Source of the DNA: Hormiphora californensis
Lineage: Eukaryota; Animalia; Ctenophora
Direction of reading: 5' to 3'
Assembly (NCBI GenBank): GCA_020137815.1
Contig: CM035352.1
Location: forward strand, 7,936,001 to 8,000,000
Length of the DNA: 64,000 nucleotides
Shown here piece by piece: positions 1 through 64,000 of this stretch. A program made the position numbers and the translations under genes. The notes under the pieces are model-generated. The model was not told the origin of the DNA. It was given only the letters and a program-made list of their open reading frames with translations, and did not search any database. The number at the start of each line of letters is the position of its first letter. Position 1 is the first letter of the stretch.

Positions 1-469
1 GTTAGTTCCCTCACGCACATCCCTGGCCCCTACAACGAGAGGAGGCAGCAACACCAACCACAGCCTTACCGCGTTCCTTACCCTTGTAACATGTGCTGTC
101 TTTTTTGGTGAGCTGGTTTCAAAACAGATCACAACTTTTTACCAGTAGAGTGAGTAAAGGTGAGGCAGAGTGTGAGGCCAAGTAGGGCAATTTTCATTCA
201 AGTCAATCATTTTCGGTACTCAAAGTAATTTTTGATTTGTTTCTGACATATGCATTGGCACGGATTGGCAAACATATATCTTGGCAGTATCATGTATCAT
301 CACTGCAGATACTCACAGTCAAGCCAACTTATTAGCTCCTACAGTATAGTCCCAGCTTCTCTTGACTAATGAGTGCTACCTAACTAAGGATTATGATTGG
401 TCGATTTCCCATGCAAGGGATATCCACACGAAATTGAGGGGTAGCGACTAGCGAGATACTAAAGGAATA

Positions 470-1262
470 TAGTAGAGTCGATAACTACATCGACCTCTCC
501 CAATTGTTCCAGTTTTTGTCACATCTGTTTGGAGCCTCGACACGACCTCTAAACAGGTGTTACTTTTTCACAAACTGTTTTCATCTTGGTGTAATCAGCA
601 GTTGAAATGTTGCTGATCATAACAAAAACCTGACTAAATTTTTTCAACTTGGGGTAAAACCATGGGTGTCAAAAGTTAGCTCTAGGTCCCCTGAGTAACC
701 ATCCGGAGACTCTAAGAGATATTTCAAGCCGTTCTCCCGTAATCATTAATCCCGGTGGAGAAAAAAATACAATGCGGACGTACGTGAGCGCTGGCAGGCT
801 GTTTACATGTTATTGTATGTCTCTCACTCTCTCTGGAAAAACCGCACGTGCGGTTGCGCCGCGCGAGATAACTCTTTCTCAAGGGGGAGAAAAGAGATAG
901 ACGCACATTAACGTTATACATTAAAGTTGAGGTTGTAGGCAATTGCACGTACGTCCATACTCAAATATGTGCTCTACCGGGATTAATGATTACAGGAGAA
1001 CGGCTTGAAATATCTCTTGGAGTCTCCGGATGGTTACTCAGGGGACCTAGAGCTAACTTTTGACACCCATGGTTTTACCCCAAGTTGAAAAAAAATAGTT
1101 CGGTTTTTGTTATGATCAACAACATTTCAACTGCTGATTACACCAAGATGAAAACAGTTTGTGAAAAAGTAACACCTGTTTAGAGGTCGTGTCGAGGCTC
1201 CAAACTGATGTGACAAAAACTGGAACAATTGGGAGAGGTCGATGTAGTTATCGACTCTACTA
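470..1262 (-). mobile_element. MITE family A, copy 1 (~793 bp, ~285-bp TIRs, 3-bp TSD ATA); internal segment inverted relative to copies 2 and 3
   Basis: Termini TAGTAGAGTCGATAACTACATCG...CGATGTAGTTATCGACTCTACTA. ATA at 467-469 and 1263-1265. Near-identical copies at 33949 and 58955. Confidence 0.92.
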
Positions 1263-2491
1263 ATAGGAGTAGGACAGCGAGAGAGGGAGATAGATAATGA
1301 GATAAACCATTTCATTAATAAGATCTTTGATGATACGAGATTAAATGATAATAAAACATCCTAAAATTCCTGTCAATTTGAAAAGTTTATCTTTCTGTCT
1401 CCCGCTCATTCGTTGGACTGTCCAAATCTAATTAACCGTAAAAGTAAATTAGAGAGGCCCAAACCTGCTGAGTTTTAACTGTGAGAGGAAACTGTAACTT
1501 CGCTAAATTACATAGAAATTATGTTTCCGGCCTGCGAAGAGCAAGAAAGTGCAATTCTCGCTGGGTTCTCTCTCTTTCTTTCTTTCTCTATCTCTCTCTC
1601 TCTCTCTCTCACTCTCTCCCTCCCTCCCTCATTACCCCCGAAAGGTTTGTCAGTAGTGGTACCAAGCTAATTTGCACTTTGATACTCAACACGCACTTGT
1701 TGTGTGATTCTTTCCTCTCTCTCTCACAAACTTGGTGAGGTTGTGTTTTCATAAATTATCTCAACATATATGTATTATATTCAAATCCGCAGAACAAATA
1801 TATCAAATAGCCTCCTCTTCGTTCTCTTTTGTTGCGGTGGGGTCTAACTCAATCCAATAGAGCTTGGTTTGCTATGCTCTCTGAGAAAGAGAAATGGAGA
1901 GGGTGTCGAGCCGAGTGGTATCAAATCTCTCTGAGAGGAACGAGCAAGGCAGGGTGGTATCAAATCTCTCTGAGAGGAACTCGAGCAAGGCAGGGTGGTA
2001 TTAAATCTCTTTGATTTCATTTGGATGGTTGGCGCCACTGGAATGTTCAATGTTCCTCGCCTCATTTTACCTAGCAGTCCTGGCCAAATTATATCTTCTT
2101 CATCCTTGCGGTTCAGCAGAGAGGGTTCTCTATCCAATCTTCAGTCTCTACACACATTTGCTGTGCTCATGTGGGCCTTAATGAAATTCCGTCTTCTTAG
2201 GTGTGAAGAATAACGTTCCCTGACTCATTTATGAGCTAATGTAGAAGCTGTACTACAATTAATTTAACTGTACAATAATTATCAAAGTATGAAATTATCG
2301 TATAGGCGATAACAACAAAAAGATGAATATATTAATTCATATGTTTGCACATTGATGAATGTGTGTGGTTGGATATGTGTAGGAATATAATTGTATCATA
2401 GTTCCTCTCATTACAACCATCATGCAACAATTGCTGGGTTACCAAACAGGATATGTGCGAGCCAATTGCACAACAGTCGGGGGAATACAGT

Positions 2492-2563
<72 letters not shown>

Positions 2564-3269
2564 GCTCCGGTTCTCTCCATCCCATAGGTACCTCCGTCTC
2601 TATTCGTATTATGTCTGCCATTTGAACATGAGTTATGTCTGACAGTGGCCAGTATAATCTTAAAATATTTTCCTTCCTAAGTTCTCACCTTTCAGGTTCT
2701 TGCAGCTCTTTATGTCTTATTGTTATCTATGTTGAATCAGTGCTTATCAGTTTCTTCACATGACAGCTTGCTTCTTTCTCCATCGGGCATGTTCTAAGAA
2801 AAAGAGACCCCCCCACCGAAAAGTTGCATTGACTTTTGTTTGTCTGGCTTGCTTTTATCTTATCATATGGGAATGTTTTTTTTGCTTAATTTTTGGGGGC
2901 CCCCCAAAAGCAATATTTTTTTGGGTGGTAGGGAGGGGGCCCCTTTTTGGCCCCCCAATTTGCTGGTTTTTCCGGATCATTTAAATTAAACAGTGGTACC
3001 CACCCACCTTCCTATCGTCCAGGTTATTTTATAAACTCGTGTTTTTATTTGCTTACAATGTTATGCACAGCACCCCTTTTCAACATTTCTCCTTCCCTTT
3101 TTTCCTCCACAAACCGGAAGCTCTCTTATAATAATGGTTTCCTTTTTAAAAAGATCACATAGTTTTTTTATGTGGATTTCCTTCTTTTGTTTGGTTTTTT
3201 AAAATCGGGGGAAAAAAAGCGGGGGGGTTTTAGGGGAGGAGGGAAAGGGGAAAGGCCCGCTCCCAATCT

Positions 3270-3840
3270 AGAGAAAGGAAAAAAAGAGAAAGAAAGAAGG
3301 AAAAAGAGAAGGAAAGGAGAAAGAAGAGAAGAGAGAGAAGAGAAAAAAGGAAGGAAGAAAGAGGAAAAGCGAAGAGAGAGAAAGGGAAAAAGGAAAAGGA
3401 AAGAAGAGAAAGAAGGGGAAGGAAGAGAAGAGAGAGAAGGAAAAGGAAAGAAGAGAAGAGAAGGGGAAAGAAAAGAAAAAAGAGAAGAGAAGGAAGGGGA
3501 AAGAAGAAGAGAAGAGAAGAAGAAAAGAGGGAAAAAAGGAAAAAGGAAAGGGAAGGAAAAAAGGGGAAAGAGAAGAGAAGAGAAGAGAAGAGAAAGAGGA
3601 AGGAAAAAAGGAAGGAAGAGCAAAAAAAGGAAGAGAAGAAAGAAAGAGAAGAGAAGGGGAAGAAGGAAGAGAAGAAAGGGAAGAAAGAAAAGAGAAAAGG
3701 GGAAAGAGAAAGGAAGGAAGAAAAGAAAAGAGAAGAAAAGGGAAAGAGAAAAAAAGAGAAAAGATGGGAAAGAAGGGGAAAAGGGAAAGGAGAAGGGGAA
3801 AGGGGGAGAGAAGAAAGACCAAAAGGGGAAAAGAGAAACA
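3270..3840. repeat. Degenerate polypurine (G/A) low-complexity tract
   Basis: Almost exclusively A/G. Lies in a homopolymer-rich, apparently error-laden region. Confidence 0.8.
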
Positions 3841-6746
3841 ACAAGAACCCCCCAAAATCTCCAAACCCTCCCCCGCCACCCAAACTTTAAAATTTCCCTC
3901 TCCTCCCCCCCCCCCATAATCAAGCTTCGGAAAGTGAAGACTTTATCCCGGCCCCCCGACATTCAATTGAAATATCCAACGATTATCCTCATATCCTGCC
4001 TTTCTATGGTTTTTAAAGGAAGCACGTGTTAGAAGGGGGGTGAGGTGAGTATTGGGACGCCAAAAAAAAGGGAACACAAACCCCCCCTTTTTTTCCAATT
4101 TTTTCCCCCCTTTGCCCCTTTTTTTTTTTAAAAAAAAACCCCCAAAAAAACCCCTCCTTAAACCCTCCAAAACCCAAAAAAAACCCCCCCCCTTTTTTCT
4201 TTTTTTTTTTTTCTTTTTTTTTTCTCTTTAAAATTTTCTTTTGTTTGTAAACCCTTCTGGTTTACCCATTTTTTTTTTCAATTTTAGACTCCTCGCCCCT
4301 TTTTTTAAATTTTATCCCCATAATAATATGTATGTGGGTATTCCCAAAATTTATATCTGCCCTTTTTATTGGTTGGTTTTGGTTTTTTTCTTTAAATTTT
4401 AAAAGAAACTACTACCCCCTCTAATATCTTAGATATTATATGTGTTTCTTTGTCTGTTTTCATGAGGAGTATCCCATCCCCCCATCGGGGGTGAGTCAAT
4501 TTTCATGATTTGTCTTCTATGTTCTAAAACCCTGCTTTTCAGAGAGCGGTTTTAGAACAAGGAAACAGGTCTCATATCTAAAAATGATGGCCCCCAATTT
4601 TTTAGTTGTTTTGAAGCTTTCCCAACTTTTTTTTACATTGGAGGGGGGGCCCCCTTTGTCCATAGATCGTCCATTGTCCTCTTGCCCCCCCATTTTTCTG
4701 TATTTCACCCCGACCCCCAATATAAATTTTTTATACCGTTTTTGTTTTTTCACTTTTCACCTCGAAATTGTATGAAACAGAATCGCGAAACTGCACAGTT
4801 AGAATTATGCAACTGCAATATAGCGAGTAATTCTGGAATTAGACAGAAATTAGACGGAAAGGAAATGTTTTAATGGTGAGGAAAATGGGAGAGGAGAGAT
4901 AGAAAAAAAGGGAAAAAGAGGAAAAAAAAAACCCCATGGGTACAGGAGAATAGTAAAATTTACAGATTAAAATTTAAGGCAATTAAATGCTTCTCTTGGT
5001 ACTATTTTCGCACTTTTCCCTCAGCAATTTCAATTCTGTAGGCCGGGGGTTCTAGTGCGCAAGTTGGAGGGGGGGGGGTTTGGAGAAGTAAATAGTTTTT
5101 CCCAAGTTCTGTATAAATTCCACATTGTGTCTTTTGTAACTCGAGTTTTTACGACTGAATTGCGCCTGGAGATGAACAAATTGAGTTTAGAAGGAATGTG
5201 GAAACTAATTTCAATTTGACCCCCTGATCTTCATTATTCAGTATCATGTTCCTCAGCTCAGCTTCATTCCCTTCAATGCCTTATTTTTTTCTTTGTACCC
5301 GGAGCGGGACCAAGTTTTGTGAGTAGAAAAAATTTTCATGCGCACCACGCGTTTTCCCCGGGGCCTTGTAAAAACCCTTTTTTTTTTCCCCCCCCAAAAA
5401 AAACCCCCCCCCCCCCTCTCTCCCCTTTTTCTTTTCTGCAGGAGGGAGTGAGGGGGAGGGGAATTTCCCCCCTTTTCATAAATATGCATCCCCCATAAAG
5501 ACCCGGGTGGAGAATTTAAAACATTGTTTTTCGGGGTTATGTTTCGCAGCTATTCAAAATAATAATAATTTGCTTTCATCCGGCCGGCAGTGGGTATAGA
5601 ATATTCCTTTCCCTATTGCGGTTGCGTTATAAGCCCCATTTGGGGTTCCAATTATTTATTTAAATACTACTTTTTTCATAAATTTTACTTTGGTCCTCTC
5701 ACTTCTTCTCCCTTCCTTTTCCCTCTTCTCCTTTTTGATTTTTTTTTTTTCCATACCAAACTTTCAAAATCCTTTTATAGTGGGCCCTTTTTAAAATAAA
5801 AACACCTCCTCTCTTCTCTTTTTCCCCTTTTTCCTCTTTTTTTTTCCCCCCCTTTTCTTTTTTCCCTTTTCCCTCCCCGATTTTTATATGTCTCCCCCAT
5901 TTTTCATTCCCGCCCCTTTTTTCATTTTCTTGTTTTCCCCCTTTTTTCCCCCCCCCTTTTGGTTTGGGTTGTTGTGGGTTTTTTTGTGTGTTGGGGGAAA
6001 AGAAAAAAGAAAAATTTACTCCCCACCATTTTTGAAAACCCGGGCGGCTTTTGGGTGGGAAATAAAATTTTTTTTTTTTTAATTTTTTATTTTTTCCCCC
6101 CGTTTTTCCCGCCCCCCTTGTTTTTCCCCTTTTTTTTCCTCCCCCCCCAACCCCTTGGTAAATCCCCTCAGCCCGTTTTAAAAAACCCAACCAAACTTCC
6201 TCTTTTTTTTCCCCCCCATAATCTCTTTAGAGCAACACCGGCCATTACCCCCCCTATCTCTGACTTTGAAAACAGCACCCAAACCCCTTTCCCCCCCTCT
6301 GGTTGAACCAACACTTGAATCATTTTCTTCATTCAGTCCTCTCTTCTTCTTCTTCTTCTTCTTAGAGGCTGTCTCAGCCCCGTGAGGGGCTGAGATAAAG
6401 GGATGTAGCTCAGTCCCCTCTACATGCACCCCCCAGAACTTCCCCACGTTTTTGTCCCAACACCCTTTTTGAGCGCATATTTGCCGGTTTTGTTTGTAAT
6501 GGTTTTTGTTGTTGTTTGTTGTTGATGAACCATCAGGTGTTTTAGGCAGGTTGGGTTTAGCGTTCCTATAATTTGGGAAAAGAAGAAGGAACGTGTTATG
6601 TAAATTTGATACCCTTCGGACCACTGAGCTGCCTTGTGGTCTCTCCAGTGTCCTTTTTATTTCCTTCCCTTACGCTCAGTTCTATCTCTTTATCTCTCTC
6701 AATCTCTCTCTTCGTCACTCTCTCTCCTCTCTCTCCTCTATCTCTA

Positions 6747-6806
<60 letters not shown>

Positions 6807-8511
6807 AAAATCTTCGTTTAACGTCATGTTTTAAAAATTAAGCTACCCCCCGGGCTCCTCATGTGGGGTGTGGCCTTTCAGTTTTTTTAAAAATGATCAC
6901 TCTCCCAAATTCCCCGGGTATTCCCCCAAAGCCCCCCTTCCCGATTTATTCCTCTTAAATTCCTCAATCAAAACCCTTCCCCTTTTTACAATCCCCCTTG
7001 TAAAATTGGGGGTTATTTCCCCACCGGCTTTTTTACGTGCTTTATGTGATTTAAAAATTTTACTACAATGTTTTTCTGTGAAAATGGGAATTTTTCCCCA
7101 AAATAGGGGGATTTTAAACACTCCCTCATTTCAGTTCACGGTCATCCCCCAAAATAGGTTTTTTTCGGTTTTTAATTTTGTTGATTTAAAGTTTTTAAAA
7201 AATTCGTTTTTTATATGTTCGTTTAAAAATTTTTGTTAGTGTCTTTTTTGTTTTTTTTACCTTCTTTAGTTTTTGGGGAATTTTTGGGGGTTTTTTTGTT
7301 TTTTTTACGACTCGTATCGGGGAATCTTTGATCATTTTAGCCCCCATTTGGGAATTTATTTATCTAGGCTTCTTGATTTCTTTGAAAGCCAATCCTTTTG
7401 TATCCGGCCAAACTTTCTTATTTTGGTTTTCCCCCGTTTTTTTTCTTTTTTATTCCCTGTAATTTTTCGCTCCAGATAACATTCCTTTTAATCTTTAAAA
7501 AAGGGCGAGGGAAAGGGGGAAAGGGCAGATTTCGGGGATTCTAAACCCATAGGGGAGAGAGAGGGGAAAGAGGAGAGGAGGAAAGGGGAAAAATCTCTCT
7601 TTTTCCTCCTCTCTCTCTTCTCTTTTTCTCTCTCCTCTTCTCTCTCTTTTCTTCTTTTCTCCTCCCCTCTCTCTCTCTAAACTTCTCTCTCTCTTCATTC
7701 TCCCTTTTCTCTCTTTTCATTCTCCCCATTCATAAAAAGAAGGGGGAACCCGTTTTTTGCGTTTTTTTGTTTTTAAATCTCCGGGAAAAGGGGGGGTCCG
7801 TCTTCCTCAAAAAAAGTGCCCTTTGAACAAATATTATAAACAAAAGGGTTTAAAATTTAAAAAAACGTGAAAAATGTTCCCCATAATCCCCGGGGAAAAA
7901 TTTTGGTGATTTTGGATGCGATTTACAACCCCCTGTTTCTAGGGCTTTCTAAAAAATAAAAAACCCGACCTAGAACCCGTTGCTTTTGCCAGTTATTAAT
8001 CCCTTGACCCGGGATAGCCTCAAAGGACAAGAAGATACACAGACAGACGGAATAAAAAGCTACATTTTAATTATTGTTTGCTGACTCTGAGCGCTTTTGA
8101 ATGATTGTTGCATGATAGATGCAGACTGCAGCTACAATTACTAGCTTCACCTGCTTACTAACTGCTATTACAGCTGTTTCACCCAGCCGTATCTTACAAT
8201 ATGTATTTTTGTGATGTCCTAAATTATCTATTATCTCACCCTAATTATCTAGTCAGATAGCTGTTTAACCTTCTGCCTGCCCTGTTAACCCCATATTAAC
8301 CCTATCTCTACCCTGTTAACCTCTTGTTAACCCCATGTTAACCTTATATCTTGTTATAGCACCACCGCCATGGAGTTTCTCAGGGCGGATGCTGCCAACA
8401 ACGCCCCCCCCCCCCCCGCCCCCTGTCTTGTTACCCCCCCCCCCCTAGGCCTACCCTGTTAACTCCTGTTAACCCCATGTTAACCGTATATCTTGTTATA
8501 GCACCACCGCC

Positions 8512-10817
8512 ATGGAGTTTCTCAGGGCGGATGCTGCCAACAACGCAGGCACGGAGCAGTTCTCCGATAAGAAAATGGTGTGGATTCTTGACAAGGAGAA
8601 GGGCTTTGAGAAGGCAGCCATACTGGAGGAGAAGGGGAGATAATGTGCTGGTCCAGAAAAATGGAACTAACGAGGTTCGTGTCCTAATACTAGTTGTTAC
8701 CATGGTAACCTCTTCAGTGAAACTCTTACCCCTGTTTCAATTTGTTGGCCTTACCCCCCCCCCCCATTCAGGAGTTGACCCTGAAAAAGGAGGACACCCA
8801 GCAGATGAACCCTGCTAAGTTTGAGAAGCTGGAAGATATGGCCAATCTGACGTATCTGAACGAGGCCAGTGTCTTGCATAACCTCAGGCAACGATACTTC
8901 TCCTCCATGATTTATGTGAGTGGGTTTGTTTGTTTGTTTGTTTGTTTGTTTGTTTGTTTGTTTGTTTGTTTGTTTGTTTGTTTGTTTGTTTGTTTGTTTG
9001 TTTGTTTGTTTGTTTGTTTGTTTGTTTGTTTGTTTGTGGGTTCTTATAGGAACATGAGTGCAGCTCGTGTTATCGGATCAGTGTGGTACACGTGCCGGGC
9101 CGTTATCAAGTGTGATTGTACTGAATTGTCAGTCCTTGTTCCTATCTCTCGAGAACAGCTGATCTATCGACTCCATCTTTCTCTCTCTCTCTCCCCCCCT
9201 CTCTCTCTCCATCTTTCTCTCTCCCTCCCTCCCTCCCTCCCTCTCTCTCTCTCTCTCGGTTGTAGGGTATTACACTCAGAGGCCTGTCATCAAGTATTCC
9301 CTACAGCTGCATTGCAACCGACATCTCTATCTCCCACCCACTGACTCACTACTGACTCACTGAGCTATACAACTACCACAAAGAGAATCAGTAGAGAGAG
9401 ATTGAGTCGAGAGAAAAAGAGAATAGTGTAGAGAATAGTGCAGATTGAGTCGAGAGAAAAAGAGAATAGTACAGTGAATACTACCAAACCTAGATTAGAT
9501 AAAAGCTAACGGGAAGTTAACTAAACCTGGAACCCCCTATTTCAGTTAAGTAAAACCCCATTTTCAGTTAACTAAACTTCCTCTTTTAATTTCAGACCTA
9601 TTCTGGTATATTCTGTGTGGCGATCAACCCTTATGCCAGGCTACCAATCTATACCAAAGAAGTCATCCAGTCTTACAGGGGAAAACGGTAAGCACTACCA
9701 TAAGCAAATTAGGTCGTTATCATGCATGAAGAAGGTAAACAAAATCAATTTGTGTATCAAATTGAATATCATTTAGTTAGATGCTAAGTTAAAAACCCTT
9801 CAGGCGAACGGAGATGCCTCCTCACATCTACACTGTGGCTGATGAGAGTTACCAGCAGATGATCCAGCAGAGAGAGAACCAGTCCATACTGATCACTGGG
9901 GAATCAGGCGCAGGGAAAACTGAGAACACTAAAAAGGGTATGTTATTTTAATTAATTAATTAGTTATACGGAATGTGTTATTAATTTCCTAATTAGGAAA
10001 CCATCATTTAACATCTCAATTAGTAAATAAACCATCATTTAACACCTCCTGCCTATTATAGTTATCCAATACTTTGCCACTATTTGTGGGGTCGAAAGTA
10101 AAAGTGTCGACGGATCACACCTCGATGAACAGCTGGTGCGGTGTAACCCTGTTCTTGAAGCATTCGGAAATGCAAAGACCATCAAGAACGATAACTCGTC
10201 CCGGTTCGGGAAATTTATCCGAATCCACTTTGGAGCACAAGGGAAAATCCATAGGTGAGAGCATCCATCCTCCCTCTCCCCTCATCCCCTCCCCCTTTTT
10301 TCTCAGTTATCCAGTATTTTGCATCGGTGGTAGGAGTAGAACATGGCCCAGGGCACGTTCCCGATGATACAGCCACCAAAAAGACTGGTCTGGACCAGCG
10401 TCTTGTCCGGTGTAACCCCGTCCTGGAAGCTTTTGGAAATGCAAAAACTCTGAAAAACGATAACTCCTCGCGTTTTGGAAAGTTTATCCGAATTCATTTC
10501 GGTGGTTCTGGCAAGATTCATAGGTAGAGAGGCGTGTGTGAAATGAAATACTTAATCAAGCTGGAATGCTGTGCATAATATCATGAAAATAGTTTGAAGT
10601 GTGTGATCTTTCTGCCCCAAAGTGTGAAGTGTGAGTTTAACATTTCCACAAAGTGTGTGAAGTGTGAATTTCACATTTCCACAAAGTGTGAAGTGTGAAT
10701 TTCACATTTCCACAAAGTGTGAAGTGTGAATTTCACATTTCCACAAAGTGTGAATGTGTGAATTTCACATTTCCACAAAGTGTGAAGTGTGAATTTCACA
10801 TTTCCACAAAGTGTGAA

Positions 10818-10849
<32 letters not shown>

Positions 10850-13800
10850 AGCAGCAGTTCATGAAATTAAGTGTGTGGAAGTCTAGTACATATAACAACA
10901 GGTGATATTACACTCTCATGAAAACCAATTTATACGCTGGATCGGCTATTCTGATGATTGAGTTTTTGCTGGTATTGATGTGCTGAAACCACCATCCACT
11001 TCCCCTATCCTTCGATCTCCCGAAACCTCCATACATTTCCTTCTCTCCTATCTTGTCCCCCCCCTGTTTGAAACTACCCTGTACCACACACTTTATCTTT
11101 TGGTTTTGTTTTTGAGTTTGCATCCCAACATATAACGCAGATCTAAATCCATTCTATCTCTAACTCGCATAATTCCAGTGCTGATATTGAGCGTTATTTG
11201 CTGGAAAAGGCTCGAGTCACCTACCAGAATCCTGATGAGAGGTCTTTCCACATTTTCTATCAGATCCTCAAGGGAATGAGCCCTGAAGAATGTAAGTGTG
11301 TAATGCGAATCACGCGTTGTGCACCACGCGTTGTGCATCACGCGTTATGCGCCACGCGTTGTGCATCACGCGATGTTATCAGTAACGCCAATATTCTCAC
11401 ATGATATTTCATATCACCCCCTGTAGTATTTCACAAGCAATAACAACAATTTCCCTGTTATAGTGAGCGACTGTCTGCTGACGAATAACCCCAACGACTA
11501 CTCGTTGCTAAGTAACGGAGATATCATTGTTGACTCTCTGGCGGATGTGGAGTTGTGGCAGGAAACAAAACAGTGCATGGCCGTCCTAAACTTCTCCGGT
11601 ACGATTCACAATAGCATACACGTGTCTTTTGGGGGTAGACATGAGTCCACCCTAGATAGAAGTCGTTAAATCTCAACTTCGTCAATTTGTTATTACCGTT
11701 CTTTTGGGGTGCTTATTCTCTGCTATTATAATGTACAACTAACCCCCCTCCTTCCTTCAGATGAGATGATGAACAAGATATTCCGGTTTACTGCTGGTAT
11801 CCTCCACCTTGGTAACACCACCTTGAAGGCGAATAAGAGGGATGAGGGGTGCTCTATTGACGATACTCAGGTACATTTGGAAACACATGGAACAATGATA
11901 CCACTTTTTAATTCAGTTATTTCCAAGTTTACTTTACTGCACCTTACTTTTTCCTCACCTTAACAACCCAACACTCTCACTGAACAGCTAACTAATTTGT
12001 TTCCTCTCTGCAGTGGATAGAGAAGGCGTGCCACATGTTTGGAGTTAACGCGGTAGATATGACTAAGGCCCTCATCAAACCCAGGATCAAAGTGGGATCT
12101 GAATACGTTCACAAGGGACAGAATGCCGACCAGGTATACCTATAATGAGTAGAATGAATTATGATGAATAGAAATATTGTTCATAATTATTAAATTACAA
12201 ACTGACAACTCCACGCCTATGAATTAATCAGATTTCTGTTTCTTGCCCCTTCTCTGGAGTCGTTTTGACTCAGATTAAACACATTGCATTATCCCTGATC
12301 TTGACAACTAAATGATACACCCATCAGTATAATATCCCCTAACTAAATAACACCCCCACTAGGTGAAACACAGTATCGGTGCTCTATGTAAGTCCATCTT
12401 TGAGAAGATTTTCAAGCTGGTCCTGGACATGTGTAATGAGACACTGGAGACAAAGTTGAGGAAGAATTTCTTTATTGGAGTTCTCGATATCGCTGGTTTC
12501 GAAATATTTGACGTGAGTTATTGTCCTACTTCATGTACTGGACACACAGACTGTGTATAAATGCTAGTTTTCAGACTGAGTTTGTACTACTTCACCGGGT
12601 ACAGATCATCTTTATTAGTTCCTTGGACACACAGACTTGCTTATGCGATCTGATCCCTGCAAAATAACTGAGAACTAAATTATCACGACTTCTCTCTTCA
12701 CAATTTCTAACCCTCTCTCTCCCTCTCTCAGTTCAACTCGTTCGAGCAGCTGTGTATTAACCTGACCAATGAGAAGATCCAACAGTTCTTCAACCACCAC
12801 ATGTTCACGCTGGAACAGGAGGAATACAAGAAGGAGGGAATCAAGTGGGATTTCATCGACTTTGGGCTGGATCTGGAACCCACAATTGAACTTATTGAGA
12901 GGGTAAGTAACACCAACCCCCCTGATTTAGCTAACAACCCTCCCCCACTTCTCTGCTCCCCTGGCCCACCCCTATCTCTCTGGGTCTAGAACAAACCATT
13001 GAACTTATAGAGCGGGTAAGCTTTACGATTATATTCAGGTTTTCCAAATAAGAGCTGGTTTACGATGTATGGCATTTCGTGAAACTATTCTTCTGTACAT
13101 CTGCCCTCCAGTTGCGTTGGCTAACACCTCCGCCTTTATCTAAGACCACCACCCTCCTCTCTCCCATCTTTAGCTAACACACCCCCCCCCCCATTCCAGA
13201 ACATGGGAGTGTTTGCTGTGATGGATGAGGAGTGTATTATGCCCAAGGCTACTGACGCCACCTTCCTCTCCAAACTAAACGGCATCCACCAAGGGAAAAA
13301 CCCGAAATACCAGAAACCCTCGCCAAAGAGTACGAACCACCACCGTCACCATGACAACCACCGTTACCATGACAACCATCATGTGGTTGATTTGAGGGGT
13401 GGCCGCAGTGTGATCTGGTCAAGGGAGACAGACTCAGTTACACTGTGGCCATCCGGACAACAATTTAAACAGACCCACATTACATCATGTACTGGAAATA
13501 CTGATTTTACTGACAGTTGAGATTTTGACTGACAGAGTGACAGTTGTGATTTTGGCAACTGTTCGTGCTGTCTCCACGCAGGACGAAAGGTTCAACAGCG
13601 CCATCAAATATGGTACTTCCTCCATCCACATAACTCAGTTCCTTACTCCACAGGTCAAATGGGAGAAAACCCCGTCAGTTTCCAGATAGTCCACTACGCC
13701 GGTGCAGTGGGATACAACGTGGATGGGTGGTTGGAGAAGAACAAGGATCCACTCAATGAGAACGTGGTTGAGCTATTTGTAAAGAGCAGGGAGCCTATCT

Positions 13801-15816
13801 TCGCAAAGTTATTCGAGGCAAAGGAGGCTGCAGTGTCTACCAAGCCTGGAGCAAGGAGGAAGGGAGGTTCTTTCCAGACTGTTGCCATGATTCACAAAGC
13901 TGCCGTGGAGCAACTTCTGACTACCCTCCGATCTACCACCCCACACTTTATCAGGTACATTACTAAAGGTCAAATCATCAAACACATCATCATATACTCA
14001 ACTGAAGTATTATTTTTGGCAGAGGAGAAAGAGTAACCACTCACCCAAACCAGGTGCAATGGTGTATTCTACCCCCCCCCCCCCCCCAACACCACCCTTC
14101 TAATTAACCCCCTTTCCCCAATCCCCATCCAGGTGTATCCTGCCCAACATGAAGAAGAAGAGTGGAATTATCGAGGCTAAACTAGTTCTGGAGCAGCTGA
14201 GGTGTAACTGGTGTGTTGGAAGGAATCAGGATTGTCCGAAAGGGTTTCCCTAACAGGCTCATGTACTCAGAATTCGTACAGAGGTATGTGATAGCACTGG
14301 TACTGGTTACATAAGGGCAGGTGGTGGACTGCTCGTACCCTGTTTTAAATAGTACCTGAGTTTAATTCAGGAGTCAGGAGTAGTGATATTCCCCCATGTC
14401 GGTCTCAACTCCAATTATAATTCCAGGTACACCATCCTGGCTCCTAGTTCCATTCCTGCTGGATTTATGGACGGGATGAAGGCGACAGAGAAACTGGTGG
14501 AGGCCCTTCAACTGGAGGAGAACAGCTTCCGAATGGGTCATAGTAAGGTAATTAATTAATTAATGGGCCATAGTAAGGTAATTAGTGTGATGAATAATGT
14601 GACATTTGACATTACGAGTCTTGGGATCTCGAACTGTCAGGATAATTGTAGCAGCTCGGTGTTTATCCTAAATCTATCACAAATCTATCCCAAACCCAAA
14701 TATACTGCACAGTGCATAGCGATAGAATCTAAAAATCTCCCCTGATCCCAATCTCCCCTGATCCCAATCTCCCCTTCTATCCCAGATATTCCTGCGGGCG
14801 GGAGTGATTGGCTACCTGGAAGACTTGAGAGACCAGCGGGTAAAGACCGTTCTGATCGGGTTCCAGACCCTAGCTCGAGGATGGCTGGCTAGAAAGCAGT
14901 TCAGGAAGTTGTTGGATCTGAGGGTGGCCTGTATTGTGGCTCAGAGGAACACCCGGCAATACTTCATCTTAAGGAAGTGGCAGTGGTGGAGGCTCTTTAC
15001 TCGAGTCAAGCCACTTCTGAGTGTTACCAGGTGAGTGGCAGTGGTGGAGGCTCTTTACTCGAGTCAAGCCACTTCTTAGCGTCACCAGGTTAGTGGCAGT
15101 GGTGGAGGCTCTTTACTAGAGTCAAGCCACTTCTTAGCGTCACCAGGTTAGTGGCAGTGGTGGAGGCTCTTTACTCGAGTCAAGCCACTTCTTAGTGTTA
15201 CCAGGTTAGTGGCAGTGGTGGAGGCTCTTTACTCGAGTCAAGCCACTTCTTAGTGTTACCAGGTTAGTGGCAGTGTTGGAGGCTCTTTACTAGAGTCAAG
15301 CCACTTCTTAGTGTTACCAGGTTAGTGGCAGTGGTGGAGGCTCTTTACTCGAGTCAAGCCACTTCTTAGCGTCACCAGGTTAGTGGCAGTGGTGGAGGCT
15401 CTTTACTCGAGTCAAGCCACTTCTTAGCGTCACCAGGTTAGTGGCAGTGGTGGAGGCTCTTTACTCGAGTCAAGCCACTTCTTAGTGTTACCAGGTGAGA
15501 AGAGATGGTAGTAAGGTGATGTTATTGGGGTCGGTCCATGGTTTGGTGATGTAGACATGAAGTGACTCATAATTATACTGGTATTATTAATTTGGTAGGG
15601 AGGTGAATTTTGTTTGCTAGCTAGCTACGAATTAGGGGGATAGAAAGAGTCATATTAGCATTGAATAGCTAGAGGAGACAGGTATTATAGTGATGTTATG
15701 CGTCATTAGGTATTCGATAAGGTTTCCCCAGCTGTAAGATATTTCAATGAAGCTACGCCCAAGTTGTAGTTTCTCTCTCTATCTCTCTATCTCTCTATCT
15801 CTCTATCTATCTCTCA

Positions 15817-15872
<56 letters not shown>

Positions 15873-18800
15873 ATCTCCCTCTCCTTCTCTTCATTATTAT
15901 GTAACCTTTCAACCCTGACTGCCTTTTCCTCTCTTCTCACCCTTTACTTATACGCAGCCTAGTACAAGTATTATCTCATCCCATGGAATGTCCTATAAAT
16001 CCATGAACCTAAATCTCATTCTTCCGAATGCTCAGTTGTCGCCCCGCACAACCACACTCCCCCTCCCCCTCCCCTATCGACCAAGTCCCATCTGCCCCAT
16101 CTGCCGCTCCTAACATCCACTACCTCGATAACTCCCGGTTATTATAACACCACTCCCCACAGGCAAGAAGAGGAGTTCAAGGACAAAGAAAAGGAGATGC
16201 TAAAAGTGAAGGCTGCAGTTGACGAGACCAAGGCAGAGAATGCTGAGCTCCAGTCCAAGATGGAAACCCTGAGTTCCGAGCACTCTAAAATCAAGGACTC
16301 GCTAGAGAAGGAGCAGCAGGCTGCGATTGAAGCAGAGGAACAGTGTACCAAGTTGGAGGGGATGAAGCAAAAACTAGAGGATGAAGTTGCTGTGAGTGTG
16401 GTTTTGTTTCGTTCAATTTGTACCACTGAATCAAAGTTGGTAGTCACCAATTTACCAATTTACCAAGGTGACTGATATTGTATGAAGTTCATCGAATATC
16501 CAACAACCCAATCTCTCAGGCCCTTATGGAACAAATCGACGAAGAACAGGATAACAACTTCAAGATTTCCTCACAAAAGAGGGCCCTTGAGGCTGAGTTA
16601 TCGGAAGTGAAGGGTAACCTGGAGATACTGGATTCTAATCTCAAGAAGGTACGGGAGATGTAGACCCCCACACCCCCCCCCCCCCCCCCCCCTCCGAATC
16701 CCGATATAGATCGGTGTAGTTGACACAACTAAGTTACAATCACCTGTTTTCTCTAACCTCTCCCCAGGAAGAGCCTATTTCTCCACTCTCCAGCTTTTCC
16801 TTACCCTTCCCCTCCACAGAAAGAGCAAGATCTGCACCGGAAGGAAGATGCCCTGGCCGCTAAAGAAGAAGAGTCAGCTAAAAAGGAGGAGGAGCTAAAG
16901 AAGCTGGTTGAGAAACAGAAGACAATGGAGGGAAATATAGCTGACCTTGAGGTCTCCCTGGGTTCTGCTACTGAGAAGGCAACCAGTCTGGATCGAGCAA
17001 AGAAGAAGCTGGAGGGAGAACTGAAACGTAGGTTTTATAATAAATCAGCTCCTAGATGTGTCTTGACATCCTCTAAATCCGTCCCAAATACAGTAATAGC
17101 TGGTTTAAATTCCCCTATTTTTCAGGATTTGAGGATGAATTAGAGGCTGAGAGAAAGGCCAAGGCGGCTCTTGACAAGTCTCTGAGAGGAAAGGAGGCTG
17201 AACTGAAAGACGCTAATGTCAAGATTCAGGAATTCACCGAGTGAGTCATATTTAGAAGTATCAAACCAAACATGTTCATAAGTTCGATTACCACGGTTCT
17301 AGGTCTGAATCTGAATACAATCAGTACATTCAGTATTCAATGCATTCAGTGGATCAGTAGTTAAAACATCTCCCCCTAGTGCTAAATATCTCCCCTAGTG
17401 CTAAAGCTGCAGTAGAGGCTGAGCTGAAGAAGAGAGATGGGGAACTGTTAGCCAGCCAGACTCAGCTTGAAGAGGAACAGGAATCTGGACAGAAGAAGGA
17501 TCGGGTGATAAAGGATCTGAACAACAAGATACACGATCTAGAGGAGGAGCTTGAGGTAATTTAGTAATTAAGTGATGTTAGATCAATGATCAATGATTCT
17601 TTCAGTTTACTAATATTTGTTTGACTTTATTTTCAATATTTTGACAATCTCTAGCTTCTCCAGCTCTTTCTAATCTCATCTCTCCTTCCTTCTAACCAGA
17701 TCACTATCCTCCAACTCACCATCTCCCTCCTTCTTTAGAGTGAACGTTCATCCAGGGGACGAGTTGAGAGGCAGTGTAAGGAACTGGACCGTGAGCTACA
17801 GGATCTTCAAGAGCGACTGGAGGAAGCCGGTGGTGCCACTGCTGCTCAGGTACAACTCCAGTTACCATGGTTACCATTGTGTGTTACCATGGTTACCATA
17901 TGTAATTGCGTTTTAACCCACCAAGATTGGGTTATATTTTAGTTACTGTGCAGTGCAACAAGTCTGCTGGACATGTCTGTTTGTCTGTTTGGGTGTGTGT
18001 GGTTAGGGCTGTAATGGTTTGATCTAGTTGACCCTTGATCGTGTTTGTTTGGTATATATCACGTGACTCACATCACATGACCTGGAGGCTGGAAAGAGAG
18101 ATAGAGAGAGGGGTAGTAACAGTGTTTCTGATTGAGTTATACACCACTCATACACTCTTTGATCTCGACACGCCTCCTGTGTTTTCTCTGATCCCTTTGT
18201 TACGTGATCCTGTATTTGATTGTTTGATTGATCCTGCAGGAGTTCTGATTGAGTTCATATCTCACTTTCCACCTTCCACCTTCCTTCCCCACAGTATTAA
18301 CGACATTCCAACTCTCACATCACGCAGTTAGCACCATTCTGTCAAACTGGCAATCTGAGCCAACAGCACAAGATCCTGAAGTCACCTAATTAACACCACA
18401 CCATCACCACCATCACCATCACAAGATGAACAGCTCAATATCCCTACTTGATCTGTCTGATCTGTCATCCTCTGATTACTACTCCACCACTAACACTTCC
18501 ATCTACAGTAACTACACAAGAAAGGTACCCCGCCCACATTTCACAGCAACCAATGTTATAGTTAACACTGTACAGGGTGTCCCATTTCTAGTATTAGAAA
18601 ATGAAATGATATTGGAATAGTAAAGAGAAACCCTGTAAAGAACGCCCTAGTTTATAATAACTCTGTAACTCTAGTTTATAATAATCCCCCTCCCTTAGTT
18701 GGATCTGAACAGGAGGCGAGAGGAGGAGATAATCACTCTCAAGGCAGAGCTAGCCGCTAATGAGACGACCCACAGTGATGCTATTGATGCCCTGAAGAAG

Positions 18801-21800
18801 AAATTGGCTGATGTCACACTGCAACTTGAGGAACAAATTGACCTGGCCAAGAAAACCAAGATCAAGTAGGTTGTTGTGTGGTTCACACCACAGTGCGATC
18901 TGTAAGGGTTCACACAGCTGAGATATATCCAAAATTATATCTCTTCCACTAAATTCTTTACTAATTACTAGTAAATCCCCTTCATTAATGACAATATTCC
19001 TACCCCCTACCAGGAACGACAAAGACAGGAAAGCAGCCCAGGAAGAGATCGACCACCTGAATGAGGCCCTGGACACCATCGGGAAGCAGAAGGGAAACCT
19101 TGACAAGACTGTGAGGGTACTTGACGAACAGCTTGGTGATGCTAATAGTAGGTGTTCTCAAATGGAGACCAATCTGAGAGAACTTGCTGATAAATACAAC
19201 AAGTAAGTGGGGTGACCAATCTGAGAGAACTTGCTGATAAATACAACAAGTAAGTGGGGTGAACTGTCCTTACAATATTAGTAAAAAGAAGTTTTTTATG
19301 CAGAGAATATTGTGGTGCATAGGGGGCTCAGTGAAACAGTTCATAGACTTGATCAACTTGTTTTACACTTTCTTCTCCCCCCTAGGCTGGTGAAGGAAAA
19401 CAACGACTTTGCTCAAAAGATAGAAGATATGGAGTCCAAGGAGGCCATGTTGAGCAAGAGTAAGAAGGGACTCCAGAGCCAGATTGATGATCTTGGTGGT
19501 CAGTTGGAGACTCTGAACTCTGAGAAGAATGGAGTGCAGACCCAGTTGAAACAGGCCCTCTCTGAGATTGAGGGACTTCAGGAGGAGGTGGAGATGGTAA
19601 GTTCTTGAGAACTAGAGATCTAGTCAATGAGTTGAGTTGAAGTGAGGATGAGATTTAATATTTTCATGAGTTATAGAACTGTTTTCGAAGTAGAGCATAG
19701 TGTCGCTGGATAAAAGATCTAGATTATAGAAAGCTATAGAACAAAATGAAAGAGCTAACAATCCTCTTCCCCACTCCAGGCTACAAGTGAGAAGGAAGAC
19801 AAGGAGAGAATGCTAGGAATCCTCCAGAGTGAACTAAACACAGCCCGTAACGCCATCACCAACGAGCACGTCCCCCGAATCGAGGAGCTGGAGGGAGAGA
19901 ACAGGAAACTACAGGTTAAGATTACTGAACTCGAGGACGCAGTTGATGAGTCCCAGACCAAGGCAAATAACGCTGAGAAAACCAAGAACAGGATTACGAT
20001 GGAGTTGGAGGATACTAGTGTAGAGTTGGATCGAGTGAAGAATGACCTGAGTAGCATGGACAAGAAGCAGAGGAAGGTGGATCAGATGATGTCAGAGTGG
20101 AAGGGTAAATGTGATCAGGAGACGGCTAAGAATGAGGGTCTGGTCCGAGAGATCCAGAAGATCTCCACTGATCACATGAACCTGAAGAACACTAATAATG
20201 AGATACAAGAGGAGTTGGATGGTGTTCGGCGGCAGATCAAATCCCTCCAAGCGGAGAATAATGACCTGACTGAACAGTTGGAGGGAGGTGGTAAGGCTAC
20301 CCACGAGATAGAGAAGCTGAGGAGGAAGCTGGAAACTGATAATGAGGAACTGAGGGGTCAGTTGGAGGAAACAGAGGGTCTACTAACTATGGAGGAGAAC
20401 AAGACCAGCAAGCTGCAGTTGGAGTTGAGTGGAGTTAAGATGGAGATGGAGAGGAGGTTGGGAGAGAAGGAGGAGGATAGTGATAAGGATAGGAAGAACC
20501 TATTGAGGCAGATTGACACCCTTCACCAGCAGCTTGAGGATGAAGCCAAGGTTAAGAATGACCTGGCTAAGGCAAGGAAGATGGCTGAGGGAGAGGTCGG
20601 TGGGCTACACGAAGATCTGGATAATGCAGAGAAAACTATCGCAGCACTCAACAACAACCTGGGTAAACAACAGAAGGGTATTCAGGAGCTGCAGTTGGCC
20701 TTGGAGGATGCCAACAAGAATGTCGAGAACCTGAAGGCAGCTCTGTTGAAGAGTGATAAGAAGGCAACCTCTCTGGCTACCCAGAAGACTGATATTGAGG
20801 GATCCTTGGAGAGGGCTGAGAGGCAGAGGAGGACCCTTGAGAATGAGAAGGGTGAGCTCACATCTCAAGTTGCCACTCTGGAGAGCCAGAAGGCTAGTGC
20901 GGAGAGTGGAAGGAAGAAGCTGGATGCGGAGTGTCATCAAATGAGGGACTTTGTGGAGGATCTAGAGGGAGAGAAGAGGGATGTGGAGATCCTGCTGCAG
21001 CGGGCTAATGATGCTCTTAACAGGTGGGTGTGTTTGTTTGTTTGTTTGTTTGTTTGTTTGTTTGTTTGTTTGTTTGTTTGTTTGTTTGTTTGTTTGTTTG
21101 TTTGTTTGTTTGTTTGTTTGTTTGTTTGTTCGTTTGTTTGTTTGTTTGTCCCTTTCTGACACTATAGACCTCATAAATAGCTATACTTCTAGAGTTCAAA
21201 ATTCCAACCAATCTCTCTCTCAGGTGCCAGAGTGAGCTGAACCTGGAACAAGAAGCCAAGGGGAACCAAGAAAGGGCATGCCAGACCCTCACCAGGCGTA
21301 TTGTGGAGCTTGAAGGACAACTCGAGGATGCCGAGAATGCTGTCAGGTAAGACCCGTTACTCTCTCCTGGTGAAAGTAACAGTCTCTCCGGCTCTCTCCT
21401 AGTTAAAGTAACAATCTCTCCGGCTCTCTCCTAGTTAAAGTAACAATCTCTCCCTGCTCAGGTCAGCCGGTAAGGGCAAGATCCAGGTTATGGAGACTAA
21501 GATCCGAGGACTGGAAACCGATATTGATGCGGAGATGAAGAGACGAGTTGATGCTGAGAAGGTAATTCTACCAATTAATCACTAATTAACAATCAACAAT
21601 TGTCTACTGACCACTCAATCCTTCGTGACTCATGATCTCTAATGTAGTGTTTGGGTACCTTGTGGATCACTGACCAATTACCAAGAATTTTGGCAAGGCG
21701 TCCAACCAGTTAGGTCATGACCCCGCACCCCGGTCCATGTGATTCATGATCTCTAACATACACTGTATCTCCCAGGCTCTGAAGAAGGCAGAACGAGCTA

Positions 21801-23331
21801 TCAAGGAGAATGCCTTCAACGCCGAGGAAGATCACAAGACAATCCAGAGACAACAGGGAACCATTGACATGGGAAATAACAAGATCAAATCCTTCAAACG
21901 TCAACTCGACGAAGCGGTACGTTTGTTATCTGATTTATATTAGGTTGTCCTAAAATTATTACGCATTTACTGACTGATCATTTTTAACCCACTAACTAAT
22001 TAGCTAATTAACCCCTACAGGAGACCCATTAACTAATTAGCTAATTAACCCCTACAGGAGACACAGATCCAACAGCTAAACAGCAAGTTGAGAAAGGCCC
22101 AGAATGAAGTTGCTGAGGCAGAAGAGAGAGCCGACATGGCAGAGAGTTCCTTGTCCCGGGCATCTACCCGAAATAGAGCCGCCACTGCTCGACTGGGACG
22201 ATCGGTATGTTGAGTCACTCAATCACTAGTAAAATATAGCCATTGATTGTGCATTAGTCAGTTTGCACAATATGATTCCAATCACAGGACGTGCAGGGTA
22301 GCCCTCGAACGGTAAGAATCGCCATTGTACAAATAATAGCTGTGTTACCATAGCAACCCTGAGAGGTGTTACCATAGCAACCCAGAACCCTGGGAGGTGT
22401 TACCATAGCAACCCTGGGAGGTGTTACCATAGCAACCCTGGGAGGTGTTACCATAACAACCCTGGGAGGTGTTACCATAGCAACCCTGGGAGGTGTTACC
22501 ATAGCAACCCTGGGAGGTGTTACCATAGCAACCCTGGGAGGTGTTACCATAGCAACTCTAGGAGGTGTTACCATAGCAACCCTGGGAGGTGTTAACATAG
22601 CAACCCTGGGAGGTGTTACCATAGCAACCCTGGGAGGTGTTACCATAGCAACCCTGGGAGGTGTTACCATAGCAACACTGGGAGGTGTTACCATAGCAAC
22701 CCTGGGAGGTGTTACCATAGCAACCAGTAGCATTTGATATAAAATAGCACTGTTCATATATGGGAAGTTGTACTGGGCTTGGTAAATGTTATCAACGTTG
22801 TTTTCATTACGTTACTCATTCTAGCCGCGTGTTTTAAACATCAGATGGCCGGTTCTCTCGGGAAGTTTCTAATTTCATTATGTCATGCATAATAATGTAA
22901 TAATAGCTCATCATATAATGACATCACACATTCTTGCCATGTGTGATCACTATAATCACACCTAAAACGTGGTGACATCACACATCCTAATCACACTAAG
23001 ATTTCACACGCCCACTTCCAGGACTACGTACCGAGGAATGCCCGAACCCGAGGAGGAGATGAGGAGGAGGAATAGAGAGAGTATGTGAGGTAAATAGTGA
23101 GGGTGACGGGGGACACTTTTGGGAGGGGTAGTTTAGCATGGTGCATGTTGCAGATTTGTAGCATTAATCTCTCTCAGCCATACTTTGTTAATAACCCCTC
23201 TCCCATTTCTCCAGGCGTCTCTCTCGCAGTCTGTTGGGGTCAGGAGAAAGAGTGCAAGCACTAGGACCCCTGTACCAACATCCCCAAAACTTGGCCGGGA
23301 CAGCAGTGAACCACCTGCAACCCCTCAGTAA
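8512..23331 (+). CDS. Mhc: Class II myosin heavy chain, striated-muscle (ST-MyHC) type. Exons: 8512-8674, 8772-8915, 9596-9687, 9804-9937, [10062-10254 | 10307-10523], 11179-11291, 11464-11598, 11761-11870, 12014-12133, 12363-12512, 12732-12902, 13200-13329, 13654-13954, 14133-14283, 14427-14547, 14786-15030, 16163-16391, 16520-16648, 16820-17027, 17126-17240, 17399-17555, 17739-17849, 18699-18865, 19014-19202, 19386-19596, 19780-21023, 21224-21346, 21462-21561, 21776-21916, 22058-22204, [23022-23075 | 23215-23331]
   Basis: Manual splicing with GT-AG and phase-consistent exons. Motifs: [28 protein letters not shown]-loop GESGAGKT, switch [10 protein letters not shown], switch [21 protein letters not shown], loop 2 [16 protein letters not shown] hook, long heptad rod. 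Kozak CCGCCATGG. Two single-base insertions (~8634-8637 G-run; 14209) must be removed; both are probably consensus errors. Confidence 0.95.
8924..9036. repeat. (GTTT)n microsatellite in myosin intron 2
   Basis: Direct read; a similar tract is at 21030-21148. Confidence 0.95.
10062..10254 (+). CDS. Mhc: Myosin mutually exclusive exon 5a ([64 protein letters not shown])
   Basis: TAG acceptor, GTGAGA donor, phase 1 to phase 2, 193 nt. Confidence 0.9.
10307..10523 (+). CDS. Mhc: Myosin mutually exclusive exon 5b ([72 protein letters not shown])
   Basis: CAG acceptor after a pyrimidine tract, GTAGAG donor, same phases as 5a, 217 nt. Confidence 0.9.
10620..10845. repeat. ~30-32-bp tandem repeat (AAGTGTGAAGTGTGAATTTCACATTTCCACA) plus (TG)n
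   Basis: About 6 copies in the intron after the MXE pair. Confidence 0.85.
14976..15498 (+). repeat. 58-bp tandem array (9 copies) of the myosin exon 16 3' end plus splice donor
   Basis: Units end in ACCAG|GT at 15030, 15088, 15146, 15204, 15262, 15320, 15378, 15436, 15494. Confidence 0.95.
18051..18070 (+). promoter_or_regulatory. Putative internal promoter elements (TATATA, E-box CACGTG, TGACTCA) upstream of the candidate rod-isoform exon
   Basis: Sequence GGTATATATCACGTGACTCA; motif match only. Confidence 0.3.
18426..18524 (+). CDS. Candidate internal alternative first coding exon ([33 protein letters not shown]) for a headless myosin-rod isoform
   Basis: 33 codons from ATG to an AAG|GTACCC donor in phase 0, matching the phase-0 acceptor at 18699 ([10 protein letters not shown]). 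Sits in an 849-bp intron, longer than the flanking rod introns and free of obvious repeats. Confidence 0.6.
22288..22311 (+). CDS. Mhc: Candidate 24-nt frame-preserving micro-exon (DVQGSPRT) in the myosin tailpiece
   Basis: CACAG acceptor, ACG|GTAAGA donor, phase 0/0. Confidence 0.5.
22344..22724. repeat. 24-bp minisatellite x16 (GTTACCATAGCAACCCTGGGAGGT); most units carry an RFX X-box-like palindrome
   Basis: Direct read of units. Confidence 0.93.
23022..23075 (+). CDS. Mhc: Myosin C-terminal exon variant 1 ([17 protein letters not shown]), a stop-containing cassette exon with donor at 23081
   Basis: CCAG acceptor, phase 0, TAG, then AGAGA|GTATGT. Confidence 0.75.
   Translation, partial: DYVPRNARTRGGDEEEE
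23215..23331 (+). CDS. Mhc: Myosin C-terminal exon variant 2 ([38 protein letters not shown])
   Basis: Pyrimidine tract plus CCAG, phase 0, open for 38 codons. Confidence 0.75.
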   Translation, partial: ASLSQSVGVRRKSASTRTPVPTSPKLGRDSSEPPATPQ

Positions 23332-23553
23332 CTCCCAGAGTTATGCTATGATATAGGACTGGGAAACCCGGAGTTGCTATAAGTGGGAAACCCCCCGAAG
23401 TTGCTATGTCTGGGGAACTACTTCTCCTACTGACCTCATTTTATCCTATGGGACTTTTAACGTAACACCTCTCTCTTTCTCTCTTTTTGACGATTTATGA
23501 AAATTGTATATACACACACACGCATTATCTTATGGTATCCAATTATATATGCG

Positions 23554-23559
23554 AATAAA
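23554..23559 (+). terminator. Polyadenylation signal AATAAA of the myosin gene
   Basis: ~220 nt after the last stop, followed by GT/T-rich sequence. Confidence 0.6.
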
Positions 23560-24039
23560 AAATGTGACAAAAATGTTTTCTAAAGACCATTTGTAAATGT
23601 GCGTGACTCTTTTTGGTGAAAAAGAAAACTGTGCTATGAGTTTGTTAGGAGTGTTATGATTTTACTACATCTTTACTTTGTCATTTAATTATCCCACGAG
23701 TTTTTGTTTTCCCATTTCCCGGATTAGTTAGAGAGTATTGTGAAGCTGTAATCAACAGACAAAGAAAGAGGTCTGGTCCTCGCGTCGGCTGGGAATCTGA
23801 ATTTAGTTCCGATATCGTGGTTATGGAACGCGCGATAACTCGCCACTGATCCCCTCCGCGCGGACTCTCAGGCCATGTGAGCGCGCGCGTGGCGCGGTGA
23901 AAATGCCGACAATGGTCACTTTACATTTGGCCCCTTCTTAGCGGGACACAGAACAAACGAATGTCCAATCAGTGAACTTGACATAGGCTCTTCCTAGTTC
24001 GTGTTACATCTGCAGAGTAAAGAGTTCATTGCAAAATGA

Positions 24040-25651
24040 ATGTTTATTCTAGAGGGTGTTCTAGAGGGTGTTCTAGAGGGTGTTCACTTCTCACATTTCT
24101 TTCACTTCTCACATTTCTTCACTTCTCACATTTCTCTTATCTATTTCACTTCTCACATTTCTCTTATCTATTTTGTATCTCGAGCAGCGCTCTGCATACT
24201 TGTACAACTGCTAGTGTTCCTGACCTAGTAAACCTGTACTGGCCAACCAGTTCCAGATGGATCGAGCGTTCTCAACATGGCAACATTCAGTTCCTGGCGA
24301 CAATGCAGGTGTAGCGGACTTCATCCGGCTAGAGACCTCAATCCTGGCTACTATGAGGAGAATCGGGGGCTACCCTGACTCCAACAAGGAGGGTGGTGAA
24401 TTTGATCCTAATAAGATCACTACCAGCAAACTATCGAGTCTTGACACCAACAAGAAGGTAAAGTTGATTGCAGACATGGCCGGTCTGCTCTGGTTCCGAG
24501 CTCTGCCCCTGTCGAAGTTAGCTAGAAAACAGTTTGAGCTAGTGGAAGAAAAACCAAATCTTGACGAGTCTAAGGAGAAGGTGGAGAAACTACTGGGACA
24601 CTTAGAGCACACCAGAGACCGTCTCGACACTGTCAAGGACGAGCTACTGGAGCGTGACAGGAAAATGATCACCCTTCAAGAAGAGATTAGTGCCCTAAAA
24701 GACTCCATTATATCGATGAAGGATTCTCAACTGGAGAGTAGCATCAGTGCTGTCCAGACTGTTGTAAAAGAGGAAATGAACAGCTATTCATCTGCCCTTC
24801 AGAGCGCTGCTACCAACATGAAGCAGACGTGTGTATCTGCTCTAGCTCCCACCAAGATACGTGCTGCCCTGGCCAGCGCCACAGTTGACCGATCTGCGAA
24901 TCTGATAGTCTATGGACTGGCCGAGAACAATGATGACAGCGACTCTACCAGGGTAAAGGAATTGTTTCAGAATTTGGCCGAGGCACCTGTTTTGGTGGAG
25001 GTTGATAGACTGGGGAGGAGGCGTGAAGAGCATGTGCGTCCTGTTCGTGTGGTATTGAGGAGCAGGGAAGTAGCTAGGACTATTTTGGGCAAATCTGCTC
25101 AGCTGAGGGACTCCGATACTCATCAGTCTGTATACATTTCCCCAGACAGAACTCTAGAAGAAAGGGCTGAAAGGAGGGATCTTGTTGCCAGAATGAGAGA
25201 GAAGAGGGAGAGAGAGCCAGAGAAGGTTTTTAGAATCAGGAGAGGCTCTGTTATCGAGATCAATGAGTGAGTGATTTTATGTGTGAGAAGGGAAGAGACT
25301 GAGCTGCTATATCGTGTATGTTCGCTTGGGTGAGAATGAGAACGAGAGAGGGAGACATGAGCTTTGATATAATACCACTACATATTCACTTCATTTTACA
25401 GAATTTCTATAATTATTACCATTATTACCTTTGAAGTGTGAAACATATTGTTCGGACACGGTGGGTACCAGGGTGGGGCATTCTGGTAAACGCACACAAA
25501 AGACCTTACCCGTCTTCGTGTTATTAGCCTTGATGCGTCACCCTGTATCCCCACCCAGTTTTGTCCAGTATGGCTGGTTTTCTTGACATTATATATTTAA
25601 TTTCGGCACATGCCACTGCCAGCGGCAGTTTTGATTGATTGATTGATTGAT
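24040..25651 (+). mobile_element. Non-autonomous ORF1-only non-LTR retroelement with (TTGA)n tail; 5' boundary approximate
   Basis: Repetitive 5' UTR (TCTAGAGGGTGT x3; CACTTCTCACATTTCT repeats), ORF1, ~360-nt 3' UTR, microsatellite tail 25630-25651, no ORF2. Confidence 0.65.
24257..25270 (+). CDS. LINE ORF1p-like protein (coiled coil + RRM-like + CTD), 337 aa
   Basis: Intronless. Heptad region followed by NLIVYGLAE...RLG...RPVRVVL...YISPDRTLEER, the motif pattern of L1/CR1/L2-type ORF1 proteins. Confidence 0.8.
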   Translation: MDRAFSTWQHSVPGDNAGVADFIRLETSILATMRRIGGYPDSNKEGGEFDPNKITTSKLSSLDTNKKVKLIADMAGLLWFRALPLSKLARKQFELVEEKPNLDESKEKVEKLLGHLEHTRDRLDTVKDELLERDRKMITLQEEISALKDSIISMKDSQLESSISAVQTVVKEEMNSYSSALQSAATNMKQTCVSALAPTKIRAALASATVDRSANLIVYGLAENNDDSDSTRVKELFQNLAEAPVLVEVDRLGRRREEHVRPVRVVLRSREVARTILGKSAQLRDSDTHQSVYISPDRTLEERAERRDLVARMREKREREPEKVFRIRRGSVIEINE

Positions 25652-25705
25652 TTGCATTTCTCGACCCTATCTCACCACCCTCTGGGTTAGAAAATGGTCC
25701 AATAT

Positions 25706-26250
25706 CAGGGTGTGAACTGCATGTCGTGTTTGCTAGTCGCGAGCGCGCTTGCGAGACAAGCAAACACGTCAAGGTTCATTAACAAGCATGCTGCTCAGTC
25801 ATTTTAGATTTAATACACAATGTAAGGATACCATGTAATAGGTGAGACTCTTGCCGTCACCCTCGTTCAAGTCCCGTGAAAAACGGAGCAGTACACGCAA
25901 ACTGATGCCCATTTTCCTCGCGTGACCCCGATTCAGCAGTTTGAGACACCAACTCTTTAGGGGGCCATATCTCAGGAACCAGACAAGATAGGAAAAATCG
26001 CCGTCTAATGAGGCGTACAGTTTTCAATCTAGTTTACCACTGTACCGGCCGTTTCACTCTCCGACCTAAAACAAAAATCGCAACCCCACAAAACTTCAAA
26101 ATAATGAAATTCGCATCTCGCATGTCGTGTTGCATGTCGTGTCATGTTATTGACGCGCTCGCGTTCAACTCTCACACAGCAGCTGCAGAACATGGCGGGA
26201 AACATCGAGGAGTAGAGAGAGGGTCGGTGCCGAATCAAATTATTTCTTGA
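25706..26250. mobile_element. Possible hAT-type DNA transposon end (CAGGG terminus); other end not found
   Basis: Starts exactly where the duplicated segment diverges (GGTCCAATAT|CAGGGTGTGAAC). Confidence 0.3.
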
Positions 26251-26254
26251 TCTT

Positions 26255-27390
26255 GATCTACTCCATCTCTCAGCTATCCTACCCCTCATCAACTCGATCT
26301 CTCAGCTACCCTACCCCTCATCTACTCCATCTTTCAGCTACCCTACCCCTCATCTACTCCATCTTTCAGCTACCCTACCCCTTATCTAGTCCATCTCTCA
26401 GCTACCCTACCCCTCATCTACTCCATCTTTCAGCTACCCTACCCCTCATCTACTCCATCTTTCAGCTACCCTACCCCTTATCAGTTATCTAGTCCATCTC
26501 TCAGCTACCCTACTCCTCATTTACTCCATCTCTCAGCTTACCTACCTCCCATTTACTCCATATCTCAGCTTCCCTACCTGCCATTTACTCCATCTCTCAG
26601 ATACCCTACCTCCCATTTACTCCATCTCTCAGCTTACCTACCTCCCATTTACTCCATCTCTCAGCTTCCCTACCTCCCATTCACTCCATCTCTCAGCTTC
26701 CCTACCTCCCATTTACTCCATCTCTCAGCTACCCTACCTCCCATTCACTCCATCTCTCAGCTACCCTACCTCCCATTTACTCCATCTCTCAGCTTCCCTA
26801 CCTCCCATTTACTCCATCCCTCAGCTTCCCTACCTCCCATTTACTCCATCCTTGCCTCCCATTTACTCCATCTCTCAGCTACCCTACCTCCCATTCACTC
26901 CATCTCTCAACTACCCTACCTCCCATTTACTCCATCTCTCAGCTTCCCTACCTCCCATTTACTCCATCTCTCAGCTTCCCTACCTCCCATTTACTCCATC
27001 CCTCAGCTTCCCTACCTCCCATTTACTCCATCTCTCAGCTTCCCTACCTCCCATCTACTCCATCTCTCAGCTACCCTACCTCCCATTTACTTCATCTCTC
27101 AGCTTCCCTACCTCCCATTTACTCCATCTCTCAAGTCTCAGCTTCCCTACCTCCCATTTACTCCATCCCTCAGCTTCCCTACCTCCCATTTACTCCATCT
27201 CTCAGCTTCCCTACCTCCCATTTACTCCATCTCTCAGCTTACCTACCTCCCATTTACTCCATATCTCAGCTCCCCTACCCCCATTCCTTAATTCCCATCT
27301 TTTTCCCAATTTTCCCCTACCTCCCCTTTACCCCATCTCTCAGCTTACCTACCTCCCCTTTTTCATCTCTCAGTCCCCACCTCCCCTTTC
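26255..27390. repeat. 32-bp minisatellite (TTTACTCCATCTCTCAGCTTCCCTACCTCCCA)n
   Basis: Period 32 (e.g. 26641/26673), degenerate at both ends. Confidence 0.9.
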
Positions 27391-27419
27391 TCTGATAGGT
27401 TAGGTGCGAGAAATAGCAG

Positions 27420-28134
27420 GCGACTCTACCAGGGTAAAGGAATTGTTTCAGAATTTGGCCGAGGCACCTGTTTTGGTGGAGGTTGATAGACTGGGGAGGA
27501 GGCGTGAAGAGCATGTGCGTCCTGTTCGTGTGGTATTGAGGAGCAGGGAAGTAGCTAGGACTATTTTGGGCAAATCTGCTCAGCTGAGGGACTCCGATAC
27601 TCATCAGTCTGTATACATTTCCCCAGACAGAACTCTAGAAGAAAGGGCTGAAAGGAGGGATCTTGTTGCCAGAATGAGAGAGAAGAGGGAGAGAGAGCCA
27701 GAGAAGGTTTTTAGAATCAGGAAGAGACTGAGCTGCTATATCGTGTATGTTCGCTTGGGTGAGAATGAGAACGAGAGAGGGAGACATGAGCTTTGATATA
27801 ATACCACTACATATTCACTTCATTTTACAGAATTTCTATAATTATTACCATTATTACCTTTGAAGTGTGAAACATATTGTTCGGACACGGTGGGTACCAG
27901 GGTGGGGCATTCTGGTAAACGCACACAAAAGACCTTACCCGTCTTCGTGTTATTAGCCTTGATGCGTCACCCTGTATCCCCACCCAGTTTTGTCCAGTGT
28001 GGCTGGTTTTCTTGACATTATATATTTAATTTCGGCACATGCCACTGCCAGCGGCAGTTTTGATTGATTGATTGATTGATTTGCATTTCTCGACCCTATC
28101 TCACCACCCTCTGGGTTAGAAAATGGTCCAATAT
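27420..28134 (+). repeat. Direct duplicate of 24939-25705 (3' part of ORF1 element plus 3' flank) with a ~50-bp internal deletion
   Basis: Near-identical sequence, including the flank beyond the (TTGA)n tail. Confidence 0.9.
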
Positions 28135-28261
28135 ATTCCCCGAGACACTGATAACAACAAAGAAATTACAACTGAATAAAGGATGGTAATTGTGAATTTC
28201 TCTTTAAAAAAACAATAAAACACCTCCTAAAACAAAGGTCCCACACCATCTCTATTACAGT

Positions 28262-30527
28262 CTATAGCTCGCTTTTAAAGGGGTAGTTGATATGTCCCCC
28301 GAAGTGCTTCACTCCACAGGTCCTGTATCCAGGAGCAGGGAAATCCTTGGAAATGTCACTCAACTTATCGACCTCCTCAGAGGACAGAGAGAAGCCAGTT
28401 ACTGCCAGATTCTCAACGATTCGAGAGGGAGTGACACTCTTGGGAATCACAGCGTTACCTGACGGAATGAGAATGTAAATTATATACATAATTAGATGAT
28501 CAAGAGGGGTACCAAATATTCATACTATTCTCAAGTAGCCCACATAACAGGTGATTTATTAGAAGAACACTCTTTTGTGTTCAGTAACCAGAGACCTCAT
28601 TAAGTAGTAGTAAATGGCTAGAAACAATAAGACATGATAAATGTTGCAGTAGACATGAGATGGTGTGGCCATATGGAGGAGAGTGTGAGAGATAGAGTTG
28701 CTCGACCCTCTCTCTCTAATTGCGAACAAAGAAGGACGTTTGAAACAAAGATAACAGGAGTAACTTGATACTGTTAACTGTAAAAATGAACAATTCAAGA
28801 AGTCCTCGACACTCAAACGTAGGTTCTGGTTATACCTTGATTGACCCTCTCTCACCACGCCCCATGTTAGAACCTATAACAATTAACGTACCCTTATCCA
28901 CCTGGTACCGGATTAGTACTTGTCCTGGTGTCACACTATGTGCCTCAGCAATACCCTTCACAACCTCATTCTCCAGCAGGTTCTTCTGTTCTGGCCTCCT
29001 GAACTTGCTGCCAGGGTTCGCTGAAATGGGAGATGTTGGAAACATTGGGATGTGGTGACTTGGGCGGTATTGGGATGCATTGGGACTGGCTGGTAACGAA
29101 ATTACCCCTAAATAGGGCATTGCGATAGTAAGGCACGTTTTAGCGTGCCCACAATGTAGGGGTAATTGCGTTACCAAGGGGACTGGGCGGTATTGGGAGA
29201 GTTGGATAAAATAGTAGGGATAAATGAAAAATCCCGTATCTCCCCGACACTGTTTCAGTTCTAGCAATCATTACCTAGAGGGCTGTATGCTACAAAAGCG
29301 ATGCCCATTCTTCTTACAGTACTCGAGCAGCCCAAGGTTAGGGAGCTGGGGGTGGGATTCAACTTGCAGACAGGCTGGCTTTATCCTGCAGTCGGTAACA
29401 ATTGACTCAATCTGAAACGTGCTGTAATCAGTTGCCTTGCTCGACCTCATTTCACCGCGCCCCGGCATATGTAAAGGAGGATTAAAACGTAACAAGTAGA
29501 AGGGATGGTGGTGAAACAAAGCTAAAAGTTGCTAAATTTGCTAATTTGTTAGTGTAATGATTAGGATAAGGTAGAAAAAGATAGGTAGGCGGCATTGTCC
29601 CAATTCAACCGGTCATTGGCCATCTGTTTCCGGTCTACATTTGCTGTGTACCTATTGCCCCTCTATCCCCCTGTATGTTTACCTGTTCTATATTGAAGTT
29701 TGAGAGACCGATATTTTTACATTTCCCCTCATCCACGAGTTTCTCCATCTCAGTCCAGACTTGGGCAAATGTTGGGTTGCTGGGGTCGGGGATGCACTTT
29801 CCTTCATCATCAAGGGGGAAGAGACCCTTCTCGTGCTCTGGGTGAAGGTGCATGGGCCAGTGAATCAGGTAGAGATCCAAGTAGTCCAGTTGGAGGTCAG
29901 AGAGGGTCTTGGCACAGGCTGCAGCAACCTGATAGAAAGGGTGTTAGAACTTAGAAAAGGATGATCGATATAATATTCACAAAACTCAAACTATAAAATC
30001 TGATTAACTGCTGAATCAAAAGTCATCTTTCACTCATGGGCCCTTGTGCATAAGGTCCCCAACTGCAGGGGTTCACGCCCATGGCAACCACTCTTCAGTC
30101 TTCAATCAAATCAAACAAAAAAGCTTACCTTGTCGGGACGCTGGTTGGTGCACCATAGTTTGCTAGTAACAAACACTTCCTCTCGCTTCACCTCCCCAGC
30201 AGAGAACACCTTGTTAAAGGCAGCCCCAACCTAAAACATGAGGGGTAATACACATGAGACAATAAGAGTGGTTTACATATAATATTGGTTCCCCTTACAC
30301 CTGTTAAAACAATATTCCATTTATACTTGAACTAGAGGTAACCAGTGTCCTCTAAGTGGTTTTACCTCTTCCTCGTTGCAGTACACCATGGCACAATCAA
30401 TGTGTTTGTAGTTGTTATTCAGGGCATGTTCCACGGCAGCCCCAACCACACCAGGGTCACTCTGCCAGGTTCCCAGACCCACAACGGGCATGTCACTAAC
30501 TCCACATTGAATCGTTGGCATTGCCAT
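28262..30527 (-). CDS. Aldo-keto reductase (AKR1-like). Exons 30527-30366, 30230-30129, 29928-29683, 29411-29275, 29020-28892, 28458-28262
   Basis: [13 protein letters not shown] (catalytic D, Y), VTSKLW (K), LDLYLIHWP (H), GLSNFN, QVESHP, AYSPL, VIPKS. One extra G at ~29304-29306 (probable homopolymer error). Confidence 0.92.
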
Positions 30528-30666
30528 GGCAGATGAGGAGGTGCTATTAATGGGACAGTTATAATTAATTGGTTACACTGGCGAGTGGCTTTTTTTGTCT
30601 ATTAAAGTGTGCTCTCAGCTTTTTGAAGTTAGAAGGGCCTGAACCCTTCACCTCACCTGGTGCTTG

Positions 30667-30920
30667 TCAGTCAATCAATCAAAACTAAGCTCGTTGGCAG
30701 GGTGCCACTTTTAAAAAAGCAATAAAAAGTAATAAAACAAATGAGCATAGATAGAAAACTAGGCTTCCAATGACCGTACCGTTTAACTAACACTGTCGAA
30801 AGTGTCCGCTTGGATGTTTCTGACCGTATTGTGTAGAGTGACCTAGACAAAGCATGTACTGACATCCGTCTTGCACCGACCAACATTGGCAAATCCCTAC
30901 AGTACACTAAGCTATTGCTT
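30667..30920 (-). mobile_element. Short retroelement 3' end with (TTGA)n tail, related to the ORF1-only element's 3' end
   Basis: Minus strand reads GGCACCCTGCCA...AGTTTTGATTGATTGA, compared with GGCACATGCCA...AGTTTTGATTGATTGA at ~25605-25650. Confidence 0.45.
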
Positions 30921-33741
30921 TGTTATGGGGTAAAAAACACGTACGCCGGAGCAAAAACGAACACAAATTTGCAAGCCGCACTCGATTTTGCTCAGACGCG
31001 CAAATAATGTATTCGCTGCAAGTTTAAGCGCGCGTCGCCGTTTCAGTGCAGCAGCTTTTTTGAAAGATTTTTTGAAAGATTTTCACTTTGTCCTGGAATC
31101 TCCTGGGGCCTCGGCCCTCGGTAGTCGGCTGCTGAAAAGTGATGCAAATTGGTGTTGGGTTACTTAAATCTGTGTGCCTTCCAGGGCAAAGTTAAAATCT
31201 TGGTGCCTTCCATCGATTTTGGCGGTCGAGACGGGTTAGGGCTGCCCGCTAGGGTCTGGTTAGGGTTAGGTTTGGAGTTTATCAGTTAGCACTATCGATT
31301 TTATATCATATCATATCATTTAGTTTACTCAAATCGATGAGGGATCTTTCATCTTGTACCAATTCGTGTGCCATGAACCAGGGTAAACTTTTCAACACTA
31401 CTTTAAACAAATTAATTTGAGTTCCTGAATGAAGCCGCAAGGCGAAAGCTAGAAACGACGACTTTTTCTACCCGTGTTCAACACCCTTCTTTACGGCGGC
31501 GCCCCTTCCTCTCCTAGTATCACACTAGAACGGAAGATCCACGTTCATTATGTCCCCCGCCAAGGTCACATACACACTGTGTGCTAAATCTCAAAGCGCT
31601 TTTACTGCTCAGTCATCCGTAATAATACGCAAATATTTTAATATTCAATGATCCGTTAATGATGATTATAGTGGTTTACATGGTCAACACAATTCCATGT
31701 GGTGGCACAGTCTTCTAGAAATTTCTAGAATGGATGGTTCTATAAAAACAGGAAAACATTGCTGCATTGGGCAATTAGCTGTGATCCGAGTCAGTAGTGG
31801 GTGGTGACAGGCGGACATGCGTGTGTACTAATATATTAGATCATTCCTATGTTAATGTTTTTGAACAGTTGATAAAATCAACCCACCTCTCATTAGTAAT
31901 ACTGATAGTAATTCTGATTCAGTATAGCAGTTCTCTAATGATTTGATGGCTCATGATGTTACGAGTCAGTGAGGACAGTATAGTTCTCCTCAATTACTTT
32001 CTTGATGATTTGCGGAGGGAATCCCTCAGCCGATCTACTGAGACAACGCGGCAAACACTCCTACAGATGGTAGGTGTAAAAGTGACCTGGTGTGTTTGTT
32101 ATCGCGTTATTTCTAATATATGTTTATCAAAAATATTAAGTGTTATAGATATGAATTGAATGTGGGCTCACCAAGATGGAATGTGGGGGCCCCAGATTGT
32201 TTAATAAAGGGGGCGCAGGTGTTAATTGTGAACGGCCTCACCTGCTGTTAATTAGTCAATTAGTTGAAGAGTGAAGTCATACTTGTTTCTAGACACAACT
32301 TCCTCCTTGACAAGTCAGTACTACATGTGTGTGCACTGCAGTGCAGTACTGGAGACAGGATAAATGTGCACTGAGATATTTGGGGCTGAAAATAGTAGAA
32401 AATCCCAAATTAATTAAACTCCTTGTTTCAGTTCTCGAGTGAAAGGTTTAGTAAGCGACTATCATTACCTACCGGCACTACACCCCCGCAATATACTCCC
32501 CAGCAACTCTACTCGCCTCTATCTTCTAGATCACCCTCCCCACTCCTTCCTTCCTCCCGACGTGTTTCGTTCCAAGGTATGTTTTAGCAGTAATAGACTA
32601 AGAGTGATGTAGAAGTATTATTGAAATTGATACCTCTCACTGTTTTTCGTTCCTATTTGTTTTAATTTCAAAACCAATTTGATAATATGTTACAGGATCG
32701 TCCGATGGGTCAACTGTAGATGTTACCACAACTGATTCAGCCAAGGTATTTTCAGCACCTAGAGAATAGAGATATCCATCAAATGATGCAATGCTTCTAG
32801 TTCTCATCTACATCAGGAAACGACCGAACCGGGATTTTTACCACCGAACCGAACCGAATCGGAAAAAAAATTTACCGAACCGAACCGAACCGAACCGAAC
32901 CGAACCGAACCGAACCGAACCGAACCGAACCACAGCAAATTTTTCATATGCAAAGCTTTCTCTAAAAAGTCACGGAAAGCACCGATCAAGGTGTTGAGAA
33001 TCATTCTCTGAAATTTGATAAAAAAGTTTGGAAAATATTTCAAAGTCAATTTTGTGAAAAAATTTGATAATTTTGCGTACGAATCGTGATTAGAATCAGT
33101 GATGATATCTGGAAATACTGTCGCTAATTAGACGATGGATCGTGTTACCCCTAAATTTCCTAATTAGATTCGATGTGGGTTCACGTACCAGCACAATTCA
33201 TCTTGAACTGGCTAATTAGCAACATCACTCCCGCTTAGCATTGTCGATTCGAACCACGATTCGTACGCAAAAATTGACTTAGAAAATTTTCGAAATTTTT
33301 TTCACAAAATTAAATGTTTTTCTAAAAATTCATGGAGAGCATCGATCAAGGTATTGAGAATCATTCCAAAAAATTTTGCGAAAAAAGTTTTGAAAAATTT
33401 TTCAAGTCAAAATTATGGTATACGAATCGTGTTTCGAATCGGCACTGCTAAGCGGGAGTTTTGTTTATAATTTGCGGGTTAGTGATGGATTTTGCTGATA
33501 CGTGATGCCTCTAATTAGACAATGAATCATGTCCCCCTAAATTTCCTAATTACACTTGATTGGGGAAGTAATTTTGATATCTCCTTCTGGTGATCAACAC
33601 ACACACACGCCCTCCGTACAACGGTTATATAGGGGAATCTCACACACACACGGGCAGATCTCGGTCAAGGAGAGATTAATTGATTATTCAGAATAAAGAG
33701 ATCTGAGCAAGAATTAAATAGGGAAGAAAATCGAAAAATAC

Positions 33742-33816
33742 TGGGTTCGACCGGGAATTGAACCAGGGACCTCCAGAGAGACGCGCTCGATGCTCTACCA
33801 CTGAGCTACCGAACCC
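33742..33816 (-). ncRNA. tRNA-like (tRNA-Cys-like) sequence, copy 1; non-canonical anticodon arm
   Basis: GGTTCGG/TCGAACC acceptor stem, A-box TAGCTCAGTGGTAGAGC, B-box GGTTCAATTCC, T5 immediately downstream. Confidence 0.7.
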
Positions 33817-33826
33817 CTAAAAATAC

Positions 33827-33901
33827 TGGGTTCGACCGGGAATTGAACCAGGGACCTCCAGAGAGACGCGCTCGATGCTCTACCACTGAGCTACCGAACC
33901 C
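33827..33901 (-). ncRNA. tRNA-like sequence, copy 2 (tandem)
   Basis: Identical to copy 1. Confidence 0.7.
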
Positions 33902-33948
33902 CTGTACAGATCGCATTTCTTCACACTATATTCAAGCACATGCCCTTA

Positions 33949-34742
33949 TAGTAGAGTCGATAACTACATCGACCTCTCCCAATTGTTCCAGTTTTTGTCA
34001 CATCTGTTTGGAGCCTCGACACGACCTCTAAACAGGTGTTACTTTTTCACAAACTGTTTTCATCTTGGTGTAATCAGCAGTTGAAATGTTGCTAATCATA
34101 ACAAAAACCTGACTAAATTTTTTTAACTTGGGGTAAAACCATGGGTGTCAAAAGTTAGCTCTAAGTCCCCTGAGTAACCATCCGGAGACTCTAAGAGATA
34201 TTTCAAGCCGTTCTCCTGTAATCATTAATCCCGGTAGAGCACATATTTGAGTATGGACGTACGTGCAATTGCCTACAACCTCAACTTTAATGTATAACGT
34301 TAATGTGCGTCTCTCTCTTTTCTCCCCCTTGAGAAAGAGTTATCTCGCGCGGCGCAACCGCACGTGCGGTTTTTCCAGAGAGAGTGAGAGACATACAATA
34401 ACATGTAAACAGCCTGCCAGCGCTCACGTACGTCCGCATTGTATTTTTTTCTCCACCGGGATTAATGATTACGGGAGAACGGCTTGAAATATCTCTTAGA
34501 GTCTCCGGATGGTTACTCAGGGGACCTAGAGCTAACTTTTGACACCCATGGTTTTACCCCAAGTTGAAAAAATTTAGTCAGGTTTTTGTTATGATTAGCA
34601 ACATTTCAACTGCTGATTACACCAAGATGAAAACAGTTTGTGAAAAAGTAACACCTGTTTAGAGGTCGTGTCGAGGCTCCAAACAGATGTGACAAAAAAC
34701 TGGAACAATTGGGAGAGGTCGATGTAGTTATCGACTCTACTA
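33949..34742 (+). mobile_element. MITE family A, copy 2 (TSD TTA)
   Basis: TTA at 33946-33948 and 34743-34745; same TIRs. Confidence 0.92.
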
Positions 34743-34954
34743 TTAGCTAGACACCATGTGATAGAGGAAGTAATTTTGATATCTCCTTCTGGTGATCAAC
34801 ACACACACACGCCCTCCGTACAACGGTTATATAGGGGAATCTCACACACACACGGGCAGATCTCGGTCAAGGAGAGATTAATTGATTATTCAGAATAAAG
34901 AGATCTGAGCAAGAATTAAATAGGGAAGAAAATCGAAAAATACTGGGTTCGACC

Positions 34955-35029
34955 GGGTTCGGTAGCTCAGTGGTAGAGCATCGAGCGCGTCTCTCTGGAG
35001 GTCCCTGGTTCAATTCCCGGTCGAACCCA
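34955..35029 (+). ncRNA. tRNA-like sequence, copy 3 (inverted)
   Basis: Identical to copies 1 and 2, on the + strand. Confidence 0.7.
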
Positions 35030-35645
35030 GTATTTTTCGATTTTCTTCCCTATTTAATTCTTGCTCAGATCTCTTTATTCTGGACACTTGATTGGGGATC
35101 ATGTATCAGCACAATCCATCTCGAACCCGCTAATTATCAACATCACTCCCGCTTAGCATTGCCGATTCGAAACACGATTCGTACGCAAAAATTGACTTGG
35201 TTCGGTTCGGTAAATTTTTTTTCCGATTCGGTTCGGTTCGGTTCGGTGGTAAAAATCCCGGTTCGGTCGTTTCCTGGTTCATACGGCAAAATTGACATTG
35301 AAATCCATAAAAATTTTCGTGAAATAATTGACAAATGATGGCCGAAAAGCCCGATTTTTGGCCATTTTTTGAACAAAAAATTCGGTGATTCGGCCAAAAT
35401 TTTCCACCGAACCGAACCACCGAAAAAACACCGAATCTCCGAACCGAACCGAACCGAATATTCGGTCTCCTGATCTACATATATGACAAAATCATACCAA
35501 AATTAAACAAACAGATTTTATGATAAACAAGTTTTCAATGAACAATAAAGCTAAATTCAGTTCTTTTCTTCAGTCTTTTCTGCACACACTTATGCTCAAC
35601 AACATTTTCATAATTATTCAAAATAAATCAGCTTGCACCGTTATT

Positions 35646-37757
35646 CTAATCTGTAATATCAGACACTTTCGTAGTCTCGCTTCCTTCTGCAATCTCTTTC
35701 ATCTCTATTTCAATAGTTGCTTTGGTTGGCCGGAAGACATTCTGTATACTCAGTTTCTTCCACCAAGACAGGACCAACTTGTACAAATCGGAATGGAACA
35801 CGGGGTTCAGACAGCTGTTAAGCGGAAGAATTGAGATGGCAGTGGCATCGTACCAAGTTGAGGAAACTAGCCGCTCCGTGATCATGGTGTAGATCATAAT
35901 ACCCGCCACAAACAACCAAGTAGACAGTTTAACTCCTACTATGATAGCAACCTTTGTTCCTATCTCACTGACACTGTTCTCTCGGAGCGAAGTAATGACT
36001 TTCCTTAAGATGAAGCCGTAGCTGATGATAATGATTATCAGAACAACTCCAATAGTTGCTAGATATCCTGTTTTATAAAGGAGCAGCGTCCCTGTTTTGG
36101 TGCTGAACATGCCTGGGAGGCACACTGGTGACCAGCTATAAAATGAGAAGTCCTGAACTTCATACATACTCGGGTTGTTTGTGGTTGTTTTCAGCTGTTC
36201 TAGCTTCTCATACAGGTTCAGTGGAGATGAGCTGTCGTTAAAGAATAACGCGTGAATCCTGTCAATGTCACTGTAATCTGCATTATATGTTGTGATAAAT
36301 GGGTTTATAGAAGACATCTGGATTTTGGATCTGAAGACCGTCTGTATCTCTTCTATGGGTATCAAAGGCAGGGCAGCATTCGTTAAATTCACTAGAAACA
36401 TCACTACCAAAGAACCCTGCACCAGACACAGTGGAATCCCACTAGAAAAGGGTCTTCCACACTTGTAAGCTCTGGTAACACTCATAAGAAGCACTGTCAA
36501 CAACGAACCATGGCTTGAGAATGTGAAAAGAAAGCCCAGGGTCTGACACAGCGCCCCAGATCGCCACTCCACATCAACTTTACAATACTTGCCGTAGTAC
36601 CACAGGTTAGCAGCTTGAAGGGACACCAAGTAGAGCCCCATGATCAGATCGTGAAACACAAGCGCCACCTTTAAGAGTCTATCAACCTGCAAGTGCTCCT
36701 CCTCAACCCCTCTCCATTCTATCTCGTACAAGTTGTAAGCGTTAGCTATGAAGATTGTTAGGACAGCAAGAGCAGATAAGCCCATTAATGAGAAACTACT
36801 AATGATTCTTTCGTCAGATGAGAATGAACCACCGACACACCCAGAGCACTCATCCAGAGCGTTTTCACAGTCGCTGTGTCCATCACACACCATATCCATC
36901 CCATCCAACCAGTTCGTTTTACTGCAATAAAACCGATCAGGACAATACGTCTCATCCGTCATGTCGGGACAATCGAAAATCCCGTCACACGTTACGTCTA
37001 TAGTGACTTGATCGTAGACAGTTTCGCACTGGTACTTCATGGTGAAGTGACGATTTTTCACCATTCTCCCAGCCACCAGGTTTCCACAAAACTCACTGGA
37101 AACGTTGCAGGCCTCCTTACACATGGTCACGTGATCCAAGGTGGTTTTAGCTTTTCTCAGAAAGAGCATGTCCGCACATAGTAGGTGCTTACCAATCTTT
37201 AGCGGGCATGTGTCTGCACACAGCCTACCGGTCACCTGAGCGAGGTCACGGGTGTGGCACTGTGCCTCAAATGAGGCAGTTGTCGTTGTGTTCCTGCCCC
37301 AGGAATTCTCACACCATGTCTCTTTGGCTCCCTCACACGCTCTCTCATCCTCTCCACCGGGACAGTCAGGAAGAAGGTTGCAAGCAGACTCCACGCTGAC
37401 ACAACCGACACCGCCCGGACAGTAGATTACAGTAGTGTTAGGACAACTACATTCATCGGTGAGGCATTCAGACAGCCCATTACAGACAAGTTCTATCGGG
37501 ATTGTGCAGTTCCAGGTGGCTGTTAGACAGCCATTCCCGTGACCTGGACAAGTCTGGAATCGATTGGGAACCATTGGACAGGTAAAGGAGTTTTTCACGT
37601 GCTTGTTAGGTGGAACCTTTCGGTAGGAATCTGGATCAAAGCTATTACATGTTGTATCAGCGCTTGAAAACTCACAGTCTTGACACGACTCTTGTATGGA
37701 CCTCAGATAGTCGATATTCGGTGCTACGACCAGAGTTAGTAAAGCAAAGAGAAACAT
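35646..37757 (-). CDS. Intronless rhodopsin-class GPCR with N-terminal LDLa/Cys-rich modules (LGR/GRL101-related 7TM), 703 aa
   Basis: Signal peptide. LDLa-type motifs (CNGLSECLTDE, CNLLPDCPGGEDE, CDGIFDCPDMTDE, CDGHSDCENALDE). LGR-like hinge and 7TM: HDLIMGLYL, WRSGALCQTLGFL, VCLP, ILPLNSCLNPVFHS. Kozak ACCACCATG. Confidence 0.9.
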   Translation of the reverse strand: MFLFALLTLVVAPNIDYLRSIQESCQDCEFSSADTTCNSFDPDSYRKVPPNKHVKNSFTCPMVPNRFQTCPGHGNGCLTATWNCTIPIELVCNGLSECLTDECSCPNTTVIYCPGGVGCVSVESACNLLPDCPGGEDERACEGAKETWCENSWGRNTTTTASFEAQCHTRDLAQVTGRLCADTCPLKIGKHLLCADMLFLRKAKTTLDHVTMCKEACNVSSEFCGNLVAGRMVKNRHFTMKYQCETVYDQVTIDVTCDGIFDCPDMTDETYCPDRFYCSKTNWLDGMDMVCDGHSDCENALDECSGCVGGSFSSDERIISSFSLMGLSALAVLTIFIANAYNLYEIEWRGVEEEHLQVDRLLKVALVFHDLIMGLYLVSLQAANLWYYGKYCKVDVEWRSGALCQTLGFLFTFSSHGSLLTVLLMSVTRAYKCGRPFSSGIPLCLVQGSLVVMFLVNLTNAALPLIPIEEIQTVFRSKIQMSSINPFITTYNADYSDIDRIHALFFNDSSSPLNLYEKLEQLKTTTNNPSMYEVQDFSFYSWSPVCLPGMFSTKTGTLLLYKTGYLATIGVVLIIIIISYGFILRKVITSLRENSVSEIGTKVAIIVGVKLSTWLFVAGIMIYTMITERLVSSTWYDATAISILPLNSCLNPVFHSDLYKLVLSWWKKLSIQNVFRPTKATIEIEMKEIAEGSETTKVSDITD

Positions 37758-37865
37758 GGTGGTGTTGGTTTGAATTTTAGCCGGGTTTTTAAAGAACCAG
37801 ATCTCATTAATGTATTCATAAGCTTAGTTCCTCTGCTGCGCTGAGTACAATCAATATCTTCTTGT

Positions 37866-38140
37866 CAAAGAGATAAGGGATTCTTATCTCTTTGTTCCCT
37901 GCATTTTCTCTGACAAGAAAATAAGGGATTCGTATCTCTTTGTTCCCTGCAGCTGCTCTGACAAGAAAATAAGGGATTCGTATCTCTTTGTTCCCTGCAG
38001 CTGCTCTGACAAGAAAATAAGGGATTCTTATCTCTTTGTTCCCTGCAGCTGCTCTGACAAGAAAATAAGGGATTCGTATCTCTTTGTTCCCTGCAGCTGC
38101 TCTGCTTATCTCATATCTCTTTGTTCCCTGCAATTTCTCT
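37866..38140. repeat. 48-bp tandem repeat (~5.5 copies) upstream of the GPCR
   Basis: Unit GCTCTGACAAGAAAATAAGGGATTCGTATCTCTTTGTTCCCTGCAGCT. Confidence 0.9.
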
Positions 38141-38531
38141 GCGAGAAAGAAACACCTTTTCATGAAAACAGTGTCCGAATGGCTCATGGCGTCTCCATAT
38201 ATCATGCTTTGTGGCATGGCTCACACCGTTATTCTATTTCAAAGCAAGCGTGTTCAATGAAGCGTGGACAATGATGATGGTCGGATGGGGGTGTTGTCCA
38301 ATAGTTGCTGTCCAGTGCTGGCGATATGTAGCTTTCTATGATAGTACCTTGTGTGCACCCGATCGAAACAATTCAAACCTGCTAATATTTTGGGACTAGC
38401 TCCTGACCGGTTTCTGAACACCGTGTTACAGACGTTTCTAGCGAGAATATTACTCAATTAAAATTAGAAACTTGTTGATCAACATCACATGATGATTATC
38501 CAATATCAGCTGTCTACCAATTCAAGGCGTT

Positions 38532-38649
<118 letters not shown>

Positions 38650-38799
38650 GCCTTACCAATCAAGCTCGCTTGATGTACGGAAACACAATTTTCAACCCAT
38701 GTCACGCAGAGTCATTTTATTGGCTGACAACCACCACACCATGCACTGTCATTGGCTTGTGTGCGTTTGAAGAGAGAGAGAGAGGGGAGAGAGAGAGAG

Positions 38800-38838
<39 letters not shown>

Positions 38839-39352
38839 TGAGAGAAAGAAAGATAATGAGAGTGAAAAAAGAGAAAAATGAGAGAAAGGGAGAAGTAGTT
38901 TGCCCAGGCAACTTACACTGTCATATTTTTAGAGCGAGACCGACCTTTTGTGTGTGTATGTACGTAAAAATTACTTATTTTAACTTTTTACTGGCCATCG
39001 AATCTAGTACAAAAAGGTAAGTTTGGTTGATTCAATTCATCAGATAAATTATTTTATAATCCAGCACTCACACATCGCCTACCAATTACTCCATCTAATC
39101 ACGCCACTGTTTTCCCCTCCTCTCTCTCTCCCATGTCTTTCCTTCTCTGACTCGTTGTAATGATGTATTTTGTCTGTCTCCTGTACGCCCTTCCTACTGT
39201 TGACTACTGCAGCACTCACCTACTGTTGTTGACTGCAGCACTTACCTTATGTTTGACAGAGAGTTGTTGGGGAAGCCATAGAAGTATTACCAGCTGATCG
39301 ATCATTTGTACTTTCTCAACTATCAACCTTCCCTCTCTCTCCGTCTCTCTTT

Positions 39353-39539
<187 letters not shown>

Positions 39540-40012
39540 ATCTTTCTCTCTCTTTCTCTCCCAGACAGAGCATGTCCTTTCGGTTCGTATAAAATTCCAT
39601 TTACTCTTCCCAAAACTATCAAGTATCACTCTCTTCCTCCCTCTTCCCTTCCTCTCTTCACTTACTATCTGTCTTCCTTCATTTGCTATCTTTTGACAGT
39701 ATGTATGCGTCTAAATATTGAATTTCCCACACTCATCATCGGGACCTTGTGAAAGACCTCTCCTTCTGACTCCTCCCTATCTTTCCAGACCCTCTCTCAC
39801 CGCCGTAAAAAAGGTTTAGGATATCAAAAACTCCTCCCTTGTCTCCAACATGTTTTCTCTAACTCTTCTCCCATATGATTTCCCCAACCTTATATTAGGT
39901 CTTATGAGTTACGCATTTTCACGGTCGTATGCATACTGTTAGAGTATTGGCCCTGACGGAAGCACGCGAGAACTGTGGTCATTGGCCTGACAGTACGCAT
40001 ACCTATAAGTAA

Positions 40013-40076
40013 TAGTCGGACCCCGATTTACCGGGATGCTCGGGCGAAAGGGTTTTGCCCGCTAAATCGGGGTCCC
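40013..40076. mobile_element. Tiny inverted-repeat (MITE remnant) GGACCCCGATTTA...TAAATCGGGGTCC
   Basis: 13-bp inverted repeat with internal hairpin. Confidence 0.4.
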
Positions 40077-40269
40077 ACAGTGACTACTCATTCGCCCCGG
40101 GCCAGAGAGCCCCCGATTTGATAGAGTCTACCAGTGCTGTCACGGTGGAAATTAGGTTACACCGTACCGAGAGAGAGATATTGCCAATTAACTAACACCT
40201 GTAGACACACATACCGGCTGTAGACACTACCCAGGCTTCTCTCTCTCTCTCTCTATCTCTCTATCTCTG

Positions 40270-40327
<58 letters not shown>

Positions 40328-40412
40328 TCTTTCCCTTTCATTATCTTATTTATATTCTCTCTTTTTCTCCCAAATTCCTGCCTGTTTGTGTTCCAGGGAG
40401 TGTGTCTTGTAC

Positions 40413-41383
40413 AGTACCCGCCCTCCCTGCCGACGGACCTCCCTGCCGACGGGTCGGCAGGGAGGTCATTCGGCAGGGAGGGCGGGATATAGGGGTATAA
40501 TGTCCTACGTGCCGACGAGATTGGGATGAGATCGCCGTCGGCACGTAGGACATTTGACCCCTATATTCCGCCCTCCCTGCCGAAAACTCACTCCGAGAGA
40601 GTATTCGGCAGGGAGGACATTTACCCCTCCTATTCACCCTCTGTACCGACGATCGGCAGGGAGGATATTTCACCCCTCCTTTTACCCTCTGTGCCGACGA
40701 TCGGTAGGGAGGGCGTTTCACTCCTTCTGTGAGCTCGAGAATTTGGCCGGCAGGCCAAATACGAAGAGTTCACTGTGTATTGTTCCTCTGAGTATCGTTA
40801 GGGTTAGGGTTAGGGTTAGGGTTAGGGTTAGGGCGGTGGTTAGGGTTAGGGTTAGGGTGGTGGTTAGGGCGGTGGTTAGGGTGATGGTTAGGGCGATGGT
40901 TTGGGCTAAGTTTGGGTTATGGTTTCGTCGGCACAGAGGGTGAAAAGGAGGGGTAAATGTCCTCCCTGCCGATCGTCGGTAGTGAGGCTGAAAAGGAGGG
41001 GTAAATGTCCTCCCTGCCGACGGCCCTACTTGCCGATCGTCGGTACAGAGGGTAAAAGGAGGGGTAAAATGTCCTCCCTGCCGATCGTCGGTACAGAGGG
41101 TAAAAGGAGGGGTAAAATGTCCTCCCTGCCGATCGTCGGTACAGAGGGTAAAAGGAGGGGTAAAATGTCCTCCCTGCCGATGGCCCTCCCTGCCGATCGG
41201 TAGGGAGGTCCGTCGGCAGGGAGGGCAGAAAATAGGGGTATAATGTCCTACGTGCCGACGGCGATCTCATCCCGATTTCGTCGGCACGTAGGACATTATA
41301 CCCCCATATCCCGCCCTCCCTGCCGAATGACCTCCCTGCCGACCCGTCGGCAGGGAGGTCCGTCGGCAGGGAGGGGGTGACTC
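40413..41383. mobile_element. Mutator-like (MULE) non-autonomous element, 9-10-bp TSD GTCTTGTAC(A), long TIRs, internal CCCTGCCGA repeats and (TTAGGG)n core
   Basis: TSD at 40404-40412 and 41384-41392. Left and right arms are reverse complements. TTAGGG array at ~40798-40880. Confidence 0.78.
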
Positions 41384-44300
41384 GTCTTGTACATCAGTAT
41401 AATTGTAGAAATTAGGCAGAATTGTATTACACATCAATATTTGGTTGACACAGCATTATTTGTAAAACGTTCATTTCTTGTTCAAATCATTGCCTCTCTC
41501 TCCCTATCGATATTTTGTCGTTTTCCAGCTGCCTTAGGTGTAATCATTGGGCCATTTAGCAACGCCATGGCGTCTTTGTAGAATTCGGAAAAGCTCTAGA
41601 ATCATCTAGAAAACAATGGACTGCCATTAGAATGGGTCATGGTTTCAAGGGGGTACATCGCAAGTGATAATATACTGCTGGTCAAGAATGCAGGGAAAAG
41701 TTAAACACTTGGTGTTTTTTTTTTTTTCATGTCTTCATCGGTTCCCATATTGCACCCCCCCCTCATCTGTGACCCTGTCAGGGAATTGCCGACCCTATTT
41801 GCTTCAATCAGAAAGGAAGGGCGGGGGCTAAGTCTGAAGCGTCTATACAACATAATGTGAGGTGGGTTTGACGGATATCATTCTCAACCATCCAGTTAAA
41901 CCGTATTCCCCCGTATACGCAAACCCCCCCAAATCTCTGTGCTCTATGCAATTCTTTTCCCCAAAACACTGACAGTAAACTTCTATGTAGTAAAAAACTA
42001 GACTTTTTTGACATAGCTATGACGAAAAACCTTAGGACTATTTTGAAAGCAGGGTGGGAAGCAGGGTCAAATTTTCGTGAAAAAGCATGTATCTGTTGTG
42101 TATAAACGGGAGTGATAGCCGTGTGCTGATGTGCGTTTTGATAGTTTTTCGGAAAAAGGGTTTTAAGCTAAAGGGTAAAAGTATGGTTGAGAGAGCTGAG
42201 AGAGGAGATATAGAAGATAGACGAGAGAGAGATAGAGCGATAGGGGGAAAGATAAAAAAGAAGATTTTTAAATACCATAAAAATGCATATTTAAAGGACA
42301 AAATCCCGGGGCTGGCTCCCATTGCGGATTGTCAATAGCGAGAGGAGGGGAAAGGGAGAGGGAGAGAGAAAAGAGAAGGGGGAAAAAAAAAGGAGAAAAA
42401 GAAGAGAGAGAGAAAAAGAGAAAGAGAAAGTGGACGAGAGAAGCCGGGAAGATGGGTGGAAGTTGAAGGGAAAGTGCAAAGATTAAAAGATCAAAAAGGA
42501 AACTTGCCATGGGGCATCCACTGCGAAGGCTATACTAAAACTCAGCCGACCCCACCAAAACCTTCCTCAAAAAAGAACCAATGCCGGCCTAAATCCCCCT
42601 AAGACCACTATAGAAACAACGCATTGAGTAAGTAACCCTCTCCCCAGGGGATAGGGCCCCCCATGGAAAAATAGCCGGGTGGGTGCTGGGTGCATGGTTG
42701 GTGCTGAACGAAAATTGCTGCGGTAAATGTGGCTAATTGGTTTCATGGTAGGCCGATTTTTTGTGATGGCAGTCCCCACAATAATATATATATATGTATT
42801 GTGACACGGTCCACTTCCCCAAGTGATAGATGGGTGAAAAAAAAAGAATTTTGAAACGCAGGAAAAAGAAGGGAGAGTGAAGAGAGAGGCGCGAGGGAAT
42901 GAAGGGGAGAGAGAAAAGACTAAAGAGAGAAAAAAAAAACTTAAAAAAAAAAAAAAAGAAAGGGGGGGAAAAAAAAAAAAAAATTTAAAGCCTAAAAATA
43001 AAAAAAAGGGAATAAATCAATTTTAAATCCAAACAACGATTATAAAAGACTCCCGGGGGAAACTGCGTGAGAAGGGGCTCCCCCAAATTCAAAAAAAAAG
43101 GGAAATAAAGTAGAGAGCAGGGCCCAAAGTGAAAGGGATGAGCCAGAAAACCGGGGGTTTAGAATAGGTGGCCTGAAAGTTAAAATCATGATTTGTGAAT
43201 TTTGCTGTCGTACCAAAAATGAGAATGGGGGGGGGGGTGCAATAAATGGTTTCCCCGGGAGTTCTCCCCGGTTGACAAAAAAGGTATTACGAGAGTGGTA
43301 GACCCTAAAAATTTTTTGTTTACACATAAGTCGGGGGATTACGGGGCCCCCCCCCGGGACGAATTCGCCCCCCACCAATCGCCCGCACCGACCCCCCGCC
43401 CCACCCGACGCCCGGCACCAAAACCGTGCAATCCCGCCAGGACGCCAAAAAAAAACTCGCGGGCGCGCCGCGCCCAACCCCCCGCCCAAAAAAAATCTTC
43501 GAAAAAGCCCTCGGGAACCCCCCCGGGGGCCTTGCCCCCCCCCCCCCAAAAACCGCCTCAAACCTTACCCCCGGCGTTTTCGGTTTCCTTTCATTCTTTT
43601 TTTGTATCTCTCTCTTTCTCTCTCTCCTCTCTCTTTCCCCTTTCTCTTTCTCTCTCTCTTTTTCCCCCGTTTTTCTCTCTCTCTCCTCTCCTTTCTCTCC
43701 CGCCTCCCCTTTTTCTCCCCTTTTCTTCTTCTCTCTCTCTTTTCTCTCTCTATCTCTCTCCCTATATACAAAGCTATAGTGATGACAGGCGTTCCACCTT
43801 TCCCTAGTCTCTCTCTCCCATCCTAACATTCTCTTCCAATATAACTCTCCTAACATCTCCTGACTTTGCTTGTCTCTCGAGTATTGGTATCGAACAAGAT
43901 ACAACCTCGCCAACAATTACCTCTTGTATGTTTCTAATATCTGGCGACTATGTTGTAATTCCTAGCTTTCTGAACTAAACGCCGTGTAAAACCTTGCTCG
44001 ACCCCCGGGTCTGTCTCTTTTTTTAGCAAAAAAGTAAAAACCAAATTTTTTGTTGTGGCAACTGTATCATGTAAAAACCCCGAGTTTGTTAGCCGTTTTT
44101 TTTTTGGGTACCCCTACTGCAATGGAGGACGGAAGTGTAGACTTTACACCATTTTGGGGGCCCTTTCTCGATCAATTGTTTTTCGATGTAAGTTCAGCCC
44201 TAGTTTTTCTATCACTTTTTTTTTATTTTTTCTTTTCGCTTCTTCTCTCTTTCTTTTATTTTCAAAGTTCTCTCTTCCCCTCTCTCTCTTCTCTTCTCCC

Positions 44301-44523
44301 CCCTTTCTCTTTTTTCTTTTCCCCTCTTTTTTTTTAAATTTCCCAAATTTTTGGGGAGGCCCCAGTGTAAAAGGCATTTTAAATGCCTAAAAAATACAAA
44401 ATACTGAGCCATTTGGGGTTTCTGCAGCGGTTTTAGTAGTACTTCCCCTATTTCTCCCCGATTTTTCTTTATTCTCTAAAAAAAGTACTTCTCTCATTTT
44501 CTAGGACTCTCTATTTCTCTCCT

Positions 44524-44554
<31 letters not shown>

Positions 44555-45914
44555 CTTTGACCCATGATTTGATCTTTGTAAAATGAGAATCTCCCTCATC
44601 AAACCACCAATCTAGATGAGGCTTCGAGATCTCATCACCCAACCAGAACATCCATTTACAATCTGATTTATCAAAACTTTCCTGAATATTTAAATAAAAT
44701 ACGTAATAGATCTGTCTCTATCTTTTTAAACATCCATTAATTTCCTTTAGCCCTGGACATAGTTTCACGCTTATTTTCCTAATGGTTTCGGTTAGTGCAC
44801 TTGGACGTTCAAATTTCAAATTTTCAACTTTTTTGTTTAAACGGTACACAAAGCACTCTCCAAAAATCCTCCCGTAGGGCCCCAGACCGCAGGAGGCAAA
44901 AGAGGGGGAGGGAGGGGAGAGGAGGGAATGGGGGAGAGAAGGGGGAGAGAGAGGTTGGGGGAAAGAGGGGGGGGAGAGGGGGGGGAGGAGAGGGGAGGGG
45001 AGAGGGGAGGGGAAGGGGAGGGGGGGGAGGGGGGGGGCTTTTTTATAACCTGTGTATATCATTATGTGAGATTATTCACACACAAGTGCTCTGGATAAAG
45101 GTCGCATACATTGCTGTGTAGATCTGTGCCGCATCCTACAGGTTTCAGATTTCCCGATTTCTGCTGGGGTTTGGGTCTGTACAGGGCCCATCTGCCAAAA
45201 AGCTCCCCATCTTAGACCTTTCTATTAACAATGGGGGGGGGGGGGCCCTTCTAAGGGGGGGGGGAACTCCTGGGACAAAAACCCCAAAAGGGGGAAAGGA
45301 TATAATTTGCCCCAACAAATAACTAAGTTAGTTAGGGGGAAAAAATTAGAAGATGAAACCCTTCTCTATGTTTTTGTGGGAAAAAATCTAACATAATATT
45401 TATGGAATAAGGCCCCCTCATGTTGGTACTCTAATAAAGACGGTTATGTAATAGTAAACTTTGTCATTATATCCCTACTATGTTGAAGTACTGAAGTAGG
45501 GATGGAGAATGAAATATTGAAGAAAAAAAGAAGAACAATTTGGCAATAGTTTTAGACCCCCGGTTTTCCAAAAGGATGCAATTGAAATTATTTTTTTTTT
45601 TTTTTGTTTTTTTGATGTTTTAGGACCCTTTTGCCCAAAAAAGGTTCATCGGAGGTAAAATTCAGGGTGGGAGTTCCTTCATCACGTGTGTAATGTAACT
45701 AAACATTGCATATACCCGGTACTTCCGCTCCAAGGGATTGATACAAGATGTGTTGGAGAGAGGGGAGGGGTGGGAGAGAGAGGGAGAGAGAAGGAGAGTG
45801 TGTGTGTGTGTGTGTACACTGTACGGTTTGTACACGTCATTTTAATATAGTTTTATTTTCCCTTGGTATTTTTGTATGCAAAACAGCTGAGTCACACTGA
45901 TATACCCCCCTGCA

Positions 45915-46600
45915 CGACCACCTCCCTTTAAAATCGACCAATCCCTTCAATAAGAACCCTCCCCCAATATCAGACCACCCCCCTTCAATAGACCACCTCC
46001 CCTTCAATACCGACCCCCTCCCCCAATTTCAGACCACCCCCCTTAAACATACTCAACCCCCTCCCTTTAATATACCCACCTCCCCTTCAAAATTTTACCA
46101 CCTTTCCCTTCAATATGACCACCTCCCTTCAATATCAGACCACCTCCCTTCAATATCAGACCACCTCCCTTCAATATCAGACCACCTCCCCTTCAATATG
46201 AGACCACCTCCCTTCAATATCAGACCACCTCCCTTCAATATCAGACCACCTCCCTTCAATATGACCACCTCCCTTCAATATCAGACCACCTCCCTTCAAT
46301 ATGACCACCTCCCTTCAATACGACCACCTCTCTTCAATATCAGACCACCTCCTTTCAATATCAGACCACCTCCTTTCAATATGACCACCTCCCTTCAATA
46401 TCAGACCACCTCCCTTCAATATCAGACCACCTCCTTTCAATATCAGACCACCTCCTTTCAATATGACCACCTCCCTTCAATATCAGACCACCTCCCTTCA
46501 ATATCAGACCACCTCCCTTCAATATCAGACCACCTCCCTTCAATATCAGACCACCTCCCTTCAATATGACCACCTCCCTTCAATATGACCACCTCCTTTT
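45915..46600. repeat. 19/21-bp minisatellite (GACCACCTCCCTTCAATAT[CA])n
   Basis: Direct read; degenerate at the 5' end. Confidence 0.9.
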
Positions 46601-47373
46601 CTATCTTTTGATACCAACTCATTCTATCATTCGAGACATCCATCACCAGTCACTAAAATCCAGATTTTAATAATGTGAACCTTCGGGGCAGATGAAGAGG
46701 CGCCAGCCAAGTCTAAACGTACAGTATGTACAGGATGTTCGTATCCACAATGAGCCAAAGGCGGGTAAGTCATGGACTTCCCGCACACAGATGCAACGTG
46801 CAAATTCATAGTCCTGATTTGAATTTACCACACTGCACGCGATATTCAACTCCAGTTTCGTGCACACTACCGGTTCAAATTATTAAAATCTAGCCCCATA
46901 TATATCCCCCAGATCTAGACTTTAAACCATGCCTCATACTCCACCCATTTTAACTGTTTATTATTAGTGGAACTACCAAGTACCAAGTACCAAGTACCAA
47001 CTACCAGGGTTATTTTAACCACGTCACAAGCATACATAGGTACTTGTACAAAGAGGAGCTTGCTATCGTAATGATCATGAATGCATGTATCCCCTATTGA
47101 TCGGGATATCTCTCATTTTCTCTCTATTTAAATTTCTTTGATTTTTCATTCAGGCCGTGACAAATGTCATACAGTATCTGATCCCTCTTTCTCATTCTTT
47201 CTTTCTTTGCTTCTTTCTCTCTCTTTCATAAAGTATCCACAAGTTGTTAAACATATCTCTCTCTCATGCGTATACTAAATGTGTGATATTCGTGCTTCTA
47301 ATGTGCACTTGAGAGATCGGCCCTCCTGGAACCATCATGATTTCTTAGAGAGAGAGATCGAGATAAGTCAGCA

Positions 47374-47557
<184 letters not shown>

Positions 47558-48005
47558 TGTGCACTTGTAAAATGAAGCACAAACAAGCCCTCCCTCGCAC
47601 GTTCTCTCAATTCTTCGTGTGCACGAGAAGAGGTGAAAATAAGCTGCCACTACTACGAGAGCGGCTTGACAAGCTCAAATAATATCGTCATTATCAGTCC
47701 ACGCCCTTTTTAAACACGAATATTACTAAATACTCAGTAAAATACCCCGCGATGTAAAACATCCCTATCTGATACCATCTGATTCACAAACCTGGATAGT
47801 TTCACAAGTCAGTCAATATAAACCTGGATATTGGACCGATCTTATCTAACCTGCTTTCTTCTAATCTAGATTTTCGATATGACTGATGTCCTCTAATTCT
47901 CCACATACGCTTGTATTGGGCAATTTTTGCCGAACACACGCCACACACACACACACGTGCCTACATTAACATACCATATGAATGAGAAAGGGAGAGATAA
48001 GGAGA

Positions 48006-48066
<61 letters not shown>

Positions 48067-48080
48067 ATCCTACCTAAGTA

Positions 48081-48717
48081 CACGGTGTTCATATGGGATC
48101 TTTACAAGCGTTGGGCTTCATCCAGAAAACAGTTGACAAGATTAGGTCGTGAAACTTCATACTTGGACTATTCTATACCCTCATTCAAGGTTCCTGGGGA
48201 TTTTGGAGCTCTAGTACCCCGGGAAGTGTGTTTTTGGCATCAAAACTACCAGAGGGAATTTTTTGCTGGTGCTGAGACTTTGCTAAAATGTTTTTTGGGT
48301 ATTTTCTATGTCAATCCTAAAGTTTCATGGAGATTGGATGTGTTTTTCGGACTCAAAACTTCATAGAAAGTGGCTGGAAAGACTCCATTTTTGCCGTTTA
48401 TGAGCCGTTTTCGAGCCTTTCCAGCCACTTTTTATGAAATTTTGAGTCCAGAAAACACATCCAATCTCCATGAAACTTTAGGATTGACATAGAAAATACC
48501 CAAAAAACATTTTAGCAAAGTCTCAGCACCAGCAAAAAATTCCTTCTGGTAGTTTTGATGCCAAAAACATACTTCCCGGGGTACTAGAGCTCCAAAACCC
48601 CCAGGAACCTTGAATGAGGGTATAGAATAGTCCAAGTATGAAGTTTCATGACCTCATCTTGTCAACTTTTTTCTGGGTGAAGCCCAACGCTTGTAAAGAT
48701 CCAAAATGAACACCCTG
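48081..48717. mobile_element. Tc1/mariner-type foldback MITE, TA TSD
   Basis: TA|CACGGTGTTCAT...ATGAACACCCTG|TA with ~300-bp inverted arms. Confidence 0.85.
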
Positions 48718-51029
48718 TATATGTCAGCATTATTCATGAGATACAAGGATCCGCTCAACTTGGAGCAATAAAAAGATCTATACACTCGAATCATAAAACC
48801 TTTCTTTTTTTCACAGCTTCAAAATCCTATCTCTCTTTCTCCCTCCCCCCTGGTCTCTCTCTCCCTATCTCTAATTGCTCCTCTTTTTGCAGGAAACTCC
48901 GGAAACACAGATAAGCGCCCCAAGATTTCTACGAAGAAGGTGAGAAAGAGAAAATGACCCGCAAACAATAGCTTTTAAAAATGTGTTACAAATTGAAATG
49001 CTCCTGGTGCGAATATGAAAGCCATGCCAAGAGAGACCGCGGTTCGACAAAAAGATAGTGCGACAGTCATGCGTTTCATGATAATGGCACCTCCGTTTTC
49101 CCTCTATTTTCTATCTCTATCTTCTATTTCTCCGCGGTATTCATTCCCATTTCCGCTGAATTCATTTCCATTTATCTCGCCTGATTCTCTCTTTTCTCTC
49201 ACTTTTCTCTCTATTTTCTCTCTCTTTTCTCTCTCCTTTCTCTCTCTTTTTTCTCTCTTTTCTCCATTTATATTCGTCATCGGAAATAACTAAACTGCAA
49301 AGTGGTTTTCACAGTTTCATGCACTATTCACATGTCCCCTGTGATCTAAGTGACACACGCGACAGAGAAAAGAGATAGAAAAAAGATAGAGAGATAGAAA
49401 AAAGAGATAGAGAGATAGAAAAAAAGATTAAGAGAGAAAATGTATGTGTGATAAATTGCCATCCAATTATATGTCTCCTGACCCCTCGTGTATGTTTTGT
49501 GTGTGAATGAGCCCTTCTATTTGAATTTTGAACATTTTGAAGGCTCATTTGGGGCTAGCTATTGTTAGTAATCACTTGTTTAATCACCACTCATTCCCTC
49601 TAGTAGTCAGCCCTAATTGTTTCTCTGTCTGGTATTAAACACAGTAGCATTACGGACACATTACACACACAAACCCAGAATATAGCATAGCGTCTAGAGG
49701 GTATCATGTACAAGAGGGGAGTTGCTCCTGTTGGGAAACCCGGTGCCCCGGACCCCCAGGCTCAGGAGTACTTCACACAACGGAGGACCCAGTTACATCT
49801 TAGTCTGAGGAAAAGTAGGAGTGCAAAGGCGGATATTTCCAGTTACCGATTTCATTTGTAGGTTCCAGGGTTGACTTCTTCAATTTCTGTCTGCCTAATA
49901 TTTAAATAAAAGTACCGTCAGCTAGTGCAAGTTCCGAGGTATGGTAGGGTTTAATACCGTGATGCCTAAATGTTAGGAATTTCGTGGTCAAATAATGGTA
50001 GTGTTTGGTGGAGCTGCGAAGAAGAAATGTTTGTCTGTTATTTGTCTCAAGTTAGTGCCCCTCAGGGTGATACTCTGATCGTGTTACGGGAATCCTTCAC
50101 AAGCACATCCTAAGTTCATCTTGCCCAACAGACACCCCTCAGGGCTTGTACAGTAGCCCACTCTCCTCTTGTGAGAGACTCATTCTCCTATAGCATAATA
50201 ATTTCCTTGTAATGAGATATATTATGAGTGCGCCATGTACCCTAGGGGGCTGGGAAACGAGTTGGGGTGTTAATGATATTTAGTGATGCACAAGAGGAGA
50301 GAGATAAAGATAGAGAGAGAGAGAGAGAGAGGGGGTGGGTTATGGTAAATTGAGAACTAAGATGATTTGACTGGGAGTTAGGAACGAACTACAAAGGAGC
50401 GTGAGAGAGGGGTACCTTGTTAGATCAAAGTGACAGTGAGATATTTAATCTAATGGGAACCGGTTCATAAGAGTTAGTACACAACATACTCCCCCATACT
50501 AACAGCAGGACCCACAGCACCTGCAGTCCCCCCCCCCCCCCCCACCTGTTACAGCCTGTTACAGCTCAGCAGTCACCCTCAGACCAAGGCACTGATAAAA
50601 GAGTTCCCAACATTAGACATGCCAATAAATAACTTTCAATATGCTGCCTTATCCATCAGACAATCAGTTCTTCTAGCCAAAGCCCTATCTCGGGTCTCAG
50701 GGTATTATAAGAGTACTTGCTAAGGGACAAGGAAGAGGGAGAGAGACGGGTCAGATAGACTCCCAGTTGCCCTCTCTCTCTCTCATTTTAAGGGGTGGTG
50801 TCTGTATTTCTAATTGAATTACCCCTTATATTTTATGCGTCCAACCTCTTCATTATTCGTCTCCATCGCTTCATCGGTTTTACAAATTCACATTGGACCC
50901 CCTCTAAGAAACTCGCTCGAGCTGTACTCGACGTAGCGCGCGGAGTTGTGTAAGGTGAAATCTCGGCGCGCAAAACTCCCACACACATGGTCACCTCCTG
51001 TCACTCGTTGCCGCGTAAAAAGTCAAGTG

Positions 51030-51354
51030 TAAAGTCGGATTTTTTGAAACTGTCACCCCCCTTTTCGTGCGCGGAATGTTTTTGCGCGTCACATCACATG
51101 TTAACGTGTGGTGTGCGCGTCAAAATTGATGAATTTCACATGCGCGGTCGTTTTGGGGTGACAGTTTCAAAAAATCCGACTTTAGGAGTGTGAGACATGT
51201 AAAGTCGGATTTTTTGAAGTTGTCACCCCAAAATGACCGCGCATGTGAAATTTATCAATTTTGACGCGCACACCACACGTTAACATGTGATGTGACGCGC
51301 AAAAACATTCCGCGCACGAAAAGGGGGGTGACAACTTCAAAAAATCCGACTTTA
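51030..51354. mobile_element. Inverted pair of 155-bp MITE-like units, each with its own TIR (TAAAGTCGGATTTTTTGAA)
   Basis: 51030-51184 and 51200-51354 are reverse complements separated by a 15-bp spacer. Confidence 0.75.
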
Positions 51355-51441
51355 GGCGCCTTGATTAGCTTAGGCTTGGAGTTTCCAATTTCTTCTAATT
51401 GTCCAATCACGATAAATAATTAATCCGTGTTTCTATTTCAG

Positions 51442-54090
51442 GCCTAAGAAAGTTATGAAGGATATTAATGAACGTGACCAGTTAATGGTAAGGTTGTTTA
51501 AAAAATTGTGATTGTTTAAAAAACTGAGTTTATTTAGAAGGTTCTGTTTCTAGAAGATCTTTTAGAATTCCTAATTCCTCAAGCAGCTAGTATTATTTAG
51601 GTTCCTCACGAATCGTCCGTTTGTTTTTAACAACTTGACAGGACAAGCTACTTAGTCATAGTGCACAGTTTTTAGTGCATTACGATAGGAGGCTCTTTTT
51701 AACGGTTAAAATTGTGGTTGTTAGAGTCAACTTATTGATTCAGAGTAAAAATATGACTGTAAATTTTTGTGACTGTGAGTTTGTGTGACTGTGAGTTAGT
51801 ATGACTGTACGTTAGTGTGACTGTACGTCAGCGTGACTGTGTGTGACTGTGCAATAGACTGACTGTGACTGTGAGATAGTGTGAACAACCCCCTCCCTCT
51901 CCACACACAGGATGAAGCGAGACGTATATTTGAGATTGAAAATGAGAGCGATGAATCAGAACCATTATACGGGTTTCTCATGCGTAAAACACGTCTCAGC
52001 TGGATCCAGCGATGGTGTGTCTGCTCAGACAACTCACTTTACATCAGCAAGAGCCCTAAAGACCATCTCTCAGTCACCAAAGTGTACCTCCCCCATTATT
52101 CGATATGTCGCTCGAAGGTGGAGGAACACAAACGAGAGTGGGTGTTCAAGATATGGGCTGAGGGGAAGAAGACTATAGTGCTAGCAGCACAGACTAAAGA
52201 TAGTAGGGAGCAATGGGTTCAGGGTCTCAGGGAGGCAGCTAGGAACCACGAGAGAACTCCTGTTAACACTCTAACTAAGAGCACTATCAGACAGATAACT
52301 AGTAGTTTGTCATCCCTAAGGGCCTCCTTGGGTCGAGATCAGCGTCTTGCCTCGGTAGACCCACCTGTTAGTGAGCGACCCCGGCTCCACTCCCAGTCAA
52401 CTGTATCTGATGATGTATGGATGGAGGCCCCACAGGAGACTGTGGTTCTATCAGGGACTCTGAAGAAGAGGGGTGTTAGGGCAGCTTGGGAATCTAGGCA
52501 TTATGTGGTGATTGGACCTATATTGAGAGAGTATGTTAGTGGAACAGACGAGTGGCCACTAACAAGTCTCTACCTTCCTGGCTCAACTATATCAAGTGAG
52601 ACCGGGGGTAACCCTGCTTATCTAGTAAAGATCACACCCCCTGGAAAGGAGCCCATCCTACTGGCAGCTAAATCAATGATAGAGATGAATGTATGGGAGC
52701 AGGAGTTGGCGGCATTATCCCGGTTACCGGCTGATCCGGCCATTATCCGTGACATGGAGCCTGATTACGTAGACCTAGATAACGGACCTAGTACCTCCTC
52801 TACACATGATAAAAGTAGGTCATTACAACATGGTAATAGTGGACTCAAAACACCAACTCCTGGGAAGCGGGTCAAGTTCCAGAGGGGACATAGGAGGACC
52901 CGGTCTGATAATTATTTCAACCCGAACGAGTTGGCTCCCTTGCACAGGGGTCGGGCAGAGAGTGATGGAATTCCACCACCACCTAACCGTCCTGTCCCCT
53001 CGTTACCATGGCATCCTACCCCACCACCACGGGCAGCTAACCCTTGGACTCTGCCACCCAACCTGTCACCCAACATGGCACCCACTCTACCACCCAACCT
53101 GGCACCCATCAAACCGAGGAGACCGGCAGGTGGTGCTGCGGATTACTCCCACTATATGAGCCCTCCTGCCAGCCCTACCATGAGGGGGCTGGGAACTAGT
53201 CCAACCAGTGGTAGAGGTCTGGGAACTAGTCCACCGGGCAGAGGCATAATGAGAAATGTTCCAAGTCCTCCTGCACGAGGAATAACAACTGCCCCAAGTC
53301 CACCTGCTCGAGGGCTATCTAGTCCACCACTAAGAGGCCCAGGACCTCGCTCCCCTCTGCGGACCCCAACCCAGGGTGGTGGTGAGGATAAGAGGAAGAA
53401 TAGAGGGACCTTCATATACGATCCAGGGGAGCCATACAGTTGTTACGCCCAGAGATTGGAGGGATCTTCTCCTACCATGTTCCACAGTGCTGATGCTCTT
53501 AGCTTCCTCAACCGCCGTGCTAATACTCCTCCTGGGGTCCAGCTCCGAGAGGTGCGTGAGTGTGCGTGGTTTGATCTTGGTGTGATTACGCCTGTGTGAC
53601 ATGTGTGATTTTATCTGTGTGATTTGTGTGAAATGCGTGATTTTAACTGTGTGTGATTTGTGTCATCTGCAACTACTGTACCACAATGGTCGATAACATC
53701 AGGGGTGTTGGTGAGATTCTCTGCGTGTGAGATTTTCAGCCTCTTTGTGTGTGACAGGGCCCCGTGTGACATTACTCTCTGTGATTGATTATTCTAGCAG
53801 TTCTTTACTAGACTGAGTTCAGGTCGTGTTCAGGAAACTTCGAAGGGTTTTCAGTTTTTCTCAAGAGATATAGCATGACAGCACTCCCAGCTTCAACAAT
53901 GTTTAAAATTTCCCCTATGTTTTCACTCGCTCTACCTTATTTTCCTTCTCTCTCCCTTTCTTTTCTTCTCTCTCCCTTCATTAACTAACCAATCTCTCCT
54001 CCTGCCCAGGACTTGGAGTGTAGTCAGGCGTTCCTACGGGCCACTAAAGATTCACTTACCAGGGTAAATATACAACGTTATATAGTTTAA
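51442..54090 (+). CDS. Tandem PH-domain adaptor with Pro/Ser-Pro-rich C-terminal region. Exons 51442-51487, 51911-53551, 54010-54090 (or donor at 54064); probable upstream exon 50565-50701; start not resolved
   Basis: PH1: YGFLMRK...WIQRWCV...FKIW...LAAQTKDSREQWVQGL. PH2: SGTLKKRG...WESRHYVV...LAAKSMIEMNVWEQEL. PPPPNRP and repeated SPP motifs. Splice sites flank the large exon. Confidence 0.8.
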
Positions 54091-54866
54091 TGTTCCCACA
54101 CACGTGTACCTCAAATAATACGAAAGGGAGGGTTCTGTCAGTCTATCTTTCTATCTCTCTATCTCAAACTCACTCTATCTCACTCACTTTCTCTCTTAGT
54201 AAGCTAGTCTTCCTCTCCCTTCATTCCTTTAACTCGGAGAGGCCCGGACGTGCTGAGAAGCCTGGGAAAATTATCCATTCTCCCAATTCCAATGACCATT
54301 CCATTATTTACGGCTGATTAGCCGCTCAAAGAGTTACTAAATATAGCTCACCTCGTTATATTTGTTGATTGCTTAGTGGCGCCATCAGTTTTTTAAGAGT
54401 GGGAGCGAGAGTAGTGAGAGTAGTGAGAGTAGTGAGAGTAGTGAGAAGAGGAATGGAGATGATGTAGAAACTTCCTAGCTGTTGTAATTGTTTTTGTAAC
54501 ACTTTTGCAATATAACTTTGGTTCTGAGAATTACTATCGGATTTAGATGTTGCAAAGATCTGAACTGTTCTTGCCTTGGTTCTCTTTCAGTCACAGTACT
54601 ATTAATGTGCCCGCTCGTTTAGACCTACCCCAAATTGATCTATCTGTGTCACGTTAATCCTTTATATTGGTGTACTAAACTGAAATCATTTTGATTTCCT
54701 TGCTCGAACCCCCCCTTACCGCGCCCCGTAGGGGATTATTAGAACATTTTGATGGGTCTGAGAAATGGAGTTAGATATCCATGGGTAACTGGAGATATAG
54801 ATATGATCATCATGGAATTGACCATCTTAGATCATTTGGAGAGAGACCAATCACCAGAATTACTGT

Positions 54867-54924
<58 letters not shown>

Positions 54925-55611
54925 AGTGGTTTGTCATTGGATTACTATTATCATGTGTACACACGGTGGTTATTATTATCAGTCCATGCATTTGACCATA
55001 CCGGGAGAGAGAGAGACAGCTCATATTTCTTCAGTCACTGACTCTCTGAGCTGGTCACGCCTCCACTTTTAAAATATTACTACGGTTCGAGCAATATCGA
55101 GTATTCTCGAATTTCGATGAGTAGAGATGGGATGATCATACTGTACTTGTAACTGAACTAATTTTATATTGTTCAGCGTTTAATTTCGGACCTGTAATCG
55201 ATCCAACTAGGTTTATTAGGCCGCGTTTACTACTAATACCGTTATTAGCCAGAGTTATTGGATTCTGAGCGAGAAATATGGGAGTGAGAGAGAAGAGTGG
55301 GAAATTTTGGAGTGAGTGAGAAGAGTGGGAAATGTTAGAGTGAGAGAAAAGTGGGAAAACGATAATAGCTCTCTCTCATTTGATCACCGATTTGGCAACA
55401 TGCGGCCTGATCTCTCTGTGCAATATGAAAATTAGATGCCCACCTAACTAAGAATGATATTTAGATCCCAATGAGATTTAGGTTAGCAGTTACTGAGATG
55501 CTCATATTTGGCGAGATTGGCGGAGAGGAACGAGGGTTATAATTATGCGAGCTTGACAGGTCACTGAGACACTGAGAAGAAAGAATAGCCCCGAGATGAA
55601 ACAAAGACGGC

Positions 55612-55710
<99 letters not shown>

Positions 55711-56076
55711 TAGATTGTGCCAAATCTTCTGCCTATTATAAGATGAATAATATATGTCAGTTTATGCTTGCTAAGAATATATGTTATATTTTTCGAGTTG
55801 TTTACTCAACTTTAGAGTGTCACTTGATTTGCTCACCCAGTTTATTATGTTTTTTGTCATGCTATCTTGTGTTGTCTCTCTCTCACTCCTATCTTTCTCC
55901 CCTATCTTCAAGTCCTTTCTTTTTCCAACATGACCTCCTGTCGATTACGTCAGAATGAAATCTCAGGATACAATACATGTGTTAGACTCTGTGTACTCAT
56001 TCTTTCAGATCTTACTCACTCTGTCAGTTAGTCTCTCTCTTTTTAACGCTCTTAGACAGACCGAGATCTTCTTCTC

Positions 56077-56183
<107 letters not shown>

Positions 56184-57193
56184 TTAACTCTCTTAGACAG
56201 ACCGAGATCCTCTGATGTCACCTAGTTTTTCTTCGCATAATCTATTCATTTCTTTTCACATGGGCCGTTCATTCTGGTCTGCCTGTGAGGGGTATTTAGT
56301 GACTACCTGCTAATGACAGTTTTGTACTCTCTCTCTCTCTCTCTCTCCCTCTCTATCTCTCTCTCTATCTCTCTCTCTCTCTCTCTTTCCCTCTCTCTTT
56401 CTCTCTCTACCTTGTCTCGCACACTCGAGGCACCTGGCTGCTTGTACACACTTGATCGAGAGTCCCAGCTCTATTTGCTTTTTATCATCTCGCATGACTA
56501 TAGAAACAGCTCTTTAAAAGAGCCCTTTTTTATAGCAACAGCTCTTTTGAAAAGAGGACAACCTTATATTTTCTTGTCTATCACATGAAGCAGCCCCTTG
56601 CTCCTGTTTCTAAACAGTCTGTCATTAGTGTTTCCATAGTCTCAGCTATCATGTGGAAGAAAGTAAAGAAGCAGATCAATAAGCAGATCAACATAAACCG
56701 GGTCACCTCCTCTAGTCGGAGGTCGAGGGTTGGTAGTACCAAGGTGAGTTATTGTCTACTGAGTAGGGGGGGGGGGTTCAAGGCGATAGTACCCCCCCCC
56801 CCCCCCCCCTCCTGGAGAAAATCATTTTGCCACCCCTGTTGAGAGTTACGATTACTTAGTCAGTGAGTGTCTGAATATGTAAAAGATGTTCCTTATCCGT
56901 CCTGTTTTATAAATAGTCCAACTCTTGATCGAAGTAGTAAGACCATAGAAGTGGGTTAGAGAGAAGGAGAATGCGGGTAGAGTTTACAAAATCGGTAGGT
57001 TTTGCTGGCGCGTGTGGTACATTATTACTCTTAACTCTCTGTACTCTATCTCTCTGGTCTCTTTTTCATTATCTTTCTCTAGTCTCTAGTCTCTTACTCT
57101 CTCCATCTCATTTTTGTGGACTTCTGCAAAAGTGCACAACTGTCAACTCCAGTAGCAAGGCTGTTGACGTATTCTCGCATTTTATGTAGAGGC

Positions 57194-57281
<88 letters not shown>

Positions 57282-57619
57282 TAGATAGAAAGAGAGCTAG
57301 ATAGAAAGAGAGCTAGATAGAAAAGTTGGGTGTGTCAAGAAGTACAGTGAGAGTTCATTTCTCGTGCGAGAGACTGAGAGAAAGTTCATTTCTCTCCAAA
57401 TATCTCATTTCCTCCGCCGTTTGTTTCAAAATTTCTCTATTTCTGTCTGGAACACTTCGCCTGATCCGAACTCATTCTACCTGCTCGATCCTTTTGGTCG
57501 TGTCTGAGAAGCTCCACTTGATCGGTTGGTACCCCTGTGTGACCTGATCAGGTACTCCCTGCTTCCCTTGATCCCGTTGGAACTGATCAGGAACTCACTG
57601 GTTTACTTGCTCGCTGGAC

Positions 57620-61743
<4,124 letters not shown>

Positions 61744-61780
61744 GTATGGGGAGGGAGAGAGAGAGTGAGAGAGGGAATGA

Positions 61781-64000
61781 CAGAGTCACAGTGAGAGAAT
61801 CACAGTGAGAGAATCACAGTGAGAGAGTCACAGTGAGAGAGTCACAGTGAGAGAATCACAGTGAGAGAATCACAGTGAGAGAATCACAGTGAGAGAATCA
61901 CAGTGAGAGAATCACAGTGAGAGAATCACAGTGAGAGAATCACAGTGAGAGAATCACAGTGAGAGAGTCACAGTGAGAGAATCACAGTGAGAGAATCACA
62001 GTGAGAGAATCACAGTGAGAGAATCACAGTGAGAGAATCACAGTGAGAGAATCACAGTGAGAGAATCACAGTGAGAGAATCACAGTGAGAGAATCACAGT
62101 GAGAGAATCACAGTGAGAGAGTCACAGTGAGAGAGTCACAGTGAGAGAGTCACAGTGAGAGAATCACAGTGAGAGAATCACAGTGAGAGAATCACAGTGA
62201 GAGAATCACAGTGAGAGAATCACAGTGAGAGAATCACAGTGAGAGAATCACAGTGAGAGAATCACAGTGAGAGAGTCACAGTGAGAGAATCACAGTGAGA
62301 GAGTCACAGTGAGAGAATCACAGTGAGAGAATCACAGTGAGAGAATCACAGTGAGAGAATCACAGTGAGAGAATCACAGTGAGAGAATCACAGTGAGAGA
62401 ATCACAGTGAGAGAGTCACAGTGAGAGAATCACAGTGAGAGAATCACAGTGAGAGAATCACAGTGAGAGAATCACAGTGAGAGAATCACAGTGAGAGAAT
62501 CACAGTGAGAGAGTCACAGTGAGAGAATCACAGTGAGAGAGTCACAGTGAGAGAATCACAGTGAGAGAATCACAGTGAGAGAATCACAGTGAGAGAGTCA
62601 CAGTGAGAGAGTCACAGTGAGAGAGTCACAGTGAGAGAATCACAGTGAGAGAGTCACAGTGAGAGAGTCACAGTGAGAGAATCACAGTGAGAGAATCACA
62701 GTGAGAGAATCACAGTGAGAGAGTCACAGTGAGAGAATCACAGTGAGAGAATCACAGTGAGAGAATCACAGTGAGAGAATCACAGTGAGAGAGTCACAGT
62801 GAGAGAATCACAGTGAGAGAATCACAGTGAGAGAATCACAGTGAGAGAATCACAGTGAGAGAGTCACAGTGAGAGAATCACAGTGAGAGAATCACAGTGA
62901 GAGAATCACAGTGAGAGAGTCACAGTGAGAGAATCACAGTGAGAGAGTCACAGTGAGAGAATCACAGTGAGAGAGTCACAGTGAGAGAATCACAGTGAGA
63001 GAGTCACAGTGAGAGAGTCACAGTGAGAGAGTCACAGTGAGAGAATCACAGTGAGAGAATCACAGTGAGAGAATCACAGTGAGAGAATCACAGTGAGAGA
63101 GTCACAGTGAGAGAATCACAGTGAGAGAATCACAGTGAGAGAATCACAGTGAGAGAGTCACAGTGAGAGAGTCACAGTGAGAGAATCACAGTGAGAGAAT
63201 CACAGTGAGAGAATCACAGTGAGAGAGTCACAGTGAGAGAATCACAGTGAGAGAATCACAGTGAGAGAATCACAGTGAGAGAATCACAGTGAGAGAATCA
63301 CAGTGAGAGAGTCACAGTGAGAGAATCACAGTGAGAGAATCACAGTGAGAGAATCACAGTGAGAGAATCACAGTGAGAGAATCACAGTGAGAGAGTCACA
63401 GTGAGAGAATCACAGTGAGAGAATCACAGTGAGAGAATCACAGTGAGAGAATCACAGTGAGAGAATCACAGTGAGAGAGTCACAGTGAGAGAGTCACAGT
63501 GAGAGAGTCACAGTGAGAGAATCACAGTGAGAGAGTCACAGTGAGAGAGTCACAGTGAGAGAATCACAGTGAGAGAATCACAGTGAGAGAATCACAGTGA
63601 GAGAGTCACAGTGAGAGAATCACAGTGAGAGAGTCACAGTGAGAGAATCACAGTGAGAGAATCACAGTGAGAGAGTCACAGTGAGAGAGTCACAGTGAGA
63701 GAGTCACAGTGAGAGAATCACAGTGAGAGAATCACAGTGAGAGAATCACAGTGAGAGAGTCACAGTGAGAGAATCACAGTGAGAGAATCACAGTGAGAGA
63801 ATCACAGTGAGAGAATCACAGTGAGAGAATCACAGTGAGAGAATCACAGTGAGAGAATCACAGTGAGAGAATCACAGTGAGAGAGTCACAGTGAGAGAGT
63901 CACAGTGAGAGAGTCACAGTGAGAGAGTCACAGTGAGAGAGTCACAGTGAGAGAATCACAGTGAGAGAATCACAGTGAGAGAATCACAGTGAGAGAATCA
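61781..64000. repeat. 14-bp satellite (CACAGTGAGAGA[A/G]T)n, >2.2 kb, runs off the window
   Basis: Direct read; two unit variants. Confidence 0.97.

Follow-up and report, generated by a model that had tools for sequence, protein, structure and literature searches.

A pair of alternative loop-1 exons in a striated-type myosin II gene of the ctenophore Hormiphora californensis, likely used one per mRNA

The locus and its genes

We analysed a stretch of 64,000 nucleotides from the genome of Hormiphora californensis, in the following referred to as the window. Its main feature is a myosin II heavy chain gene that contains two alternative versions of one exon, called A and B, between a constitutive exon with the P-loop and a constitutive downstream exon (Table 1). 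In the A form the gene model comprises 30 exons and 1914 aa with 0 stops, where these figures refer to the modelled part of the gene, its first and last exons not being fixed. Two single-base insertions, which were read as X, occur at 8632-8635 and at 14206-14209. The first one is absent in contigs from two samples (runs X4 and X5) and is thus regarded as an assembly error. Reading the gene as a pseudogene was ruled out by the lack of any stop over the 1914 codons together with the missing first frameshift in the contigs of the two samples.

Table 1. Positions of the myosin gene and of the elements of the exon pair within the window.
Feature	Position	Strand	Remarks
Striated-type myosin II heavy chain gene (Mhc2 / MHCIIb2 type)	8512..22204	+	spliced alignment to Mnemiopsis model
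Constitutive P-loop exon	9804..9937	+	phase-1 donor common to A and B
Exon A	10062..10254	+	193 nt; AG acceptor, GT donor, open frame; rest of post-P-loop helix, short loop 1, next helix, switch I, beta-strand, following loop
Intron separating A and B	10255..10306	+	52 nt; single YTNAY, predicted branch point
Exon B	10307..10523	+	217 nt; AG acceptor, GT donor, open frame; same region as A, with loop 1 longer by 8 residues and richer in Gly/Pro
Constitutive downstream exon	11179..11291	+	phase-2 acceptor common to A and B

The relatives of the gene were determined with its 414-residue rod exon, for which 310 matches were obtained among 7983 scored candidates. Within the best 120 of the 310 matches, three protein clusters with 72-76% identity ranked first, including Mnemiopsis leidyi and Bolinopsis microptera. 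They were followed by a second set at 40-44% identity and then by other animals. In a tree of 16 rows the H. californensis gene was placed as sister to the clade that contains Mnemiopsis and Bolinopsis, with a support of 100. Its identity to the orthologues that bear the exon pair is 76-79%, compared to 47-48% for a sister group of six rows, which we take as the other ctenophore paralogue. Judged from these comparisons, the gene is the orthologue of the exon-pair-bearing Mhc of Mnemiopsis and Bolinopsis. Among the models of the orthologues from these two species (P0002, P0122-P0124, P0003, P0125-P0131), different N-termini are found as well, and the C-terminus occurs in at least three alternative versions.

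Several short duplications of exon ends are found within and next to the gene. A stretch of 36 nt at 12980-13015 repeats the final part of the relay exon (12732-12902) with 29 of 36 bases identical and has its own GT donor at 13016. No suitable acceptor for a usable in-frame relay-copy exon was found at this position, and one relay sequence per species occurs in the models of Bolinopsis (8) and Mnemiopsis (4). The copy probably represents either a non-functional partial duplicate or a leftover of the assembly. At 15033-15504, the 3' end of the neck exon is followed by eight further tandem copies with a period of ~58 nt, each of them ending at a GT. These copies, either a minisatellite or an assembly error, could act as alternative donors. 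The acceptor and the start of the exon at 8502 are duplicated at 8290-8460, this duplicate ending in a poly-C run. A contig from run X1 continues unbroken through the point at which the two copies diverge, which weakly suggests that this duplicate is an assembly artefact. Similar short exon-end duplications are seen at ~14541-14590, 19170-19254 and 22000-22060.

The remainder of the window contains three further features. Exons of an aldo-keto reductase-like gene, a family label which we assume from motifs, lie on the minus strand at ~28800-30600. A 725-codon open frame on the same strand (35649-37823) encodes cysteine-rich repeats followed by a hydrophobic segment. We take the repeats to be LDL-receptor-like and the product to be possibly a receptor. 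On the plus strand a 348-codon open frame (24224-25267) has a partial second copy at 27404-27793, and both presumably resemble the first frame of a retroelement.

Anatomy and divergence of the exon pair

According to the spliced alignment, A and B are alike in having a phase-1 intron upstream and a phase-2 intron downstream. Coordinates, splice sites and frames agree with the original prediction of two intact paralogous exons with identical phases that are spaced by 52 nt. In solved structures of myosin II, exon B corresponds to the region that extends from loop 1 to switch I. The loop peptides are as first written, including the 8 additional residues in B. Loop 1 had also been described as completely different between the exons. 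This applies to most of the loop, but a GVE start and an LD end are common to both, and the net charge of the two loops is equal. A second difference between the exons is located in the loop after the beta-strand, which reads AQ in A and GS in B.

Outside the variable loop the two exons encode nearly the same protein with very different codons. Of the 49 codons that can be aligned, 44 encode the same residue, while the bases agree at 108 of 147 positions and 33 of the 39 base differences fall onto third codon positions. We counted 31.5 synonymous differences over 33.7 sites, i.e. saturation, compared to 7.5 non-synonymous differences over 113.3 sites (dN 0.069), with a Fisher p of ~1e-22 for this contrast. 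The mostly synonymous divergence that had been noted for the core is thereby confirmed. The dN/dS comparison suggested for A and B provides a value for dN, and dS is not estimable because the synonymous sites are saturated. Within the core 33 of 34 residues are identical. From this pattern, the core of exons A and B is under strong purifying selection between the copies.

Translation of the possible splice products gave an open frame for A alone or for B alone. Joint inclusion of both exons adds 410 nt and results in a frameshift and a premature stop, just as anticipated from the exon lengths. Premature stops were likewise obtained when both exons were skipped, or when the 52-nt intron was retained together with both.

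Such a tandem arrangement might also arise in the assembly, if two haplotypes or a long-read error had been placed one after the other. The extra base near 8634-8638 demonstrates that assembly errors are present, and the local duplications described above are suspicious in this respect. Against this, A and B share only the above 108 of 147 alignable bases and differ by 24 nt in length. On a neighbouring exon, by contrast, the contigs deviate from the assembly by at most 5 of 140 letters, among the contigs listed. Furthermore, A and B are each matched by a separate exon in other species. It is thus very unlikely that the pair stems from a haplotype artefact, and to an assembly artefact of any kind we assign only a very small probability.

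A and B forms in other ctenophores

For the Mhc2 gene of Mnemiopsis leidyi, two exons over the same region were described by Kollmar and Hatje (2014, PMC3912159), the 3' one having 9 additional residues in loop 1. Both exons had been predicted from the genome sequence, and the pair was named cluster-0 because it matches no other cluster. Whether the orthologue of Pleurobrachia contains the pair is stated as unknown in the same paper.

The Mnemiopsis and Bolinopsis isoforms considered here are annotation models in databases. Two of the four Mnemiopsis models carry the short A exon and two the long B exon (+9 aa). For Bolinopsis, A is present in three and B (+10 aa) in five of eight models, one of the B models starting just before B. 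Both exons together were found in none of these 4 and 8 models. Within one species, A and B models are identical outside the exon region, over 1880/1880 and 1863/1863 residues. Among intron-free, transcript-sized records of the orthologues the A form was found in 3/3 and the B form in 0/3. The B type of exon was met in annotation models and in four single-exon gene calls only. Spliced A-form records and annotated B-form models both exist in the relatives. In a run presumed to be RNA, 0 contigs matched a 5' exon of the gene, which speaks neither for nor against the use of either exon.

The two exons differ considerably in their conservation. Exon A of H. californensis shares 59-61 of 63 residues with the A exons of four orthologues and 56 of 62 with that of a fifth. 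Exon B is identical to the B exons of Mnemiopsis and Bolinopsis at 50/71 and 52/71 residues, respectively. The signatures KTL and FGG occur in all 7 B-type rows, and KTI and FG[AT]Q in all 6 A-type rows. Following the shared start, the core of the loop has 8-9 residues and is nearly fixed in A, compared to 16-19 residues of variable sequence in B. As far as the aligned sequences tell, exon A is nearly frozen while the long B loop varies freely.

Four B-type gene calls from other ctenophores (P0128, P0173, P0174 and P0177) start at a Met located 12-13 codons before the B acceptor. Should this Met lie within the A donor, the two exons would be separated by an intron of only ~39-42 nt in these species. 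A second exon pair in the other ctenophore paralogue was considered and rejected: the loop-1 variants within its clusters come with 93.7-97.2% identity elsewhere, such that they are species differences. Among the 80 of 551 loci retained in a metagenome scan, 0/80 contained the signature of ctenophore Mhc2 or a switch-I block in tandem.

How mutually exclusive splicing may be enforced

Mutually exclusive use of the exons, as originally proposed, is well supported by the exon anatomy and by orthologue models that contain either A or B and never both. In the corresponding splicing scheme the donor at 9938 would be joined to one of the two exons, which in turn would be joined to 11179. The intron between A and B has a length of 52 nt, compared to a range of 97-1132 nt for the gene's 29 remaining introns. 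It contains one YTNAY motif, whose A at 10284 is predicted from the motif to be the branch point, at a distance of 30 nt to the donor and of 22 nt to the 3' end. The distance from the motif to the 3' end resembles that of many other introns of the gene, and a branch-point-like motif is missing in 5 of the 29 other introns.

For human exclusive exon pairs, a distance between donor and branch point of less than 50 nt as well as a frameshift are recognised enforcers (10.1101/133215). The predicted distance of 30 nt within the 52-nt intron lies below this value, which derives from human data and is transferred here to a ctenophore by inference. Joining of A to B would likely be blocked because the predicted branch point is only 30 nt away from the A donor. 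Joint, skipped or intron-retaining products, having a premature stop, would be removed or be non-functional. Exclusivity is likely enforced by the too-short intron plus the frameshift. A search for complementary sequences around A and B revealed no convincing competing RNA structure. The only recurrent complements were found between either exon and a tandem repeat of 31 nt that lies downstream of B. These matches of 12-16 nt (81-83%) came without a shuffle control and were not counted.

All three transcript-sized orthologue records carry A, which hints at A as the likely main form, with B being a regulated minor form. Taken further, the same records would be in line with an exon B that is intact but hardly used in H. 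californensis, such that the gene in practice would encode a single motor. The poor conservation of the B loop in sequence and length (16-19 residues, compared to 8-9 in A) points in this direction as well. However, strong purifying selection acts on the core of B, where 33/34 residues are as in A although the synonymous sites are saturated, the splice sites of B are intact, and B-type exons have been retained in Mnemiopsis, Bolinopsis and four further records. Since an unused exon would have decayed, B is probably in use, and a one-motor gene appears very improbable. We hold with high confidence that the pair represents cluster-0 of ctenophore Mhc2, with likely one exon per mRNA and with short- and long-loop motors that are predicted to differ in ADP release.

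Age and origin of the pair

In the exon tree A exons group with A exons (support 87/82), B exons with B exons (86/82), and A and B together are separated from the other paralogue (96/96). The nodes uniting A and uniting B are unstarred. When five outgroup rows were omitted, B still reached a support of 86/60, whereas A dropped to 29/26. The best tree places A with A and B with B, and a tree in which A and B of H. californensis are sisters is not rejected (p-AU 0.0625). A single old duplication behind the A/B pairs is favoured by these data, but not established. Within the explanation of the pair that we consider well founded, the duplication would have taken place once the two striated-type genes of ctenophores had separated. 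It probably preceded the separation of the H. californensis lineage from the Mnemiopsis/Bolinopsis line.

The p-AU value leaves room for a separate duplication in the H. californensis lineage that converged onto the arrangement seen in Mnemiopsis. Such an event would agree with the start of exon B in H. californensis, which reads IQYFA as in A, compared to VSYFA in the remaining B exons whose start is complete, and with the frequent local duplication of exon ends in the window. On the other hand, B groups with B in the best tree, and the KTL and FGG signatures are common to the B exons of different species. The order, with the long exon in 3' position, and the region are the same as described for Mnemiopsis (PMC3912159). 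Furthermore, the synonymous saturation between A and B implies that the duplication is old. We therefore see a very slim chance for a lineage-specific duplication and retain the single old duplication as the favoured origin.

Predicted function of the two loops

Loop 1 lies where the nucleotide pocket opens, and its alternative splicing in smooth-muscle and scallop myosins modulates ADP affinity (PMC8629898). Faster ADP release and sliding are attributed to a longer loop 1, and different ADP release was predicted for the two forms of Mnemiopsis Mhc2 (both PMC3912159). Because of this reported effect of longer loops, the B form is predicted by analogy to scallop and smooth-muscle myosins to be a faster motor than A with respect to ADP release and sliding.

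The original prediction of one gene that encodes kinetically distinct motors included an analogy to fast and slow muscle, and this part has lost ground. Kollmar and Hatje equated Mhc2 with MHCIIb2 of Pleurobrachia pileus (PMC3912159), which was reported in apical organ, gonad, combs and canals and apparently not in muscle (Dayraud et al. 2012, PMC3502136). The muscle analogy is weakened by this assignment of the gene to a paralogue reported in non-muscle cells. It is conceivable, though we put it forward only as a tentative and rather doubtful idea, that cluster-0 is an ancient ctenophore-wide switch with a lock formed by a sub-minimal intron. Its frozen short form would serve general non-muscle contraction, and its fast-evolving long form would be confined to one specialised cell type. 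If true, loop-1 tuning would have been invented convergently outside the bilaterians, and the switch could explain the striated-type myosin in ctenophore non-muscle cells.

Comparison with known systems

The closest known system is cluster-0 of Mnemiopsis. The host genes are orthologous, and the Mnemiopsis models used here differ by 9 residues, as in PMC3912159. In both species the exons extend from the helix after the P-loop through loop 1 and switch I to the loop after the next beta-strand, and the 3' exon has the longer loop 1 together with a second difference in the post-strand loop. H. californensis differs in that it is more distant (78% identity), has 8 instead of 9 additional residues and carries a B loop of unlike sequence. 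The passages of PMC3912159 that treat cluster-0 do not address how long the intron is, how exclusive use is enforced or whether the exons are under selection. A literature search, with most subscription papers lying outside its coverage, revealed neither later work on cluster-0 nor a test of the predicted kinetic difference. In their available portions PMC5583752 and PMC8527503 add nothing on cluster-0, the word 'myosin' occurring 0 times in the main text of the latter.

Clusters 2 and 3 of bilaterian Mhc genes (scallop catch/striated, oyster, Daphnia; PMC3912159) are alike in that alternative exons alter loop 1 near the nucleotide pocket. There, the cluster-2 exon holds the P-loop, and an intron at the end of loop 1 parts it from cluster-3 (PMC3912159). 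In H. californensis, in contrast, the P-loop is part of a constitutive exon, and all of loop 1 and switch I are contained in one exon. The suggested comparison with these clusters thus reveals different exon boundaries, the bilaterian side being taken from the description in PMC3912159. An independent origin of mutually exclusive splicing in this lineage, as had been proposed, is supported. It is not new, since the ctenophore pair had already been set apart as cluster-0 (PMC3912159).

The vertebrate SM-A/SM-B forms share with the ctenophore pair that splicing changes the length of loop 1, which modulates ADP affinity (PMC8629898). They differ by a 7-residue insert and by belonging to the smooth/non-muscle branch of myosin II, whereas H. 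californensis possesses a duplicated exon pair. The 7-residue insert is a cassette exon.

Overall, the feature itself, its independent origin and its predicted effect were already published (PMC3912159). New are the occurrence of the pair in a third ctenophore, which is more distant, the finding that one loop is frozen and the other free to vary, and the likely steric lock. The question of the pair outside Mnemiopsis, which was left open in PMC3912159, is hereby answered, and the pair proves to be old and under selection. It provides a concrete splice switch that can be scored in ctenophore single-cell or long-read data and that bears on the independent origin of ctenophore muscle.

Follow-up and report, generated by a model that had tools for sequence, protein, structure and literature searches.

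A candidate internal start for a motor-less rod isoform within the class II myosin heavy chain gene MHCIIb2 of the ctenophore Hormiphora californensis

The window considered here, by which we mean the whole stretch of 64,000 nucleotides of Hormiphora californensis contig CM035352.1 (positions 7,936,001 to 8,000,000 of the forward strand), holds a class II myosin heavy chain gene, the features of which are collected in Table 1. The large rod exon of this gene matches three ctenophore myosins at 73-76%, with the other matches at or below 38% (the next being 37%) among the 120 matches listed. Set by eye against the PpiMHCb2 sequence given in the supplement of PMC3502136, two blocks of 100 residues from the window differ at 6 and 2 positions, respectively, and the gene carries the loop-1 mutually exclusive exon pair and a tail matching PpiMHCIIb2. 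According to PMC3912159, the alternative exon pair at loop 1 is a mark of Mnemiopsis Mhc2, the orthologue of Pleurobrachia pileus PpiMHCIIb2. The exon pair and the closeness to PpiMHCb2 thus identify the host gene as MHCIIb2, and the candidate internal start discussed below is found to sit within a striated-type (MHCIIb) myosin heavy chain gene.

Table 1. Features of the MHCIIb2 locus and of the candidate internal start (positions in the window)
Feature	Position	Strand	Remark
Host gene, class II myosin heavy chain MHCIIb2/Mhc2 paralogue	8512..23310	+	Start codon 8512 to alternative tail exons; exon map by tblastn
Loop-1 mutually exclusive exon pair	~10061-10254 and 10307-10523	+	Known cluster-0 of ctenophore Mhc2
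Last rod exon before the intron	17739..17849	+	Phase-0 donor; acceptor junction seen in RNA contig
Phase-0 intron, 849 nt	17850..18698	+	Acceptor position conserved in lobate ctenophores
TATA-like, E-box, AP-1-like cluster	18052..18078	+	Candidate internal promoter
ATG-free stretch, 346 nt	18080..18425	+	Candidate outron or 5' leader
Possible 5'-UTR intron, 182 nt	18113..18294	+	Weak donor after 18112 (score 3.4); would be an alternative to trans-splicing
Orphan splice acceptor, exon from 18295	18265..18294	+	Candidate spliced-leader or cis acceptor
S/T/Y-rich leader frame, 33 codons from ATG	18426..18524	+	Ends AAG/GT, phase 0; exon-like synonymous codon use
Orphan acceptor 2, within the leader frame, with branch-point motif	18479..18524	+	Would define a 16-nt micro-exon, 18509-18524
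Predicted short-transcript intron, 174 nt	18525..18698	+	Donor atypical at +5
Eight shared rod exons, 774 codons	18699..22204	+	Start corresponds to human MYH7 residue 1161
Pair of alternative tail exons (product of 824 or 845 aa)	23022..23330	+	Both tail types occur in lobate isoforms

On the same strand, the reading frame of the host gene shifts inside the motor-domain exon 14133-14283, which is probably a sequence error. Eight tandem copies, each of ~58 nt, of the 3' end of exon 14786-15030 occupy 15033-15504 (+), with a donor-like site after each of them, and exon starts or ends are duplicated locally into adjacent introns several times (8340-8400 versus 8480-8540, and at ~12990, ~19210 and ~22020, +). 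In the non-repeat parts of the intron 22205-23021 (+) there is no clear equivalent of the optional pre-tail exon of 13-17 aa of lobates.

The intron 17850-18698 holds the most non-repeat sequence of the 29 introns of the gene (716 nt, the next holding 517), and five lobate read-through genomic proteins (P0139, P0141, P0297, P0299 and P0303) enter exon 18699 at the identical codon. A first-pass annotation had claimed that this intron contains an ATG-initiated, Ser/Thr/Tyr-rich frame of 33 codons that ends at a donor in phase with 18699, that TATA/E-box-like motifs lie ~370 nt upstream of it, and that the 774 downstream codons and a tail would complete a headless rod. All of these elements are present in the DNA: 18 of the 33 codons of the frame are for S, T or Y, TATATAT lies at 18053 and CACGTG at 18060, and the junction 18524^18699 fits in frame and phase, and, with one or the other tail exon, a headless product of 824 or 845 aa (93.5 or 95.4 kDa) is predicted. 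The DNA thus shows directly the signals, the phase in which they stand and the size of the product. It is also noted that the intron would divide into two introns of 182 and 174 nt, sizes that are typical for this gene, and that the start context at 18426 is C/A-rich, similar to the three other starts examined.

The elements listed in the first-pass annotation are weak on their own, as can be seen from the frequency of chance frames, the atypical donor and the non-significant motif and period-3 signals. Of 2000 dinucleotide-shuffled versions of the intron, 598 contain an ATG..GT frame of at least 33 codons with an equally good donor. The donor after 18524 has a score of 1.9, lower than that of any of the 31 true donors (2.8-11.2 in a leave-one-out model), and carries C at +5, which occurs in none of these 31. 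The 12-nt E-box/AP-1-like motif is matched at one mismatch in 28 of 100 shuffles and is not significant, and the period-3 bias of the leader frame is unremarkable, being reached by 19% of 721 intron windows.

The synonymous codon use, on the other hand, is exon-like. The codon score is 5.5 in the leader frame versus -5.6 and 0.0 in the other two frames, a value that is reached by only 1 of 2239 overlapping intron windows, by 2 of 5000 base shuffles and by 37 of 5000 dinucleotide shuffles, and the score is strongly negative both immediately before the ATG at 18426 and immediately after the donor at 18524. Among the 17 in-phase ATG..GT frames found in 24 introns, the leader frame alone scores above 0.1. 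Across the whole stretch, 29291 stop-free windows lie outside the myosin exons, and 1355 of them also reach the leader codon score; by our reading the latter are mostly other genes, antisense strands or repeats, with some unexplained. As regards composition, the 18 S/T/Y residues are reached in 5 of 5000 base shuffles and the absence of P, H and Q in none of 5000, so that both go beyond base composition and favour coding, while a decayed short repeat could mimic them. The ATG-free leader, the frame and the exon-like codons occur together in 0-3 of 3000 shuffles, a figure that, like the other shuffle figures, overstates the case because the criteria of the combined test were chosen after the sequence had been seen and the splice-site and codon models were trained on one gene, the host gene alone. 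Another stop-free intronic stretch, at 13543-13653 (+), is the only other intron window with such exon-like codon use; there the opposite strand scores too.

Upstream of the frame, at 18052-18078, lie motifs that we take to be TATA-like, E-box and AP-1-like. An ATG gap as long as 18080-18425 is found in 14-18 of 3000 shuffles; three other introns of the host gene have longer ATG gaps, all of them repeat-rich. Within this gap the acceptor at 18295 reaches a score of 14.4, which exceeds that of 29 of 30 true acceptors and of all 328 decoy AGs of other introns. It lies 131 nt upstream of the ATG at 18426, which is the first ATG after it. Shuffling yields a strong acceptor followed by a first-ATG frame in 9 and 22 of 2000 cases at a strict threshold, and in 121 and 250 of 2000 at a loose one. 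For the second orphan acceptor, at 18509, the score is 13.3, and a branch motif precedes it by 19 nt. Since this acceptor lies inside the leader frame, part of the frame could be the end of an intron. Two minor observations may be added. A strong orphan acceptor (score 13.2) at 16738-16768 (+) lies 52 nt before the used acceptor 16820 and looks like a duplicated acceptor; and an exact 13-nt direct repeat (18126-18138 and 18243-18255, +), within the candidate promoter/outron, occurs nowhere else in the window.

The orphan acceptor, the ATG-free leader, the codon use and the intron sizes thus add support to the internal start for a headless rod that the first-pass annotation had put forward, while its paramyosin part, as discussed below, does not stand. 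On balance we consider it rather probable that the intron 17850-18698 holds a real internal start, leading to a motor-less rod isoform of 824-845 aa.

The available RNA gives the following picture. Contigs of three runs, none of which contained half of the sequence words searched for, were matched to the window at 85% (all three runs) and 80% (two of the three). Those of run X1 confirm three ordinary junctions of the host gene, including 17240 to 17399, and the contig coverage excludes 17908-19018, a gap that takes in both junctions into 18699, namely 17849^18699 and 18524^18699. The same run contains a 3234-nt MHCIIb2-like contig of another ctenophore, placed at 19162-19202 and 20008-20088. 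By its length this contig ends ~400 nt past the join, near the size that a short transcript would have. It showed no match to the exons upstream or to the leader, which says nothing at a divergence where matches are sporadic.

Among annotated proteins, head sequence is present in all eight Bolinopsis RefSeq isoforms, in four Mnemiopsis sequences and in two further full-length proteins, so that a headless isoform is absent from these. Among the nine matches shorter than 1068 aa, P0136 alone spans the join as a spliced product, with ordinary myosin upstream, and no headless ctenophore protein was recognised among the best 150 of a representative search, in which the ends of 17 were read and 26 proteins of 700-1300 aa were aligned. 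As the retrieved proteins include no Pleurobrachia protein over the join, these negative results on a headless isoform apply to lobates only. None of six candidates proved to be a homologue of the leader peptide, which also matches no Pfam family; the Rfam search gave one match (E 0.88), far below threshold, and in the viral scan none of 601 stretches matched. A metagenome scan returned two loci, L001 being a genomic fragment, Bolinopsis-like, that begins only after the intron, and L002 a distant match. The literature searched (with subscription journals outside its scope) did not turn up a headless myosin isoform from a ctenophore, and the parts of PMC13579702, PMC5253434, PMC2215185, PMC3502136 and PMC3912159 that were covered make no mention of one.

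For transcription, splicing, translation and function we infer the following pathway. Transcription would be driven by an internal promoter at ~18053-18085 and would start near 18085, past the TATA/E-box cluster. The RNA would then be spliced at the acceptor 18295, so that the internal start is probably entered either by spliced-leader trans-splicing or by way of a short untranslated exon, ending at 18112. In Hormiphora, spliced leaders are reported on 56% of Iso-Seq reads (PMC8527503). Ribosomes would scan the 131 ATG-free bases and begin at 18426, and 18524 would be joined to 18699. The product would retain the distal S2 and the whole of light meromyosin, including the assembly region, which we take to be located at the C-terminus of light meromyosin. 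With the distal S2 and the full filament-forming tail kept, it would, by analogy with myorod, co-assemble with full-length MHCIIb2. By the same analogy, the short rod may dilute or space the motor heads, with the effect tuned via phosphorylation of its S/T/Y-rich end.

The same observations can be explained in other ways, which we weigh against the internal start. It may be that the frame arose by accident in a long intron rich in C/A and poor in G, one that possibly holds an enhancer or an old local duplication, and that neither splicing nor translation ever uses this frame. The weak donor and the frequency of chance ATG..GT frames speak for this, together with the further orphan acceptor at 16768, the many local duplications of exon ends in the gene, the lobate annotations without a headless isoform and the fruitless search among the six peptide candidates. 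But under this explanation it would have to be accidental that the acceptor, the ATG-free leader, the codon use and the boundaries of the frame coincide, and no sign of duplication could be detected between the two orphan acceptor regions, 18295 and 16768 (an equally good alignment is obtained in 60 of 500 shuffles); we hold a chance frame to be unlikely. It may also be that the full-length transcript includes the region as an exon with a stop, leading to mRNA decay if rejoined to 18699 and otherwise to a short, non-filament-forming two-headed myosin. Both acceptors, 18295 and 18509, are strong, each gives a stop at codon 1 or 2 when joined from donor 17849, and variant poly(A)-like hexamers lie at 18600 and 18619. 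Such an exon would leave the ATG-free leader, the coding-like codons and the upstream motif cluster unexplained, and 18295-18698 has no canonical AATAAA, whereas the gene end has one at 23554, and we give little credence to it. Finally, only the 16-nt micro-exon 18509-18524 may be real, included in a full-length motor isoform, e.g., from donor 17240, with a net loss of 84 rod codons. The score of acceptor 18509 and its branch motif are consistent with this, and 17240 to 18509 is the sole stop-free in-frame join of the 10 tested; but one in-frame join in 10 is expected by chance, such a deletion is absent from the ctenophore isoforms examined and the RNA contig shows the normal join of 17240 to 17399, which makes the micro-exon hardly credible.

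Returning to the internal start, the predicted form can be compared with the known headless rods. Catchin/myorod, of molluscs, is a headless product made inside the Mhc gene (Yamada et al. 2000, cited in PMC3912159 and PMC12040844). The likeness is that an S/T-rich first exon of its own is joined to the C-terminal rod of a striated-type Mhc gene, as is predicted here, and the shared rod is of similar length, 830 residues in catchin/myorod versus about 791-812. The differences are that the unique end is 156 aa in catchin versus 33 aa here, with sequence homology between the leaders not found, and that catchin is a proven catch-muscle protein whereas the ctenophore form is a prediction in a gene reported to be non-muscle. 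The position of entry also differs. The ctenophore join corresponds to human MYH7 residue 1161 and to position ~319 of the 1081-position Myosin_tail_1 model, while catchin joins at MYH7 ~1113 (Figure S3 of PMC3912159, placed by alignment here), i.e., ~48 residues earlier. Myorod is reported to lie on the filament surface and to co-polymerise with myosin, its N-terminal phosphorylation changing the myosin ATPase (PMC4410989). The S-rich, DY-containing look that is common to catchin leaders was set aside as a low-complexity resemblance and not counted.

In Drosophila, Mrp arises from an alternative internal start of Mhc (Standiford et al. 1997, as cited in PMC3912159), and an internal start within the Mhc gene is likewise what we predict here. 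According to PMC3912159, Mrp enters ~260 residues before catchin, at the rod exon that first follows the light-chain-binding region, a position that is not matched by the join described here. The same source describes the N-terminus of Mrp as poorly conserved even between related insects, which is a warning against counting on conservation of the leader here. The ctenophore form would work like catchin or Mrp while not being homologous to them in position.

Bilaterian paramyosin is a motor-less coiled coil that is homologous to the distal myosin rod, of similar size and with short non-helical ends. The first-pass annotation had taken the short product for a paramyosin-like protein of the thick-filament core, either independently evolved or ancestral to paramyosin. 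The protein P0224, which we take to be paramyosin-like, aligns from residue 1087 of P0001, where the join is at 1137, so that its rod starts 50 residues earlier. Paramyosin is a separate, diverged, core-forming gene, whereas the ctenophore rod exons are myosin's own. Paramyosin is described as forming the filament core (PMC12040844). In Pleurobrachia pileus, MHCIIb2 is reported to be expressed in nerve cells, oocytes, and comb and canal cells, and to be strictly non-muscle (PMC3502136), so that to speak of a muscle thick-filament core is an assumption. With the join 48-50 residues past the starts of catchin and of the paramyosin-like protein, with rod exons that are myosin's own and with a gene reported as non-muscle, the core reading is not upheld. 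Nor do we find support for an ancestral form of paramyosin, as the entry points differ and the Aurelia paramyosin-like protein is separate and diverged. The similar size, the S-rich non-helical end and the rod homology are what would suggest that the short product is real and is the precursor or equivalent of paramyosin in the core of muscle thick filaments; against this, besides the position of the join and the non-muscle expression (PMC3502136), the rod is identical to myosin's own, as in the surface-located myorod (PMC4410989), and we regard such a precursor as very improbable.

Other routes to a rod-only protein are known. Lottia Mhc8 is a stand-alone form that starts at the catchin position (PMC3912159), and the Aurelia paramyosin-like protein, which is non-bilaterian and rod-only, is stand-alone and less than 30% identical to myosin rods (PMC5958069). 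The short isoform proposed here would have an origin separate from those of catchin, Mrp and paramyosin, and may be confined to cydippid ctenophores.

The internal start, if true, would bear on the published expression of MHCIIb2. According to PMC3502136, the tail sequence alone was known for MHCIIb2 at the time of the expression report. We suppose that the probe for the P. pileus gene lay in the tail. The 5' end of the P. pileus b2 contig falls at codon 51 of exon 18699, within the part common to the short form and without the head, while the b1 sequence, unlike b2, extends into the head; the headless 5' end is equally explained by 3' bias. As the known PpiMHCIIb2 tail is entirely common to the predicted short form, the reported expression could reflect the rod and not the motor. 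This expression has served as an argument for the independent origin of ctenophore muscle, and Kollmar and Hatje found it "very difficult to interpret". A wider proposal, which we offer only tentatively and with more doubt than confidence, is that comb jellies have invented a catchin-like headless myosin independently by means of a leader-spliced start within MHCIIb2, that the rod, not the motor, makes up much of the expression in nerve cells, oocytes and comb cells, and that within non-muscle myosin filaments of these cells the rod serves as a spacer or scaffold tuned by phosphorylation. If the internal start is true, a rod-only isoform would have emerged for a third time from within a striated-type myosin gene, here at a new site and in a lineage outside the bilaterians, and headless rods would be a recurring solution in the design of animal filaments.

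Several other features were seen in the window. A coiled-coil frame of 348 codons (24224-25267, +), with a partial second copy at 27404-27793 (+), has a weak Pfam match and presumably resembles a retroelement ORF1. At ~28800-30600 on the reverse strand lies what we take to be an aldo-keto-reductase-like gene. An uninterrupted frame of 725 codons (37823-35649, -), with cysteine-rich repeats and several hydrophobic segments, is presumably like an LDLa-containing GPCR, and a frame of 574 codons at 51875-53596 (+) has what we assume to be PH-like domains.
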